From Candidatus Fraserbacteria bacterium (GTDB lineage: Bacteria > Bipolaricaulota > Bipolaricaulia > RBG-16-55-9 > DRXL01), in contig JBBIUX010000002.1 in NCBI GenBank assembly GCA_037440025.1, positions 82,975 to 146,974 on the forward strand: a stretch of DNA of 64,000 bases, written 5' to 3'. The translations under genes and the position numbers were made by a program. The notes below the pieces were generated by a model, which saw only the letters and a list, made by a program, of their open reading frames with translations, searched no databases and was not told the origin of the DNA. Positions 1 to 64,000 of this stretch are shown here, piece after piece. How positions within the stretch are numbered: the first letter of the stretch is position 1; every line of letters starts with the position of its first letter.

Positions 1-422
1 AGCTGCTTATCGGGGCTTGCCAGCGTGATCTCCGTCTGATCTTTGATCTCGGCGGTGACGCTGTTGGGAAGCGTATAAGTCACTGGATCGTGAAAACCAA
101 TCTCCAAAATCAAATCTTTCCCCTGTAACTTCGCACGATATCCCAAGCCTACCAACTGAAGCACTTTGGTGTAGGGCTGCTGCACGCCTTTGACCATATT
201 GGCCAGCAGAGCTCTGTACAACCCGTGCCGCGCCTTAAATGCTTTCTCTTCACCCTTGCGTGTGACAACCATTGTGCCGTCACTCATGTGCACGCTCACA
301 TACTGAGATTCATAGTGTTGCACGAGTTTGCCTGCCTTGCCCTCGACAACAACACGATCCGGCTGGATCGTCACCTTGACGTCCTTGGGCACCGTGATTG
401 GCTGCTTTCCGATTCTGGACAT
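1..422 (-). CDS. rplF: 50S ribosomal protein L6 (start at 422; C-terminus cut by window edge)
   Basis: Minus-strand translation from ATG at 422 gives MSRIGKQPITVPKDVKVTIQPDRVVVEGKAGKL..., typical of L6. It lies directly downstream of rpsH in spc order. Confidence 0.85.
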   Translation of the reverse strand, partial: MSRIGKQPITVPKDVKVTIQPDRVVVEGKAGKLVQHYESQYVSVHMSDGTMVVTRKGEEKAFKARHGLYRALLANMVKGVQQPYTKVLQLVGLGYRAKLQGKDLILEIGFHDPVTYTLPNSVTAEIKDQTEITLASPDKQ

Positions 423-432
423 GTAACTCCTC

Positions 433-825
433 CTACCACACGTGACAGAGTAGCTCCCCACCGACGTGCTGTTCGCGTGCCTGCTTTCCCGTCAACACCC
501 CTTGCGAGGTGCTCAAAATAGCTACTCCTAAGCCACCGCGCACTCTGGGAATCTCGTCTGCCCCTATGTAAGCACGCTGTCCCGGCTTCGATACCCGTTC
601 CAATCCCTCGATCACCGGGTCCTTCTCGCGTTTCCCCTTGTACTTCATCACGATGACCAGATCGCGCTTCTTCTCCCCCTCGATACGATAGTCTTCAATA
701 AAACCCTCTTTCTTCAAGACGCGGGCGATCTCCGCTTTAATATTCGAGTGCGGAACGTGTACCTGGCTCAGGCAACGCGCGTTTGCGTTGCGAATGGCCG
801 TCAGCATATCGCCAATGGTATCCAT
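433..825 (-). CDS. rpsH: 30S ribosomal protein S8
   Basis: ORF product MDTIGDMLTAIRNA...GGELLCHVW matches the S8 family end to end. Spc-operon context. Confidence 0.93.
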   Translation of the reverse strand: MDTIGDMLTAIRNANARCLSQVHVPHSNIKAEIARVLKKEGFIEDYRIEGEKKRDLVIVMKYKGKREKDPVIEGLERVSKPGQRAYIGADEIPRVRGGLGVAILSTSQGVLTGKQAREQHVGGELLCHVW

Positions 826-849
826 AAAGCTCCCTCTTGTATGATGCTC

Positions 850-1035
850 TTACCAGCTGGCCTTCCGGACGCCGGGAAGCTCGCCCCGGTGCGCCAGCGC
901 GCGAAAACAGAGCCGGCAGAGCCCGAAATCCCGAAGAAAACCGCGACGACGCCCACACAGGCTACATCGGTTGTACCGACGCGCTGAAAATTTGGGCGGT
1001 CTCGCCAGTCGCGCCTTCCATGCCGTCTTTCCCAT
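850..1035 (-). CDS. rpsN: 30S ribosomal protein S14 type Z (zinc-ribbon form)
   Basis: 61-aa product with CxxC...CxxC (CSLCGRR...CRLCFR) and C-terminal [11 protein letters not shown], the type-Z S14 signature. Start is likely at MGKTAW (1035). It lies between rplE and rpsH. Confidence 0.85.
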
Positions 1036-1055
1036 GTACATCCTCCTACGCCTTT

Positions 1056-1586
1056 CTAGTCTTTGAATGGCATCCCCAGGGCTTTGAGCAGATAGTAGCC
1101 TTCGCGATCCGTGTGAGCGTTCGTCACAATACAGATATCCATGCCTTGGACTTTGGCAATCTGGTCGTACTTGATCTCCGGGAAGACCAGCTGATCGTTC
1201 AAGCCCAGTGAGAAATTCCCGCGCCCATCGAACGAATCAGCGCTCACCCCCCGGAAGTCACGGATCGCCGGCAATACGATATTCACAAGTTTCTCCAAAA
1301 ACGCATATGCCCGACTCCCCCGCAGCGTTACCATGCACCCTACGGGGTCGCCTTTGGTGATCCCGAAATCTGAAATGCTCTTCTTCGCTTTCGTGATCAC
1401 CGGGCGCTGCCCAGCGATGTGCATCAAATCCTTCACGCAACCCTCGATTTTCTTGGGATCATCCTTCTCCTTGATGCCCATATTAATAACAATCTTCTGC
1501 ACCCTGGGAACCTGCATGACGTTCTTATAGTTCAGCTCTTTCATCAGCCTGGGCACGATCTCCTTTCGATAGCGTTCGTATAGCAT
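1056..1586 (-). CDS. rplE: 50S ribosomal protein L5
   Basis: 176 aa, [37 protein letters not shown]..., the L5 family. Confidence 0.93.
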
Positions 1587-1599
1587 TGCCAGTCACCAC

Positions 1600-1914
1600 T
1601 CAGTCAAAAGTCTTCTTACACTGCTTGCATTGGCGAAGTTTCTCGCCGGCTTCGCTGACCACAAAACCGACGCGTGTTGGGCGATCGCATTCTGGGCAGA
1701 CCAGCAGGACATTGGAGAGCGCCAGAGTGCCTTCTTGTTGTACGATACCGCCTTCACGATGTTTCGCCGAGGGCCGCAGATGTCGCGTGATCATCTGCAC
1801 GCCTTTCACGACAATTCTATGCTCTTTGGGAAAGACCTGCAAGACTGTGCCTACTCTGCCGCGGTCATTGCCGGTAATAACCCGCACTGTGTCGCCCTTA
1901 CGAATTTTATGCAT
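1600..1914 (-). CDS. rplX: 50S ribosomal protein L24 (Cys4 variant)
   Basis: 104 aa with the KOW motif (KGDTVRVITGNDRGRVGTV). The C-terminal region carries CPEC...CKQC. Confidence 0.9.
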   Translation of the reverse strand: MHKIRKGDTVRVITGNDRGRVGTVLQVFPKEHRIVVKGVQMITRHLRPSAKHREGGIVQQEGTLALSNVLLVCPECDRPTRVGFVVSEAGEKLRQCKQCKKTFD

Positions 1915-2282
1915 CAGAGCACCTCCGGTGCGAGCGAGAGAATACGCACCATGCCTTTCTCGCGCAGCTCGCGAGGCACCGGGCCAAAGATACGCGTTCC
2001 CAGCGGTTCCTTCGTGGCATTGATCAAGACAACAGCATTATCATCAAAGCGGATATAACTTCCGTCTTCGCGACGGTAGGGTTGGCGGGTGCGCACGATG
2101 ACGCCTTTGACGACCTCCCCTTTGTCGATCTCACTGGTCGGAATGCGCTTCTGCACGGAAGCAACGACAATATCGCCGATCTGGCCCCAGGCCGCGCTGG
2201 GTTGCCCCATCACATTGATCACCCGCACTTCCTTTACACCGGAGTTGTCCGCAACTTTCAAGATGCTGCGAATTTGAATCAT
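1914..2282 (-). CDS. rplN: 50S ribosomal protein L14
   Basis: Real start is the internal [18 protein letters not shown]... (ATG at 2282), 122 aa ending EVL. The ORF-track N-extension is rejected. ATGA overlap with rpsQ. Confidence 0.92.
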
Positions 2283-2551
2283 TGCGCTCTCCTTTGCCCT
2301 AAACTGGGGCGGGCGCGCTCCAACACTTCCGCTAAGCGCCACCGTTTGAGCCGTGAGAGCGGACGACATTCGACGATTCTCACCAGGTCGCCCTGCTTGG
2401 CTTGTTCTTGCTCGTCGTGCGCGTAGAACTTCGCTCGTTTCATATAATACTTTTTATAGAGCGGGTGCTGCACGCGCGTTTCGACAAGCACCGTGATCGT
2501 CTTTTGCATCTTGTCGCTCACCACTCGTCCGATTTTCTCTTTCTTCGGCAT
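2279..2551 (-). CDS. rpsQ: 30S ribosomal protein S17
   Basis: [35 protein letters not shown]..., the S17 family. GAGGG lies 8 nt upstream of ATG 2551. An alternative start at 2566 overlaps rpmC. Confidence 0.88.
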
Positions 2552-2562
2552 AGTTCTCGCCC

Positions 2563-2766
2563 TCACTCAGTGCTCTTCAGCTGGCGTGCGCGCAGAATCG
2601 TCTTGACTCGGGCAATCTGCCGTTTTGTCTGATTCAGTAGTGCCGTGTTGTCCTGCTGCCCGGTCGAGATGGCGAAGCGCGCATTGAAGAGCTGACGCTT
2701 CAGTTCTCGTTCTTTCTGCTGGAGTTCCGCATCGGTCATCTCACGCAATTGCTCCATATTTTCCAT
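2563..2766 (-). CDS. rpmC: 50S ribosomal protein L29
   Basis: 67 aa, ...[27 protein letters not shown]..., the L29 family. Confidence 0.88.
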
Positions 2767-2768
2767 AC

Positions 2769-3200
2769 TTAACGCTCCCCGCCCAACCTCAGACGCTCCC
2801 GCAGGCGCGTCTTGATGGGCAGCTTATACCCAACCAGCTTCTGAATCTGTTGCGCTTTGGCGCGATGTACCCCGCTGATCTCAAAGAGAATCCGCCCCGG
2901 CAACACGACAGCGCACCAGCCCACCGGGTCCCCCTTCCCCTTGCCCATGCGCGTCTCTGCAGGCTTCTTCGTCATGGGCTTATCGGGAAAGATGCGCACC
3001 CAGATTTTTGAGTTTTTCTCCAGTTCGCGCACCATCACGGTTCGACATGACTCGATCTGCTGGGCCGTGATCCACGCGGGCTCCAGCGCTTGAATGCCAA
3101 ACTCCCCAAAAGCCACCTGAGAGCCGCGAATGGCCTTGCCCTTGCGATTGCCGCGATGGTCTTTTCTAAACTTGCGCTGCTTGGGCGCCAGTAACGCCAC
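2769..3200 (-). CDS. rplP: 50S ribosomal protein L16
   Basis: ...[37 protein letters not shown]..., the L16 family. Probable GTG start at 3200 (V5 of the track ORF) gives (M)[12 protein letters not shown]. It overlaps the rpsC 3' end. The exact start is uncertain. Confidence 0.85.
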
Positions 3201-3846
3201 GGGCCTCACCACCTCGTGCCGGGTAAATGTCTCCGCGATAGAGCCAGACTTTGATCCCGATCATGCCGTACTTTGTCAGTGCTTCGGCCAATCCATAGTC
3301 AATATCAGCGCGGATCGTTTGTAGGGGAACCCGCCCGGCTTTGGTCTCAATCGAGCGAGCGATCTCGGCCCCGCCCAGGCGACCACCACACCGGATTTTG
3401 ACACCCTTGGCGCCATGTTCCATGACCCGCTGGGTCACTTCTTTCATGGCGCGTGGGGCTGGGATTCGGTTCTGTATCCGCGAAGCCACATCTTCAGCAA
3501 CCAAAATCGCCTCTAAGTCTGGGTGATCCACTTCTTTGATATATATCTTAACCTTGCGCGTGATCGCCTCTTCGAGTTCTCTTTGGAACTGGTCGATCTC
3601 TTGTCCTCCCTTGCCGATAATGATCCCCGGCCGAGCCGTATAAATCAAAATTGAAACCAATTCTTCTGTAGGGCGTTCAATGCTCACCTTGGCGATCCCT
3701 GCGCCGTGATAGCGCTTCTTAATCAAAGTCCGGATCTGCTGGTCCTCTTTAATATACTCCTGGGCTTTTTTCTCCGAGAACCAGTTCGACTTCCATTTCT
3801 TGTTGATTCCCAAGCGAATTCCGTATGGATGCGTCTTGTGTCCCAT
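3166..3846 (-). CDS. rpsC: 30S ribosomal protein S3
   Basis: 226 aa, [23 protein letters not shown]..., with KH and S3-C domains. Confidence 0.93.
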
Positions 3847-3848
3847 AG

Positions 3849-4262
3849 TTATGCTGTCGTTTCACCTTCCTGTTCCCGGTTCTTTCGTGGCTGGCCGTCC
3901 TTGGGCAGGGGATCATCACAGACGACAATCGTGATGTGGCTCGTTCGCCGTTTGCGAATAGACATCTTCCCGCGCGAGCCCGCTCGCAAACGCTTCATCA
4001 CAGGTCCTTGGTCCACGCGGGCTTCTTTGACCCACAGTGTGTCAATGTTCATTTCGTAATTATGCTCCGCGTTAGCAATCGCCGACTCCAAGCACTTGCG
4101 CACGGGTACAGCGGCTTTCACGGGAGCGAAGCGCGCCAATTGCAACGCCTCGTCCACGTGCTTGCCCTGGAGCTCGCTCGTCAAAAGACGTGCCTTCATC
4201 GGCGAGATCCGGATCCACTTCGCGACTGCTTTCGCTTCCATGGTATTTGCCTCCGTCGTCAA
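3849..4262 (-). CDS. rplV: 50S ribosomal protein L22
   Basis: 137 aa, ...EAKAVAKWIRISPMKARLLTSELQGKHVDEAL..., the L22 family. The start could be the internal MEAKAV. Confidence 0.9.
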   Translation of the reverse strand: MTTEANTMEAKAVAKWIRISPMKARLLTSELQGKHVDEALQLARFAPVKAAVPVRKCLESAIANAEHNYEMNIDTLWVKEARVDQGPVMKRLRAGSRGKMSIRKRRTSHITIVVCDDPLPKDGQPRKNREQEGETTA

Positions 4263-4267
4263 ACAGC

Positions 4268-4552
4268 TTACTTGAGCTGTGGAGCCTTCTTTTTCTTGAT
4301 GCCACCGTGCGCCTTAAACGTGCGCGTCAAGGCAAACTCTCCCAGACGATGCCCCACCATTGTCTCGACAATCGAGACCGGGATGTGCGTCTTGCCGTTA
4401 TGCACTTTAATTGTCAAGCCGACCATCTGCGGGGTGATCATGCTGGCGCGTGACCACGTCTTAATCTCTGACAATTCTCCGCGCTTCATCTTTTCGACTT
4501 TTTGTAGTAATTTCGGGTGCACAAACGGCCCCTTCTTTAAAGATCGAGCCAT
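4268..4552 (-). CDS. rpsS: 30S ribosomal protein S19
   Basis: [22 protein letters not shown]...HGGIKKKK, the S19 family. Confidence 0.93.
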
Positions 4553-4553
4553 A

Positions 4554-5390
4554 TCAAGCCCTCCCCCTTTTGCGCCGCGAGACGATCAACTTATCACTGG
4601 GCTTATTGGGTCTGCGCGTCCTGACACCCTTCGCCGGCTTTCCGGAGAAAGTGCGCGGAGGTCCACCGACGTAATGCCGGCCTTCCCCGCCGCCGTGTGG
4701 GTGATCTACCGGGTTCATCGCGGTGCCGCGCACCGTCGGGCGAATGCCCAGATGGCGCACGCGTCCAGCTTTGCCATGCACCACGTGTTTATGATCGATA
4801 TTGCCCACCTGCCCTACCGTGGCCATGCACTCTTCCTGGAAGAGCCGAATCTCCCCTGAAGGCAATCTCAAGCGGGCATACCCGCCCTCAACAGCCATCA
4901 GCTGACAAGCTGTGCCCGCCGAACGAGCCAATTTGCCTCCGGTGCCGGGCGAGAATTCCACACAATGCACTATAGCCCCGACGGGGATTTTCTTCAGAGG
5001 GAGCGCGTTGCCGACTCTGGCCTCAATATGCTCTCCAGCCTCAATGATCGAGCCTACTTCCAGATTCAGCGGCGAGAGCATATAGCGCTTCTCCCCGTCG
5101 GCATAGTGCAGCAGCGTGATCCACGCCGAGCGATTTGGATCGTATTCCTTGGAGATCACTTTCGCGGGGACGCCGAACTTGCCGCGGGCGAAGTCAATAA
5201 TTCTGTACATACGTTTGTGGCCACCACCGCGGTGACGCACGGTGACCCGCCCTTGATTGTTGCGGCCACCGGTCTTTCGCAATGGTTCTAGCAGGCTCTT
5301 CTCTGGCTCTCTTTGGGTCAGCTCGCTGAAATCAGGCAGCTCCATATGTCTGCGGCTTGGCGTGATCGGCCTGAATTTTCGTGTTGGCAT
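4554..5390 (-). CDS. rplB: 50S ribosomal protein L2
   Basis: 278 aa, ...[25 protein letters not shown]...HPHGGGEG..., L2 signatures. Confidence 0.95.
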
Positions 5391-5402
5391 CTCTTCTCTC
5401 TC

Positions 5403-5687
5403 CTACTTGTAGACTTCGATGCGCTGTCCCTCGGCAACTTGTACGATCGCCTTCTTCCAGCCCGGGAGCTGCCCCTGCTGGTAGAATTTCTTCTTCCGCG
5501 GCTTGCTGGGCATGTTCAGCGCCCACACTTTGAGCACCTGCACTTTAAAGATATTTTCAACGGCACGCTTGATTTGCGTTTTATTCGCCTTGGGATGCAC
5601 AGCAAAGACATACTTGTTCTCTTCTTGCAGTCGCCAGCCCTTCTCGCTGACGACCGGCTCGCGCAGTATATCTTCAAGAAAGACCAT
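5403..5687 (-). CDS. rplW: 50S ribosomal protein L23
   Basis: 94 aa, MVFLEDILREPVVSEKGWRLQEENKYVFAVHPKANKTQIKRAVE..., the L23 family. Confidence 0.9.
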   Translation of the reverse strand: MVFLEDILREPVVSEKGWRLQEENKYVFAVHPKANKTQIKRAVENIFKVQVLKVWALNMPSKPRKKKFYQQGQLPGWKKAIVQVAEGQRIEVYK

Positions 5688-5688
5688 A

Positions 5689-6405
5689 TCAGTTCACCGC
5701 CCCGTCAACGGCACAACGGGCTTCCAGTTCGCTCAAGGCTCGCTGCGTCACTAACAGTTGCCCATACTTCAAAATATCGTACACTGTGAGGCTGCCCGAC
5801 TCCACACACTTGGCCCAGGGCAGGTTCGAAAAAGTCTTCTTCACGGGGAGTCCATACTCTTGCCGCGAGACCACCAACAATATCTGGCTCTTGGCTTTCT
5901 CCTCGCTCTTGGGAAAGCCCATTCTTGCTAGCATTTGAACGCCTTCTTTGGTCTTGGGTCTCTCAAACGCCACACGGTCCAACACTCCGAACTGCGATTC
6001 TTGGAGTTTGGCCAGCAAGGCAGATTGCAAAGCGCGACGGCGCATCTTTTTCGGCAACCCATAGTCGTATTCTTTTGGTCTAGGCCCAAAGGTAACACCG
6101 CCTTTGCGCCAGATGGGGGACCGTCGCATACCATGACGGGCTCGTCCCGTGTGCTTTTGCGGCCACGGCTTTTTGCCCGAGCCCATTACCTCGCCGCGGG
6201 TCTTGGTCGAATGCGTCCCTTGGCGAAGGTTCATCAGATAGGTGCGCACCGCCCGATAGAGCAGATCTTTATTGACTTTGTAGCCAACGAGCTTCCCGCT
6301 CAGCTCGATCTGGCCTGGGGGACTGCCGTCGAACTTATATAACGGTGCGACGAGCTTCGCTGTCGGCACGCTCTTCTGTGTTTTCGTTCCAGCCATATAC
6401 TTCAC
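5689..6405 (-). CDS. rplD: 50S ribosomal protein L4
   Basis: ...GSGKKPWPQKHTGRARHGMRRSPIWRKGGVTFGPRP..., the L4 family. The start could be MAGTK (6396). Confidence 0.9.
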   Translation of the reverse strand: MKYMAGTKTQKSVPTAKLVAPLYKFDGSPPGQIELSGKLVGYKVNKDLLYRAVRTYLMNLRQGTHSTKTRGEVMGSGKKPWPQKHTGRARHGMRRSPIWRKGGVTFGPRPKEYDYGLPKKMRRRALQSALLAKLQESQFGVLDRVAFERPKTKEGVQMLARMGFPKSEEKAKSQILLVVSRQEYGLPVKKTFSNLPWAKCVESGSLTVYDILKYGQLLVTQRALSELEARCAVDGAVN

Positions 6406-6408
6406 CCT

Positions 6409-7035
6409 CTACGAGGCTTTGCGAATTTCTAAGAGACTGCGACGTGGACCAGGGACGGCCCCTTGTACGACGATCAAGTTCTTCTCAGGGTAGACTTTCA
6501 ATACTTTGAGATTTTTCACCGTCACTCGTTCGTGGCCCATATGCCCGGCCATACGCCACCCCTTGAACGTGCGCCCCGTGGCGCGCACGCTGCCGATGGT
6601 GCCGGGGCGTCGGTGCCATTTGCTCATGCCGTGGGAGTCCGGGCCGCCCGAAAAGTCATGGCGCTTCATGACGCCAGCAAATCCCTTGCCTTTAGAAACG
6701 CCGCTCACGTGCACCAGCTCGCCCTCTTGGAAGAGGGCAACGCTCAACTCTTGCCCGACCTTGAACTCCTCAACCTTCGCGACACGGAACTCCCGCAGGG
6801 TGCGCTTAGAAGGGAGACCAGCTTTGTTGAAATGCCCTTTCAAAGATTTCGTGACGTTCTTCTCTTTAATCGTACCATAACCAATCTGGATCGCGCTGTA
6901 ACCGTCGCTCTCCTTGGCCTTAATCTGGGTGATCACCGACGGTTCGGCATAGAGCACTGTCGCGGCCAGTGCTCTTCCACCGGTATCGAACCAGGCTATC
7001 ATTCCGGCTTTCTCGCCCAGAATCCCCAAAGCCAT
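6409..7035 (-). CDS. rplC: 50S ribosomal protein L3
   Basis: 208 aa, [20 protein letters not shown]...FKGWRMAGHMGHERVTVKNLKV..., the L3 family. Confidence 0.93.
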   Translation of the reverse strand: MALGILGEKAGMIAWFDTGGRALAATVLYAEPSVITQIKAKESDGYSAIQIGYGTIKEKNVTKSLKGHFNKAGLPSKRTLREFRVAKVEEFKVGQELSVALFQEGELVHVSGVSKGKGFAGVMKRHDFSGGPDSHGMSKWHRRPGTIGSVRATGRTFKGWRMAGHMGHERVTVKNLKVLKVYPEKNLIVVQGAVPGPRRSLLEIRKAS

Positions 7036-7343
7036 TACAGCTTCACCTCAATATCTATGCCCGCAGGCAACTCTATGTCCATCAAAGCATTAATCGTTTC
7101 TGAGGTCGGCTCTTTAATGTCAATCAATCTCTTATGGACGCGGCGTTCAAAATGCTCCATAGATTTTTTGTTGACATGGGGTGAGCGCAGGACCGTATAG
7201 CGATGCACTTCCGTCGGCAACGGCACCGGGCCAATAATCTTGGCTCGCGTCTCCTGCGCGGTCTTGACAATGCGTCGGGTAGCGTCGTCGACCAGCTCGT
7301 GATCGTAGCCTTTTAAGCGAATGCGGATCTTCTCTCGAGCCAT
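7035..7343 (-). CDS. rpsJ: 30S ribosomal protein S10
   Basis: 102 aa, [44 protein letters not shown]..., the S10 family. Its start overlaps the fusA stop. Confidence 0.93.
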
Positions 7344-9436
7344 TACTTTCTCCCCTTCAGTATTTCTTCTTTCATAGTGTTAGGCACGACGTCGTAGTGC
7401 GAGAAACGCAAATTATATGTCGCCCGGCCTTGGGAGATCGAGCGCAATTGTGTGGCATATCCAAATGTCTCGACCAACGGGATGAGCGCCCGAATGATCT
7501 GGGTATTATGACGGACTTCCATGGCTGTGATCTGCGCCCGGCGCGATTGCACGTCAGTAATGATCTCACCGACGTAGTCTTCCGGCGTGACGATCTCGCA
7601 GGCCATAATGGGTTCAAGCAAGTGTGTCGTGGTTTTCTCAAAAGCCTGGGTGAGGGCGCGTGCGGCAGCGGTCTTGAAGGCGATTTCGCTCGAATCTACA
7701 GGGTGCGACGAACCGTAGAACAACACCGCGCGCATATCAACAATAGGAAACCCTCCCAGGGGACCGCTTGCAAGCGATTCTTCCAATCCCTTCTGCACCG
7801 CCGGGATAAATTCTCTGGGGATGACGCCGCCCCTCACTTCATCCACAAACTCGAACCCGCTTCCCCTGGGGAGCGGCTCAAAGCGAATACAGACATGCGC
7901 ATACTGCCCGCGCCCACCCGTCTGTTTAACGAACTTCTCTTCGATCTCAACCGTCTCAGCGATCGTTTCGCGATAGGCGACTTGGGGACGCCCCATGTTC
8001 GCCTCTACCCGAAACTCGCGCTTGAGTCGGTCAAAGAGAATCTCCAGATGGAGTTCTCCCATGCCGGAGATGATCATTTGGTTGGTCTCGGCGTCTACTT
8101 TGTAGCGGAAGGTCGGGTCTTCTTGGGCGAGTTTATAGAGGGCCTCACCTAGTTTGCCTTCTTCGGCGTCGGTCTTTGGCTCGACGGCCGCAGTGACGAC
8201 GGGTTCGGGGAACTCAATCTTTTCTAGAACGATAGGAGCATGGGGATCACAAAGAGTGTCGCCGGTGGTCAGCTCTTTCGGGCCGACGATAGCGGCGATG
8301 TTTCCCGCAAGCACTTCATCTGCCTCTGTGCGCTTGTTGGCGTGCATATGAAAGATACGGGAGATGCGTTCGGTCTTGCCGGTGGTGCTGTTGAAGACAT
8401 GCGAGCCCTTGGTCAGCTTGCCGGAATAGACGCGCACGTAGACTAGCCTGCCTGTATACTCGTCAGTCTGGACCTTAAACGCGAGGCCTGTCAAGGGCTC
8501 ATCAGCCGTTGGGCGGCGCTGGATTCTCGCGCCATCGGCGCTGGCGCCGTTGACGCTCAGGCCTTCAATGATCCCGCGATCCAGAGGGTTTGGCAGATAG
8601 TCAATCACCGCATCCAAGAGAGGCTGAATCCCGATATTATTGAGCGAGGAGCCGCAGAGCACAGGCACGAACGCTTCCTCGGAAATACACGCCTTGCGAA
8701 CAGCTCGTTTGATCTCGTCTTCGGAGATGGGTTGCCCCTCCAGAAACTTCACTAATAAAGCTTCATCGGCTTCAGAGAGCGTTTCGAGAAGATTTTCGCG
8801 ATATTGATGGGCCAGCTCTTGATACTCCGCAGGGATTTCTTTGTATTCATAGTTGGCACCTTTAGAATCCTGGGCCCAAACGATCAGCTTCTGTTTGATA
8901 AGATCAATGACTCCCGCAAATTGATCGCCCTCACCATGGGGCAACTGTAATGGCAAGGGCGTGACTGCCAACTTCTGGACCATCGATTCGATGGCGGCTT
9001 TGAAGTCCGCACCGATCCGGTCCATTTTATTAATATATGCGATACGGGGTGTGGCGTACTTATCGGCCTGGCGCCAGACTTGCTCAGATTGCGGCTCGAC
9101 GCCGTCAACAGCAGAGAAGACCGTGATCGCTCCGTCTAAAACTCGCAACGAGCGTTCGACTTCTGCCGTAAAGTCTACGTGTCCAGGGGTGTCAATAATA
9201 TTAATTTGGTGATCGCGCCAGAAACACGTGGTGGCTGCGGAAGTGATGGTGATGCCGCGCTCGCGCTCCTGCAGCATCCAATCCATCTCGGTATCGCCCT
9301 CGTCCACGTCGCCGATATCGTGAATTCTCCCGGTGTAAAAGAGCAAGCGTTCCGTAGTGGTCGTCTTGCCCGCGTCAATGTGGGCGATGACTCCAATGTT
9401 CCTGATCTTTTCAATATCGTACCCGAGCGCTTTCAT
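7343..9436 (-). CDS. fusA: Elongation factor G
   Basis: 697 aa, ...[23 protein letters not shown]..., with the G domain and EF-G domains II-V. Located between rpsG and rpsJ. Confidence 0.95.
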
Positions 9437-9461
9437 AGGAGATCAATCGTTCATTAGGAAT

Positions 9462-9941
9462 TTACCAGCGATAGTGAGCAAAGGGGCGATTGGCTTCAGC
9501 CATGCGGTGGGCTTCGTTCTTCTTTTCTATGGCCTTGCCCTGGTTTTTGAAGGCATCAAGCATCTCGGCCGCGAGCCGTTCCGCCGTATTCCGTTCGCCG
9601 CGCTCGCGCGCCGCGCCGACAAGCCAGCGCAGAGCCAATGTACGCTGGCGATCTTCCTCGACTTCGTACGGGACCTGATAAGCCGACCCCCCCACGCGCC
9701 GTGAGCGCGTTTCGAGCTTCGGCATACAGTTTCCTAGCGCTTTGAAGAAGACCTCAAGGGCATTCTCACCCGTCTTTTCTTGAACGATCTCAAAGGCGCG
9801 ATAGACAATCCGGCGCGCGACGGATTTCTTGCCCTCGCGCATCACGTAATTAATAAGCTTTTCGGTTAATAAACTCTGGTAACGCACATCCGGCAACACA
9901 GGTCGCCCAGGAATCGCCCGATCCATTACGTGTTGTGCCAT
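9462..9941 (-). CDS. rpsG: 30S ribosomal protein S7
   Basis: 159 aa, ...KLINYVMREGKKSVARRIVYRAFEIV..., the S7 family. Confidence 0.93.
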   Translation of the reverse strand: MAQHVMDRAIPGRPVLPDVRYQSLLTEKLINYVMREGKKSVARRIVYRAFEIVQEKTGENALEVFFKALGNCMPKLETRSRRVGGSAYQVPYEVEEDRQRTLALRWLVGAARERGERNTAERLAAEMLDAFKNQGKAIEKKNEAHRMAEANRPFAHYRW

Positions 9942-9958
9942 AAGCGATCAGTCCTCCA

Positions 9959-10357
9959 CTAGGCGCCGGCTGCTCCCGCAACCACTGCGCTCTTTTTGAC
10001 ACCGTACTTAGAGCGTCCGCGCTTGCGGCCCTCGACACCTGCCGAGTCCAGCGACCCTCGCACGATGTGATAGTTCACACCCGGCAGGTCTTTCACGCGT
10101 CCACCGCGCACGAGCACCATCGAGTGCTCTTGCAGATTATGGCCCTCGCCACCAATGTAAGCTGTGACTAAATGCTTGTTGCTCAGGCGCACGCGGGCTA
10201 CTTTCCGCAAGGCCGAGTTAGGCTTCTTCGGCGTCTTGGTGAAGACGCGCACGCAGACCCCGCGTTTCTGCGGACAGTGCTCCAGCGCCTGAGAGCGCCG
10301 ATTGATCTTCTTGATGGGCGTGCGCCCGTAGCGCACCAATTGATTCAGTGTCGGCAT
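9959..10357 (-). CDS. rpsL: 30S ribosomal protein S12
   Basis: [53 protein letters not shown]..., the S12 family. Start taken at ATG 10357. The track's 11-aa N-extension is rejected. Confidence 0.93.
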
Positions 10358-10516
10358 AGCTTTACAAAACTCCTTACTCGTTGTGCTCAACGTACAAACC
10401 CTGCAACACGACCGAATGCAAACCGTTGTGCTGCTGGCAACGTTGGAGATATGAGAGATCGTTCCAGCCGAAAGATAATAACTCTCTAGGGCAAAAGCCG
10501 ATCCCTGATGGGGGCT

Positions 10517-10545
10517 ATTATAAAATATGCAGCCCTTGCTGTCAA
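10517..10545 (-). promoter_or_regulatory. Near-consensus sigma70 promoter for the rpsL-rpsG-fusA-S10-spc transcript
   Basis: The minus strand reads TTGACA, then a 17-nt spacer, then TATAAT (plus-strand tgtcaa 10540-10545 and attata 10517-10522). It sits about 160 nt upstream of the rpsL start. Confidence 0.5.
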
Positions 10546-10561
10546 GAGATAGACTCTCTCT

Positions 10562-10590
10562 CTTGCAATTTGCCCTTTAGTGCGTTATGA
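10562..10590 (+). promoter_or_regulatory. Sigma70-like promoter for rplM
   Basis: TTGCAA (10562-10567), a 17-nt spacer, then TATGAT (10585-10590). AAGGAGGA RBS at 10654-10661. Confidence 0.5.
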
Positions 10591-10664
10591 TAGCACATTC
10601 ATCATATCTCTGCAAGTTATGTCGTGCGCGGGGTGCTACACTCAATGAACCTAAGGAGGAAATA

Positions 10665-11108
10665 ATGCAGCATTCGACCCTCATGAAACGAGAAGAATTA
10701 GGGGATAAGTTTCAGCGGAACTGGTTGGTGATTGACGCGAAAGGGCAGACGTTGGGCCGATTGGCGTCACGGATCGCCAGGATTTTGATGGGCAAGCACA
10801 AGCCCGAGTATACGCCCCATGTGGACACGGGCGACTATGTGATCGTCCTCAACGCGAAAGAGATCAAAGTCACCGGAGACAAGCGCCAGCAGAAAAAGTA
10901 TTACCACTACTCCGGCTACCCAGGAGGATTGCGCGAGTGGACCTTTGCAGAGCTCATCGAGAAGCACCCGACTAAGCCCCTAGAAGAGGCCATCAAGAAT
11001 ATGCTCCCTAAAACGGTACTCGGTCGCCGAATGCTGAAGAAACTCAAAGTCTACGCTGGCGCTGAACACCCCCATCACGTGCAAACCCCTCAACCCTTGG
11101 AGCTTTGA
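10665..11108 (+). CDS. rplM: 50S ribosomal protein L13
   Basis: Start at [52 protein letters not shown]..., the L13 family. The track N-extension is rejected. A strong RBS precedes ATG 10665. Confidence 0.92.
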
Positions 11109-11140
11109 GCAGGTTAGTAGCTTGCTGATAAGAGAGGGGA

Positions 11141-11165
11141 GGGGGCTCTATTATGGAGAGCCCCC
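11141..11165 (+). terminator. GC hairpin downstream of rplM (possible terminator)
   Basis: GGGGGCTCT-attatgg-AGAGCCCCC is a perfect 9-bp stem. No clean U-tract follows, so intrinsic-terminator status is uncertain. Confidence 0.4.
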
Positions 11166-11252
11166 TGTGTATCGGAGTGGGGTGGACTATCCCTCGCTTT
11201 TATACATAGAGCGAAGTTTCTGAAAAAACCATAGCAAAAAGATTCTTTTTTC

Positions 11253-11843
11253 ATGGAAAAGAATATGCCATCACCACGAGAGATCAAGTTTGGATTTGGG
11301 CACAAGACGACGCTGTTGAATCTCATCGGCTGTCTGGACAAGCCGACCTCCGGGCGCATCGTCATTGAAGATCGAGATGTCTCAAAGCTTTCGCCCAGAG
11401 AGCTAGCGGAAGTGCGGCGTCACCGTCTGGGCTTTGTCTTCCAGACGTTCAACCTTGTGCCGGTCTTGACAGCTTATGAGAACGTTGAGCTGCCGTTGTT
11501 GCTGACGGCTGTGGGAGCGGCGGAGCGGCGGCGGGTGCAAGAACTTCTCAATGCTTTGGGGATCGGAGATTTAGCAAGTCATCGTCCAGATGAGATGTCT
11601 GGAGGTCAGCAACAGAGAGTCTCTGTAGCGAGGGCGCTGGTGACTGAGCCAGCGTTCGTATTGGCCGATGAGCCCACGGCCAATTTAGATTCTGCAACGG
11701 GTACAGCGATTATTGAACTGATGCACAATCTGAACAGAAAACAAGGAACAACGTTCGTCTTCTCAACCCATGATCCTAAAGTGATGGAGCGGGCATCGCG
11801 ATTAGTGCATATCCGAGATGGATTGATTGACGACAGCTTATAG
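11253..11843 (+). pseudogene. ABC transporter ATP-binding protein (LolD/MacB/FtsE-like), N-terminally truncated with disrupted Walker A
   Basis: Product has Q-loop, signature LSGGQQQRVSVARAL, Walker B VLADEPTANLD and H-loop. It lacks about 35-40 N-terminal residues. The P-loop region reads FGFGHKTTLLN rather than GxxGxGKST. Confidence 0.6.
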
Positions 11844-12006
11844 AATGCCTCAGAGTCTCTCTGTTCGGTAGTCCTCTGCAGAATCTTCTTGCACATATGA
11901 TCTTCGCTTGGTCTTTATATGACGAACATCATTTTTTAGGTACCGCTCTATATCGGCGAGTGGCAACCCCCCAGTGTCTATCTTGATGCGCGCTCTTACT
12001 GGGAGG

Positions 12007-12747
12007 TCAATGTCGCGAAAGTTGTGTAATTTGAGAAGCCCCGCTTTGGATCTGTCTGTGCGCTTCTAACAGGCTCATGTCCAGATACCTCCTCAGCGCC
12101 CACTCCTCCGTCACGCGTATCCCGACCGTCGTGGTGAGCACCACCAGGCTCTGCTCGTTGGGGAAGACGCCCACCACCCGCGTCCGCCGCTTGATCTCTT
12201 GAAAGAGCCGCTCCAGCCCGTTGGTGGTGCGAATCCGCCCCTGATGCCCGCTGGGAAAGTCCAAATACGTTAAGGCCTCAATGATCCCGTTCTCGAACAC
12301 CTCCACCGCCTCAGAGAACTCGGCTTTCCAACGACCGCTGAACTGCTCTGCCAGAGCTTCTGCAGTCTCGCGTCGCCGCACCGCAAAGATCGCCCGAAGA
12401 TCCGCGGCTACCTCAGCCTTGGAGACGCCCTGCAAGTACATCTCTAGCACGGCTTCTTCCACCGAGCCGGTCAGCCAGCGGTAACGCTCAAACAACTCCG
12501 TCTGGAAGGTGCCCTCTCGATCACGGGGCACTCGCAACTGCTGAATCTGCCCCACGCCGGTGACCAGATCCCGCTCATACTCTCCGTTGCGTCGGCCCTT
12601 CCGTGTCGGGGAGCGTTGGTAAGGAGTCGCGCCTAGGTGTACGGTCAGTTCCTCTTCCAGAATCTGCTCCAGCAGCGCTTTGACGCCCTCGCGCACGCGG
12701 GTCTCCAGGTCTTGCTTCACCGTCTCTTCCAGCTCTTTCCGCTCCAT
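12007..12747 (-). CDS. IS256 (mutator-type) transposase, internally deleted: N-terminal and C-terminal segments only, DDE core absent
   Basis: ...HLGATPYQRSPTRKGRRNGEYERDLVTGVGQIQQLRVPRDREGTFQTELFERYRW...YLQGVS... gives the IS256 N-region. ...IRTTNGLERLFQEIKRRTRVVGVFPNEQSLVVL...WALRRYLDMS gives the IS256 C-region. About 150-170 central residues are missing. Confidence 0.65.
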   Translation of the reverse strand: MERKELEETVKQDLETRVREGVKALLEQILEEELTVHLGATPYQRSPTRKGRRNGEYERDLVTGVGQIQQLRVPRDREGTFQTELFERYRWLTGSVEEAVLEMYLQGVSKAEVAADLRAIFAVRRRETAEALAEQFSGRWKAEFSEAVEVFENGIIEALTYLDFPSGHQGRIRTTNGLERLFQEIKRRTRVVGVFPNEQSLVVLTTTVGIRVTEEWALRRYLDMSLLEAHRQIQSGASQITQLSRH

Positions 12748-12814
12748 GCTGCACCTCCGAGCATGCTTCTAGTTTGCCTCTCGAACGGTGCCCTCTTAAT
12801 TTACACACTTTACC
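12017..12814 (-). mobile_element. Internally deleted IS256-family insertion sequence remnant
   Basis: Imperfect terminal inverted repeats (12017-12038 gaaagttgtgtaatttgagaag versus 12793-12814 ctcttaatttacacactttacc) flank a transposase ORF lacking the catalytic core. It is about 0.8 kb versus about 1.3 kb for intact IS256 elements. Confidence 0.6.
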
Positions 12815-13014
12815 AGACGCGACCCTCGAAATGCTCCAGGCACTTCAGTACTGGATCAAACAACAGACCGTTCAGGGAGCTAACAAAACGATTGATGATC
12901 TGGCCATGCTCTCGCTACTACAAAAATGGATCAAAGGAACGCCCATAAACTGATAGACCGCGCGAGTAATCGCCGGCGCAGTGCAATGCGAAAGTTCTTC
13001 GCGCTCCTATAAAT

Positions 13015-13043
13015 TTGCCTGCATCTGCACGGATTCGTATAAT
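13015..13043 (+). promoter_or_regulatory. Sigma70-like promoter
   Basis: TTGCCT (13015-13020), a 17-nt spacer, then TATAAT (13038-13043). AGGGAGGA RBS, then ATG at 13064. Confidence 0.5.
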
Positions 13044-13063
13044 GTAAAAAAGGGAGGAATCTT

Positions 13064-13411
13064 ATGAAAGCTATCGCAACGCTTGTCGTCACAGGGCTGC
13101 TCTTTATCACGCTCGTCGCTCCCGTGGCCAACGCCGCCGTGATGCAGAAAGATGAGGTCAAATGTGATCCCTTCCTAAACGCATTGGCATCGTTTTTGAT
13201 CCCCGGCTGGGGCCAGTGGCTTAATGAAGAGCGAGGGAAGGCAGTCTTTCATATTGCTGTCGGGGTAGGATTGATCGCAACACCCATACTGCTTGCGGGA
13301 ACACCCATCGCGCTCTTCGCTGCTTTGGGTCGGCTTGTCTGGGGAGGATACAGCGGCTACGATGCGTTTATGACCTGCGTCGCTAAACACGATGAGGCGG
13401 CGAAGAAGTAG
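13064..13411 (+). CDS. Small secreted or membrane protein, hypothetical
   Basis: Signal peptide MKAIATLVVTGLLFITLVAPVANA, then a hydrophobic segment with a PGWGQW motif. Preceded by a strong promoter and RBS. Confidence 0.5.
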   Translation: MKAIATLVVTGLLFITLVAPVANAAVMQKDEVKCDPFLNALASFLIPGWGQWLNEERGKAVFHIAVGVGLIATPILLAGTPIALFAALGRLVWGGYSGYDAFMTCVAKHDEAAKK

Positions 13412-13412
13412 A

Positions 13413-14570
13413 TCATAGGCTTGCCAGGCCCTCGCGAAAACGTTTCAGGCCCTCGCGCAGTTGCTCCAGCGACGTCGCATACGAGATCCTCACGCAGTTG
13501 TCTGCGCCAAAGGCTGCGCCGGGGACAACCGCGATGTGCTGGCGCTCCAGCAAGAAGCGAGCTAGCTCGACAGAGCTTGTAATCTCCCCATTGAAAAAAC
13601 GCGAGACATCGGGAAAGACAAAAAATGCCCCCTGTGGCACGGTGACGCTGAGTTTCTTGATCTTCTGTAACTCGCTCAGCGCGAACTCCCGACGACGACG
13701 GTACTCCGATAACATTTTTTCTACGCACGACTGATCGCTTGTCAGGGCCGCCAGCGCCGCCTTCTGTGAGATAGACGTGGGATGCGACGTCAGATGGCTC
13801 TGGATCGTAGCCATCGCTTTGGTAATCTCTTTGGGCGCGACAGACCAGCCCAGCCGCCAGCCGGTCATCGCGTATGTCTTTGAAGCCGAACTGACCGCAA
13901 CCACACGCTCGGTGTCAATCTCGACGGCGCTCACGTGCTCCCCTTCATAGAGAAATCTTTCGTAGCACTCGTCGTAGATCACAAAGAGCTTGCGCAACTG
14001 AGCCAGCTCAATGATCTCCTGAAGTTGCCGTCGGTTCAGCACGGTGCCCGCGGGGTTGTTGGGCGAGTTCAGAATCAGTGCTTTGGTGCGGGCCGTAATG
14101 TGCTCCTTGATCAGATCAGCGCTGAGCTGAAAATCTCCGTTCGTTCTGATACAGACCGGCTTGGCTCCCACGAGCTTGATCTGTTCGGGGTAGCTCACCC
14201 AGTAGGGTATGGGAATGAGCACTTCATCGCCGGGCTCCAATAGCGCCGCAGCAATGTTATAGAGCGCTTGCTTGGCTCCGCTGGTGACGAGCACGTGCTC
14301 CGCTGTGTAGCGCGTGCCGTAAGCGGTGTTATATTTTTGCGCGATGGCCTCGCGCAGCTCCCCAATTCCGCTTTCAGCAGTGTATTTGGTGAAATTGTGA
14401 GTCAAGGCTTCGCGCGCGGCTTGCTTGATATGCTCAGGTGTGGGGAAATCAGGCTCGCCGGGCCCAAGGTCTACCACGCTAATACCTCGGCGCTTCAGAT
14501 CGTCGGCAGCGCGTTTGACAGCCATCGTCGCTGACGGCGTGATCTGTGTCACTCTCTGGGACAACTTCAT
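13413..14570 (-). CDS. PLP-dependent aminotransferase class I (aspartate aminotransferase-like)
   Basis: 385 aa with ...LGPGEPDFPTP..., ...SGAKQALYN..., ...NSPNNPAGTV... and the SASKTYAMTGWRLGW PLP-lysine motif. Confidence 0.85.
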   Translation of the reverse strand: MKLSQRVTQITPSATMAVKRAADDLKRRGISVVDLGPGEPDFPTPEHIKQAAREALTHNFTKYTAESGIGELREAIAQKYNTAYGTRYTAEHVLVTSGAKQALYNIAAALLEPGDEVLIPIPYWVSYPEQIKLVGAKPVCIRTNGDFQLSADLIKEHITARTKALILNSPNNPAGTVLNRRQLQEIIELAQLRKLFVIYDECYERFLYEGEHVSAVEIDTERVVAVSSASKTYAMTGWRLGWSVAPKEITKAMATIQSHLTSHPTSISQKAALAALTSDQSCVEKMLSEYRRRREFALSELQKIKKLSVTVPQGAFFVFPDVSRFFNGEITSSVELARFLLERQHIAVVPGAAFGADNCVRISYATSLEQLREGLKRFREGLASL

Positions 14571-14720
14571 GGGACTCCTTCTTTCGGCTCTATGTAAGAA
14601 TTAGAATTGAGCCCTATTGTATGCCAATGAACCATCATCGGCAACCACTCCGTAACGCTGATGACTGACAATCCCTTCTGTCGCAATTATCGTAGAAGCT
14701 GTACCCAAAAGGAGGTCGGT

Positions 14721-15506
14721 ATGAAGAAGTTGCTCATAGCATTCATCGTCTTGGGAATGAGCGTGGCTGCCACTGCCCAGACCGTAGACGTGACGGTCTC
14801 GATCAGCCTGCCCCTCACCCCGTCTGGGGTCTCGCTCGACCAGTTGATCTGCTCGGTGCAAGCCCAAACGGAGATCGAGAACTGGCAGATGGGCGGTCAG
14901 CTCGACATGACGCTCATGCCCTTCAACCCGAAACAGTTGCTCTTGACCGCTCACGGCGTCATGGGCGACTTCACTATTGACAACCAAGTTGTGCTAGACT
15001 TCCAAAACCCCATCCGAGAGCAAGTTACAGTGAGCACGAAGTACGCAGAGCTCGATCTCGCGCTCACCCTGGCGTATAGCTACACGCTGATCCCAGAGTT
15101 CACATTCGATTTTGGGAGCGCCACAGTGGGCGTATCTACGACCACGACTGAGGGCGTTCACCTTGCGAGCGCCACGACGATGACCCTACAAAGTTTCTCG
15201 AAGCAAGCTTTCACGATGGGCTTCTCTGTTCAGGGGGTCTTGATCTCGCGAACGACCGAGCTGACGATGGCAGGACTCTCTCAAGAAATCTGGGAGGTCT
15301 CTCTGCGCATACAAGAGTGGGCCCTCACGCGCACAACGGTCTACACCGCTGAGGGCTTCGCGTCTGATACCCTGAGCGTGAGCAAGCTGTTTGGCGACTA
15401 TCTCTTGGTCGGGACGACGGTCTTCGACAAAACGGGTTGGGCCAAGAGCCTGACGGTGAGCCGAACGTTCACCGAGATCGCGCTCGGAGGCAGTTCTTCG
15501 CCGTAG
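14721..15506 (+). CDS. Secreted Thr/Ser-rich hypothetical protein
   Basis: Start at MKKLLIAFIVLGMSVAATAQ (signal peptide) with GGAGG RBS. The 20-aa N-extension in the ORF track is rejected. Confidence 0.55.
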   Translation: MKKLLIAFIVLGMSVAATAQTVDVTVSISLPLTPSGVSLDQLICSVQAQTEIENWQMGGQLDMTLMPFNPKQLLLTAHGVMGDFTIDNQVVLDFQNPIREQVTVSTKYAELDLALTLAYSYTLIPEFTFDFGSATVGVSTTTTEGVHLASATTMTLQSFSKQAFTMGFSVQGVLISRTTELTMAGLSQEIWEVSLRIQEWALTRTTVYTAEGFASDTLSVSKLFGDYLLVGTTVFDKTGWAKSLTVSRTFTEIALGGSSSP

Positions 15507-15534
15507 CTTTCTCTGGCTTTTTTTGGTAGGCGTA

Positions 15535-15568
15535 GGCCCGTAGAAGGGGTAGAAGCCTTCTGCGGGCC
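15535..15568. terminator. Hairpin between convergent genes (candidate bidirectional terminator)
   Basis: GGCCCGTAGAAGG-ggtagaag-CCTTCTGCGGGCC, a 13-bp stem with one G-U pair. It lies between the 3' ends of the 14721-15506 (+) gene and mutL (-). No clear U-tract. Confidence 0.35.
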
Positions 15569-15707
15569 AATCGTTCTGCAAGAGATCACGCCGGCAGTCA
15601 TCTCGAAAGACCCCCGGCTGCGCCGAGAACGCTATGCGAATCGGAGTCTACCCAGCAGTTCGGGCTTCGCGGCTTGACCCTGTTGAAGCGTTGAGATACG
15701 AATGAAA

Positions 15708-17504
15708 CTATCGCCGCCCGAACTTTTTCTCTAACTCTTCTAACGAATACACCAACACAACCGGTCGTCCATGCGGGCAGCTATACGGGTTCTGCGCTCG
15801 CTTCAATTGGCGCACCAGTTCTTGCATCTCTTCAAGTCGTAACGACTGGTTCTTCACCACGGCGCCTTCGCACGCCACCCGCGCTGCCAACGTCTTGGCA
15901 AGCTCCTCCAGCGTCGGCTCGGCTTCGTGTTCGAGGACGGAGAGCATTTGCTCGATCGCTTCTTTGAAATCGGCCTTGCTCCAGTCGCTCGTCAGCACTT
16001 GCGGCCAAGCTCTCAGAATAAAAGTCCCGCCGCCAAAGTGCTCAAGACCAATTCCCACGCGCTCGTCCAACTCTTTCCGGTGAGCCGCGAGGAGTTCAGC
16101 TTGATCTGGCGGCATTTCAATAGTGACCGGGATCAGGAGCCGCTGGCGCACGATCTTGCCCTCTTTCAGTTGAGCGAGAAATTTTTCGTAGAGAATTCGC
16201 TCGTGGGCCACGTGTTGATCAATGATCTCTAAACCAGACTCCGTCTGAACTAAGATATACGTCCCGTGGAGTTGGCCCAACACGCGAAAGGCAGACACGG
16301 GCTCGGTGGCTGCAGGGGAGGGAGAAGGTGGGGCAGAGAACTGGCGGCGTTCTTCTATCTCTGTGCGCAGATCGAGCTGCGCGGAGGGAGAGGCCCTTAC
16401 TCCTGATTCTTCACCCTCACCTCCATCTCCTCTCCCCTCGGAGGGAGAGGGGAGCAGAGGGGTGAGGGGTGAGGGGCTAGGGGGAGAGGTTGGGAGTTTT
16501 TCAAACCTCGGCATCGCATGAGCTGACGTGAGCGCCCTGGTGATCGCCTGTTTGACAAGAGCTTGCACTTTGATCGGCTCGGCAAAGCGCACTTCGGCCT
16601 TTTGGGGATGCACGTTTACATCGACAGCTTGTGGGGCAATCTCGATGAAGAGAAAGATATACGGGTGCTGCTCGCCCTTGAGAAGACTGTCATAAGCCAT
16701 CGAGATCGCGTAATTGATCTGGGGGTCTTTCACAAAGCGCCCGTTGACGAAGATGAATTGTTCGGTTCTATCTGAGCGCGTCAGCTGAGGTGCGCTGATC
16801 AGCCCGTGAATTTTCAGCCCGGGGATTTCGGCGCGCGCGTCGAGCAGCGCTTTCGCCAGCTCAGCATTGTAGAGATGAGCGATAGCCTGACGCAGATCGC
16901 AGCTTGGCGGGGCGTCGAGAATTTTTTTCGCATTATGTTCAGCGCGAAAGTGTACGCTGGGGTACGCGAGCACAAAACGCTTGATCGTTCGCACAACATG
17001 AAAAAACTCCGTCTTTTCGGATTTCAAGAACTTCCGGCGCGCCGGAAGGTTAAAGAACAGTTCGCGGACATCTATCGTCGTGCCACGGGCGCGCCCAGCA
17101 GCTTTTACAGATGTGATGTGCCCGCCCTCGATCTCAGCGCGCACGCCCTCCGGCGCCGCTTCGCTTTTGCTGATAATCACCGTCTTGGAGACCTCGACGA
17201 TGCTGGCAAGCGCCTCGCCGCGAAAACCGAGCGTGCGAATGTCAAACAGATCGTCTTCAGAAGAGATTTTGCTCGTCGTATGGCGCTGAATGGCTAACAA
17301 TACATCTTCTTGGCTCATGCCCTCGCCGTCGTCAGCGACACAGAGGCGCTGCTCGCCGCTGCCTTCGACGAAGAGTTCAATCTTCGTCGCCCCGGCATCA
17401 AGAGCGTTTTCGATCAATTCCTTGGCAACTGATGCAGGACGCTCGATCACTTCCCCCGCGGCGATCTTGTTCACCAAGTGCGAATCCAAGACTTTGACTT
17501 TCAT
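15708..17504 (-). CDS. mutL: DNA mismatch repair protein MutL
   Basis: 598 aa with N-terminal GHKL ATPase motifs (...IAAGEVIERPASVAKELIENALDAGAT...) and C-terminal dimerisation domain. The linker contains a palindromic-repeat insertion. Confidence 0.9.
   Translation of the reverse strand: MKVKVLDSHLVNKIAAGEVIERPASVAKELIENALDAGATKIELFVEGSGEQRLCVADDGEGMSQEDVLLAIQRHTTSKISSEDDLFDIRTLGFRGEALASIVEVSKTVIISKSEAAPEGVRAEIEGGHITSVKAAGRARGTTIDVRELFFNLPARRKFLKSEKTEFFHVVRTIKRFVLAYPSVHFRAEHNAKKILDAPPSCDLRQAIAHLYNAELAKALLDARAEIPGLKIHGLISAPQLTRSDRTEQFIFVNGRFVKDPQINYAISMAYDSLLKGEQHPYIFLFIEIAPQAVDVNVHPQKAEVRFAEPIKVQALVKQAITRALTSAHAMPRFEKLPTSPPSPSPLTPLLPSPSEGRGDGGEGEESGVRASPSAQLDLRTEIEERRQFSAPPSPSPAATEPVSAFRVLGQLHGTYILVQTESGLEIIDQHVAHERILYEKFLAQLKEGKIVRQRLLIPVTIEMPPDQAELLAAHRKELDERVGIGLEHFGGGTFILRAWPQVLTSDWSKADFKEAIEQMLSVLEHEAEPTLEELAKTLAARVACEGAVVKNQSLRLEEMQELVRQLKRAQNPYSCPHGRPVVLVYSLEELEKKFGRR
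16405..16490. repeat. GC-rich nested palindromic element (copy inside the mutL linker coding sequence)
   Basis: CACCCTCACC...CTCTCCCCTCGGAGGGAGAGGGGAG...GGTGAGGGGTGAGGGG. Encodes the in-frame PSPSPLTPLLPSPSEGRGDGGEGEE stretch of MutL. Confidence 0.55.
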
Positions 17505-17642
17505 GGGCGTTCTCTGTCACAATAGCAAAAGAGAAGGGAGCTGACAAATGACATAGTGAGCGCGACCAAGCTAGGAATTCTAGGACAGTAGATACTAAGC
17601 CTAGTTGCGCGATGCTCGAATCTTCCATATATTGAAAGCATC

Positions 17643-19295
17643 ATGACTCAAGATTACAAGGTGAGAGGAGCAGTTTGGACCCCACAGCCTATCGCTGAAC
17701 TGCTGGTCACCTGGGCTGTTTGCTCGGCTACCGACTCGGTGCTCGATCTAGGCTGTGGTGAAGGCGTCTTTCTCTGCGAAGCCATCAAGAGGCTCAAATC
17801 CTTAGGTGCGCCCGTAGAACAAATTGCCTATCAGCTTTCTGGGGCCGAACTGGATCAGGCTACCTACAAGGAGTTACAAGACAAATTGGAACAGTCACTA
17901 GGTCTGGTCCCGCCTCATGTGTACTCGGACGACTTTTTCAAGGCCGAATTTCCTCAGGTTGAGGCTGTTGTTGGGAACCCACCTTATGTAAGGCGTTGGT
18001 GGCTAGACGGTCTTGATGAAATACGATATGTCATCAGCGATACAGCGATAAACTTCTCTCGTTCTACAGATCTAGCTTGCTATTTCGTAGTTCACGCTGC
18101 GAAATTCTTGAAACCGGGAGGCCGACTGGCGCTCATTCTCACCGATAGTTGGCTTGATATGGACTATGGGGTGAACTTCAAGAGGTTCTTACTCGGCCGC
18201 TTCAAGATCCGTGCGATTATCGGCTTTGAAGCTAAAGTCTTTCCCGAACATCTGATCAAGGCCGTTTTGCTCCTGGCAGAAAAACGGAGTAGTGCTCCTC
18301 AAAACGAAACACACCTTCACACGGCCTTCATCCGCTGGAAAACCCTACCCTCACCTTTGGATTGGGACGCTGCTCTCTCTGAAGGTTCACCCTATGCCAT
18401 CAGTGTTTTGGTTAAACCACAGAGTGACTTAAGGCCTAAGGAATCTTGGGGTAAATTTCTCTACGCGCCCCCAACATATTTTCACCTCGCTCAACACCCC
18501 CGACTAGTACCTTTACAAGCCCTGGCCAAGACGCGCATCGGCTTCCAGAGCTTTTGCAAACAATTCTATATTGTGCCAGCGAGATCTCCATGGCCCGTTG
18601 AACCACAATACCTGAAGCCCCTCATCCACTCGCCGAAAGACATTTCTGGTCCCGTCCTGAGCCCAACACAGCCCGCTAAGCACTTTTTGCTTTACTGTGG
18701 TGAGCCCCAGAGCAAGCTTGCAGGAATGCAGGTGCTCCGTTACATTGAATGGGGAGAGTCCCAGAAAATTATCCCACGAGGGAAGGACCAAGAAGTAATC
18801 GGCTTTCACAACCTGCCCCGTGTTAGACGCGCCAGCAGGCAGCCCTGGTACAACGTGGTACCTGAAGTGAATCGCCGAGGAAGCTGGCCCGTTTTGCTTT
18901 TTCGGCGGATATTCAAACGCTATACAGTAATCTGGAATCAAGCTGGTTGGATCGCAAACGAGAATTTTATTGAGCTGCAGCCTAAGCCTGGAGTAAATCT
19001 GTTATCATTGTTAGCCTTTCTGAGCTCTTCTTTTGCCGAACTGCTTTTCCGAGCCCATGCCCATCGCTACGGAGGGGGGGTCTACAACCTCAACCCAGGA
19101 GACATTCGGAGTGTCCCCGTGCTGAACATCCTGAAATTAAGCGAAAATGAACGAAGGCAATTGGCGACAGCCTACGAGTCTTTCCTGTTTTCGGAAGGGC
19201 GAGATCGCCAAGCGCTGGACCAAGTGATTGCGAGCGTCTTAGGCTTAGAAACACCTTCTTTAGAAGACCAGGCCGAGGAAAAACTTGGAGTCTAA
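17643..19295 (+). CDS. N6-adenine DNA methyltransferase, gamma class (Eco57I/PstI-like type II MTase)
   Basis: Motif I VLDLGCGEGVFL (SAM binding) near aa 35 and motif IV VVGNPPYV (NPPY) near aa 112. A C-terminal region about 400 aa long is consistent with a target-recognition domain. Lower GC than the flanks. Confidence 0.65.
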   Translation: MTQDYKVRGAVWTPQPIAELLVTWAVCSATDSVLDLGCGEGVFLCEAIKRLKSLGAPVEQIAYQLSGAELDQATYKELQDKLEQSLGLVPPHVYSDDFFKAEFPQVEAVVGNPPYVRRWWLDGLDEIRYVISDTAINFSRSTDLACYFVVHAAKFLKPGGRLALILTDSWLDMDYGVNFKRFLLGRFKIRAIIGFEAKVFPEHLIKAVLLLAEKRSSAPQNETHLHTAFIRWKTLPSPLDWDAALSEGSPYAISVLVKPQSDLRPKESWGKFLYAPPTYFHLAQHPRLVPLQALAKTRIGFQSFCKQFYIVPARSPWPVEPQYLKPLIHSPKDISGPVLSPTQPAKHFLLYCGEPQSKLAGMQVLRYIEWGESQKIIPRGKDQEVIGFHNLPRVRRASRQPWYNVVPEVNRRGSWPVLLFRRIFKRYTVIWNQAGWIANENFIELQPKPGVNLLSLLAFLSSSFAELLFRAHAHRYGGGVYNLNPGDIRSVPVLNILKLSENERRQLATAYESFLFSEGRDRQALDQVIASVLGLETPSLEDQAEEKLGV

Positions 19296-20179
19296 TGGCG
19301 ACTGCTCGACAAGAAACGATTCTTAAGGCCATTGCTGCGGTTTTGGAGGCCATTGGCTTCCCTCGCCGCTGGAATACGAGGCAGACAGGGTACTGTCTTC
19401 TGGGGCTGCTTGACAAGACGCCGCGTAAAGGCTTGTTACCCGGCAAGACTTGCTTAAATGACGGGGCTCGCATCCATGACATCTTGGAATTCGTCCGAAA
19501 GACATTCCGCGTTAAGGTTGCCGAAAATACAAGAGAGACCTATCGAAAGACCTCTCTCAAGCAACTATTCGACCACGGACTCATCACGCGAGTGCAATCT
19601 TCAACTAATGATCCCAATACGCATTATATCCTCAACCGGGAATTTGAGAAAACGCTGCGCACCTATCTGGAAGCGCCACTCCAACGCAGAACTCAGATTC
19701 TATCCTCATTTAAGAAACCGTCAGTCATTTCAGAAGAGATCGCTGACAAGCGCGGTGTAAGAGTTACAATAGGGGATAACGTTATAGAACTCAGCCTAGG
19801 CCATCATAACCAGTTGGTCAAGCAGATTATAGAAATCTTTGCATCTGCTTTTGTGGACGATCCGGAAGTTCTGTATATAGGTGACACCGCCCATAAGCTC
19901 AAGTATCTCGGTCAGACAGCTGAGAAACTGGGGATTTTCCTTGATGAACATGCCAAGGCTCCTGATGTAATCTTGTACTCAAAAAGCAAGAACATCGTTT
20001 ATATCATCGAAGCCGTCATCAGCAGCGGGGTTTTCTCGCCAGATCGCGTACAGGATGTCGAGAGGGTCTTGTTCGGAGGGCAAGGGAAACAATTCGGTGT
20101 CGAGTATTTTACGGCCTTTCCAGATCGTGCGACCTTTCGCAAGTTCGTCGAAGAAATTGCTTGGGGGACTCAAGTCTAG
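19295..20179 (+). CDS. Candidate cognate restriction endonuclease (inference from context; no motif-level proof)
   Basis: 294-aa ORF translationally coupled to the MTase (TAATG overlap at 19293-19297), in the same low-GC island. Its size fits type II REases such as the PstI/BsuBI family partners of gamma-class A-MTases. Confidence 0.3.
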   Translation: MATARQETILKAIAAVLEAIGFPRRWNTRQTGYCLLGLLDKTPRKGLLPGKTCLNDGARIHDILEFVRKTFRVKVAENTRETYRKTSLKQLFDHGLITRVQSSTNDPNTHYILNREFEKTLRTYLEAPLQRRTQILSSFKKPSVISEEIADKRGVRVTIGDNVIELSLGHHNQLVKQIIEIFASAFVDDPEVLYIGDTAHKLKYLGQTAEKLGIFLDEHAKAPDVILYSKSKNIVYIIEAVISSGVFSPDRVQDVERVLFGGQGKQFGVEYFTAFPDRATFRKFVEEIAWGTQV

Positions 20180-20226
20180 CTGGCGCAAGAGCCGTTTGGT
20201 GTCATTATCTTTCGGAGATGGAGATG

Positions 20227-20748
20227 AAGCGTGTCTGGTTCGTCGGACTGCTCTGTCTAGCATGGAATGTGAACGCTTCGGCCCAAGAACGCGCGCCCAG
20301 TCTCGGCATCGCTACGAGTTGGATGGAACTAGACAACTTTCAGCCGGCGTTGCCGACGTTTACGATATCTCAGAAAGTTTTGCTGCTGTCGGTACGCGGG
20401 GAGACGCAGATTGAAACGGGGGTGGCGTTGCGCTTGGCCGGAGGCTGGGGCTTTGCGTTTGAGGGGCCTCCTGTGGGAATCGCCCATTATGAGACTGCCC
20501 TAGCTCTCAACTTCCCCTTTGGGCGGGCGAGCGCATCCATTGAGCTTGGCTCTGGGATTCTCCATTTGACGCAGAATGCCGAACAGGCGTGGCGGCTGAC
20601 GGGCTGGGTCGGTGCTGGAGGGAGATTTTCGCTCGTCTCAAAAATATCTGTCTTCTTTGACGTCGTGCCCTTGGTGCTGCTCGACTTCAGCCAACCAAGC
20701 CTGCCGCGGGTTTGGAGCTATCGTGGCGGGGCGCTGTGGCGGTTTTAG
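20227..20748 (+). CDS. Secreted hypothetical protein
   Basis: Start at MKRVWFVGLLCLAWNVNASAQE (signal peptide). The track N-extension is rejected. Confidence 0.5.
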   Translation, partial: KRVWFVGLLCLAWNVNASAQERAPSLGIATSWMELDNFQPALPTFTISQKVLLLSVRGETQIETGVALRLAGGWGFAFEGPPVGIAHYETALALNFPFGRASASIELGSGILHLTQNAEQAWRLTGWVGAGGRFSLVSKISVFFDVVPLVLLDFSQPSLPRVWSYRGGALWRF

Positions 20749-22619
20749 CTTGCCCGCCGCACGCGAACGGTTCCCCCCTGCTTGTGAGCTTCATAAATTC
20801 TCTCCGCGGGCTCGCTTCCGCGGACTAACTTAATACTCCCCGCGCGCGAGACCGACCCGATGAAGACGGGCTCGCCGTCTACTACGATTTCGATATTGCG
20901 CCCGCGCAGACTGGGGTCTAAGTCCACAATCACGTGCCGGTCGCTCACTTCTATGTCTATATCTTGATGGAGCGTCACCTCCATCTCGTCGTAGGAACGG
21001 ACATCAAGCCCGATGCCCAGCTCGGCTTCGAGCTCACGAATTCGGCTGCCCCCGCGGCCTAAGATCACGGGAATCTGGTCTTCGTCAACATAAAGAGTTG
21101 CTTGGTTGTCCGAGCGTATCTCGACAGTGAACCCGCCGCGCACCACCTTGCGCAGCTCGTGTTCTAAAGCTTGCGTTGCTAACCGCCAGACAGGTTTCTC
21201 CGTAGCGACTTCCTTCACTGGCATCACCACAACCTGTTCACCGAAGCTGTAGATTTCATAGACCAACCCTTTGGACTCGAATTCCCTGATCTCGATCACC
21301 GGGCGAGCCAAGTCTGAATCTCCCATGCCGCTGGGCACTTTCACTGTAAACTCGACTTCATAGATCTCTTTCACGTCACCGGCTTCGATGAAGACGACCG
21401 TGTCCACGACTTGCGGGATCATCCCCAAATCAACGCGCCCAATGAGTCGTTGCACGGCGTCAATGCCACGCGTGGCGTGCACCACGCCGATCATCCCCAC
21501 GCCGGCCAAGCGCATGTCGGCAAAGACTTCAAAGTCTTCGTCCACGCGCATCTCGTCAAAAATTGTGTAGTCGGGTCGGACGAGCAATAAAACGTCGGCG
21601 GTCTTCTTCATCTCACCGTTGAGGGCTGTATACTGGGTGATCTCGTCGGAGAGCTCTAGGTCTCTGGGTTTCTCCATTGTTTTAAGAATCCAGCCTGCTT
21701 CTTGGAGATACTCAGCTATCCCCTGGACAAACGTAGACTTGCCTGCCCCCGGTGCCCCGGAGACGAGCACGCCGCGCGAGCGTTCGCGCATGCGCTCCTT
21801 CAGCAAACCAGCATGACTATATTCATCGAGCTTTTTGTGAACGATGGGTCGAACGATAGTGATTTCTAGCGCGTCACTGAAGGGCGGGCGGGCAATGGCG
21901 ACTCGCAGATTTTTGAGCTGTATCACGGTGCTCCCGCCCGCATCCATCTCGATGAACCCGTCGGGATGTCCCTTGGCGACTTCGACGATTTCCCGGGCAA
22001 CTCGTTCCAGCTCTTTTTCCGTCATCAGTTCTTCTTTGAGCGGGACGATCTTCATCCGGCCGGGAGCGCCCCGTTTGGCCTTAGGGCGGGTCTTGGCCCG
22101 CAGGTGCACCGACATCGTTTGCTCATCGAAAAACTGCATGATTTGGAGCTGGTCGAGCCCACGGGCTCCTGCGGCGGCCCCCAAGAAGCGTGTCGGCAAC
22201 CCTTGGGCTTCGCTGACTAAAGACTGGCTGCGGCTGCTGGTGACGAGAACAGCGTCTTCTTCTTCAGCGACAGCGCGCACCATCGCGTGAATCTCGCCGG
22301 TCTCCGCAAGGCGCAACGGGTCGAACCGTGGCCGATCTCCCTTGAACACCAACTCGATCTGGCCTGCCCACGCGAGCTGTTGCATCTGTTTCAGTTCATT
22401 GAGGCCGGCATACCCCGTCTCTTGCCCACGCACAGCTTGGGCTTCCAATAACGCGAGCACAGCATGGGGAACGATAAAAACAGCTTTAGGGAATTTGTTA
22501 TTACGAATTTCTTCAGTGATGCGACCATCAACAATGATGCTCGCATCCAAGACATATCGTTCGGCTCTTGCAGCGTCTTCGTTTGGCAAAGCCTCTTTAC
22601 GAGGTCTAGCTCCAGGCAT
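20745..22619 (-). CDS. PIN domain - PhoH/PilT-like P-loop ATPase - KH domain protein (COG1855-like)
   Basis: N-terminal PIN (...YVLDASIIVDGRI...), central Walker A GAPGAGKST, and C-terminal KH (...VILGRGGSRIRELEAELG...). Confidence 0.7.
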   Translation of the reverse strand: MPGARPRKEALPNEDAARAERYVLDASIIVDGRITEEIRNNKFPKAVFIVPHAVLALLEAQAVRGQETGYAGLNELKQMQQLAWAGQIELVFKGDRPRFDPLRLAETGEIHAMVRAVAEEEDAVLVTSSRSQSLVSEAQGLPTRFLGAAAGARGLDQLQIMQFFDEQTMSVHLRAKTRPKAKRGAPGRMKIVPLKEELMTEKELERVAREIVEVAKGHPDGFIEMDAGGSTVIQLKNLRVAIARPPFSDALEITIVRPIVHKKLDEYSHAGLLKERMRERSRGVLVSGAPGAGKSTFVQGIAEYLQEAGWILKTMEKPRDLELSDEITQYTALNGEMKKTADVLLLVRPDYTIFDEMRVDEDFEVFADMRLAGVGMIGVVHATRGIDAVQRLIGRVDLGMIPQVVDTVVFIEAGDVKEIYEVEFTVKVPSGMGDSDLARPVIEIREFESKGLVYEIYSFGEQVVVMPVKEVATEKPVWRLATQALEHELRKVVRGGFTVEIRSDNQATLYVDEDQIPVILGRGGSRIRELEAELGIGLDVRSYDEMEVTLHQDIDIEVSDRHVIVDLDPSLRGRNIEIVVDGEPVFIGSVSRAGSIKLVRGSEPAERIYEAHKQGGTVRVRRAS

Positions 22620-22890
22620 ATTTCTCCCCCAAGAACACGGCAACTTTTTCTAAAAACTTCTGATCTTTCCCGGTAAACGCGTCAAGTGTGTCGCTGTCAA
22701 TGTCAATCTCTCCGACGACTTTTGAGTTGCTGAAAATGGGGACATAGTAAGACACATGATCTCGTAGAAGAGTGACCGTTTTGTGCAGGGCCGTCTCGAA
22801 ATCCGCTTGGTTGATCTCCTGGCGTAGCACGCTCAATAAGTCCATATTCCCTCCAGAACAAGCATAGCAAGGACTGACGAGTGCGCGCAA
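22606..22890 (-). CDS. Short GAF-like protein resembling only the C-terminal half of free Met-(R)-sulfoxide reductase (possible remnant)
   Basis: ...YYVPIFSNSKVVGEIDIDSDTLDAFTGKDQKFLEKVA resembles the fRMsr C-terminus. The ORF can be at most about 96 aa because gatA ends at 22897. Confidence 0.4.
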   Translation of the reverse strand: MRALVSPCYACSGGNMDLLSVLRQEINQADFETALHKTVTLLRDHVSYYVPIFSNSKVVGEIDIDSDTLDAFTGKDQKFLEKVAVFLGEKYAWS

Positions 22891-22896
22891 GCGCCC

Positions 22897-24303
22897 TTAT
22901 CGAGTTGTTTGTTCAAAAGCGTAGGCAGCTCGGAGCATCTTGGCTTCTTGCAGTTTATCTCCGACGATTTGCAGTCCAAAGGGCAAGCCCCCGACTGTGC
23001 CACCGGGGACAGAGATCGCCGGGATACCGGCCAGGCTCGCCGGTACCGTAAAAATATCCGAGAGATACATCGCTAAGGGATCGTCTACTTTCTCCCCCAG
23101 CTTGAAGGCCGGCGTCGGCGACGTAGGACAGATAATAACATCTACGGTCTTGAAGACCGTATCGAAATCTTGATGGATGAGCGCGCGGACTTTTTGAGCT
23201 TTGCCGTACCAGGCTTCGTAATACCCCGCGCTGAGCGCGTAGGTCCCGATCATAATGCGTCGCTTCACTTCCGGCCCAAAGCCCTTGTCGCGGCTCTCGG
23301 AGAACATTTCTTCCACTGAGGCGTTGCTCGCCCGTTGTGAGTAACGCACCCCGTCGTAGCGGGCCAAGTTGGCACTCGCTTCAGAAGATGAGATCAGATA
23401 GTACGCCGGGATCGTGTGCTGGCTATGAGGCAGCGAGATTTCCACAATCTGCGCTCCCAATTCTTGAAATGTCTTCCCCCAGTCGTTCACGCGCGCTTGG
23501 GCTTCTCCACTGAGGTCCGTCAAATACTCCTTCGGCAGTCCGATTTTGAAACCCTCGATATCGAATCCCAGCTCGCTCATGTAGTCATCGGTGCTGCGCT
23601 CGATGCTCGTTGAATCGTGTAGATCGCGGCCGGTGATAATATTTAGGACCAAAGCACAGTCCCGCACGTTCTTTGTGATTGGACCAATCTGATCTAAAGA
23701 ACTAGCGAACGCTACCAACCCATAGCGTGACACCAGCCCGTAGGTTGGCTTGAGCCCGACGACCCCACAGAGCGCCGAGGGCTGTCGGATCGAGCCTCCG
23801 GTGTCTGAACCGAGAGCACAGAGCGCTTCATGAGCTGCGACAGCTGCTGCTGAACCTCCTGAAGATCCGCCGGGGACGCGGGTCATATCGTGCGGGTTGC
23901 GCGTGGGGAAGAAGGCGCTGTTCTCTGTTGAAGACCCCATGCCGAACTCATCTAGATTTGTCTTGCCCAGCACAGTTGCACCGGCGTCTCTGAGATTTTT
24001 CACGGCAGTCGCCTCAAAGATCGGCTCAAAGTGCTCTAGAAATTTCGAGCCACAGGTCGTCTTGAAACCGATTGTCGAGATGTTGTCTTTCACTGAGATA
24101 GGCAAGCCATGCAATGAAGTATGAGCCAAACGCTCCACCTCACGAAGCATATCTTCCTGAGGAGCGAGGCTCACATACGCTTTGATCTGTTCTTCTGTAA
24201 CAGAGATAGCACGATAGAGATCAACAATCACCTCACGAGGGTGAATCTCCCCCTTGGTTATGAGATCAAGGAGCTCGTGCAGGGGCTTTTCGTTGAGATT
24301 CAT
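22897..24303 (-). CDS. gatA: Glutamyl-tRNA(Gln)/aspartyl-tRNA(Asn) amidotransferase subunit A
   Basis: Start at [15 protein letters not shown]...; amidase signature ...[13 protein letters not shown].... The track N-extension is rejected. Confidence 0.9.
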
Positions 24304-24310
24304 AAGAAAA

Positions 24311-24397
24311 TGGTGCCGAGGGAGGGACTTGAACCCACACGGGATTGCTCCCATACGGTCCTGAACCGTACGCGTCTGCCAGTTCCGCCACCCCGGC
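24311..24397 (-). tRNA. tRNA-Leu (anticodon CAG)
   Basis: Reverse complement: GCCGGGGTGGCGGAACTGGCAGACGCGTACGGTTCAGGACCGTATGGGAGCAATCCCGTGTGGGTTCAAGTCCCTCCCTCGGCACCA. It has a 7-bp acceptor stem, anticodon loop TTCAGGA, a long variable arm, T-loop GGTTCAAGTCC and a CCA end. Confidence 0.85.
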
Positions 24398-24458
24398 GCT
24401 GAAATATTCTAACGGCCTGCACTTGGCTTGTCAAACGGTTTCAAGCTATACTAGCTCC

Positions 24459-25352
24459 ATGCCTGACGAATGCTTCGTCGTGGTCAATCTCATCGCGGGT
24501 CGGGGACGATGTCAGCGGCTCTGGCCGGCTATTGAGCACGCCTTAAAAAATTCAAAGCTCTCATTTCGCCACGAGTTCACTGAAGCCCCGGGAGCTGCTA
24601 CTGCAGTCGCCCGACGTGTCGCCCAAGACTTTGCTACGGTGATCGCCGTCGGCGGCGATGGCACTATTCACGAAGTGGCCGCTGGGCTGATGCACACGCC
24701 TGCCAAACTCGGCATCATCCCGGCCGGTACAGGGAACGACTTCGTCAAGATGCTGGGCATTCCTCCACTGGATGTGCGTCGCGCCGTCGCGATCCTCGAA
24801 GCAGGGCAAACGAAGCGTGTAGACGTCGGTCGCATCGGCGAGCGCTATTTTGTCAATGGGCTTGGTGTCGGATTAGACGGAGCAGTCGCATGGCGGGTCT
24901 TTCGACGCTGGCATTGGCCAGGGCTGGCTCGCTGGACATATTTGTACGCCGCGACCCGCGAGGCGCTGTTCTTTCGCAGCTCTGAGTTAGAGATCAAAGC
25001 TCCGGACTGGCGAGAATCGGGCAAACTAATGATGGTCGGGGCATCCAATGGGCGCTACCACGGAGGAGACTTTAAGCTCGCCCCAGATGCCGAGATTGAC
25101 GACGGACTGTTTGATGTCTATATGATTTCTGACATGTACCCGCTGAAGCGAATTATAGAGATTCCGAAGGTGCGCCGGGGTGAGCACTTGGGATTGCCCG
25201 AAGTGCAGATCAAGCGCGCGCCACGGGTTGAGATCCTTTCAGAGAAGCCCTTACTAGGACATCTTGATGGCGAGCCGCTGGAGTTTTCTGCAGGAACGTT
25301 ACATATCGAGCTGCTGCCGAAGGCCCTAGAAGTGGTTGTGGGAGCGAACTAA
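24459..25352 (+). CDS. Diacylglycerol kinase-family lipid kinase (YegS/BmrU-like)
   Basis: Start at MPDECFVVVNLIAGRG; ...IAVGGDGTIHEVAAGL... DAGK catalytic motif. The track N-extension overlapping tRNA-Leu is rejected. Confidence 0.85.
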   Translation: MPDECFVVVNLIAGRGRCQRLWPAIEHALKNSKLSFRHEFTEAPGAATAVARRVAQDFATVIAVGGDGTIHEVAAGLMHTPAKLGIIPAGTGNDFVKMLGIPPLDVRRAVAILEAGQTKRVDVGRIGERYFVNGLGVGLDGAVAWRVFRRWHWPGLARWTYLYAATREALFFRSSELEIKAPDWRESGKLMMVGASNGRYHGGDFKLAPDAEIDDGLFDVYMISDMYPLKRIIEIPKVRRGEHLGLPEVQIKRAPRVEILSEKPLLGHLDGEPLEFSAGTLHIELLPKALEVVVGAN

Positions 25353-25358
25353 ACGTTC

Positions 25359-25529
25359 ATGGCCAAACAAAAGAAGTTCCGAGTTCCTTTGAATGCAGAG
25401 AGCACTGTTTTCTCACGGGTGGAATTTGCAATCGAGCATGGGCAAGTATTGCGCTTTGTCGTTCAAGATGATCTAAAGAAGAACTGGCACGTTTATTACG
25501 AGCGTTTTCAACGAGGTGAGTACGGATGA
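25359..25529 (+). CDS. Small hypothetical ORF (56 aa), absent from the ORF track
   Basis: ATG 25359 to TGA 25529: MAKQKKFRVPLNAESTVFSRVEFAIEHGQVLRFVVQDDLKKNWHVYYERFQRGEYG. ATGA overlap with the next ORF. Lower-GC segment. Confidence 0.3.
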   Translation: MAKQKKFRVPLNAESTVFSRVEFAIEHGQVLRFVVQDDLKKNWHVYYERFQRGEYG

Positions 25530-25825
25530 AACAAGGGCCAGAGAAAGCTATGTCGGTCGTACCCCAAGAAGAGATATGGATCCAGCGGCATACAGATTTG
25601 AGCGATCAGTTTACACGCTACTGCTTGGAACACCCTGAAATTCTCGAACAGATGCCGGATGATTCTGTCCTTTGTATGCAAGTCGAAGGAGATGACGAGT
25701 TTAACACCTGGGCACGCTCTTGGATTCAGAAATCAGCAAAGAAATCTGTGATCACCTACATTACGGTCAAGAAGCTTCGGCCGATTCGGTCGTTGATCGA
25801 GAAGGTCGAGATTGAGTTGGCCTAG
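25526..25825 (+). CDS. Hypothetical protein (99 aa)
   Basis: ORF coupled to the preceding small ORF. No recognisable family. Confidence 0.45.
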   Translation: MKQGPEKAMSVVPQEEIWIQRHTDLSDQFTRYCLEHPEILEQMPDDSVLCMQVEGDDEFNTWARSWIQKSAKKSVITYITVKKLRPIRSLIEKVEIELA

Positions 25826-25831
25826 TTAGAT

Positions 25832-26227
25832 ATGCAACGCAAGAACATCCCCACTGGCACGCCATGGGAACCGGTTGTTGGGTATTCTCGCGCTGTCCGC
25901 GTTGGACCATATGTTCATGTCGCGGGGACGACAGCTCTTGATTGGGCGACCGGCACGCTCATCAGCCCAGGCGATCCGTATGCGCAAACGGTTCAAGCTC
26001 TCAAGAACATAGAATCAGCTCTACAAAAAGCTGGGGCCGATCTGAAAGATGTCGTTCGCACGCGCATCTACGTCACGAACATTGATGATTGGGAGAAGAT
26101 CGGAAGAGCGCACGGCCAGTTCTTTGGCGAGATTCACCCCGCAACGACGATGGTCGAAGTCAGCCGTCTAGTGAATGCAGATATGCTCGTAGAAATCGAA
26201 GCGGATGCTGTCATCAGTGAAGAATAA
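25832..26227 (+). CDS. RidA/YjgF-family reactive-intermediate deaminase
   Basis: 131 aa, ...[25 protein letters not shown]...[12 protein letters not shown]..., the RidA family. Confidence 0.8.
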
Positions 26228-26232
26228 AAACG

Positions 26233-26307
26233 TGGAGCGGGCGACGGGATTCGAACCCGCGACACCTGGCTTGGGAAGCCAGTACTCTACCGCTGAGCTA
26301 CGCCCGC
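26233..26307 (-). tRNA. tRNA-Gly (anticodon CCC)
   Basis: Reverse complement: GCGGGCGTAGCTCAGCGGTAGAGTACTGGCTTCCCAAGCCAGGTGTCGCGGGTTCGAATCCCGTCGCCCGCTCCA. Anticodon loop TTCCCAA. Confidence 0.85.
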
Positions 26308-26360
26308 AACTACGCTCATTATAGCACCTCACTCTTACGGTGACAAGACCACGAAGAAGC

Positions 26361-27545
26361 TCATTGTTTCCGCAATATCTCGATGGGCAGGAGCCTGCGC
26401 CCACCCAAAAACTCCAACGTTGCTCCCCCGCCTGTCGAGAAATGAATATTTTTCGCGTTCTTGAGAACGCTGTGGTGGAGAGCCGCGGCTGTGTCACCTC
26501 CACCAATAATGGCAAAAGTGTTTGATTCAGCAATGGCCCGTGCGACCTCGCGGGTCCCGGTATCAAAGGGTGGCTTCTCGAACTTTCCTAAAGGGCCGGC
26601 CCAGACGATGGTCTTCGCGGTGTGGACGCGTCTGCTGAAAGCTTTGACGGTCTCTGGCCCAATATCCCAGCCTTGCCAACCGTCGGGGATTTCTTTCGCC
26701 GGTGCAACGGTCTTCTGCACCTCCCCTGTAGGAGATTCTTGAACGATGTGCACGTCGCTGGGTAGCACCATCTCCGTCCCGTGCTCTTGAGCTTTGCGCA
26801 GACAACCGTTGGCTTCCTCCAACATCTTTTCGTCCAGAAGCGAGTTGCCCACGTCTGCCCCTTGGGCTTTTAACAGCGTAAAGGCCACCCCTCCGCCAAT
26901 CAGAAATGCGTCAACCTTCCCGATCAGCTCTTTGAGCACTCCGATCTTATCTGTGAGCTTTGCCCCGCCGATGATGGCGAGAAAGGGATGTGGAGGATTT
27001 TGGGTCGCTCGACTGAGCATCGTGACTTCTTTCTCCAAGAGCAGACCAGCTGCAGACGGCAAGAACCGTGCCACCCCGTAGGTGCTGGCATGAGCACGAT
27101 GGGCCGTCCCGAAGGCGTCATTCACGTAGCGATCGGCCAAGCGCGCCAACTCCCGCGCGAAGCTTTCATCGTTGGCCTCCTCTTGGGGATAGAAGCGCAC
27201 GTTCTCTAACAAAACTACATCTCCGGGTTTCATCTGAGTAACGGCGCGTTGGACCGACGGTCCAATGCAGTCGTCGAGTTTGGTGACGGGGCGCTTGAGC
27301 AACTCTGAAAAACGATGTGCCACGGGGCCAAGTCGTAATTCTGAAAGGACCTTTCCCTGCGGACGGCCTAAGTGCGAAACTAAGATAACCTTGGCGCGGC
27401 GTTGGAGAAGGTATTCAACGGTCGGTAGGCTTTCGCGGAGACGAGTATCGTCTGTTACTCGTCCGTCTTTGAGCGGAACGTTATAATCTACCCGAACTAA
27501 AACGCGTTTTTCTGTGACATCCAGCTCACGCAGACTGCGGAGCAT
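26361..27545 (-). CDS. pgk: Phosphoglycerate kinase
   Basis: 394 aa, ...RVDYNVPLKDGRVTDDTRL...ILVSHLGRP... Confidence 0.93.
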   Translation of the reverse strand: MLRSLRELDVTEKRVLVRVDYNVPLKDGRVTDDTRLRESLPTVEYLLQRRAKVILVSHLGRPQGKVLSELRLGPVAHRFSELLKRPVTKLDDCIGPSVQRAVTQMKPGDVVLLENVRFYPQEEANDESFARELARLADRYVNDAFGTAHRAHASTYGVARFLPSAAGLLLEKEVTMLSRATQNPPHPFLAIIGGAKLTDKIGVLKELIGKVDAFLIGGGVAFTLLKAQGADVGNSLLDEKMLEEANGCLRKAQEHGTEMVLPSDVHIVQESPTGEVQKTVAPAKEIPDGWQGWDIGPETVKAFSRRVHTAKTIVWAGPLGKFEKPPFDTGTREVARAIAESNTFAIIGGGDTAAALHHSVLKNAKNIHFSTGGGATLEFLGGRRLLPIEILRKQ

Positions 27546-27588
27546 ACCCTTTCTCCCGTATATTGAAGTATGACGGTGCTGTGCCTCA

Positions 27589-28092
27589 CTACTGGACGAA
27601 CTTTTTGAAATCAGCCAACTTCATCTCGCCCTCAACAAAGGCCCTGAAACGGTCACTGTTCTCGCTGGTGTCGCCCTCGTCTTCGGCGGCTGGCATCTCA
27701 ACCGCAGCCACTTGGAAGACTTCATCAGATATATAGATTGGGCTGCCGATGCGCAAAGCGATCGCAATGGAGTCCGAAGGCCGCGCATCGATCTCGTGAG
27801 TCTTGCCGGTGTGGTCGCGAACATAGAGCGTCGCAAAGTACGTAGAGTTTTGAATACTATCAATGACGATCATGTCCAAGTCGCCGCCCAAGGACTTTAA
27901 GATCACCTTCACAAGATCATGTGTGAGGGGACGAGGGAAGTCCCGGTTCTGCATGATCATTGCGATTGCGGTCGCCTCGGGGTGTCCGATCCAGACGGGC
28001 ACGACCTTTCTGGATTGCGGATCGCGAAGCAACAGCACCGGCATCTTCTGCAGCGGGTCCATCACCAGCGCTTTGACCTCAACTTCGCGCAT
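27589..28092 (-). CDS. Bifunctional nuclease family protein (DUF151-like)
   Basis: 167 aa, ...LLLRDPQSRKVVPVWIGHPEATAIAM...ARPSDSIAIALR... Confidence 0.7.
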   Translation of the reverse strand: MREVEVKALVMDPLQKMPVLLLRDPQSRKVVPVWIGHPEATAIAMIMQNRDFPRPLTHDLVKVILKSLGGDLDMIVIDSIQNSTYFATLYVRDHTGKTHEIDARPSDSIAIALRIGSPIYISDEVFQVAAVEMPAAEDEGDTSENSDRFRAFVEGEMKLADFKKFVQ

Positions 28093-28252
28093 CGCACAAC
28101 CTCCTCTCGAGGTTACTTTCAGACACGCTGATTATAACATGCCGACGAGCGACTGACAAAATAGCGCAGATTACACTCGTCTTGATGCCCTATGGGCCTT
28201 GTCAGAGCGCGCGTGAGACTATATACTCGGACAACGTGCAAGGAGGCTCACG

Positions 28253-30085
28253 ATGTGTGGTATCGTTGGCTATGTCGGACGACGCCCGGCCAAAGATCTG
28301 CTGCTCGAAGCATTACAAAAACTTGAGTATCGCGGCTACGACTCTGCAGGGATCGCCCTTTTGGAGAGCGAGCGTCTCTATTTCGAGAAGAGCGCTGGGA
28401 AGGTAAGCAAGCTGGCCGGACGCTTGAGCAACAAAGTCTCTCATGCGACCATCGGCCTTGGACACACCCGTTGGGCTACCCACGGTCCTCCAACAGATGT
28501 CAATGCTCACCCCCATTGTGATTGTCACAAGAACATCGCGGTCATTCACAACGGCATTCTCGAAAACTATCTGCCCTTCAAAGAAGAGCTTCAGCGCCGG
28601 GGACATATCTTTGTGTCGCAGACAGACTCAGAAGTCATCGCCCATTTGATTGAAGAACGGTACGACGGCACCAATCTCTTACAAGCCGTGCGCGAAGTGT
28701 TGCGCCCATTACGAGGGGCCTACGCTATTGCCGTACTGGCTAAAAATTCTCCCGATGAAGTCGTAGTAGCGCGTCAGGGCAGCCCGCTCGTGCTGGGCTT
28801 GGGCCAGAACGAAAACTTTGCTGCTTCGGACATCCCCGCTCTGCTCAACTTCACCCGCCAGATGGTCTTTCTGAATGATGGCGAGCTGGCCGTCATCAGA
28901 CGAAACGGCATCGAGATATGCGATCTTGAAGGGCGAGCCATTGCGCGAACGCCCCAGCGCATCGAATGGGATGTCGTCACTGCCCAAAAGCAAGGCTACA
29001 AGCACTTTATGCTGAAAGAAATCCACGAGCAGCCCCAGGCGGTCGCCAGTACGTTGCAGAACCGCTACGAGCTCGCCGCGGGAAGAGTAATGCTCCCGGA
29101 ACTGACGGAGCTCACTGAACAACTCAAGGAAGCCCAGATGGTCTATCTGGTAGCGATGGGGACGGCGTATTATGCCGGGCTGGCGGCCAAATATCTGTGG
29201 CGCGATTTCTTTCAGATACCCATCGCCGTCGAGTTGGCTTCAGAGTTTCGCTACAGCAAGCCGTACCTAGACAAGAAGACTGTAGTCATTGCCATCTCGC
29301 AGTCCGGGGAGACGATTGACACCCTGGGGGCGATCAGAGCAGCCCGTGAGCGGGGCGCTGCGGTGCTCTCGATCGTCAATGTAATGGGCTCGACGTTGAC
29401 GCGCGAGTCCGACGCCACGCTCTATACCCACGCTGGCCCGGAGATCTGCGTCGCTTCGACAAAAGCGTTTTCGGCACAGCTTGTAGTGCTCAATCTGTTG
29501 GGATTTTATATGGGGCAGCAGCGGGGCTGGCTTTCGGCGACGCACGTGCGCACGGCATTAGAGGCGCTCGTTCAAGGGCCGGTCTTGGTAGAAAGCATCT
29601 TGCAGCAAGAACCTCAGATCGCGCGCCTGGCACAAACGTTCTACCAAAAAGAACACTTTTTGTTTCTGGGCCGAGACCTGCTCTACCCCCTCGCGTTAGA
29701 GGGCGCGCTCAAGCTCAAAGAGATTTCATATATTCACGCCGAGGGCTACGCTGCCGGGGAGCTCAAGCACGGCCCCATCGCGCTCGTTGACGCCCAGATG
29801 CCCATCGTCGTGCTCATGACCAAAAGCAGCGTCTACGAAAAGGTCTTTTCAAATATCGAAGAAGTCAAAGCGCGTCGGGGCATCGTCATCACCGTTACAG
29901 ATCAAATCAATAGAGAGATCGAGCGCGTCTCGGACTTTATCGTAGAGATTCCCCCAAGCTCGCGCTGGCTGGCCCCGTTGCTCTTCGTTGTGCCCTTACA
30001 GCTCTTTGCGTATCACATAGCAGACCTGCGCGGCACCGACGTGGATCAGCCGCGAAATTTAGCAAAAAGCGTCACGGTGGAGTGA
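28253..30085 (+). CDS. glmS: Glutamine--fructose-6-phosphate aminotransferase
   Basis: 610 aa, MCGIVGYVG N-terminal nucleophile, two SIS domains, C-terminal ...NLAKSVTVE. Confidence 0.93.
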   Translation: MCGIVGYVGRRPAKDLLLEALQKLEYRGYDSAGIALLESERLYFEKSAGKVSKLAGRLSNKVSHATIGLGHTRWATHGPPTDVNAHPHCDCHKNIAVIHNGILENYLPFKEELQRRGHIFVSQTDSEVIAHLIEERYDGTNLLQAVREVLRPLRGAYAIAVLAKNSPDEVVVARQGSPLVLGLGQNENFAASDIPALLNFTRQMVFLNDGELAVIRRNGIEICDLEGRAIARTPQRIEWDVVTAQKQGYKHFMLKEIHEQPQAVASTLQNRYELAAGRVMLPELTELTEQLKEAQMVYLVAMGTAYYAGLAAKYLWRDFFQIPIAVELASEFRYSKPYLDKKTVVIAISQSGETIDTLGAIRAARERGAAVLSIVNVMGSTLTRESDATLYTHAGPEICVASTKAFSAQLVVLNLLGFYMGQQRGWLSATHVRTALEALVQGPVLVESILQQEPQIARLAQTFYQKEHFLFLGRDLLYPLALEGALKLKEISYIHAEGYAAGELKHGPIALVDAQMPIVVLMTKSSVYEKVFSNIEEVKARRGIVITVTDQINREIERVSDFIVEIPPSSRWLAPLLFVVPLQLFAYHIADLRGTDVDQPRNLAKSVTVE

Positions 30086-30091
30086 GACCGT

Positions 30092-32110
30092 ATGGCGTTC
30101 GCCTGGACTCCTACACCCGAGTACATCGAGCACAGCAACATCTGGCGCTTCATGCAGAAATATAATATCACAGACTACGCCGAGCTTGTCCGACGCTCGA
30201 CCGACGAGATCGAATGGTTCTGGGACGCCATCGTCAAAGAGTTGCAAATCGAGTTCTTCACACCCTACAGACAAGTCTTAGACGTCTCCCAGGGGATCCC
30301 GTGGGCCAAGTGGTTCGTCGGCGGGAAGATCAATATTGCCCACAATTGCGTAGATAAGCATGCTCACGCTCGCCCAGAGAAGATCGCGCTCATCTGGGAG
30401 GGGGAAGACCGAAGCGTCCGGCGGCTCACCTACCGAGAACTCTACGAGCAGACGAATCGCTTGGCCAACGCCCTCAAGAGACTGGGTATCGTGAAGGGAG
30501 ATCGTGTCGGGATCTTTATGCCCATGCTGCCCGAGACGGTCATGGCTCTCTTAGCGTGCGCCAAGATTGGTGCGATCTGTACCCCGATCTTTTCGGGTTT
30601 TGGCGCTCACGCCGTGGCCGCACGGCTGAATGACTGTGAGGCCAAGCTCCTGATCACGGCTGAGAGCTTCTCGCGCAAGGGAGCGCGCATCGAGATGGGC
30701 AAGATCGCCCAAGAGGCCGTCAGGCTCAGCCCGACGGTAGAGCATCTGATTGTCTGTGAGCAGCGGGCCCTCACCCCCGACCCGGACCTAACCCCAACCC
30801 CTTCCCTAACTAAGGGAAGGGGCTCCCCTCCCTCTTTAGGGGAGGGGCTGGGGGAGAGGTCAAGGGAAGGGGGCCAGGGGGGTAGGTCGGTCAGATGGCA
30901 CGAGCTCACTCAGCGAGAACCTTCAGAATGCCCCACAGAGCAGACAGACTCCGAAGACCCGTTTATGATCATCTATACGTCGGGGACGACGGGCCGGCCC
31001 AAGGGCGCTGTGCACGTTCATGGGGGATTTTTGGTGAAGATCGCTCAAGAAGTGGCCCATCAAGTCGATCTCCATCCCGAAGATATTCTCTACTGGGTGA
31101 CGGACATGGGTTGGATCATGGGGCCCTGGGAGGTCGTGGGCGGGTTGGCCTTGGGTGGCACAGTCTTTCTCTATGAGGGAGCACCGGACTATCCCCACGT
31201 AGACCGATTATGGGAGATGGTCGAGCGCCATAAGATCTCTATTTTGGGTATTTCGCCGACGCTGATTCGGGCGCTGATGAAGTTCGGCGAAGGTCCGATC
31301 AAAAAGCATAATCTCAGCAGTCTGAGAATTTTAGCTTCGACGGGGGAGCCGTGGAACCCCGCTCCGTGGCTATGGTTCTTTGAGCACGTCGGCGGCAGGC
31401 GCTGTCCTATTATTAATCTTTCCGGAGGGACGGAGGTCGGGGCGTGCTTCTTATCGCCCTTGCCCATTACGCCCTTAAAACCCTGTGCCTTGGTCGGCCC
31501 GGCGTTGGGGATGGCTGTAGACGTCTTCGACGCGGACGGCCATCCGTTGCGTGGCGGCGTTGGGGAGTTAGTCTGTAAAAAGCCTTGGCCGGGGATGACT
31601 CGCGGGGTCTGGAAGGACCCGGAGCGATATATTCAGACCTATTGGTCGCGCTGGGAGAACGTCTGGGTGCATGGGGACTGGGCTTCGATTGACGCGGACG
31701 GCTTGTGGTATCTGCACGGGCGCAGTGACGATACGATAAAAATTGCGGGGAAGCGTCTTGGGCCGGCGGAGATCGAGTCTGTGTTGGTGGGCCATCCAGG
31801 AGTGGCCGAGTCGGCAGCCATCGGCGTACCGCACGAATTGAAGGGTGAAGCCATCTGGTGCTATGCCGTTTTGAGGCCAGGCTATGAGCCCAATGACGCT
31901 TTGAGGAAGGAGCTACGCGAGCGGGTCATAGAAGCCTTGGGCAAGTCCTTTGCGCCGGAGCAGATAAAATTTGTCCAAGAGCTGCCCAAGACGCGCAACG
32001 CCAAGATTCTCCGCCGGGCGATCCGCGCGAAAGTTTTGGGCCAAGAGTTGGGCGATCTTTCTAATCTTGAGAACCCTCAGGCGTTGGAGGAGATCGCTCA
32101 AGCTGTGTGA
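30092..32110 (+). CDS. acs: Acetyl-CoA synthetase-like AMP-forming acyl-CoA synthetase
   Basis: 672 aa with the AMP-binding motif IIYTSGTTGRPKG and ACS-like N- and C-termini. A low-complexity insertion of about 35 aa is encoded by a palindromic repeat. Confidence 0.85.
   Translation: MAFAWTPTPEYIEHSNIWRFMQKYNITDYAELVRRSTDEIEWFWDAIVKELQIEFFTPYRQVLDVSQGIPWAKWFVGGKINIAHNCVDKHAHARPEKIALIWEGEDRSVRRLTYRELYEQTNRLANALKRLGIVKGDRVGIFMPMLPETVMALLACAKIGAICTPIFSGFGAHAVAARLNDCEAKLLITAESFSRKGARIEMGKIAQEAVRLSPTVEHLIVCEQRALTPDPDLTPTPSLTKGRGSPPSLGEGLGERSREGGQGGRSVRWHELTQREPSECPTEQTDSEDPFMIIYTSGTTGRPKGAVHVHGGFLVKIAQEVAHQVDLHPEDILYWVTDMGWIMGPWEVVGGLALGGTVFLYEGAPDYPHVDRLWEMVERHKISILGISPTLIRALMKFGEGPIKKHNLSSLRILASTGEPWNPAPWLWFFEHVGGRRCPIINLSGGTEVGACFLSPLPITPLKPCALVGPALGMAVDVFDADGHPLRGGVGELVCKKPWPGMTRGVWKDPERYIQTYWSRWENVWVHGDWASIDADGLWYLHGRSDDTIKIAGKRLGPAEIESVLVGHPGVAESAAIGVPHELKGEAIWCYAVLRPGYEPNDALRKELRERVIEALGKSFAPEQIKFVQELPKTRNAKILRRAIRAKVLGQELGDLSNLENPQALEEIAQAV
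30770..30895. repeat. GC-rich nested palindromic element (copy in-frame inside acs)
   Basis: Hairpins CCCCTTCCC-taactaa-GGGAAGGGG and CCCCTCCC-tcttta-GGGGAGGGG, with outer CCGGACCTAACCCC / GGGGGGTAGGTCGG. Translated as ...TPTPSLTKGRGSPPSLGEGLGERSREGGQGG.... Confidence 0.6.
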
Positions 32111-32232
32111 AAGCAGGGGGCACGGTGCGCTATGCTCTCTAAGCAGCTCTTCCATACTCATGGGGCGTGAGTCGTTGAGCATGAGCATCATACCTCCTAG
32201 GATTTCGACTCACGCCGCCTGGGGCAACCCCC

Positions 32233-32290
32233 CTGCTCAGGCTCATCTTGCATGAGAAAGAAGGGCGGGCTTCAGGCTCATCTTGCGTGA
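32233..32290 (+). repeat. Direct repeats CAGGCTCATCTTGC(A/G)TGAGA, two copies 38 bp apart, spanning the start of the first paralog gene
   Basis: Copies at 32233-32252 and 32271-32290. The second contains the TTG start of ORF 32283. Confidence 0.5.
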
Positions 32291-32783
32291 GACAAGACTA
32301 TCGTTAGGGTGGGTCGGCGGCCTCTCCCAGACGTCGCAGATCGTCACCATCAACGTCAGCCAATCGCTCTATCTGGACTGCTCAGCCTCGGCAAACATCA
32401 CCTATACCGTCACTCAGAGCAATATCGAGGGCTCACAACCGTTCAACATCGGGACGTGGAGCTGCAACGTGGACTCGCTGACGAATTTCACATTGAGCGC
32501 CGATATGACCATGACGTCTACAGCAGATATTCTCAATTCGAGTGCTGATGATTTCTCCGAGACCTGTACGACAGCTTCTGGCGGCGGCACTCCAATCTGT
32601 GGCGCGGGCGGCACCTTTGGCCCGATCACCCTGGGCAGCGGCGGCAATACTGCTGGGAGTTTAGGCGCAGTTCTTTCAGGGAACGTCTGGCTCAACGTGA
32701 GCGACTGGGATGTCAAGTCCATCCCGCCAACACGAAGCGTCAGCGGGACGATCAATTACTCCGTGTCAGACTCGACACCATAG
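32283..32783 (+). CDS. Small paralog 1 of a secreted-protein triad (degenerate N-terminus, no intact signal peptide)
   Basis: TTG start. Shares QSLYLDC, W(S/G)CNVD, the ADDF...C pair, WDV and the C-terminal GTINYSVSDSTP motif with paralogs 2 and 3. Its N-terminus aligns only to the end of the paralog-3 signal peptide. Confidence 0.5.
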   Translation: MRETRLSLGWVGGLSQTSQIVTINVSQSLYLDCSASANITYTVTQSNIEGSQPFNIGTWSCNVDSLTNFTLSADMTMTSTADILNSSADDFSETCTTASGGGTPICGAGGTFGPITLGSGGNTAGSLGAVLSGNVWLNVSDWDVKSIPPTRSVSGTINYSVSDSTP

Positions 32784-32813
32784 CGCAAAAATCTTGAAAG
32801 TAGGGCATGCATC

Positions 32814-33368
32814 ATGACCAGAAAGCTTCTCATCGCGCTGCTCGTCGGGGCTATCGGCTTATCTCTGTCCTCGGGGCTAGTCGCCCAGCAGAACGTGACT
32901 ATCGAGATCGGCCAGTCGCTCTATCTTGACTGTGTGCCTCCGGTTCAGCCGGGAGATATTTATTATATCATCTTGCAGGCTGATATCGAAGCGCCACAGC
33001 CCATTGACATCGGCGACTGGGGCTGCAACGTTGATGCCGTGACACAATACAGACTGAACTCTCAGTTCACGTCCTTCTCTGCGCCCTATGTTGTCAACGC
33101 CGACACATCCGACTTCACGGCTGACTGCTATAGTGCTGACGACTTCGGCGCTTGTGCACCAAATCAGTCGCTCACGATGGGCGATGTAGACCCCAACACG
33201 CGACGCGGCACGGGCTACAACACCGCCGGCACAGATGGCGCGGACTTTGAGGGCGATATTTTCGTGAACATGGGCGTCGGCCCCGCAGGCTGGGATGTTC
33301 AGTCCTCACAGCTGCCCGTCTTTGTGACCGGCACGATCACCTACACGGTGACGGATACTACTCCCTAA
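32814..33368 (+). CDS. Small secreted paralog 2
   Basis: Signal peptide MTRKLLIALLVGAIGLSLSSGLVAQQ, two Cys pairs, and C-terminal VTGTITYTVTDTTP. Confidence 0.6.
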   Translation: MTRKLLIALLVGAIGLSLSSGLVAQQNVTIEIGQSLYLDCVPPVQPGDIYYIILQADIEAPQPIDIGDWGCNVDAVTQYRLNSQFTSFSAPYVVNADTSDFTADCYSADDFGACAPNQSLTMGDVDPNTRRGTGYNTAGTDGADFEGDIFVNMGVGPAGWDVQSSQLPVFVTGTITYTVTDTTP

Positions 33369-33405
33369 CGAGCTTAAGTATCGCTAGAATCTGGGGGAGA
33401 TTTTT

Positions 33406-33930
33406 ATGAGGACTCCAAGGGTCACCGTGGTGCTGATGCTCTTGACCGCGCTGCTCCCCTGGGGCGGCTTGGCTCAGACGAGCCAAACTGTGCGCGTGAC
33501 GCTCGTCATCCCCCAGCCGCTCTTCATCCAAGCCGTTATCCCATCTATTACGGTCGAGATCACGCCCTTGGAGATCGAGGGGCCGCAGCCGTTCAAGATC
33601 GGCGATTGGCACGTCAACATTGACGCTCTGACGCCCTACCGGCTCAACTCGTCGGTCGTGACCGTAGACACGAATATCTTCGATGCCGGGCCTGAAGACT
33701 TTTCCACCGATTGCGATTTCGCTGACGACTTCGGCGTCTGCACGGATAAGACGTCGCTGTCGGAGCCCGATCCCCAGAACCGCCGCGGCTTTGGGGAGAA
33801 CACCGCAGGGCTCAATGGCGCAGACTTTAGGGGCGAGATCTTCTTGGATATTCGCTCGTGGGACGTGAGCACGCTGCCGGGATTCTATCTCGGTGTCATT
33901 CTCTTTACGACGACAGACACGACACCTTAG
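33406..33930 (+). CDS. Small secreted paralog 3
   Basis: Signal peptide MRTPRVTVVLMLLTALLPWGGLAQTSQ, the Cys pair TDC...GVC, and C-terminal ...TTTDTTP. Confidence 0.6.
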   Translation: MRTPRVTVVLMLLTALLPWGGLAQTSQTVRVTLVIPQPLFIQAVIPSITVEITPLEIEGPQPFKIGDWHVNIDALTPYRLNSSVVTVDTNIFDAGPEDFSTDCDFADDFGVCTDKTSLSEPDPQNRRGFGENTAGLNGADFRGEIFLDIRSWDVSTLPGFYLGVILFTTTDTTP

Positions 33931-33939
33931 GAGTAGAGC

Positions 33940-34863
33940 ATGAAGCTCATACGTGCCTTGGGATTGCTTGTGCTCGTGCTCACCGTGGGGAGCTTGCTTG
34001 TGCAGGCCGTCTCCCAAGGCCCAAACTATGCCAGCACTTTTTCTAATGTAGGGTGGACAGACCCCTCTAACGCTACGGGCACCCCAGATAATCTCTGCGC
34101 GTCGCGCAGCGCTCCCGGAGGAGCATTAGATCTCACAGGTTTTGGCTTCACCATCCCCGATGCAGCCGTCATTCAGGGGATCACCGTCGAAGTGAAATTT
34201 GCTGGCTCTGATACTACTGATGGCGTACGAGCGCGCCTGCTCAAGGGCGGATCTCCCGTGGGCAATACCCAAGATATTTTCGGGGTCGCAGGGCAGACCG
34301 ACTGCAGCACCAGTGCCTTCCGCACAGTGGGCAGCCCCACGGATCTCTGGGGCACCACCTGGACCGCCACAGAGATCAACGCCGCAAACTTTGGGGTGCG
34401 CCTGTCAAAACTCGGTTCCACAGGCACTTCGTATGTGGACTCCGTGCGCATCACGGTTGAATACCAAGACGTGATGACCGTGACCGTGATCTCTGGCGGG
34501 GCGCTCTCGGCCAACGTCAATAGCGCTTCCGTCGTCGAGTCCGGCAAGGTCGAGTTTCTCAGTCAGACGACGCTGCAAGTCGTCTCGACGAAGAACTGGC
34601 GCGTCCGGGCCGTTGCATCGGTGACAAGCTACCCCCCTGGAGCCGATGACCCCACGGGCAACGCCGTCGAAGTGAAGAATTATCTGGGGAATTTCGAGCC
34701 TGCGGGGAGCCTCCCCGGCGTCATCGTGGCCACGGGTACACCGACCCCAGCCGGCGGCGTGACCGTGAACGTTGATATGCGGGTGATGCTCGATGATTTT
34801 GGCGACGGCAAGATCGGCTCGTATCAGTTTACCGTGAATTACTCTATCGAAGAAGATATCTGA
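33940..34863 (+). CDS. Secreted two-domain protein; the C-terminal domain shows WxL-like features
   Basis: Signal peptide MKLIRALGLLVLVLTVGSLLVQA. C-terminal domain has ...STKNWRVRAVAS... and terminal ...YQFTVNYSIEEDI. AGGAG RBS. Confidence 0.55.
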   Translation: MKLIRALGLLVLVLTVGSLLVQAVSQGPNYASTFSNVGWTDPSNATGTPDNLCASRSAPGGALDLTGFGFTIPDAAVIQGITVEVKFAGSDTTDGVRARLLKGGSPVGNTQDIFGVAGQTDCSTSAFRTVGSPTDLWGTTWTATEINAANFGVRLSKLGSTGTSYVDSVRITVEYQDVMTVTVISGGALSANVNSASVVESGKVEFLSQTTLQVVSTKNWRVRAVASVTSYPPGADDPTGNAVEVKNYLGNFEPAGSLPGVIVATGTPTPAGGVTVNVDMRVMLDDFGDGKIGSYQFTVNYSIEEDI

Positions 34864-34875
34864 AGGGGTGTCTCT

Positions 34876-35700
34876 ATGAGCAAGAGCGTGGTGCGATGGA
34901 GCTTTCTCGCTGTATTGCTGTGGGCCAGCTCGCTCATTGTGCAGGCCCAGATCGGCATATCTGCTCTCAGTGTGGACGTCAATCTCCCTCCCGGAGGCAG
35001 TTTTACCGGAGCGTTTGAAGTGATCAACAGCAGCGATCAGCCCCGCGAGTTCACCGTCGAACTGAAAGATTATGAGAGAAATATCGAGGGCGGCTTGGTC
35101 CTCCTCAATCCGGGGACGCACCAGCGCTCGCTCGCCAAGTTCTTATCGTTTACCCCGGCGCAGTTTGCGCTTGCCCCCAAGCAGAAACAGCTTATCACAT
35201 TCAAGATCGAGATTCCTGCGACGAAGCGTGGGCCGCACTGGGCGGCGCTCGCTGTGACGAGTCCAGCGCCGTCGTCGGGCGCTCAGCCGCCGCCTCCGCC
35301 GCCGGGACAGCAGCCTTCTATTCCCGTCAGTATCGGCACAGCCGAACAATTTGTCGTCAAAATTCGCCATACTGATCCAACAAACGCTGTCAATCGCGGT
35401 CGAATTGTAAGCGTACAGACGTTGCTGCCGGAGCGCGACAAGCCCTTGCGCATCGTCGTCGAGTACGAGAACACCGGGACAACATTTCAAATAGCAAAGA
35501 CGCAGCTACGCATTGTGAACGCCAATGGGGAGATCGTTGTGCAGAAAGCAGCCGAAGAAATGGCGATGCTCCCCGGCGGCAAGCGACGCTTGGAGATCCC
35601 CGTGACGGAGAGATTGCCGTCGGGAACGTACTTGGCGTTGGTGATCATTGATTTTGGCGGCGACTTTTTAGTTGCCGGGCAGGTGCGGTTTCAGATTTGA
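34876..35700 (+). CDS. Secreted protein with two Ig-like beta-sandwich domains joined by a Pro-rich linker (DUF916/DUF3324-like, or chaperone-like)
   Basis: Signal peptide, domain 1 (...FTVELKDY...LITFKIEIP...), linker SPAPSSGAQPPPPPPGQQP, domain 2 (...IVVEYENTGTTFQIAKTQLRIVNANGEIVV...LPSGTYLALVIIDFGGD...). No C-terminal membrane anchor. Confidence 0.55.
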   Translation: MSKSVVRWSFLAVLLWASSLIVQAQIGISALSVDVNLPPGGSFTGAFEVINSSDQPREFTVELKDYERNIEGGLVLLNPGTHQRSLAKFLSFTPAQFALAPKQKQLITFKIEIPATKRGPHWAALAVTSPAPSSGAQPPPPPPGQQPSIPVSIGTAEQFVVKIRHTDPTNAVNRGRIVSVQTLLPERDKPLRIVVEYENTGTTFQIAKTQLRIVNANGEIVVQKAAEEMAMLPGGKRRLEIPVTERLPSGTYLALVIIDFGGDFLVAGQVRFQI

Positions 35701-35709
35701 AAAAATATA

Positions 35710-35796
35710 CCCCCTCACCCCGGATGGAGGTTCGCAAGTTCGCGAGTTCACGGGTTCGAACTCGTGAACCTTCGAACCCCCTTGAGGGGTGAGGGT
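35710..35796. repeat. GC-rich nested palindromic element (intergenic copy)
   Basis: CCCCTCACCCC ... inner palindrome GAGTTCACGGGTTCGAACTCGTGAAC ... GGGGTGAGGGTG. Confidence 0.55.
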
Positions 35797-35813
35797 GCAT
35801 CAGGGAGGCTTTC

Positions 35814-38744
35814 ATGGTGAAGAGAGCGTGTGCGGGGATTGCGCTCGTGCTCATGGCGGTTTGCACAGCCCTTGCCCAAGGGCAGCCCATTGAGCTGATT
35901 GCGCCGCCGCCACGCTCGACCCTGCCCGGCGATATCGTCACCCTCACGTTTTTGGCCATCAACCGCGGAACAGCAGCCGATACTTATCTCTTCTCGGTAG
36001 ACGCACCGGCAACCTTTCAGGTCATCGGGGCGATCCCGCCGCTGACGCTCGCCCCCGGCGCTCAGGAGCCGGTCTTCGTCACCCTGCTCGTTTTGCAAGA
36101 GGCGCCCGCTGGAACGTACACTATCGCGCTCGAAGCCGTCTCTCAGGGCGACCCTGCTGTGAGAGCCCGCGCCCAGACGACGATCACCATCGAGAAGACC
36201 GCCGGGGTCATAGTGCGTGCCCCCGATTCCCAAGAAGTCGACCCCGGCAGCGAAGTGATTCTCTCGTTCAGTGTGACCAACCGGGGCAACGTTATAGACG
36301 CATTCCGGCTGGAGGCTTTCACGCCACGGGGCTTTGCGACGCGCGTTGAGCCGGGGCTGGTGGAGCTGCTGCCGGGCGAGACGCGCTCGGTCTTGGTTAC
36401 TGTAAGAATTCCCCAAGACGCCCCGGCGGGGTTTGAGCCGGTCACGCTTACGGCGGTCTCGCTGCGCAGCGAAGGGGTACAAGCCAACGGTGCGACGACG
36501 CTGATCATTCTGCCGCCGGAAGCTGCCAAAGTCCCCACAGCGCTTCACTTGCTCGCCCCCGCGGAGCTCGCCGTGAGTGCTAACGTCGCCTTGAGCAGCA
36601 GTACCTTGACCCCGCTCATCTCGTTTCTGACCTACGCGACGCTGCCCGAAGAGCAACGCTTTAGTTTCAAGATCACAATCTCGGATATTGTGCGATCTCA
36701 GATTCCTTCTGGCTTGCCCATCAGCGTGAAAGAGTTTTTCTTCACCTCGCAGCGCGAGACGTTCTTTGTGCATCTGGGGGATCTCCCGCAGTCGCCCTTG
36801 ATCTATAACGCGCTGCCGCGACGCGGCGTCGAGCTGGGATTCACGAATTTCTTTTCGCTGATGGCGACGTTTGAAGACCAAGATGGGGATTTCACCCAAG
36901 AGCAGAAAGCCCTAGCTTTGAACTTCAACGGGGCGAGCGTGCGGGCGTCGCTGGCACGTCTCAGCGTCTTCGGTGCTACTCCCTACACGCTCACGGCAGC
37001 GAACTTCCGCAGCGGCGTGCTCGCTGCCGAAGGAGCCGTCGCCGAAGTGAGTGCTGGCCTGCGCCGCATGTTCTTCTTGCGTGCCGCTCCCTCGTTCTTC
37101 GGGGTGACATTGGGTGGGGAATACTTGCGAGTTGAACCGGACTTCCCTAGCTTGACCGGTGTGCCCGCTGTCATATCTGATACCCAGATCTGGTCGCTCT
37201 TCGGCACCGGATCGGCCGGAGCACTGGCGTTCGGTGCCCTGGTCTCCGGCAAGAGAACCGATCTCTTCAGCCAGCCAACTATCCAAGAGCTCACCGCTAT
37301 CACATCGCAAGGGCGGCTTATTATAAGAAGTTTCTTACTGGGGTTGCCCAGCGTCTTCTTCGACGTCAAATTCATCTCTCGACGGAGCAACGATCCCCCG
37401 TTTGCGCCCTTGAGCACCGACGAGGATATCAAATCTCTCACGATTGCTGACATCGCCAGCCCCATCAGCTATGTGCTGACTTTCCAGAGTAATCTCTTCC
37501 GGGACAATCTCAATCCCGCTAATAATACTGATACGTTCGAGTTCTCCAGCTCGCTCATTACGCGCCCGTTGCTAGGCGTTGAAGGGCTTTCGCTTAATCT
37601 GAGTGCCAAGGGCACTTTCCAAGTCGACCCTAATACGAACACCACGCTCGATCATCAGGTGACGGTCATCGGGCGCTTGGCGTTCACGACCGCTCGCGTC
37701 TCCATGTTCTTGCTTTTGGGGCTGAACACGAATCTGCTCTACTCGTTCTTCTCGAGCTACTTCGGGTCGTTCAGCGCGACGCTCTTCGGCCCGGTGAGCG
37801 CCTCGTTCTCGTTTGCCTTCACCGAGCCGTCGTCGCTCAGCTTTACTCTCGAAGTGCGCACGAAGTTCGCCATGCCCTTCGAGTCTGTGATCATCAAGGG
37901 GCGCGTCGAGGGCTATCTCTTCGTAGACTTAAACAACAACGGCCAACGCGATCAGGGCGAACCTGGCGTCAAAGACGCGCTCTTACGATTAGACAATCAA
38001 CTCGCTCGCACCGATGCCCAAGGGTACTTCAGGTTCCCGCCCGTCGCCCCCGGCTCATACAGAGTCGAGATCGCACGAGCGCCCGTGGGCCTCGTCCCGA
38101 CCGTGCCTCTGCCCGTCTCAGTGGCGGTCGCCGTCGGACAAGTAGTCTCTTTAGAAATCCCCATGCGCTCGGTGGGCATCGTCACTGGACGAGTCTTCGA
38201 CGACAAGAACCGCAACGGCAAAGCCGATCCTGATGAACCCGGTTTAGCCAATGTGCGCGTCTTCGCCGTCGGCGCAACAAGCGTCGAAACCCGCTCCGGC
38301 GCCAACGGCCAGTACGTCTTGCAGGTGCCGCCGGGCAGCTACACCGTGACGTTGGATCGAACGACCCTGCCCAAGCGCTATGAGCCGACGACGCCGCTCA
38401 GCGCGACCGTGACAGTACAAACCGGCCAGACGGTCACTCTAGATTTCGGCGCGTACGAAGTCCCGCGCCCGGTGCTCTTTGCCCCCATCGCTGACTTTAC
38501 GTTCACACTGGCTCAGCCCAGAGTCGGCGAGAGAGTGCTCTTCGACGCGTCGGCGTCTACAGACAGCGACGGCCAGATCGTGCGCTACGAGTGGGACTTC
38601 AACGGCGACGGCAAGCCCGATGCTGTGGGCAAGATCGTCGAGTGGACTTTCACCAGAGCGGGCGACTTCCCCGTCAAACTCACGGTCACGGACAACGACG
38701 ATCTCCAGAATTCTATTACCAAGACCGTCCCCGTGCGGCCATGA
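35814..38744 (+). CDS. Large secreted multidomain protein: N-terminal CARDB/DUF11-like Ig repeats, beta-strand-rich core, three Cna-B/SdrD-B-like domains, C-terminal PKD domain
   Basis: Signal peptide MVKRACAGIALVLMAVCTALAQG. Repeats with PG(T/S)Y...I...A.S. The central roughly 350 aa are rich in alternating F/S/T/L. Three ...DxNxNGxxDxGExG...TDAxGxYxF..PGxYxV... modules. ...RYEWDFNGDGKPDAVG...FPVKLTVTDNDDL... is a PKD domain. Confidence 0.65.
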   Translation: MVKRACAGIALVLMAVCTALAQGQPIELIAPPPRSTLPGDIVTLTFLAINRGTAADTYLFSVDAPATFQVIGAIPPLTLAPGAQEPVFVTLLVLQEAPAGTYTIALEAVSQGDPAVRARAQTTITIEKTAGVIVRAPDSQEVDPGSEVILSFSVTNRGNVIDAFRLEAFTPRGFATRVEPGLVELLPGETRSVLVTVRIPQDAPAGFEPVTLTAVSLRSEGVQANGATTLIILPPEAAKVPTALHLLAPAELAVSANVALSSSTLTPLISFLTYATLPEEQRFSFKITISDIVRSQIPSGLPISVKEFFFTSQRETFFVHLGDLPQSPLIYNALPRRGVELGFTNFFSLMATFEDQDGDFTQEQKALALNFNGASVRASLARLSVFGATPYTLTAANFRSGVLAAEGAVAEVSAGLRRMFFLRAAPSFFGVTLGGEYLRVEPDFPSLTGVPAVISDTQIWSLFGTGSAGALAFGALVSGKRTDLFSQPTIQELTAITSQGRLIIRSFLLGLPSVFFDVKFISRRSNDPPFAPLSTDEDIKSLTIADIASPISYVLTFQSNLFRDNLNPANNTDTFEFSSSLITRPLLGVEGLSLNLSAKGTFQVDPNTNTTLDHQVTVIGRLAFTTARVSMFLLLGLNTNLLYSFFSSYFGSFSATLFGPVSASFSFAFTEPSSLSFTLEVRTKFAMPFESVIIKGRVEGYLFVDLNNNGQRDQGEPGVKDALLRLDNQLARTDAQGYFRFPPVAPGSYRVEIARAPVGLVPTVPLPVSVAVAVGQVVSLEIPMRSVGIVTGRVFDDKNRNGKADPDEPGLANVRVFAVGATSVETRSGANGQYVLQVPPGSYTVTLDRTTLPKRYEPTTPLSATVTVQTGQTVTLDFGAYEVPRPVLFAPIADFTFTLAQPRVGERVLFDASASTDSDGQIVRYEWDFNGDGKPDAVGKIVEWTFTRAGDFPVKLTVTDNDDLQNSITKTVPVRP

Positions 38745-39469
38745 GAAAGAGCGTCCTCTTTGCGCTCGGCGGGGCCCTGATTTTCGTCGTCGTCGCTCTG
38801 TGGGCCTGGCAGAGATTTTCCGTGCAATACGAAGAGAGCGCCGGCCCGATCAGGGTCTCACCAGTGAAGACAACCGTACAGGGCGACCCCGACGACTTTG
38901 TGACCGTCGTCTTCACGCTGCGCAATCTCAGCGACCAAGAACGCTCTTACGAACTCTCCGTCGAAGCTCCGGAGGGCTGGACGCTGCTCGACGGGCTCTC
39001 GAGCATCGCTGTTGGCTCTCACGCTCAGCAAGAGATCTTTCTCACCATGCAGATCCCGCCGGGGACGCCGCCGGGACGCTATTGGCTCACGCTTCGTGCT
39101 CATAGCGATTCCGATTCCGCTGTCGGGAAAACTCAGATTGTCGTACGGGCTCGCGAGCGCCTCAAGCTTGCGCTCACTTCGTCTGATCTGATTGCCCGCC
39201 CTAATGAAGAGACGACTCTTGCATTGACAGTGACCAATCGTGGGAACGTCTCGGCTCGCGTCACGCTTGCAGTCACAGCGGCGCCGGTGGGGTGGCAGTT
39301 TCGGCTGCGCGAGGACTCTTTCGCGCTCGTGCCGGGCGAGAGTAAAGCTGTCGAACTGACTGTCAAGCCCTTGGCTGAGGCAGAGCTTGCGCCGGGGCGG
39401 TTCACGGTGCAGGCGACGTCCCCCTCCGCTCGCGACGAGCTCTCTCTTACGGTTGTGCTCTCGCCCTAG
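38741..39469 (+). CDS. N-terminally membrane-anchored protein with two CARDB/DUF11-like domains
   Basis: Start MRKSVLFALGGALIFVVVALWAW (TM anchor), ATGA overlap with the previous gene. Two repeats of ...PG.Y.L.L.A.S.... Confidence 0.55.
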   Translation: MRKSVLFALGGALIFVVVALWAWQRFSVQYEESAGPIRVSPVKTTVQGDPDDFVTVVFTLRNLSDQERSYELSVEAPEGWTLLDGLSSIAVGSHAQQEIFLTMQIPPGTPPGRYWLTLRAHSDSDSAVGKTQIVVRARERLKLALTSSDLIARPNEETTLALTVTNRGNVSARVTLAVTAAPVGWQFRLREDSFALVPGESKAVELTVKPLAEAELAPGRFTVQATSPSARDELSLTVVLSP

Positions 39470-39488
39470 CATGTGGTACACTACAGCT

Positions 39489-40382
39489 ATGTTCAAGGTC
39501 TTGATCAGTGACCCGTTACATCCCGAAGCTATCGCATGGCTGCAGCAGCAGCCCGGCGCGCACGTCGCCGTCCAGCCAGATATCTCCCCCGACGAATTGC
39601 TGGAAGCGATCTCAGAGTATGACGCGCTCATCGTGCGCAGCCGCACCAAAGTCACGAAAGAAGTCATTATCGCGGGCAAGAAGCTCAAAGTGATCGGGCG
39701 CGCCGGAACTGGCTTGGATAATATTGACGTCGAAGCGGCTCAAAAAGCGAATATTCTCGTGCTCAACGCACCGGGGGCCAATGCCAACGCCGTCGCTGAA
39801 CTCACTGTAGGGTTTATGATCGCGCTCGCACGCGATCTGCCCCAAGCCATACGCGCTGTCTCTGCCGGGGAGAGAGTGAAGGGCTATGGGATCGAGCTTG
39901 CCGGGAAAACTTTGGGACTGATCGGCTACGGCCGCATCGGGCGATTGGTGGCTCACTTGGCGTTAGCCTTCGGCATGAAGGTGCTGGCTTATGACATTAT
40001 CACGCCGGAGCACATTGAGCCGGGAGTGCGCTTGGTCCCGTTAGCAGGGCTATTGCACAGTTCGGACTTTGTCAGCCTGCATATCCCGCTGACGCCAGAG
40101 ACGCGCGGGCTGGTTGACGCCAAGCTCTTGGAGCAATGCAAACCGGGAAGCTTTCTCATCAATACGGCGCGCGCCGAGCTCGTGGACGAAGCAGCAGTGC
40201 TTGAGGCGTTGCAATCGGGAAGACTCAAACGATACGCCGCCGATCTCTTTGTTGCAAAGTCTCCTTTGATGGGACATTCCCAGGTGCTCTTGACGCCCCA
40301 TATCGGTGCGTCAACGCAAGAGGCCCAGCGGCGGGCGGGGCTGGAGATCGTCGAAAAAGTCTGGCAGGCCATCAAAAGCTAA
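39489..40382 (+). CDS. D-isomer-specific 2-hydroxyacid dehydrogenase (D-3-phosphoglycerate dehydrogenase-like)
   Basis: Start at MFKVLISDPLHPEAIAWL.... NAD-binding GxIGxGxIG (GLIGYGRIGRLVA) and catalytic ...LLTPHIGAST.... The track N-extension is rejected. Confidence 0.8.
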   Translation: MFKVLISDPLHPEAIAWLQQQPGAHVAVQPDISPDELLEAISEYDALIVRSRTKVTKEVIIAGKKLKVIGRAGTGLDNIDVEAAQKANILVLNAPGANANAVAELTVGFMIALARDLPQAIRAVSAGERVKGYGIELAGKTLGLIGYGRIGRLVAHLALAFGMKVLAYDIITPEHIEPGVRLVPLAGLLHSSDFVSLHIPLTPETRGLVDAKLLEQCKPGSFLINTARAELVDEAAVLEALQSGRLKRYAADLFVAKSPLMGHSQVLLTPHIGASTQEAQRRAGLEIVEKVWQAIKS

Positions 40383-40500
40383 CAACTCTACCCTCTTCCT
40401 GGAAGGGAGGGGGACGGACGGGTTGGGGGGCTGTTGAAGGACGCCATCCGAAGTGCTAGAATGAAACCGTGCAGGAGTTATTCGATGAGGAGGATGTAGG

Positions 40501-42657
40501 TTGAACTTTCCCAATGATGACGAACAACAGAGGCGGAACCGCAATTTTCGCAATATCGCGTTGGTGATCGTTGTGGTGATCTTCTCTGTCATTCTGCTGC
40601 AATCTTTTCTAGGGAGCTCAGACTCTGCTGAGAAGCAGATTCGGTACACGGAATTTCTCGCGCTGGTCCAGGCCGGCCAAGTGACGACCGTCACGATCAA
40701 GGGATCGGGGTTGGCCACGGCGACAGGGCGCGTGCGCCCCCTCAGCGAGAACAACCAGCTCCGTGCGCTCGATGCCCAGATTGAGCGCGAGCAACAGCGC
40801 AGGAACAGCGTGCAAAAGCTCCTCGAGCTGCAGGGGCGCCGGCTCGCCTGGATACAGGCGTTCCGCCAAGAATTCCCCGCGCCTGAACGCTCTATCCAAC
40901 GCCAGGTGGTCGGCTTGACCGTGCGGGCCGAAAGCTTAGATCGTTCGGTGGAGGCACTCCTGCGCGCTCGCAAAGAGAAGGCCGACGAGATCAGCGCTCT
41001 GATGCAAAAGATCTTAGGTACGGCAGAACGCTTTCGCACGGAAGCCGTTATAAGCGATTCGCTCTTAGAAGAACTGACAAAGAGCAACGTCATGGTGAGC
41101 TTTGAAGGTTCCAGCGATTCTTCGTGGATCTTTTCAGTTTTGCTCTCGCTCTTGCCGTTCTTTATTATCTTATTGCTTTGGTACGCGATGATGCGACGGA
41201 TGCAGGGCGAGAGTTCTGGGGCACTGAACTTTGGTCGAAGTCAAGCCAAATTAGTCAACAAAGAATATTCGCGCGTTACCTTTGCTGATGTTGCTGGCAT
41301 TGACGAAGTAAAAGAAGAAGTTCAAGAGATCGTGGACTATCTGCGGGACCCGCAGAAATTCACCCGGATCGGGGCCCAGATTCCCAAAGGCGTTCTCTTG
41401 GTGGGCCCGCCCGGGACGGGCAAGACGCTGTTGGCACGAGCCATTGCCGGTGAGGCCGATGTGCCCTTTTTCTCCATATCGGGCTCGGACTTTGTCGAGA
41501 TGTTCGTGGGCGTCGGCGCAGCTCGCGTGCGCGATCTGTTCAGAAGAGCGAAAGAAGAGGGCAAGGGCAAGCGCGGCGTGATTATCTTCATAGATGAGAT
41601 AGACGCCGTGGGACGGAAGCGCGGCGCGGGGATCGGTGGCGGCCATGACGAAAGAGAACAGACGCTCAACCAATTGCTCTCGGAGATGGACGGCTTTGAC
41701 AAGAACGAGCACGTCATTATTTTAGCAGCTACGAATCGTCCAGATATTTTGGACATGGCGCTGTTGCGGCCGGGGCGCTTTGACCGAAAGATCTCCGTTC
41801 CGGCGCCCGATTCCAAAGGACGGGAAGAGATTCTCAGGGTGCATGTCAAGAACAAAAAACTCGCGCCTGATGTTGAGCTGAACGTGCTCGCGCGGCGCAC
41901 GCCGGGTTTTGTCGGAGCCGATCTGGAGAATCTGTGCAATGAAGCCGCGCTTTTGGCCGCGCGCCGCAACAAAGAATCGATAGGCATGAAAGACTTCGAA
42001 GACGCGATTGACCGAGTGATCGCCGGGATTGAACGGAAAGGGCGGTTACTCAGCGAAGAAGAAAAAGTGAAAATTGCGTATCACGAAGCGGGCCACGCGC
42101 TGCTGGGAAAGCTCTTGCCCAAAGCCGATCCCGTCCATAGAATTTCGATTGTCCCCCGCGGCGAAGCACTGGGCTATACTTTACAGTTGCCCTTAAACGA
42201 TAAATATCTCTTCACCAAAGAAGAGCTGCTGGATCGCATGACCGGAATTTTAGGGGGCCGCGCTGCCGAGGAGATCATCTTCGGTGAGATCTCGACCGGT
42301 GCGTATGATGACCTCAAAAAAACGACCGAGATCGCCAAGCGCATGGTGGTCAGCTACGGTATGAGCGAGCGGGTTGGTCCGATCAATTTGGGCCAAGAGA
42401 ACGGAAATGTCTTTTTGGGAGTGGACCTGGTGCTCAACCGCGAGCACAGCGAGAAGATATCGTCGTTGGTGGACGAAGAGATTAAGAACATTATCGAGTC
42501 GTGCTATCGGCGGGCGCGGGAGTCGCTCCAGCGCAACGTCGAAGCCCTGCACAAGCTGGCCAAGAGACTGCTCGAGGTCGAAGTGCTGGAGGGCGAGCAA
42601 CTCGACGCGTTGCTGAAGGACTCGCTGGTGCTCCCGCGCACCCCGCAAGTGGCTTAA
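40501..42657 (+). CDS. ftsH: ATP-dependent zinc metalloprotease FtsH (with extended periplasmic coiled-coil region)
   Basis: 718 aa, TTG start after GGAGGA. AAA+ Walker [17 protein letters not shown] zinc site. A periplasmic insert of about 100 aa relative to typical FtsH proteins (about 610-650 aa). Confidence 0.88.
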
Positions 42658-42721
42658 CCCCTGCGGTACTTGACTGACAGCCTGCAACACCCTATACTCA
42701 TTGGTGTGAGGTGATTTCTCT

Positions 42722-43897
42722 ATGAAGCCCTCTCGGATCGCCTTAACTCTCTTCATCATCGTCGTCCTCCTCCTCCTCCCTTATGGGGCCCACGCTCAAG
42801 TGACCGGAACGCTCGGCATCTCCGCCGGTTGGCTCTCTCTGCCTCTATCGGAGTTAAATTCCCTGCTCCATGTGTATAACTATCCCGGCGTCAGTGAGCA
42901 CTTTTTCTCATTTGGGCTGCACACGATCTTGGGGGTGCATGACTTTCCTCTGCGGCTGGGGATTGGGGGGCAATTAGCCCTGGCCTTGCCAGAGCTAAGC
43001 AGCTCTCAAGAGCAAGGGGAGACAGCGTTCATCTTCCTCTATGGCGGGCTGGTCACCGAGCTCACACAGAGCATCGTTGGGCTGGGACAAGTCTCCGTCG
43101 GTTCCCTCGTGGGCATTGGCGGCGCGTTTCTCGAGCTCTCGCGATCTCGTCGTGACCTCACCACGTTTGATCATGCCCTCACTGAGCTCGTTCACGCCAC
43201 AGGGGAGCTCGCCCGTGGCTACTGGGTGGTGCAACCCTATCTGAGTGTCTCTGTGCCTGTCCCCATAGAGAAGGTAGACATCCAAGTGCCCAAAGGCAGA
43301 AGACTGCAAGGCAAGCCCGTCAATCCCGCACTGAGCCTGACCGTCGGGTATGTGTATGCCTTCCCGTGGAGCGGCTGGGGGATCAATAGTGAAGAGGGGG
43401 GCAATCTCAGCTGGCCCGGCCCACTCGATCGGCTCAGCGGCCCCACCGTGACCGTTGCTTTCACCATGGGCATCGAGAGCTTAATCCCCCCTCGCATCGT
43501 CATTGACTCTCTTCGTTATCGTGGTGACGATGAGGTCGTCACCTTGGGCAACGCGGGGCAGGGGGAGGTAGATCTCTCCGGGTGGCAGCTGTTTAGTAGC
43601 ACCTCGGAGCGCGAGCGGATCGCTCAGGCCTTTGTCTTTCCCCCAGGGTGCGTGGTGCCAGCAGGCGGGAGGGTGCGGGTGCACTCTGGACCTGCAGTCA
43701 CTGGGAAGACCAATGCCCCCTGTGGCCAAGCAGAGATCGATCTGTACGGGCCTTGGACTGGCGTGGACTCCCCAAGCGCTGAGGTCTGGGATGACCGCGC
43801 CGATCTTGCGTGGCTCCGCGATGCCTATGGCGAGGAAGTAGCCAGGTGTTCTTACAAAGCCAAACCGGAGCTGGATGCCACCGAGTGCCATAAGTAA
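42722..43897 (+). CDS. Secreted protein with C-terminal lamin-tail (LTD) domain
   Basis: Signal peptide MKPSRIALTLFIIVVLLLLPYGAHA. C-terminal ...VIDSLRYRGDDEVVTLGNAGQGEVDLSGWQLFSS...VFPPGCVVPAGGRVRVHSG... is LTD-like. Confidence 0.55.
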   Translation: MKPSRIALTLFIIVVLLLLPYGAHAQVTGTLGISAGWLSLPLSELNSLLHVYNYPGVSEHFFSFGLHTILGVHDFPLRLGIGGQLALALPELSSSQEQGETAFIFLYGGLVTELTQSIVGLGQVSVGSLVGIGGAFLELSRSRRDLTTFDHALTELVHATGELARGYWVVQPYLSVSVPVPIEKVDIQVPKGRRLQGKPVNPALSLTVGYVYAFPWSGWGINSEEGGNLSWPGPLDRLSGPTVTVAFTMGIESLIPPRIVIDSLRYRGDDEVVTLGNAGQGEVDLSGWQLFSSTSERERIAQAFVFPPGCVVPAGGRVRVHSGPAVTGKTNAPCGQAEIDLYGPWTGVDSPSAEVWDDRADLAWLRDAYGEEVARCSYKAKPELDATECHK

Positions 43898-45104
43898 GCG
43901 CATAGCGATCTTAGGTTCGACCGGCTCGATTGGCACGCAAACGCTTGCAGTCATTGAAGCCCTCAATCGGGCCGGTCATAGCTTCTCCGTCGTGGCTCTT
44001 GCCGCGGGGAAGAATTTAGAGCTTTTGGCCGCGCAAGCCCAGCGCTTCCAGCCAGAGCTGATCGCCATCGAACGCGCCAAAGACCTCGGTCGGTTCAGAC
44101 AGCTCGTGAAGGCTTTTTGGAGCGGCGAGATCGTCGTCGGCGGAGAGGGGCTGCACGCTGCAGCGACGTTACCCCAGGCCGATCTCGTCGTCAACGCCCT
44201 CGTCGGCGCAGCAGGTCTGCTTCCCACTCTCGAAGCATTGAAGGCGAACAAAACGCTTGCTTTAGCGAACAAAGAGTCGCTGGTCATCGGTGGACATCTG
44301 GTGAAAAAAAGTCTAGAGTCTGGGGGTCTAGAGTCTCTCGACTCTTCGACTCTCGACTCTCGACTCTCGACTCCTCGCTTGATCCCCATAGACAGCGAGC
44401 ACAGTGCGCTCTTGCAGCTTCTGCAACACCGCCGGTCCGCCGAGATCGCACGGATCATCTTGACGGCCTCCGGTGGACCGTTTCGTACGAGGCCGTTAGA
44501 TTCGTTTGACGCGATCACAGCCGCCGAAGCTCTCCAACACCCCACGTGGCAGATGGGCAAGCGCATTACTATAGACTCGGCAACGCTTGTCAACAAAGCG
44601 TTTGAAGTCATCGAGGCCCATTGGCTCTTTAATATGCCTTACGAAAAGATCTCCGTGCTCATTCACCCCCAGAGTGTCGTGCACGGGTTGGTGGAGCTGG
44701 CAGACGGCAATATCATAGCCCATCTGAGCGCGACGGACATGAAGCTGCCCATTCAGTATGCGCTCACCTACCCTGAGCGCGTCCCTTCTTTGGGAGAGAG
44801 ATTGGACTTGGTCAAGCAGAGATTGGAGTTTGCACCAGTAGGACGAGCACGCTATCCGGCGTTCTGGCTTATGTATGAAGCCGGACGTCACGGTGGAACG
44901 CTCCCTGCTGTCGCCAACGCCGCCGACGAGGTGGTAGTACAAAGATTTTTAAATAGCGAAGTGCCGTTCACCGGGATCGCCCGCGTTTTGGAGAGAATTC
45001 TCTCAGAACACAGCGTCGTCTCTGATCCGAGCTTGGAGCAGATCAGCGAGGCCGACCGCTGGGCTCGCCAGCGAGCTAGCGAGATCGGAAAAGATTCGCT
45101 ATGA
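43875..45104 (+). CDS. dxr: 1-deoxy-D-xylulose 5-phosphate reductoisomerase
   Basis: ...IAILGSTGSIGTQTLAVIE..., ...LANKESLV..., ...PIDSEHSA..., ...VLIHPQSVVHGLVE.... Contains a low-complexity loop insertion encoded by short tandem repeats. Confidence 0.88.
   Translation: MPPSAISKRIAILGSTGSIGTQTLAVIEALNRAGHSFSVVALAAGKNLELLAAQAQRFQPELIAIERAKDLGRFRQLVKAFWSGEIVVGGEGLHAAATLPQADLVVNALVGAAGLLPTLEALKANKTLALANKESLVIGGHLVKKSLESGGLESLDSSTLDSRLSTPRLIPIDSEHSALLQLLQHRRSAEIARIILTASGGPFRTRPLDSFDAITAAEALQHPTWQMGKRITIDSATLVNKAFEVIEAHWLFNMPYEKISVLIHPQSVVHGLVELADGNIIAHLSATDMKLPIQYALTYPERVPSLGERLDLVKQRLEFAPVGRARYPAFWLMYEAGRHGGTLPAVANAADEVVVQRFLNSEVPFTGIARVLERILSEHSVVSDPSLEQISEADRWARQRASEIGKDSL
44304..44372 (+). 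repeat. Simple-sequence repeats inside dxr: A7 tract, (GTCTAGAGTCT)x2, (CGACTCT)x3-5
   Basis: aaaaaaaGTCTAGAGTCTgggGGTCTAGAGTCTctCGACTCTtCGACTCTCGACTCTCGACTCTCGACTCc. Encodes KKSLESGGLESLDSSTLDSRLST. Confidence 0.7.
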
Positions 45105-45131
45105 TAGGGCACCAAAGGAGAAAAATAGATT

Positions 45132-46319
45132 ATGCTGAACGCTCGCAAATGGTTCGCTGTGTCAGCTGTTTTATTATTGTTATTGGTCTTCATCGTCGCC
45201 CTGGACAATTACAACCAAGAATGGAAACAGTATCAACGAGCGTATCTGACGAAAATCTTCACGGACAAAGCTAGAACAGAGAAGGGGTCGCTTTCGTTGC
45301 TCGATCAGCTCATGATCGCTGTCAATGCCGAAACGAACCTTCAGATCAAAAAAGTCGTCACCGAAGTGGGCCGTAGCGCCGACTTGTGTATGAGCTGCCA
45401 TGCCAATATTGGCGTTTCGGGTTTCGAGCGAGAGCCTCTCCGGGACTTACGAGAGACCCACAAAGATGTGGCAGTTGTTCAAGAGCTTCCGTTCGATCAG
45501 ATTGGCTGTACGGCGTGTCATGGGGGCAATGCTCTGGCGCTGCGCGCCGAGCCGGCCCACCACGAGATGCGCACACGGTTTGCTCAGATTTTTGAAGAGA
45601 GCATCGAAAAGCTGCACTCAGGGAGTTGGGTTGAGCGCCAGCGGGGGATCGAGCGCATCCGCTGGATGACCGCCAACGATTTCGGTTTTCTCTTCAATGA
45701 CCCTCAAGAGAAGCGCGACGAAGTCATTCAGAAGATCGTCGCCTGGTGGCAACTGCACAAAGACACTTTCTTGGTCGAAGGTTTTGGGGAGCGCAGTTCA
45801 CCCTTCCGTACTGAAAACCCTCAAGCAAACGTGATCGAGCAGCGCACCGACGTCGCGGTCACCGGCGAGCCGTTGCAGTTTGTCGGATCGGCGACCTGTG
45901 TCGCGTGCCATGGCTACCCAGAGATCAGCGATGTCTACATCCCTGAGTCGAGCAAGCAACATGTCGAGCGCTGGTTCCGAGAAGAGTTTATGACGAGTAC
46001 AAACCCCGAAGAGTACCAAGATCATCCGTTCATAGACCAAGAGACGCTCAAGACGATGGACGTGACTTGTGAGGCCTGTCACGGTCCGGGGAGCGAGTAT
46101 ACGAAACTGATGCAAAAGGGCATGGCTCTGGAAGCAGCAGGCCAGAGCGTGGATGCGGCAGCGCTGATCGTAAAGGCGAAAGAAATCGCGCGGGTCAATG
46201 CTCGCCAGAACATCAGCGAGCATGACCCTGCGACAGGGTATGCTCGCATCTGGGCGATCTTCGAACGCTTGCTTGACAAAGCCCTCGCCAGCAAAGGACA
46301 AGTCCAGCCGACCGAATGA
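45132..46319 (+). CDS. Membrane-anchored tetraheme c-type cytochrome
   Basis: N-terminal TM helix and four CxxCH motifs (CMSCH, CTACH, CVACH, CEACH). Confidence 0.7.
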   Translation: MLNARKWFAVSAVLLLLLVFIVALDNYNQEWKQYQRAYLTKIFTDKARTEKGSLSLLDQLMIAVNAETNLQIKKVVTEVGRSADLCMSCHANIGVSGFEREPLRDLRETHKDVAVVQELPFDQIGCTACHGGNALALRAEPAHHEMRTRFAQIFEESIEKLHSGSWVERQRGIERIRWMTANDFGFLFNDPQEKRDEVIQKIVAWWQLHKDTFLVEGFGERSSPFRTENPQANVIEQRTDVAVTGEPLQFVGSATCVACHGYPEISDVYIPESSKQHVERWFREEFMTSTNPEEYQDHPFIDQETLKTMDVTCEACHGPGSEYTKLMQKGMALEAAGQSVDAAALIVKAKEIARVNARQNISEHDPATGYARIWAIFERLLDKALASKGQVQPTE

Positions 46320-46334
46320 CAGAAATCTTCACGG

Positions 46335-46363
46335 TTGACTTTCGCTCCAGTCTTTTCTAGAAT
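46335..46363 (+). promoter_or_regulatory. Sigma70-like promoter of the Rrf2 regulator operon
   Basis: TTGACT (46335-46340), a 17-nt spacer, then TAGAAT (46358-46363). Confidence 0.5.
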
Positions 46364-46366
46364 GAA

Positions 46367-46387
46367 CTCAGAGTATTTTACTCGGAG
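46367..46387 (+). promoter_or_regulatory. Candidate operator (imperfect inverted repeat) overlapping the transcription start
   Basis: CTCAGAGTA-ttt-TACTCGGAG, immediately downstream of the -10 and upstream of the Rrf2 gene. Consistent with autoregulation. Confidence 0.35.
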
Positions 46388-46402
46388 TTTGGAATTCTCC
46401 CT

Positions 46403-46834
46403 ATGAAAGTGACCCGAAAAAGCGATTACGGGCTGCGGGCGCTCTGCACCCTCGCCCGACAGTACAACCGAGAGCCGGTGTCCATTGGCCAGCTCTCAGC
46501 GGAGCACAAGATCCCGGAGCCCTTTCTGGAGAAGATCATGCAGGAGCTACGCGAGCATGGCTTGGTGGAGGCCACCCACGGGCGCGGCGGTGGGTACTTG
46601 CTCAAAAAACGCCCATCGCACATATCGCTGCGCGAGATCGTCAAGGCCCTGGACGGCCCCATCGCACTGGTGACCTGTCTCGATCCAGCACTGAAGTGTG
46701 CCATCGAAGCCGACTGCCCCACAAGCTCCGTCTGGGAGATCATTAACCAAAAGCTCGACGAGTATCTCGCGTCGTTAACCTTGGGCGACGTTATGACCAT
46801 GCAGCAGACCGAACGGGTGAAGGTCTCATCATGA
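46403..46834 (+). CDS. Rrf2-family transcriptional regulator (IscR/NsrR-like, putative Fe-S cluster ligands)
   Basis: MKVTRKSDYGLRALCTLA... wHTH domain. Cys cluster C92...C98...C104 (LVTCLDPALKCAIEADC). Confidence 0.8.
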   Translation: MKVTRKSDYGLRALCTLARQYNREPVSIGQLSAEHKIPEPFLEKIMQELREHGLVEATHGRGGGYLLKKRPSHISLREIVKALDGPIALVTCLDPALKCAIEADCPTSSVWEIINQKLDEYLASLTLGDVMTMQQTERVKVSS

Positions 46835-47880
46835 CACTCAGCGAGCGTGCCCGCACAGCCTTGCAAACCGTTGAGATTCCCACCGTACACCGACCACTGA
46901 ACGATTTAGTCGAGCATCTCTCGGTTGACGAGAAGCGATGTGCCCATGTGCGGATGCGCCTCATGCCAGCGTATGCCTCCAAATCCCAACTAAAAACGTG
47001 GACCGAGCAAGCGCTGAAAACAATCCCGGAAATCGAGAGCGTTCAGATAGAATTCGCTCAATCCCCCCGGCCCCACCCCCAAACAATGCATCCAACGCAT
47101 AAGCTGCACTTTCCCCAGATCGCTCATATGCTTGCAGTCTTCAGCGGCAAGGGCGGGGTGGGCAAGAGCACAGTGAGCGTCAATTTGGCTGTAGCACTGG
47201 CGCAGCAGGGCGCGCGAGTCGGGCTCTTTGACGCCGACGTGCATGGGCCCAATATTCCCACTTTACTCGGACTGCAAGGACAGCCCGAAGTGCAGGAGTC
47301 AAAGCTTATTCCCGTTTTCAAATACGGCATTCACGCCATGTCTATCGGGCTGCTCGTAGCCGGGAGCGATCCGCTCATCTGGCGCGGCCCGATGATCTCT
47401 AAAGCGATTAACGAACTCTTAGAGAGCACAGCCTGGCCGGAGCTGGACTATCTGATTTTGGATCTGCCACCGGGAACTGGGGATGCCCAGCTAGGCTTAG
47501 CCCAAGACGTGACGCTCGCCGGGGCTGTCGCTGTCACGACACCCCAAGAAGTAGCACTCTCAGATGTGCGTCGCGGCATCGGGGCGTTTCAGAAGCTCAA
47601 TGTGCCTATTGTGGGATTGATCGAGAATATGGCTTACTATGTTTGTCCCAAGTGTGGTCATCGGGAGTATATCTTTGGGCAGGGGGGCGGCGAAGCTGAA
47701 GCACGACGCCAGAATATCCCTTTGCTGGGACAAATTCCGCTTGACCCAAAGCTGCGCGAGGGCGGCGACTCCGGTATGCCCATCGTCATCGCTGAGCCAT
47801 CATCGCCGGCAGCACAAGGGTTCAAAGAGATCGCTGATTTTTTGATCGAGCGATTTGGCAAACAGCAAACAAAGGGGTGA
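46831..47880 (+). CDS. Fe-S cluster carrier ATPase Mrp/ApbC
   Basis: N-terminal DUF59-like domain, then deviant Walker A SGKGGVGKST and the CPKCGH motif. Confidence 0.85.
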   Translation: MTLSERARTALQTVEIPTVHRPLNDLVEHLSVDEKRCAHVRMRLMPAYASKSQLKTWTEQALKTIPEIESVQIEFAQSPRPHPQTMHPTHKLHFPQIAHMLAVFSGKGGVGKSTVSVNLAVALAQQGARVGLFDADVHGPNIPTLLGLQGQPEVQESKLIPVFKYGIHAMSIGLLVAGSDPLIWRGPMISKAINELLESTAWPELDYLILDLPPGTGDAQLGLAQDVTLAGAVAVTTPQEVALSDVRRGIGAFQKLNVPIVGLIENMAYYVCPKCGHREYIFGQGGGEAEARRQNIPLLGQIPLDPKLREGGDSGMPIVIAEPSSPAAQGFKEIADFLIERFGKQQTKG

Positions 47881-48191
47881 TAGCAGTGACCGCTGACGAT
47901 GTGCGCGAAGTGATCCGCGAGAACGTCTTCGACCCGGAGCTGGGCTACAACGTAGTGGATTTGGGGTTGCTGTATGACGTTGACATCCGCGGCGACAAAG
48001 ATATTCGCTTGGAGCTGACGCTCACGACTGTAGGCTGCCCTCTCTACGAGCAGATTCAAGCCGATTGTGAGCGCGCGATCAAAGAGCATTACGGCGAGGA
48101 CATCAATGTCGAAGTCGAGTTCGTCTTCGACCCGCCTTGGAACCCGGAGATGATGTCGGAAGAGATCCGCGCGGAAATGGGATTTATTTAA
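47877..48191 (+). CDS. DUF59 (MIP18/SufT-like) Fe-S assembly protein
   Basis: 104 aa, ...FDPELGYNVVDLGLLYDVDI...LTLTTVGCPLYEQI... Confidence 0.7.
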   Translation: MIAVTADDVREVIRENVFDPELGYNVVDLGLLYDVDIRGDKDIRLELTLTTVGCPLYEQIQADCERAIKEHYGEDINVEVEFVFDPPWNPEMMSEEIRAEMGFI

Positions 48192-48817
48192 TGTCCCTTT
48201 GTGTGTACTGTAGCAAGCGAGCAGGCAAGCGGGCCTGTCCGGCCTTGGGAGGGCTGATCTGCCCGACGTGCTGTGGGCAGCATCGCGGGGTTGATATTAA
48301 CTGCCCCATCAGTTGCAAGTATTTCAGAACGCACGAGAGCTATCAACGCCTCCGGCTCGCTGAAGAGTTTCATGCCCTCTGGATCGAAAAGACGGAGCCG
48401 CTCTACAAAGCGGGTAAAGAGAGGTTGATTGATTTTATCGCAATGGTAGAAATGCTCGTCTATCAATTCTATCGCGAGCGGGCCTTGGGCACGGACAGCG
48501 AAGTCTTGGAAGCTTTAGAATCGCTACGGCGTCGGTTCAGCCCCTTAATGATTGTGGAAGCGGGGGGGACAGCTCTGGCGAACCATCTTTGGAATGGGCT
48601 GCAAGAGTATTCAAAAAAAGAGCCGCTGGTTCCCGAAGAAGCCCAAGAAGGGATAGGGAAGAGTTTGGAGATTTTCAAAGCGTACTCAGACGCAACACAG
48701 CCGAGAAAGTATCTAAACGGGCTGTTAGGGCATGTCGAGCGATATTTTACGCTGCCCGCTGAACTCAAAGAGAGCCTGTCACTCATTGCTACTCCACAGA
48801 TTATCACACCGGAGTAA
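48191..48817 (+). CDS. Hypothetical protein with N-terminal 8-Cys cluster
   Basis: Start MSLCVYCSKRAGKRACPALGGLICPTCCGQHRGVDINCPISCKYF.... The track N-extension is rejected. Confidence 0.5.
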   Translation: MSLCVYCSKRAGKRACPALGGLICPTCCGQHRGVDINCPISCKYFRTHESYQRLRLAEEFHALWIEKTEPLYKAGKERLIDFIAMVEMLVYQFYRERALGTDSEVLEALESLRRRFSPLMIVEAGGTALANHLWNGLQEYSKKEPLVPEEAQEGIGKSLEIFKAYSDATQPRKYLNGLLGHVERYFTLPAELKESLSLIATPQIITPE

Positions 48818-48821
48818 TAGC

Positions 48822-49874
48822 TTATTGCCAGGGGATAACCCATTCCCATTGGGGCCCGCGGAAGTATTGCCCAATAATAATGAGCACAATAGCAGTGACA
48901 ATCATCACCGTAAAGAGCGCCGTCGTCACTGGGCGATCTCGCAGACGCCGCCCCACCGGCTTGCTCTTGTCTTTGCGCCAAAACTCTAAGTACGGCTCGA
49001 TGTAGGGAATTCCTAAGAGCAAGAGCACGAAAACCCCCGGCGCGATCACCCCGCCGATGGCCACGCTCGTAAACGGCCCTAGATTGGGTGAGATCGCCAA
49101 CAGCTCTTGAATGCCTACAAAGTACCAGGGGGCTTTCTCAGGGTTGGGCGTGAACGATGGGGTCGCTGGTTCTTCGAGAGGCGCATCCCGAAAGACTGAA
49201 TAAATCCCCAGCCCCGCCGTCAGCAAGAACAAGATTGTAAATGCTACATAGAGAAAATACGGATACGAGATGATCTCCTCTTCTTCGGCGGGTAAACGCT
49301 TGGCGAACGCATCCAGAATTTTTTGCACCTTCTCGTCGGTCAGTTCGAACTCGGTCGGGATCTCCTTCACTTTGTGCTCTTTCGACACATAATTAAAGAT
49401 CGTATGCAGGGTTTCAAAATCTCGCGGATCGCCGCCGCCTTCTAGTAACGACTCCGTGCGGTTGCTCAAGTCTTTAAGTCTTTTTACAGTGAGCGTTTGC
49501 GTCGAAGGAAGCTGGCGCAACGGGGCTTTTTCGGCGGCGTAGGCTAAGACATCGCGAATCAGGTCCGGTTCAACCTGGAGGGCTTCCGCGACTTCATAGC
49601 CGGGGATTTCAACTTCAATATCTTGGGTGACGTTGATCTGGCAGGTCAGCCGCCAGCCCTTGGCAATCTGCTCCTCGCCCAGGACATCAAGTTCGTTCTG
49701 GTTAGGATCGCCGCCGCCCTGTAAGACGCGCGCCGCGCAAGTTGAGCACTGCCCTTGGCCGCCGCAGGTCGCCGGAAGCTGGTCATCGTAGCGATTCTCT
49801 TGAATGAACTTTAAGAGATTGGTCCCCGGACGGACTTCAAACTCTTTCTGGCCAAGAATGACGACTTTGGGCAT
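48822..49874 (-). CDS. Fusion protein: plant-type 2Fe-2S ferredoxin (N-terminal) + cytochrome b C-terminal / b6f subunit IV (PetD)-like membrane domain
   Basis: N-terminal ...ATCGGQGQCSTCAARV...RLTCQ... (Fer2). C-terminal ...EEPATPSFTPNPEKAPWYFVGIQELLAI... plus three TM helices resembling PetD or the cytochrome b C-terminus. Confidence 0.65.
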   Translation of the reverse strand: MPKVVILGQKEFEVRPGTNLLKFIQENRYDDQLPATCGGQGQCSTCAARVLQGGGDPNQNELDVLGEEQIAKGWRLTCQINVTQDIEVEIPGYEVAEALQVEPDLIRDVLAYAAEKAPLRQLPSTQTLTVKRLKDLSNRTESLLEGGGDPRDFETLHTIFNYVSKEHKVKEIPTEFELTDEKVQKILDAFAKRLPAEEEEIISYPYFLYVAFTILFLLTAGLGIYSVFRDAPLEEPATPSFTPNPEKAPWYFVGIQELLAISPNLGPFTSVAIGGVIAPGVFVLLLLGIPYIEPYLEFWRKDKSKPVGRRLRDRPVTTALFTVMIVTAIVLIIIGQYFRGPQWEWVIPWQ

Positions 49875-49875
49875 A

Positions 49876-50562
49876 CTAGCTCGCTTTCACGCCAGCTTCG
49901 GTTACGGCTTTCTGTAGCTTCTCCAAGACCGGCTTGCCGCCGGGGTAACAGCCATCCAGCCGCGCTTTGTTTACTGCTAAAGCTTCAGCGAATTCTTCAC
50001 ACGTGGGGTAGCCACAAGCAAGACAGTCAAACCCCGGCAGCACAGCGCGCAATTTCGCCGCCGCGGGCGAGAGCGCTGGGGCAGCGGGCTTAGTCACTTC
50101 TTCGGCCTTCCCCTCAACTTTGGGCCAAGACATCACCAAGGGCTTAAAGAGCTCTATCTTCAGGTCGTTCTTCATCGAAACTTGGCAGGAGAGCACCCAG
50201 CCCTCCTTGCGCAGTTTATCGCTCAACGGGCCCAACATCGCCGTGGTGATCTGATCGGCCGGCAACCCTTCGATTGCCTTGACGCGACAGGTCGCGCAGG
50301 TGCCCTTGCCACCGCATTGAGCAAAGAGGTCATAGCCCGCTTTTTTGAGCGCCTGCATCAGATTCTGTTCTAAGGGCAAAACCAGCTCGTTGCCGTCGTT
50401 GGTGATTTTGACGCGCGCCTCTCCCTCAACGGTGAGCAAGTTTTTTACCAGACCCAAAACGAAAGCCACCGAGATGGCCATGAGGGCCATTGTCGCAACC
50501 GGTACGAGATAAACCATAAGATCAGTCACAAGCCCTTGTGAAAAGCTTGAAGCTGTTCTCAT
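49876..50562 (-). CDS. RnfB-like subunit: TM helix + 2Fe-2S ferredoxin domain + RnfB-type CxxCGxxxC Fe-S domain (start uncertain)
   Basis: ...QCGGKGTCATCRV...LSCQ... (Fer2) and ...DCLACGYPTCEEFAEA...DGCYPGG. The track's long N-extension overlapping rnfA is rejected. Start at 50562 or 50517. Confidence 0.55.
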   Translation of the reverse strand: MRTASSFSQGLVTDLMVYLVPVATMALMAISVAFVLGLVKNLLTVEGEARVKITNDGNELVLPLEQNLMQALKKAGYDLFAQCGGKGTCATCRVKAIEGLPADQITTAMLGPLSDKLRKEGWVLSCQVSMKNDLKIELFKPLVMSWPKVEGKAEEVTKPAAPALSPAAAKLRAVLPGFDCLACGYPTCEEFAEALAVNKARLDGCYPGGKPVLEKLQKAVTEAGVKAS

Positions 50563-51155
50563 CCTCCAAAGTCCCGAATATTGATCATCCCGGAAAAGCC
50601 GACGAAGCTCATAGCCATCAGGCCGGCGATAATCAGCGCTAAGCCGGGGCCCTTGAGGCCCTCCGGTATGGGAGCAAATCGTAAGCGCTCCCGGATCGCG
50701 GCCATCAAGATAATCGCTAAGGCCCAGCCTACACCGCCGCCAAAGCCATAGGCGACGCTCTGGGCAAACCCCAGATTCCACGTAGCAAGGGCAAAGAGCA
50801 CTCCACCCAAAATGGCGCAGTTGACTGTGATCAAAGGCAGAAAGACTCCTAACGACGTATACAGGGCAGGGAGGAAGCGCTTCATGAACATCTCCACGAC
50901 TTGCACCAAGAACGCAATGGTCACGATGTAGACAATGAGCGCAAGATAGCTCACTCCCAGGGGGTCGAGGACAAAGTGCTTGATGAGCCAATTGGCGGGC
51001 AAGGTCATAGTCAGCACGAAGATCACGGCCATGCCCATCCCCGACGCCGACGCGTATTCGCCCGAAACCCCGATAAATGGGCAGATTCCCAAGAACGTCG
51101 TGAGCAAAATGTTATTCGTCAGGATCGCACCCAGAACGATGAGAAAGACATCCAT
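50559..51155 (-). CDS. rnfA: Rnf complex subunit A (RnfA/NqrE family)
   Basis: 198 aa polytopic; ...NNILLTTFLGICPFIGVS.... Confidence 0.8.
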   Translation of the reverse strand: MDVFLIVLGAILTNNILLTTFLGICPFIGVSGEYASASGMGMAVIFVLTMTLPANWLIKHFVLDPLGVSYLALIVYIVTIAFLVQVVEMFMKRFLPALYTSLGVFLPLITVNCAILGGVLFALATWNLGFAQSVAYGFGGGVGWALAIILMAAIRERLRFAPIPEGLKGPGLALIIAGLMAMSFVGFSGMINIRDFGG

Positions 51156-51158
51156 ACG

Positions 51159-51857
51159 TTACGCGCCTCCTCCGATCTGGCCCCCCGGCGAATACTGACG
51201 CACGATCCCCACGTAAAGCCCCACGACCAGAAAAGCCCCCGCAGGGATGATCATGATGACCCAAGAAGTCCAACTGCTGAAGATCTGAATCCCAAATAAG
51301 CTGCCGAAGCCCAGCAGCTCACGGATGATGCCCAACAGTGTGAGAGACATCGTGAAGCCTAAGCCCACACCGATGGCATCTAAGGCCGACAGGCCCGGGC
51401 TGTTCTGGCTGGCAAAGGCTTCCGCGCGTCCCAGCACAAAACAGTTCGTAATAATCAACGGAACGTACGGCCCCAGGGCCGCCGACAACGGCGGCAGGTA
51501 CGCTCGCAGAGAGATGTCAACCACGGTGACCCAGAAGGCGATGACGATCATATACGCAGGCAGCCGCACCTCAGCAGGGATGACGTTGCGCAGGACAGCT
51601 ACGGTGGCGCTCGATGCGATGGTAGCGATCATGGTGGCCAACCCCATAGCCATGCCGTTGATGGCCATGTTGGTTGCACCCATGGTTGGACACATCGCTA
51701 AGATCATTCGAAACGTCGGGTTGTCGTCCCAGATATCTCGGACCAGCTCCTTCCATGATTTGGTCTGGGGCAGACGTTGTGTCAATGGAATCGCTGGGGC
51801 TGATGCTTGCATGACATTCGAAATTGCTGCTGTCTTCACTTCAGCCATGTGCCTCAA
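51159..51857 (-). CDS. rnfE: Rnf complex subunit E (RnfE/NqrD family)
   Basis: 232 aa polytopic; ...DDNPTFRMILAMCPTMG.... Confidence 0.8.
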   Translation of the reverse strand: MRHMAEVKTAAISNVMQASAPAIPLTQRLPQTKSWKELVRDIWDDNPTFRMILAMCPTMGATNMAINGMAMGLATMIATIASSATVAVLRNVIPAEVRLPAYMIVIAFWVTVVDISLRAYLPPLSAALGPYVPLIITNCFVLGRAEAFASQNSPGLSALDAIGVGLGFTMSLTLLGIIRELLGFGSLFGIQIFSSWTSWVIMIIPAGAFLVVGLYVGIVRQYSPGGQIGGGA

Positions 51858-51932
51858 CTCCTTCCGGCTTCTTAGGGTCAGCTATAAAAAGCATACTATA
51901 GTAGTCCGCTTTTTTCAAGGTCGTTCTTTGCC

Positions 51933-52634
51933 CTATTTTTTCTGGTCTTTCAGGGCCTTTCTCAAGTTGGCCATCGCTTCGTTCAGTAGGTCGCGCACCG
52001 TCGTTGACGTATACGTCGCCCCGGTGATGGCGTCGAACTGATAGGGAGCCTTAGGAGTGCTTTCATCCCGAAATTTGACGAACTCGATCTTCGGTCCAGT
52101 CTTGACCCCCTTGAACTGGCTCCAGAACTTCTCTTCGGTCATGCGAAAGCCCAAGCCGGGAGTCTCGCCGATCTCGAACTCGACCACATGGGCCCCCAGA
52201 ATTTCAGAGAGATCGGTCTTGAGAGCTGCTTGCATCGCGACCACGCCCTGAAAGCCGCTGCCCGTAATACGAACGACATAGGCCGACAGCTCCCCACCGA
52301 TCTTGTCCTGATAAAACTTCCAGTAGACGAAGCTGTCGGTCTTGATCTCTTCAATGTGCTCTTTGAAATACTGGTCGACCTGGGCAGGGGTCAGCTGGGG
52401 AAGCCCTTCTTTGGGGAAGAGTTCTTCAGCAGTGTAAGCACCCAAGGCCACGAGAATACTGGAGCGCAGACGGGCTTTCGCGTTAGCGGCGATAGTCGCC
52501 TTGGTCACTTCGTTGACGAGGGCCAAGAGCCCGCCAGCCACCACAGCGATGGCCGTGAGCACGAAGATCATGCGCCACTCGTGCGCACCGATCAGTGGTT
52601 TCTTCTTTTTAGTGGGGGTGTGTTGCTCAGCCAT
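51933..52634 (-). CDS. rnfG: Rnf complex subunit G (FMN-binding)
   Basis: N-terminal TM anchor and FMN-binding domain with ...ITGATYTSTTV... flavinylation motif. Confidence 0.75.
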   Translation of the reverse strand: MAEQHTPTKKKKPLIGAHEWRMIFVLTAIAVVAGGLLALVNEVTKATIAANAKARLRSSILVALGAYTAEELFPKEGLPQLTPAQVDQYFKEHIEEIKTDSFVYWKFYQDKIGGELSAYVVRITGSGFQGVVAMQAALKTDLSEILGAHVVEFEIGETPGLGFRMTEEKFWSQFKGVKTGPKIEFVKFRDESTPKAPYQFDAITGATYTSTTVRDLLNEAMANLRKALKDQKK

Positions 52635-52637
52635 GGG

Positions 52638-53756
52638 TCACCTCTTTTGCACAGCTGGTGCAGAGAAGCTCTTGGGAATCGTAAAACGATCGAGCAAGGG
52701 CGTGAACATGTTCCCTATTAAGATAGAGAACGTCACCCACTCGGCATAGCCTGTGAGGCCGCGCCCCAGCACAGTCAAAACTCCTAACATTATACCGAAG
52801 ATCCAACGTCCACGAACGGTCATGGGACTAGTAACGGGGTCGGTGGCGTTGAGAAAGGCTGCAAAGAGCAGCCCGCCGGAGAGCACGGCGTACAAGCCGT
52901 CGGGGAAGTCATTCGGCGCGGCAAAACTGAGCAACTGGGAGAGAAGCCCTGCGCTGAGGATCATCACAACGGAGACGCGCCAGTCAATGACCCGCGTTGA
53001 TAACAGATACAGCCCCCCCAGCAGGACGAGAATAGCTGACGTCGCCCCTAAACTATCAGCCCGGCCAAAGCCCGTCAAGAGCGTCAAGAGATCGGGATTA
53101 GCTATATCAGGAGAATTGAACGCCCCCAAGGGTGTCGCCTTAGCGATGGCATCTACAGCTTCAGCCGTCTCCGGGGACCAGTGCACCAAGCCCCCTAAGC
53201 CGTCGGTCAACGGATTGAAGGGCACGTACCATCTGGTAGTCATCGCCGAGGGGAACGCTAATAACAAAAAAGCTCGTCCACTGATAGCCGGATTGAAAAT
53301 GTTGTAGCCTGAGCCGCCAAAAAGTTCTTTGATGACAATAGCAAAGGCGATCCCAACCGCCACCATCCAGAAGGGCAGCGTCGGAGGCAGCGCCAGCGCA
53401 TACAACATGCACGTCACCAACAAGCCTTCGGTAATCTCGTGTTTGCGGATCGCACAGAACGTGAGTTCGACGATCCCCCCGATGAGATATGTCAAAAGAA
53501 TGATCGCCAGCGAACGCCAGCCATAAAAATAAATGCTCGCTAAGACCAAGGGAATGCAGGCAATGATCGGTGCTCCCATGTACCGTTGCATGCCGATGGC
53601 ATCACGAATGTAGGGTGCTTGGCGGGCAGATTTGTCGCTCCCGCCAAAGATCGAGTCTTTCAAGCCCTCCCAGAGAATGGCGAAACCGTCGCGGCGACGG
53701 GCTTGCAGATCGTGATGGATTTTTTCGAAGAAATTATAGATTCTGTCTTTTAACAT
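52638..53756 (-). CDS. rnfD: Rnf complex subunit D (RnfD/NqrB family)
   Basis: 372 aa polytopic membrane protein, NqrB/RnfD-like. Confidence 0.8.
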   Translation of the reverse strand: MLKDRIYNFFEKIHHDLQARRRDGFAILWEGLKDSIFGGSDKSARQAPYIRDAIGMQRYMGAPIIACIPLVLASIYFYGWRSLAIILLTYLIGGIVELTFCAIRKHEITEGLLVTCMLYALALPPTLPFWMVAVGIAFAIVIKELFGGSGYNIFNPAISGRAFLLLAFPSAMTTRWYVPFNPLTDGLGGLVHWSPETAEAVDAIAKATPLGAFNSPDIANPDLLTLLTGFGRADSLGATSAILVLLGGLYLLSTRVIDWRVSVVMILSAGLLSQLLSFAAPNDFPDGLYAVLSGGLLFAAFLNATDPVTSPMTVRGRWIFGIMLGVLTVLGRGLTGYAEWVTFSILIGNMFTPLLDRFTIPKSFSAPAVQKR

Positions 53757-53765
53757 TCTGGCTCC

Positions 53766-55190
53766 TTAGACCGCCTCTTCTATGATTTTGCGTTTGCCCT
53801 CGCGGATCTGTTCGAGCAACGGGATTTTACTGGGGCAGACATACGCACAGAGTCCGCACTCGATACACGCAAAGAGATCAATATGCTGGGCTTCGCTTAG
53901 AAGACCGTTGGCCGAGTATTCTCCCAAGAGAGCCGGCACCAAATTCTGTGGACAAATGTCAACACAATACCCGCATTTGACGCAAGGGCGAGGGTTCCCA
54001 TTGAGGCTCGTCGTAGCCCGCTTCGTTTTGACCCAGGGCAGACTGAGATAGGCCCCCGTAAAAGAATCCCGGTCAAAACCGGGGCCGGCAACGGGAAAGA
54101 GCTCTCTCTCGGCTTCTCTGAGGGCGATGACTGCCGGGGTATCTTTGAGAATGGGCGCCTCGACATCGCCTTGGGCTTGTCCACGCAAGACGCCTCCCAG
54201 GACAATGCGTCCGTTGCTCTTGAGGTTATTGTCGAGCAAGTCCTGCAACGGTGTCCCTACTCGCACGCGGAAGTTCCCCGGTTCTTTGAGGGCCGATCCG
54301 GCGACGGAGACAACACGCTCCACAAAGGGCCGCCCTTCGACCACGGCCTTATACGTAGCGACACAGTGCTGAACATCTTGCACAACACACTGAACGTCCG
54401 TGGCGTAGCCCCGCTGGGGCATGAGCAGCCCCAGCAGCGTGCGGATCAAGACGGCGTCGTCGCCCTGGGGGTATTTGGGGCGCAATTGATGAATTGTGCA
54501 CCAGTCATAGTATTCGAATCGCGTGACCAATTCTTCGTAGATTCTGGGCTTGTTATAGCCGAGCCCAATATGGACCTGCACGTTGCCCAGGGCTTGCCGA
54601 AGAATTTTGATGCCGTTGACGAACTGGTCAAACTCTTCGTACATTAATTGATCAGTCGCTTCGCAGAACGGTTCAGTTTCTATGGCGTTGATCAATAAAT
54701 AGCGAATGCGATCGGGTGTGGTCAGGGCCGAGTGAAAGACTGTGGGAAAGCCGGCTTGGCCTCCGGAAGTCACTCCGGCTTCGTAGAGAATCTTCCCCAG
54801 CTCTGCTGGGGAGAGGCGCTCGTAGTTGGCCGGGCGGTCGAGCAATTTCCAATCGTCTCTGCCGTCAGATTCGATAATGACAGAGAGCACCTCGCCGCTC
54901 AGGGGGTGCGGGCGCTTCTCTATTTTGAGAATTTTTCCCGAGATGCTAGTGTGAACCGGCGTTGATGGCTTTTGCGGATCGGGCTCATTGCGTCCGATGA
55001 TCTGTCCTGCCTTGACGCGGTCACCTTCTTTGACACCAGGCGCCACTTCGGCGCCGAAGCCCTGACGCAAAGGGATAATAACTTTCTTTGGGAGTGACGC
55101 GGTTTTCAATCGCTTGCCGCGCGGGGTCCCCTCAAAGAGCCCAAAATAGTGTCCGCCCTGAAAGGTCTTTAGCGATCCCAGAACGGCCAT
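53766..55190 (-). CDS. rnfC: Rnf complex subunit C (NADH-binding, two [4Fe-4S] clusters)
   Basis: Start MAVLGSLKTFQGGHY (ATG 55190). ...LLINAIETEPF..., and C-terminal CVKCGYCVDICP + CIECGLCAYVCP, which distinguish RnfC from NqrA. The track N-extension is rejected. Confidence 0.8.
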   Translation of the reverse strand: MAVLGSLKTFQGGHYFGLFEGTPRGKRLKTASLPKKVIIPLRQGFGAEVAPGVKEGDRVKAGQIIGRNEPDPQKPSTPVHTSISGKILKIEKRPHPLSGEVLSVIIESDGRDDWKLLDRPANYERLSPAELGKILYEAGVTSGGQAGFPTVFHSALTTPDRIRYLLINAIETEPFCEATDQLMYEEFDQFVNGIKILRQALGNVQVHIGLGYNKPRIYEELVTRFEYYDWCTIHQLRPKYPQGDDAVLIRTLLGLLMPQRGYATDVQCVVQDVQHCVATYKAVVEGRPFVERVVSVAGSALKEPGNFRVRVGTPLQDLLDNNLKSNGRIVLGGVLRGQAQGDVEAPILKDTPAVIALREAERELFPVAGPGFDRDSFTGAYLSLPWVKTKRATTSLNGNPRPCVKCGYCVDICPQNLVPALLGEYSANGLLSEAQHIDLFACIECGLCAYVCPSKIPLLEQIREGKRKIIEEAV

Positions 55191-55191
55191 C

Positions 55192-55950
55192 TTATTGTTT
55201 CTTCCTTTCTTCGGTCCAATATGGCTTGCTGTACTCGTCTTTACGAATTCTCCAGAAATGCAGCGCGACCAGAAAGACCAACGCCATCGGGAGAACGAAG
55301 ACATGAATGACGTACCAGCGCAAGAGCGAGGGCTGCCAGAGATCCGTGCCTCCCAAGAGAATCTGTTGCACATAGAACCCGATAAACGGCGTGCCATCGG
55401 CGATGTTGCTGGCAATCTTAGCTGCATAGTAGCCTAATTGATCCCAAGGCAAGATATACCCACTGAAAGCGAACATAATCGTAATCACCAAGAGCAAGAC
55501 GCCGATGACCCAGTTGAACTCACGCGGCTTCTGATACGATCCGGTAAAGAAAACTCTCAACATATGGAAGAAGACGGCGAAGACCATCAGCTCGGCGGCC
55601 CACTTGTGCATGTTGCGCATGAAACGTCCCAAAGGGACAGCGTTGACGATCTCGCGGATCGAATCATACGCCCGCTCGGCGGAGGGCACATAGTAAAACA
55701 TCAGAAAGACCCCGGTAATCACTGTGATCAGAAAGAGCCAGGTGGAGACGACTCCCATCCAGAGCCAATTGTAGCTGAGCCGCGCGGATTCTCTGTGAAT
55801 TTTGGCGGGCAAGATGTGCACGAAGAAGTTGCGGCGGTTCATCGCCAGCAGATCGGCCTTGGTCTGAGGGAGTCCCTCGCGACGGAAGATCGAGAGCCAG
55901 AGGCGCGAGCGCCGAATGCTCTGGAGAACGAGCAGGAGCCTATCCATCAT
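55192..55950 (-). CDS. petB: Cytochrome b6-type subunit (N-terminal half of cytochrome b; PetB-like)
   Basis: Four TM helices with bis-His haem ligands (...HKWAAELMVFAVFFHML... and ...HVFVLPMALVFLVALHFW...). No C-terminal half. Confidence 0.75.
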   Translation of the reverse strand: MMDRLLLVLQSIRRSRLWLSIFRREGLPQTKADLLAMNRRNFFVHILPAKIHRESARLSYNWLWMGVVSTWLFLITVITGVFLMFYYVPSAERAYDSIREIVNAVPLGRFMRNMHKWAAELMVFAVFFHMLRVFFTGSYQKPREFNWVIGVLLLVITIMFAFSGYILPWDQLGYYAAKIASNIADGTPFIGFYVQQILLGGTDLWQPSLLRWYVIHVFVLPMALVFLVALHFWRIRKDEYSKPYWTEERKKQ

Positions 55951-56519
55951 GAGAACTTGATGTCACTCCCATCGGGCGCAGGTCCCTCGATGGCTTTTCC
56001 ATCGGCAGTCAGATACTGCGTGTTCGAGGCGATCTTGGCGTTGTCGACTTGGAGACGTCCGTCAGGCGTGAGGGTCAGCTCATAAAACGGCAGTGGTCGC
56101 GGCGCTGGTCCTCCCAAGACTCGCCCGTCCCGCGCGAAGACGCTGCCGTGACAAGGGCAGAGGGCATGTACTTCTTGATACTCTTTGCTAGGAGGCCCAA
56201 AGGGTTTATAGCTACATCCCAGATGCGTGCAGACCATCGAGAGTGCCTGAAAACCAATTGGTGTGCGAAAGATGAAAACCCGTTTCGCTTCGATGGGCCT
56301 CATCTCGCCAATTTGATAATCACCGGGACGACCCACGGTAAACGTCGTGGTGGGCTCATAGGTTAATTGCGGCTTGAGATAGTAGGGAATACTTTGGGCA
56401 ACCCCGCCCATGGCCAACGCGAACGAGCCCCAGCCCAGCCATCCAAGGAATTTCCTTCGCGTCAGCGAGCTTCTCTCTGTGGGAAATTCAAAACTTGAGT
56501 CTTTGTCCGCCTCCATCAA
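55947..56519 (-). CDS. petC: Rieske [2Fe-2S] iron-sulfur protein with Tat signal
   Basis: RRKFLGW twin-arginine motif; CTHLGC...CPCHGS Rieske boxes. Confidence 0.8.
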   Translation of the reverse strand: MMEADKDSSFEFPTERSSLTRRKFLGWLGWGSFALAMGGVAQSIPYYLKPQLTYEPTTTFTVGRPGDYQIGEMRPIEAKRVFIFRTPIGFQALSMVCTHLGCSYKPFGPPSKEYQEVHALCPCHGSVFARDGRVLGGPAPRPLPFYELTLTPDGRLQVDNAKIASNTQYLTADGKAIEGPAPDGSDIKFS

Positions 56520-56587
56520 AATCTTTCTCCTCGTTTTATGCGCTGATTATAACAGGGGCTCTGAGGCCTGTCAAACACGGTAAAGCC

Positions 56588-57913
56588 CTACGGCTTGATC
56601 CGGTAGAGCATTCGCGGGAAGGGGATCGCCTCGCGTAGATGCTCTATTCCGGCGATCCACGCTGTGAGACGCTCCACACCCAGACCAAAACCGGCGTGGG
56701 GAACGCCCCCGTATTTTCTCAGATCTATGTACCATTGATAGGGCTCTTCGGGAAGCCCAAAGTCTTTCAAACGCTGGCGCAAGAGATTTATATCGGAGAT
56801 GCGCTGGCTCCCTCCGATGATCTCCCCGTAGCCTTCAGGGGCGATCAAGTCCGCAGCAAGAGCAAGCTCTGGGGTATCGGGCTTAGGTTCCATATAGAAC
56901 GCCTTCATCTTGGCTGGGAAGAATTCGATGAAGACGGGCCGGCCAAAGTGCTGTCCTAAAGCTTCTTCGTGAGGTGCGCCGAGGTCATCGCCCCAGTTCA
57001 GCTTTTCAATCTCACCTGAAGCGATTTTTTCTTTGAGTAGGTCATTGACCAGCCTGAGAGACTCTTCATATGTAACACGAGCAAATGGCTCTTGAACATA
57101 CTTTGCCAGGACCTCAGTGTGGCGCCCCAGCTCCTTGAGCTCTCGTGAACGCTTTTGCAGACAGCGCTGAACGATGTATTTCACCAGCCTTTCTTGCAAT
57201 GTGAGATTCTGCTCGTGCTCACAGAAGGCAACTTCAGCTTCAGCCATCCAAAACTCTGTCAAGTGTTTGCGCGTCTTCGATTTTTCGGCGCGGAACGCCG
57301 GGCCGATCCAATAGACTTTTCCCAGAGCCATCGCCGTCGCTTCCAGATAGAGCTGTCCGCTTTGGGAGAGATATGCTTTTTGGTCAAAATAATTGACTTC
57401 AAAAAGCGTCGTCGTGCCCTCGCACGCGGATGGGGTGAGAATAGGTGACTCGGTCGCAATGAAGCCTTGCTCATCGAAGAAGTCCCGAATGGACTGCATG
57501 ACCTCGTGGCGCAATCTCAAGATTGCTGCTTGGCGGGGGCTGCGAACCCATAAGTGCCGGTGATCGAGCAGAAAGCCCGGTCCGTGCTCTTTGAGCGAGA
57601 TGGGGTACTCTTCTTCGACATGCTGTACGATCTCTATGGCTTTGATCTGTAGCTCATAGCCGCCAGGGGCACGGGTATCTTCGCGCACGATGCCGCGCAC
57701 TTTGAACGATGACTCTTGAGTGAGTTCCCGGGCTTTTTCGAACGCTGCCCCATCGGCTTTGGTGACCACGGCCTGTATGAGACCCGTCCCGTCACGAATC
57801 AATAAAAACTGAATCTTGCCGCTCTCGCGGCGGTTGTAGAGCCAGCCGCAGATGAGCACTTCATCTCCAACCTTGCTGCCAATCTCTTCAATGTATGTCT
57901 GCTCCATCGTCAC
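56588..57913 (-). CDS. asnS: Asparagine--tRNA ligase
   Basis: 441 aa class II aaRS with N-terminal OB fold; the motif 3 region ...GFGLGVERL... Confidence 0.88.
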
Positions 57914-58692
57914 TCACGTTCGCCCTGGAGAATGCTGATCATCTCATTATGAATCTTGCCATTGCTCGCCAGGACTTCGCCGCCATGAAGATCAAGCGGG
58001 CCGCCGCACAGATCGCTCACTCTCCCTCCGGCCTCCTGCACGATCAGCACGGCTGCCGCTATGTCCCACGGTTTTAAATCCAACTCCCAATACCCGTCGG
58101 CTCGGCCGGCGGCCAGATACGAGAGCGCCAACGCCGACGAGCCCAGTCGGCGCAACGTCTGTGCTGCTGCTGAAAACCGCCCCCACCACGCCAGATGTCG
58201 TGCTGCCAAGCGCTCGTCGTAGGGGAAGCCGGTCATGACCAAGCTCTCGTGCAGGGTCTCGGTCTGCGAGACCCTGATGGGCTGGCCGTTGAGGTGCGCT
58301 CCGCGCCCGGCTTCGCCGACGAACAGCTCGTCATGGATGGGATTATACACCACGCCCACGAGTGCTTCATCTTGATAGTAGAGCCCAATCGAGATGGCGA
58401 AGAACGGGAGGCCGTGGGCGAAGTTGGTCGTGCCGTCAATGGGGTCTATGATCCACTGATACGGGGCTGTATCTGTAGGGCGCACCGAGCCTTCTTCGGT
58501 GAGAATAGAGTGTTCGGGGAAATGCTTTTTGATCAGAGAGACGATGATCTCTTCGGCGTGGTGGTCGAACTTCGTGACCAGATCGCGGAAGCCGCTTTTG
58601 ACTTCAAAAGAGTGTCCGTGGCGAAAATTGTCGCGCAGGAGTTTTCCGGCCTGATGGGCCGCTTCGATGGAGAGGGTTGTGAAGTCTTTCAT
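57910..58692 (-). CDS. Inositol monophosphatase family protein (SuhB-like)
   Basis: Start MKDFTT (ATG 58692). ...[12 protein letters not shown]... and ...WDIAAA... motifs. The 78-aa track N-extension is rejected. Confidence 0.8.
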
Positions 58693-58939
58693 CCGATGAG
58701 TATAAAGCGAGCGCTTTGGCGAAGCAAGAAACTTAAGCCGTGATAGTGAACTCCTAAGGCTGCTCTTCTGCATAAGCCCACCAGCAAGTGGGCTCCTCAA
58801 ATGGTGAATTGATGATGGGGTTATCAACGAGCAGGGACATGGCCTTTCACCTGCATTCCTGGATTGTCTTCTGTGCAATGCTGATGGCATTCTGAACGCA
58901 GTGTTTAAGGTTAGGAACTTGATCATCTAGTCTCTCCAA

Positions 58940-59329
58940 TCAAACGGCATGGGATATCTCTGGCTCTCTGAAGTCCGTGGTTAGCTGCAACCACCCGTTC
59001 GTATCGGCAAGAAGGTCAATGAACTCGGATTCAGCATCCTCAATGCGCTCTAGGACCGATTTATCGTACTGCTTCAGTCGTACATAAAAGGCCAAGTATG
59101 CATCCTCGATTTCTTGGTCATAAGAAACTTGCAGGACGAGCTGCGCCTTTGGCAGATGCTTGTGAGCAGCCCTTACCGCTACGGGCACAACATCGAGTAA
59201 GTCGGGGAAGTTCAGGAGATATTGCCTGATCTCGTTTGGGTTGATTAGGCGCACGCCGTTTTCGATGAGCCATTTCAACAGACGCTCGATATCTTGAGAA
59301 ATAGCAGAAGTTCCGATGGTGCTTGTCAT
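58940..59329 (-). CDS. Hypothetical protein (lower-GC segment)
   Basis: Start MTSTIGTSAISQD with GGGAG RBS. No family recognised. Confidence 0.4.
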   Translation of the reverse strand: MTSTIGTSAISQDIERLLKWLIENGVRLINPNEIRQYLLNFPDLLDVVPVAVRAAHKHLPKAQLVLQVSYDQEIEDAYLAFYVRLKQYDKSVLERIEDAESEFIDLLADTNGWLQLTTDFREPEISHAV

Positions 59330-59537
59330 CTTAGGCTCCCTGAGGGGACCGTTCCTATACTTGCCCATAGACCACTGCCTCCTTTTCTAAACTCGCCACT
59401 CTCACCACCTCGTTCCCTCTAAAGCACCTTGACAGCGATCCGCTTGTGCTCTCCGTTCTGGAAAGCAAACAGAACGGTGCTTCATGTCATAGGGCGGGTC
59501 CATGCAGATCATCTGCACTCCCATTGTTCTTGTGCAG

Positions 59538-60170
59538 TCACCCTCCAAGACGCTGTGTGAGCGCTCGCACGATCGCCGCGCGCTTCTCTTGCGCCTGCCG
59601 GGCCAGCCGCTCCCGCTCACGAGTATACTCGCTCGTAAAAGACTCGTCAGCAATCGCCGAGAGATTGATGGCAACGTTGAGCACCGCCGCGTGCACCGCA
59701 GCCTCGGCGAGCACAGCCGCCGCACCCCCGTCGCTCACCGCGCTCTTGCTCCCCTTCGTGACCACAAGCTCAGCTAACTCTAAGACACGAGAGCAGCGCA
59801 GCGCCGTCTGATAGGGGACCTCGGTCGCTCCCTTGAGCGCCAACTGAATCGCTTGCTCTCTCTCAGCACGATCTGCCTCTGTCTCCTTGGGGAGCTTGTA
59901 CGCGGCCATCACGGCATTGAACGATTCGCTGTCGCGCTCGGCAAGCCCTACAAGCTCGTCGCGGAGCGTGAGCGCCTCGGAGAGCACACCGCGCATCTCC
60001 GCCTCGACGGATTGATAGGCTTTTTTCCCAAGAGTTACCCCCGCGACCATCGCCACGAGAGAAGTCGCAATGCTCCCCACACAGGCCGCAGCACTGCCCC
60101 CACCCGGCGTGGGCGTCGCTGCGGAAAATTTCTCTAAGAGAGCGCCGAGGCTCTCCTCGCGAATAGACAT
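59538..60170 (-). CDS. Cyclodeaminase/cyclohydrolase family protein (FTCD C-terminal domain-like)
   Basis: 210 aa all-alpha; ...TPTPGGGSAAACVGSIATSLVAMV... is typical of the family. Confidence 0.7.
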   Translation of the reverse strand: MSIREESLGALLEKFSAATPTPGGGSAAACVGSIATSLVAMVAGVTLGKKAYQSVEAEMRGVLSEALTLRDELVGLAERDSESFNAVMAAYKLPKETEADRAEREQAIQLALKGATEVPYQTALRCSRVLELAELVVTKGSKSAVSDGGAAAVLAEAAVHAAVLNVAINLSAIADESFTSEYTRERERLARQAQEKRAAIVRALTQRLGG

Positions 60171-60671
60171 TTATTTGGGTTTTGGCTGGTCGTCGCGGTG
60201 CCAGTAGACGCGGGCGAACCGGTCTCCTTCAGAGTATTTGACATCGAGCTGGCCCTTGTGGGCTTGATGGATCGCCTCGCCGATGCGGCGGGCCAAGTGG
60301 AAATTCGTCGTAGCTATCTCTAGACCATTCCCATTGGGCTTGATCCACATGATGCGTTGGAGGGGCCGCTGCTCGCGGGCTAACTTTTCTTGGTTCTTGG
60401 CGACATTGAGAAGTTCATCGCGGCGAGCTTGCAAGTACGAGCCGTCTAAGTAGACGACACCACCGGGGTTGCGATCTTGCGTGCGCCTGCAAGCTGGACA
60501 GAGCCCTCTGTTGGCGCCAGAAGGTGCAGAAAGACCATTGGTCCAGCGCCCCTTGTGATAAACCAAACTGCAGACGGAGCAGACCGTGGGTTCTGGATAC
60601 TTGCGTAGCTCATAGTATGGGCTACCGGTGTCTTCGGATAAAATCTCTCGGCGGGTTTGGTGTCTCATCAT
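60171..60671 (-). CDS. Hypothetical protein with CxxC...CxxC zinc-ribbon
   Basis: ...TVCSVCSLVYHKGRW...GLCPACRR... (NMD3 N-terminus-like). Unknown function. Confidence 0.45.
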   Translation of the reverse strand: MMRHQTRREILSEDTGSPYYELRKYPEPTVCSVCSLVYHKGRWTNGLSAPSGANRGLCPACRRTQDRNPGGVVYLDGSYLQARRDELLNVAKNQEKLAREQRPLQRIMWIKPNGNGLEIATTNFHLARRIGEAIHQAHKGQLDVKYSEGDRFARVYWHRDDQPKPK

Positions 60672-60789
60672 CTTACCCTCCCAGGGGTACTACTATAACT
60701 GCGCCCTAGCGTCTTGTCAAACGACGTACATGGAAGCCTTCTCTTGCGCAGCCGCATGGAAAAGAGTACAATACGCTTGGAGGTGGGAG

Positions 60790-61371
60790 ATGGCATCCCA
60801 CAGGGGCGCGCCCGTGCGCGAGCACATAGCATACCAGTTGCTCTATGAGCTGAGAGACGCCTCTGTCGGGCGGCGCACGCTTGTGGAGCGAACGGGGTTG
60901 ACCGAGAGCGTTGTGCGCACGGAATTAGAGAAACTCGCAACCCTGCGGCTCGTTGTTTTCTCCAAGCTGGGTACCGTACTGACAGAGCGCGGGCAGCAGA
61001 TGCTCTTGGCAAAGCTCAACTCGGTCGTAGACGTTCGAGAAGTTCGCCTGCACAACCTGATGCTCGATCGCTACAACCGCATGGCCCAAGTGCGTGGGGC
61101 AGCCACCGGCTTTCAAACGTGGCTCTATCGAGATATAGCGATCCGAGAGGGCGCAACGGCAGCGCTCTTTCTCACCAAGCAGAAGGAGGCAATATACTTC
61201 ATCGAGGAAGAAAGACCCCTTGCGGAGCACAACCCCTACGATAGCCGGCTGCTCGAACAGGCGTTTCCACAGCTACGCAACGGTGATCTGATCGTGATCG
61301 TCTTTGGACCGGCTCGAGGAGCGGCGGCGCGCGGGCTGTGGGCCGTCTTGTGGGCTTTGGCATCGAAATAG
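60790..61371 (+). CDS. Winged-helix domain protein, hypothetical regulator
   Basis: Start MASHRGAP (GGAGGTGGGAG RBS). N-terminal ...HIAYQLLYELRDASVGRRTLVERTGLTESVVRTELEKL... is wHTH-like. Appears co-transcribed with the ABC importer. The track N-extension is rejected. Confidence 0.45.
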   Translation: MASHRGAPVREHIAYQLLYELRDASVGRRTLVERTGLTESVVRTELEKLATLRLVVFSKLGTVLTERGQQMLLAKLNSVVDVREVRLHNLMLDRYNRMAQVRGAATGFQTWLYRDIAIREGATAALFLTKQKEAIYFIEEERPLAEHNPYDSRLLEQAFPQLRNGDLIVIVFGPARGAAARGLWAVLWALASK

Positions 61372-61404
61372 AGTAATTCTCACAGAACAGTAAGGAGGAG
61401 TTCT

Positions 61405-62295
61405 ATGCGCTGGACACGCTGGAAGTTGTTCGGGCTGGTCGCTTTGTTGCTTGTAGGGATAGTCGTGCCGTCGCTGGCAGATTACCCTGTCACAATCACC
61501 GACGACCGCGGCAAACAGATCACTATTACAAAGCGTCCTGAGAGAATTGTCGTCGCCGGGACGCCGCTCTACACGGAGATCCTCATCGATCTAGGGGCTC
61601 TAAATCGTATTGTCGGCGTGAGCGAGTCGGCCGATAACCCCCCGGAAGTAGCCAACGTGCCGCGCGTCGGGCCGGCCTTCAACCCCAATGTCGAAGCGAT
61701 CATCTCGCTCAAGCCCGATGTCGTCTTTGGGGCGATTGGAGCGATACGCGATACCCTCGAACGGGCCGGCTTGATCGTCGTCAGCTTGGGCAAGAAGGGG
61801 AGCGGAGCCATTGACAGCGTCACTGAGATTTTTAGAACGATTCGCTCAGTTGGGCTCGTCATCGAGGGCGACACCAAGAGAGCCGATACGCTGATCGGCA
61901 AGATCGCCGAGGAGATCGTGACGATAGAAGGGACGGTACTAGACAGATTCAAGCCGACGGTGGCGATTCTTTATCCGGCGGGGGAGCAGCCGCCGTTTGC
62001 TGCCGGTCGCGGCACCCCGGAGAACGAGATCGTGCTGCGCGCCGGGGGGATTAATATCTTCCCCGACGTCGCAGATTATAAACAAGTGAGCTTTGAGGAG
62101 ATCGTCAAGCGCGACCCAAGCGTCATCTTCACTGACCCATTGCTGATCCCGCTGATTACGCAGCATCGTCTGCTGCAAGGGGTGAAGGCCGTGCGAGAGA
62201 AGCGCGTCTACGGGATCGGGGCGTCGCAGTGGGTCAGCTCGCGCATCGCGCAGACGATCAAGACCGTCGCGGACTTGTTGCATCCGAATCGGTAA
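61405..62295 (+). CDS. ABC transporter periplasmic substrate-binding protein (iron-siderophore/cobalamin class, BtuF/FepB-like)
   Basis: Signal/anchor MRWTRWKLFGLVALLLVGIVVPSLA; class III (TroA-like) SBP fold sequence features. Confidence 0.8.
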   Translation: MRWTRWKLFGLVALLLVGIVVPSLADYPVTITDDRGKQITITKRPERIVVAGTPLYTEILIDLGALNRIVGVSESADNPPEVANVPRVGPAFNPNVEAIISLKPDVVFGAIGAIRDTLERAGLIVVSLGKKGSGAIDSVTEIFRTIRSVGLVIEGDTKRADTLIGKIAEEIVTIEGTVLDRFKPTVAILYPAGEQPPFAAGRGTPENEIVLRAGGINIFPDVADYKQVSFEEIVKRDPSVIFTDPLLIPLITQHRLLQGVKAVREKRVYGIGASQWVSSRIAQTIKTVADLLHPNR

Positions 62296-62303
62296 GGATG
62301 GTT

Positions 62304-62412
62304 GGCCCTCACCCCCTGTGACCTCTCCCCCGACCCCTCCCCTAAAGAGGGAGGGGAGTTCCCCCTTCCCTTTAGGGAAGGGGGCTTGGGGGTTAGGGCG
62401 GGGGTGAGGGCC
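62304..62412. repeat. GC-rich nested palindromic element (intergenic, between the SBP and permease genes)
   Basis: Outer GGCCCTCACCCCC / GGGGGTGAGGGCC. Inner hairpins CCCCTCCC-ctaaaga-GGGAGGGG and CCCCCTTCCC-ttta-GGGAAGGGGG. Confidence 0.6.
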
Positions 62413-62425
62413 AGGAAGGTGCGCC

Positions 62426-63412
62426 ATGAGGCAGTGTAAAGGCCCGCTGGCTCTCAGCAGCTTAAGCATCTTGCTTGTAGGAGCTGTGGCGACGGGCATC
62501 GCCATCGGGGCTGTGCCCCTGTCGCCCTTCGATTTGGATTCGACGCATCTCTTCATTCTGACGCAGATCCGGCTTCCTCGGGTGCTCCTTGCTGCTCTTG
62601 TCGGCGGGGCGCTGGCGCTCTGCGGGGCTGTCATGCAGGGGCTCTTTCGCAACCCGTTAGCCGATCCGTATCTATTGGGGATTGCCAGCGGGGCGACCGC
62701 GGGAGCAGCTCTAGTCATCGCACTCCATCTTGATAGCTATCTGGGGGCACTCCCCCTCGGGGCGTTTCTCGGCGGCCTACTTGTCGTGGGGATCGTCTAC
62801 CGTATAGCGAAGACGCGCGTAGCGCAGTTGGACAATTATGCGCTCATTCTTGCCGGGGTGGCGCTCGCGGCGCTCTTCTCAGCAGTGACGAGCTTCCTGC
62901 TCTTCTACGGGGGGGCCTCCCAAGACGCGCGGCGTCTGATCTTTTGGATCTTAGGCGGGCTTGGTGGCGCTCAGTGGCTCTACGTTCTTGGGCTAGTGGG
63001 AACGCTTCTTGTGACCGGAGCAGTGCTGCTGCTCTTCGCACGCGATCTCAACGCCCTCTCTTTGGGAGAAGAGATGGCAGCCCATTTGGGAGTCGAGCCG
63101 CGCCATTTGAGAAAAATTTTATTGTTGGCCGTGACGGTGCTCACGGCTGTGGCCGTGGCCGTTTCGGGCACGATTGGCTTTGTCGGGCTGATCGTGCCCC
63201 ATATACTCAGACTGATAGTTGGGCCGGATCACCGAATGCTCTTGCCCACGTCAGCGCTGGGCGGGGCAGTCTTGCTCGTGCTCTGTGACGCTTTGGCGCG
63301 GACGGTGCTCGCTCCGGCGGAGCTGCCGGTGGGGATTATTACAGCGCTGTTGGGCGCGCCGTTCTTCTTGTTCTTGCTGCGCCGGCGTGCGCAGGCGGGA
63401 GTCCCGTTATGA
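62426..63412 (+). CDS. ABC transporter permease, FecCD/BtuC family
   Basis: 328 aa polytopic; ...ILLAGVALAALFSAVTSFLLF..., typical of the FecCD family. Confidence 0.85.
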   Translation: MRQCKGPLALSSLSILLVGAVATGIAIGAVPLSPFDLDSTHLFILTQIRLPRVLLAALVGGALALCGAVMQGLFRNPLADPYLLGIASGATAGAALVIALHLDSYLGALPLGAFLGGLLVVGIVYRIAKTRVAQLDNYALILAGVALAALFSAVTSFLLFYGGASQDARRLIFWILGGLGGAQWLYVLGLVGTLLVTGAVLLLFARDLNALSLGEEMAAHLGVEPRHLRKILLLAVTVLTAVAVAVSGTIGFVGLIVPHILRLIVGPDHRMLLPTSALGGAVLLVLCDALARTVLAPAELPVGIITALLGAPFFLFLLRRRAQAGVPL

Positions 63413-64000
63413 TCCGTTTGGAAGAAGTACGCTTGGGCTACAACGGTCTGCTCGTGGTGCGCGATCTCAATCTAACGATCTCGCCCGGCGAAGTCTTTGG
63501 GCTCGTGGGGCCCAATGGCTCCGGCAAGACTACGCTCCTGCGGGCGATCTCAGGAAGGCTTGCTCCCCAAACCGGCACGGTCTATCTCAATTTTCGCCGG
63601 TTGAGCGAGCTTGGACCTAAGGCGCTCGCGCGGGAGATCGCTGCCCTGGAACAGGAAGTCTCTTGCTCGTTCGATTTCACGGTGAGAGAGATCGTCGAGC
63701 TAGGGCGGCTGCCCCACCTGGAGCGTTGGCAGCGGCTCTCTTTTCAAGATCACGAGATCGTGACCCGCGCGCTGGCGCTGACACATACGCTCGAGTTCGC
63801 CGACAGAACGATTCACAGCTTAAGCAGCGGGGAGCGCCAGCGCGTCTGGATTGCTTTAGCTTTGGCCCAAGAGCCGAAAATCTTGCTGGTGGACGAACCG
63901 ACGGCCCATCTCGATCTGAACTACCAGATCGAGATTATGGAATTACTTCGCTCGCTCGCCCAAAGAGACCTGACGGTGCTCGTCTCGCTGCATGATCTCA
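63409..64000 (+). CDS. ABC transporter ATP-binding protein (FecE/BtuD-like), 3' end beyond window
   Basis: ATG 63409 overlaps the permease stop (ATGA). Walker A GPNGSGKTT, signature LSSGERQRVWIALAL, Walker B ILLVDEPTAHLD. Confidence 0.8.
   Translation, partial: MIRLEEVRLGYNGLLVVRDLNLTISPGEVFGLVGPNGSGKTTLLRAISGRLAPQTGTVYLNFRRLSELGPKALAREIAALEQEVSCSFDFTVREIVELGRLPHLERWQRLSFQDHEIVTRALALTHTLEFADRTIHSLSSGERQRVWIALALAQEPKILLVDEPTAHLDLNYQIEIMELLRSLAQRDLTVLVSLHDL

Follow-up and report, generated by a model that had tools for sequence, protein, structure and literature searches.

A membrane-anchored protein with a [2Fe-2S] and a [4Fe-4S] domain at the RnfB position of an rnf operon that also encodes Rieske/cytochrome b subunits

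Results

Organization of the operon

The window analyzed here is a 64,000-nucleotide stretch of DNA from a Candidatus Fraserbacteria bacterium. On its minus strand we found an operon with the gene order Rieske protein, cytochrome b6, RnfC-D-G-E-A, the protein under study (RnfB-position subunit) and a Fer2 domain fused to cytochrome b subunit IV (Fer2-SUIV). The features of this region are:

56546..56574, minus strand: extended sigma-70-type promoter (TTGACA-17-TATAAT, TG present) just 5′ of the Rieske gene; it matches 12/12 consensus positions and is the best of the region; assigned by consensus only, function unproven
55947..56519, minus strand: Rieske iron-sulfur protein (Pfam Rieske; PetC/QcrA models) with a twin-arginine signal (RRKFL) and the boxes CTHLGC and CPCHGS
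55192..55950, minus strand: four-helix cytochrome b6-type subunit (1vf5_A cytochrome b6, E=3e-47; Pfam, NCBIfam)
53766..55190, minus strand: RnfC with RnfC_N, Nuo51-type NADH/FMN and SLBB domains and 2x[4Fe-4S] (TIGR01945, 327.6 bits vs a cut-off of 246)
52638..53756, minus strand: RnfD (TIGR rnfD, 255 bits, over the cut-off) with the flavinylation threonine in DAIAKATPL
51933..52634, minus strand: RnfG with an FMN_bind domain and the flavinylation motif DAITGAT
51159..51857, minus strand: RnfE (Pfam, NCBIfam) with cluster cysteines in AMCPT and TNCFVLG
50559..51155, minus strand: RnfA (Pfam Rnf-Nqr, 1.5e-55) with the intramembrane [2Fe-2S] cysteines in GICPF and VNCAILG
50518..50558, minus strand: spacer of 41 nt between rnfA and the next gene, specific to this genome (most orthologs have a 1-nt gap)
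49876..50517, minus strand: gene of the RnfB-position subunit (213 aa; TM helix, [2Fe-2S] Fer2 domain, linker, [4Fe-4S] FeS domain), defined by its open reading frame, Pfam, the start codon at 13 orthologous loci and dN/dS
48822..49874, minus strand: Fer2-SUIV partner with a Fer2 domain (residues 1–92), a helical domain of ~100 aa and a three-helix cytochrome b C-terminal/SUIV domain; it starts 1 nt past the preceding stop codon
45132..46319, plus strand: membrane-anchored tetrahaem cytochrome c (4 CxxCH; weak cytochrome c Pfam matches), 2.5 kb from the operon

The five Rnf core subunits C, D, G, E, and A are all present with their cofactor motifs, and RnfA scored 216.7 bits against TIGR rnfA and 202.7 bits against nqrE, which is below both cut-offs. 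Since a Rieske protein and a cytochrome b6 stand at the start and Fer2-SUIV at the end, this is not a plain rnf operon. The two cytochrome b halves flank the rnf genes and the junctions are tight (the Rieske and cytochrome b6 genes overlap by 4 nt). When the cytochrome b6 subunit was aligned with 1vf5_A, all four haem-ligand histidines were conserved. The cysteine that covalently binds haem c_n (Cys35, CxGG motif) is absent. The alignment begins at Leu36, and the residue just before it, which hence occupies the Cys35 position, is Trp64.

The original prediction held that the second terminal gene of the operon also encodes a ferredoxin-type protein, and this was borne out since the product starts with a Fer2 domain (Pfam), for which NqrF was the closest fold match. 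The assignment of the remainder rests on a weak Pfam match to Cytochrom_B_C, on ExtQ/QcrB models and on the AlphaFold2 model. Whole-protein and profile searches of the PDB were dominated by ferredoxins and Foldseek with the whole model returned only Fer2 matches, but when only the C-terminal 155 aa were used, the PDB search yielded matches to cytochrome b and SUIV that were weak but specific. The C-terminal 45% of the protein matched full-length cytochromes b at ~1e-22. Its Qo motif reads APWY, and P-W-Y-F is invariant.

No CxxCH protein, and thus no candidate for a cytochrome f/c1, was detected within the operon. The tetrahaem cytochrome c encoded nearby is, tentatively, a candidate periplasmic partner of the Rieske protein. 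The rest of the window (open reading frames of at least 200 aa were scanned in 3–39 kb) contained housekeeping genes only, with no canonical rnfB, no ferredoxin and no quinone-biosynthesis gene. Full-text searches of the literature on Rnf and on Bipolaricaulota/Acetothermia also yielded no description of this operon.

Domain structure of the RnfB-position subunit

The subunit consists of four segments, all encoded on the minus strand:

50425..50508, minus strand: TM anchor helix (residues 4–31), an AlphaFold2 helix that aligns with the TM helix of NqrF (profile-to-PDB, Foldseek)
50128..50421, minus strand: NqrF-type [2Fe-2S] ferredoxin domain (residues 33–130; Pfam PF00111, TIGR01941; top profile and fold match NqrF)
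50068..50127, minus strand: flexible linker (residues 131–150), of low complexity and variable in length and composition among aligned homologs
49894..50067, minus strand: RnfB-type small [4Fe-4S] "FeS" domain (residues 151–208; PF04060; matched by RnfB chains)

The anchor contains the hydrophobic segment VYLVPVATMALMAISVAFVLGLV. The Pfam scan identified Fer2 (PF00111, E=4e-10) and FeS (PF04060, E=1.5e-10, full model 1–33). In the AlphaFold2 model (mean pLDDT 73) residues 33–130 adopt the Fer2 fold and residues 151–208 a helical FeS domain, and residues 134–146 of the linker are disordered (pLDDT <50). The putative ligands of the [2Fe-2S] cluster are C68, C74, C77, and C111 (Cx5Cx2Cx33C, numbering of the 213-aa protein) and those of the [4Fe-4S] cluster C165, C168, C173, and C190 (CxxCx4Cx16C). 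None of these eight cysteines varies among 53 homologs. Past the FeS domain only 5 more residues follow.

It had been proposed from the DNA alone that this gene encodes an atypical RnfB, which combines a TM helix, a 2Fe-2S domain and an RnfB-type module and lacks 4Fe-4S ferredoxin domains. The motifs on which this proposal was based (QCGGKGTCATC...C and CLACGYPTCEEFA...GCYPGG) are present, and Pfam, NCBIfam and AlphaFold2 confirmed the architecture. No Fer4 family (4Fe-4S ferredoxin) matched at E<=0.01 in Pfam, and a poly-[4Fe-4S] domain was absent from all 53 aligned homologs. The suggestion that the Fer2 domain stands instead of the 4Fe-4S ferredoxin domains is correct in so far as the latter are missing, but the Fer2 domain has not taken over their position; it is inserted between TM helix and FeS domain, which is the order of NqrF. 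Neither FAD_binding_6 nor NAD_binding_1 was detected in the protein by Pfam and NCBIfam.

Comparison with RnfB and NqrF

The N-terminal part of the subunit resembles NqrF. The TIGR01941 (nqrF) model matched with its N-terminus (model positions 6–121, E=1e-17), the best solved structure in the profile search was NqrF 8a1t_F (residues 6–136, TM helix plus Fer2, E=1.4e-17) and NqrF was also the top Foldseek match of the model (128 columns). The RnfB chains 7zc6_B, 8ahx_B, and 9eri_B matched the FeS module only (at residues ~30–89). A confident full-length match to a standard RnfB would have refuted the original prediction, but TIGR01944 (RnfB) covered only the FeS segment (residues 165–221) and scored 44.3 bits vs a cut-off of 68.7. 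For TIGR01941 we obtained 64 bits vs a cut-off of 295. Domain scans and curated cut-offs thus rule out that the protein is a canonical RnfB or NqrF over its full length. Its Fer2 domain resembles those of RACo/AcsV about as closely as that of NqrF. A RACo/AcsV-like reductive activator can be ruled out, since an ASKHA domain is lacking and a TM helix is present.

With RnfB (TIGR01944; 7zc6_B, 8ahx_B, 9eri_B) the subunit shares the position next to rnfA, here in an operon with rnfC, D, G, E, and A, the single N-terminal TM anchor and the small flexible PF04060 domain. However, RnfB carries its FeS domain directly after the TM helix and a C-terminal domain with 2–7 [4Fe-4S] clusters that accepts ferredoxin, whereas our protein lacks the latter, carries the FeS domain at its C-terminus and has an additional [2Fe-2S] domain between anchor and FeS domain. 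With NqrF (TIGR01941; 8a1t_F, 7xk3_F) it shares a TM helix at the N-terminus and, next to it, a [2Fe-2S] domain whose CGGxGxCxxC spacing is identical (29–30% identity over ~128 residues), but the FNR-like FAD/NADH domain of NqrF is lacking in the 213-aa protein. The operons differ as well: NqrA, the A subunit of the Nqr operon, is without cofactors, whereas RnfC encoded here is cofactor-bearing.

According to a 2025 RNF/NQR review, Rnf and Nqr share a conserved membrane core and their input subunits RnfB and NqrF are unrelated and complex-specific. The small Fe-S domains of these subunits are described there as flexible shuttles that reach the [2Fe-2S] cluster of RnfA-E or NqrD-E, and the poly-[4Fe-4S] domain as the ferredoxin acceptor in every structurally characterized RnfB. 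Judged by its sequence, our protein has the small flexible shuttle domain of RnfB as well as that of NqrF, but the large input domain of neither (poly-4Fe-4S; FAD/NADH).

Start codon and evidence for a functional gene

The translation start had been left ambiguous between positions 50562 and 50517, and comparison of 13 orthologous loci settled it in favor of 50517. At 12 of these 13 loci an in-frame stop codon precedes the conserved M-(V/P)-Y-(L/I)-V by 4–17 codons, with no alternative start in between. The ATG at 50562 was rejected on this basis; it belongs to the "GGA TGA" end of rnfA. In most orthologs the start codon lies 1 nt past the rnfA stop, and GGAGG within the final rnfA codons is the Shine-Dalgarno sequence. 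It is the 41-nt spacer of this genome that makes the upstream ATG resemble a possible start. The stop codon (TAG) is located at 49876–49878 on the minus strand.

We next considered whether the gene might be an artefact or decayed, i.e. an NqrF or RnfB truncated by frameshift, mis-assembly or pseudogenization; a frameshift error would also have invalidated the original prediction. Such a reading can draw only on the odd architecture and on the fact that every NCBIfam match of the protein is under its cut-off, and it has next to no chance of being correct. The same architecture, at 205–215 aa, recurs in 58 clusters, the cluster cysteines do not vary, and the downstream gene begins so close to the stop codon that there is no space for lost domains. 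Moreover, dN/dS was about 0.05 (0.045–0.09 vs eight orthologs), with synonymous sites close to saturation. A frameshifted or truncated pseudogene is thus ruled out, and these data confirm a real gene under strong conservation. The 213-aa protein itself had no exact-sequence match in a collection of 15 billion proteins.

Family distribution and operon variants

The family comprises 58 clusters at 90% identity (about 10 at 50%) from ~22 species-level genomes. All full-length members that we found belong to Bipolaricaulota/Acetothermia-type MAGs. When 1.84 billion representatives were searched exhaustively with a profile, only ~10 full-length clusters were recovered and the same architecture outside this clade was not supported. 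All other matches were confined to one half of the protein, with the exception of a Fer2-FeS-NuoC fusion. The Fer2-SUIV family is similar in size (~50 clusters) and, where taxon labels exist, both families carry Bipolaricaulota-type labels. The Fer2 extension is missing from SUIV relatives outside the clade and was observed only where the RnfB-position subunit occurs.

Gene order is conserved down to ~40–50% identity, and the subunit directly follows rnfA in every full operon. In reduced operons RnfG/E/A are gone, but RnfC, RnfD, the RnfB-position subunit, Fer2-SUIV, Rieske protein, and cytochrome b are kept. Here, the final two TM helices of RnfA (residues ~126–193) are fused to the N-terminus of the subunit, and this observed fusion indicates, as far as sequences allow, that the anchor helix and RnfA are neighbors. 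A further clade encodes RnfC-D-G and the subunit without any cytochrome b. In the close relative L010, Rieske protein, cytochrome b6, Fer2-SUIV, and a multihaem cytochrome were lost together, but RnfCDGEA and the subunit are retained (dN/dS 0.05, all cysteines intact). It follows from L010 and the RnfCDG clade that the subunit is not strictly dependent on a cytochrome b partner.

The tetrahaem cytochrome is linked to the operon in the clade of the window and in L020, where its homolog adjoins the Rieske gene, and it was co-lost in L010. L017, L018, and all reduced operons have no c-type cytochrome within 10 kb, and a role of the tetrahaem protein as universal Rieske partner is therefore not supported. 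L092 (Dehalococcoidales) encodes a related cytochrome b6 complex with a GltD-like NAD(P)H oxidoreductase on the n-side.

Discussion

From the observed domain composition, conservation, operon structure, co-occurrence and RnfA-remnant fusion we infer, with moderate confidence, that the protein takes the RnfB position as a "swinging" shuttle with two clusters, by which the Rnf core is linked to an APWY-type Rieske/cytochrome b6 complex at the cytoplasmic face of the latter. The operon thus suggests that electrons can pass directly between NAD(H) and the quinone pool. A non-canonical route of electron entry or exit had been part of the original prediction; this is supported and the route can now be named (Rieske/cytochrome b6 plus Fer2-SUIV), but the transfer itself remains inferred.

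The subunit would represent an RnfB-position protein that has been cut down to a membrane-anchored shuttle without a substrate-docking input module of its own, with a proximal NqrF-type [2Fe-2S] domain after the TM helix and an RnfB-type [4Fe-4S] domain on a flexible tether. At its membrane end it might, as the small Fe-S domains of RnfB and NqrF do in their own complexes (RnfA/RnfE and NqrE/NqrD, respectively), pass single electrons to the [2Fe-2S] cluster between RnfA and RnfE, and its distal end might exchange electrons with the NqrF-type [2Fe-2S] cluster at the cytoplasmic N-terminus of SUIV. In this way the operon would hard-wire the low-potential haem-b branch of the Rieske/cytochrome b complex to RnfC and its NAD(H). 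The direction of flow is also inferred, and our preference, modeled on the anammox proposal, is held with low confidence: quinol would be oxidized at Qo, one electron would pass via the Rieske protein to a periplasmic cytochrome and the second via the b haems, Fer2-SUIV, the shuttle, and Rnf to NAD+, or the sequence would run in reverse. Where the cytochrome module is lacking, the shuttle presumably serves soluble ferredoxin.

Several observations favor the proposed wiring. The genes form one operon behind a single predicted promoter, with conserved order and tight junctions, in which the cytochrome b halves flank the rnf genes; the Fer2-SUIV family parallels that of the shuttle in size and labels, and its Fer2 extension is absent outside the clade. 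There is also precedent in the cytochrome b6 complexes with n-side NAD(P)H oxidoreductases of Dehalococcoidales and anammox bacteria, and the APWY Qo-motif clade has been proposed to work in non-standard modes. In reduced operons the loss of RnfG/E/A makes a ferredoxin:NAD+ ion pump impossible, but a wire from NAD(H) to cytochrome b would still be left. On the other hand, energetics pose a difficulty for the full operon: Rnf can export ions only with a donor well below −320 mV, and the b haems may not reach such potentials, and the opposite direction (NADH to quinone via reversed Rnf) would consume the ion gradient. The retention of the shuttle without cytochrome b in L010 and in the RnfCDG clade and the lack of a c-type cytochrome within 10 kb in L017, L018, and the reduced operons also weaken the proposal.

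Alternatively, the protein might be a self-sufficient minimal RnfB of a normal ferredoxin:NAD+ Rnf pump, with soluble ferredoxin docking on its tethered [4Fe-4S] or [2Fe-2S] domain. The Rieske/cytochrome b6/SUIV proteins would then form a separate quinol-oxidizing complex that is merely co-transcribed and whose Fer2 domain also uses the soluble ferredoxin pool. Such an arrangement would account for L010, where RnfCDGEA and the subunit remain under strong purifying selection after loss of the cytochrome genes, and for the RnfCDG clusters without cytochrome b; the Rnf cofactor motifs of the window are all intact and published reconstructions score a normal Rnf. Nevertheless, we consider it rather unlikely. 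The domain with which RnfB accepts ferredoxin is missing across the whole family, the reduced operons cannot pump and yet keep the subunit beside Fer2-SUIV, the cytochrome b halves stand around the rnf genes in a conserved order, and the SUIV Fer2 extension was observed only in genomes with this subunit.

The same wiring might also operate downhill as an Nqr-like quinone reductase, in which electrons from NADH at RnfC, or from ferredoxin at Fer2/FeS, would flow via the subunit and Fer2-SUIV to haem bH/Qi and on to menaquinone, i.e. a hard-wired ferredoxin-to-b6f route. Both Fer2 domains are of the NqrF type, and that of the partner is fused to the N-terminus of SUIV, which we take from the known b6f topology to lie on the cytoplasmic (n) side and which the alignment to b6f SUIV, combined with this topology, places next to Qi. 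Type II MAGs, perhaps including L017, otherwise have no NADH-to-quinone entry point; Rnf but no Nuo was reported for MAG "type II" (Colman 2022). It is also an established proposal that ferredoxin feeds electrons into b6f from the n-side. However, flow from RnfC to the RnfB side would consume the gradient in a full operon, which is wasteful on the exergonic step from NADH to menaquinone, and the same energy-waste argument has been made for anammox (Hauser et al. 2025, PMC12954380). Moreover, the constant co-encoding of a complete Qo/Rieske apparatus is left unexplained and the haem c_n cysteine is absent, so that we regard this possibility as quite improbable.

Close parallels to the proposed shuttle wiring exist in anammox bacteria, whose Rieske/cytochrome b complexes Kuste4569-4574 and Kustd1480-1485 include an NAD(P) oxidoreductase subunit; quinol-driven bifurcation to NAD(P)+ has been proposed for them but is unproven (Hauser et al. 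2025, PMC12954380). These complexes and that of L092 share with our operon a b6-like four-helix cytochrome b, an SUIV-like subunit, the lack of a cytochrome f/c1 and a cytoplasmic-side NAD(H)-binding module reached through Fe-S clusters. They have a multihaem cytochrome c, whereas in our operon type one is encoded only nearby and only in some genomes, and their NAD module is a GltD-like FAD protein instead of RnfC with the Rnf membrane core. Unlike in anammox bacteria, the Fe-S connection is made here by the SUIV-fused Fer2 domain and the RnfB-position subunit, and an ion-translocating module may lie in the path. The Rnf complex of Methanosarcina acetivorans has a canonical polyferredoxin RnfB and is not known to include a Rieske/cytochrome b, whereas here RnfB itself is remodeled. 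There is a likeness in that its rnf cluster is extended by a multihaem cytochrome (MmcA), which makes Rnf a component of membrane electron transport and not a stand-alone ferredoxin:NAD+ enzyme. In cyclic electron flow, ferredoxin/FNR is proposed to donate to the stromal side of b6f, and our system shares with this route a plant-type [2Fe-2S] cluster at the n-side of a b6/SUIV complex. However, the ferredoxin domain is covalently fused to SUIV here and the haem c_n cysteine is missing.

A more far-reaching version of the preferred reading, which we put forward tentatively and with some doubt, is that the operon codes for a respiratory machine of a new class, in which a Rieske/cytochrome b6 complex and Rnf are physically joined into one supercomplex. 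The existence of such a supercomplex is an inference. In it, the low-potential electron from Qo would be directed via the SUIV [2Fe-2S] cluster, the shuttle, and Rnf to NAD+ and not to the quinone pool, or the machine would work in reverse and confurcate NADH and a periplasmic donor onto menaquinone. The shuttle would then be a living intermediate between RnfB and NqrF, and a TM-anchored NqrF-type [2Fe-2S] shuttle could serve an Rnf core beside the [4Fe-4S] shuttle of RnfB and without an FNR domain.

The protein bears directly on how input modules were exchanged as Nqr arose from Rnf. If Rnf and Rieske/cytochrome b6 are physically coupled, the operon would provide a simple, genetically compact test system for two debated ideas, namely quinol-based bifurcation toward NAD(P)H and a direct exchange of electrons between ferredoxin-type centers and the n-side of b6-type complexes. 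An Rnf operon with this subunit and a Rieske/cytochrome b complex is, within the searchable literature, previously undescribed, and metabolic reconstructions of Bipolaricaulota/Acetothermia score the genes as an ordinary ferredoxin:NAD+ Rnf (Colman 2022). The energy-conservation schemes of these deep-branching Bipolaricaulota/Acetothermia acetogens may need revision.

Start site and domain composition of the target protein

The minus-strand open reading frame ending at position 49876, which occupies the rnfB position (target gene), was found as described in the original prediction, in which the start had been left open between 50562 and 50517. To fix the start, we compared the rnfA–target junctions of 13 orthologous loci. 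In 12 of them, an in-frame stop is located 4–17 codons upstream of a conserved M-(V/P)-Y-(L/I)-V start and no alternative start exists in these 12 junctions. In most orthologs, the ATG follows 1 nt past the rnfA stop and the ribosome-binding site is a GGAGG in the final rnfA codons; the window carries a 41-nt spacer here. The ATG at 50562 belongs to the "GGA TGA" end of rnfA and was rejected. Thus, the target gene spans 49876–50517 (213 aa), which agrees with the second of the two starts.

In Pfam scans, we observed a 2Fe-2S ferredoxin domain (PF00111, E=4e-10) and an RnfB-type FeS domain (PF04060, E=1.5e-10, full model covered), but no 4Fe-4S ferredoxin family was detected. An AlphaFold2 model calculated from 53 homologs (mean pLDDT 73) predicted the following elements:

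residues 4–31, transmembrane helix
residues 33–130, ferredoxin fold
residues 134–146, disordered linker
residues 151–208, small helical domain

Across the family, eight cysteines (C68/C74/C77/C111 and C165/C168/C173/C190) were observed to be invariant. The frameshift that the original prediction had considered as an alternative is ruled out, and a pseudogene or artefact is excluded: the architecture was found again in 58 protein clusters, dN/dS against eight orthologs was 0.045–0.09 (synonymous sites near saturation), and the next gene begins 1 nt past the target stop, so that there is no room for lost domains.

When the family profile was compared with solved structures, the best match was NqrF residues 6–136 (transmembrane helix plus [2Fe-2S] domain, E=1.4e-17). 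NqrF was also the top Foldseek match of the target model (128 columns, 29–30% identity), and the best NCBIfam model was nqrF (positions 6–121). The C-terminal module matched only residues ~30–89 of the RnfB structures 7zc6_B, 8ahx_B and 9eri_B. All NCBIfam matches remained well under their cut-offs (nqrF 64 vs 295; rnfB 44 vs 68.7), and since the rnfB match is confined to the FeS module, the full-length match to a standard RnfB that would have refuted the original prediction is absent. The Fer2 domains of RACo/AcsV corrinoid activators show about equal sequence similarity to that of the target, and therefore the label "NqrF-type" rests on membrane anchor and Fer2 domain together, not on the Fer2 sequence alone.

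According to a 2025 RNF/NQR review, RnfB combines a transmembrane helix with a [4Fe-4S] domain that is small and flexibly tethered, and with a large poly-[4Fe-4S] module that accepts electrons from ferredoxin. In NqrF, the transmembrane helix is joined by a [2Fe-2S] domain, likewise small and flexible, and by an FAD/NADH module that resembles FNR. The review regards the two subunits as structurally unrelated and states that the small domains of both pass electrons to the intramembrane [2Fe-2S] cluster of RnfA-E/NqrD-E. Neither has a counterpart in the complex of the other (Reyes-Prieto et al.). Taken together, the domain matches and these layouts indicate that the target combines the small shuttle domains of the two subunits and has the large input module of neither. 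It fails the defining feature of RnfB (no polyferredoxin domain) as well as that of NqrF (no FAD/NADH domain). Judged from its sequence, the protein is a Rnf/Nqr mosaic, best described as a new variant Rnf/Nqr input subunit. Databases name the proteins of this system only "ferredoxin", "2Fe-2S iron-sulfur cluster-binding protein" and, once, "NqrF".

A close relative of the Fer2-FeS module (P0154, L088:331-1314, E=6e-53) lacks the transmembrane helix and forms a single protein with a NuoC (Complex I 30-kDa) domain; its gene is flanked by a NuoB-like gene on one side and a [NiFe]-hydrogenase-large-subunit-like gene on the other. In this locus, the two-cluster module appears to be plugged into a complex-I/group-4-hydrogenase-type enzyme.

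Operon structure and the subunit IV fusion

The rnf operon of the original prediction is present, but the transcription unit also includes Rieske, cytochrome b6 and Fer2-subunit IV genes. We observed the following features:

56546–56574 (−), perfect extended sigma-70 consensus promoter, just upstream of the Rieske gene
55947–56519 (−), Rieske protein, first gene of the unit
55192–55950 (−), cytochrome b6
53766–55190 (−), RnfC
52638–53756 (−), RnfD
51933–52634 (−), RnfG
51159–51857 (−), RnfE
50559–51155 (−), RnfA
49876–50517 (−), target
48822–49874 (−), Fer2 domain fused to cytochrome b subunit IV (Fer2-SUIV), last gene
45132–46319 (+), membrane-anchored tetrahaem cytochrome c, 2.5 kb from the operon

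At most junctions, the genes overlap or lie only a few nucleotides apart. Because Rieske and cytochrome b6 head the operon, two cytochrome b halves flank the rnf genes. The four-helix cytochrome b aligns to b6 of 1vf5 (E=3e-47) and has all four haem histidines; the position of the haem c_n cysteine is Trp. RnfA scored nearly equally with rnfA (216.7) and nqrE (202.7), below both cut-offs; a true NqrE (L030:9348-9956) scored 299.9 against 192.1. The membrane core may represent a deep branch between the families Rnf and Nqr.

Fer2-SUIV comprises an NqrF-type [2Fe-2S] domain (best match also NqrF, rmsd ~2 Å), a helical domain of ~100 aa and unknown fold, and a three-helix subunit IV. Its C-terminal 45% matches full-length cytochromes b at ~1e-22, aligns to helices E–G and b6f subunit IV, and carries an invariant Qo segment (TPNPEKAPWYF). 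APWY marks a recognised Qo-motif clade that is biochemically uncharacterised; operation in reverse has been suggested for it. A cytoplasmic location of the Fer2 domain is expected from the homology with subunit IV. The fusion was found in ~50 clusters, with Bipolaricaulota-type labels wherever named; in L086/87, the two parts are separate genes.

Between operon and tetrahaem cytochrome (46403–48817, +), the window encodes an Rrf2-family regulator, an Mrp/ApbC-type Fe-S carrier ATPase, a DUF59 protein and a Cys-rich 209-aa protein without family match. This block is syntenic in L006–L016 and could provide maturation or regulation factors for an Fe-S-rich system. Elsewhere in the window, a Mutator-family transposase fragment (12007–12747, −) and a PstI/BsuBI-type restriction-modification pair (17643–20179, +) lie amid housekeeping genes (ribosomal proteins, EF-G, MutL, GatA, PGK, GlmS, acetyl-CoA synthetase).

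Comparative architectures and distribution

Comparison of loci by tblastn synteny and gene calls yielded three architectures. The full type (window, L006, L007, L011, L012, L015–L018, L020) keeps an identical gene order down to 51% target identity. The reduced type (L001–L003, L021, L023–L027, L086/87) reads Rieske, cytochrome b6, RnfC, RnfD, target, Fer2-SUIV and lacks RnfG, RnfE and RnfA. Here, we observed that the target carries an N-terminal extension aligning to RnfA residues ~126–193 (E~1e-8), which corresponds to the last two RnfA helices without the cluster cysteines. RnfD of this type keeps the flavinylation Thr, but the rest of its context (Asp...Ala-Thr) is degraded. L021 seems to have two tandem Fer2 domains. 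The RnfCDG type (L004/5, L022, L089, L090; a marine/hydrothermal clade) consists of RnfC, RnfD, RnfG and target without RnfA/E and cytochrome b, and its FeS module is doubled in some members and missing in others. Aldehyde dehydrogenase genes lie upstream of these operons.

L010, a close relative (86% target identity) whose nucleotide sequence is collinear with that of the window, lacks exactly Rieske plus cytochrome b6, Fer2-SUIV and the tetrahaem cytochrome, with clean boundaries. Its target keeps every cysteine (dN/dS 0.05). That these four cytochrome-module genes are missing together identifies them as a single functional unit and shows that the Rnf core with the target is able to stand alone. 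In L020, a six-haem homolog of the tetrahaem cytochrome (L020:1879-3885) adjoins the Rieske gene, but no such cytochrome is present near other target-family members. The tetrahaem cytochrome may be the Rieske acceptor.

In named sources and a scan of species-representative genomes, full-length target members were confined to MAGs that carry the label Bipolaricaulota or Acetothermia; the synteny is shared by a few MAGs under the names "Fraserbacteria" or "uncultured Thermotogae". The family occurs in about 22 of 185,579 species genomes, and outside these the scan matched nothing but the N-termini of genuine NqrF proteins and RACo-like Fer2 domains. When 1.84 billion representatives were searched with an HMM without filters, 10 proteins were returned at E<=1e-30, followed by a steep drop (1.5e-46 to 2.6e-27) and then by matches to one half only. 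Rnf complexes, described as ferredoxin:NAD+ complexes, have been reported for type II Acetothermia MAGs (Colman et al.), and L017, which bears the name of a well in Oman (NSHQ14B), appears to originate from that setting. We found no description of the target or of the Rieske/cytochrome b-Rnf operon in the searchable literature, although papers beyond the searched set are possible; neither Rieske nor cytochrome b is mentioned in the 2025 review.

Functional interpretation

Domain composition, invariant ligands, operon structure, co-distribution, the fusion with an RnfA remnant and the pattern of co-loss are directly observed; all electron-transfer steps and the Rieske/cytochrome b-Rnf supercomplex itself are inferences. 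By homology with Rnf and Nqr, the target helix would dock beside RnfA, the proximal [2Fe-2S] domain would reach the RnfA/E cluster, and the [4Fe-4S] domain on its flexible tether of 20–35 residues would collect or deliver electrons at a distance. Genomic context suggests the Fer2 domain on subunit IV as partner. If so, the operon would wire NAD(H) at RnfC to the b-haem branch of the Rieske/cytochrome b6 complex. In the main rival explanation, the target is a minimal, self-sufficient RnfB fed by soluble ferredoxin, and the cytochrome complex shares no more than the transcript with it. This view is supported by L010 and the RnfCDG type, but the flanking gene order, the clade-specific Fer2 extension on subunit IV and the reduced type argue against it. 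A ferredoxin:NAD+ ion pump cannot be formed without RnfG, RnfE and RnfA, and the reduced operons nonetheless retain RnfC, RnfD, target, Fer2-SUIV, Rieske and cytochrome b6, which weighs for the wiring.

The direction of electron flow remains unresolved. We tend to favour quinol bifurcation to NAD+, or the same process in reverse, by analogy with the proposal for anammox (Hauser et al., 2025, PMC12954380). An objection to bifurcation is that ion export by Rnf in the full operon would need a donor well below −320 mV, and downhill flow from NADH/ferredoxin to quinone cannot be excluded.

In a marine Dehalococcoidales locus (L092:4965-9740), a cytochrome b6 gene with 45% identity to that of the window is overlapped at its start by the gene for a 679-aa GltD-like Fe-S/FAD NAD(P)H oxidoreductase and is followed by a SUIV-like gene (AAWY motif), Rieske and dihaem c. 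This is an anammox-type layout outside Planctomycetes. At the corresponding position, both the Dehalococcoidales relatives of this cytochrome b and the anammox complexes have an NAD(P)H module of another kind; a cytoplasmic NAD(P)(H) module on b6-type complexes is thus a recurring theme.
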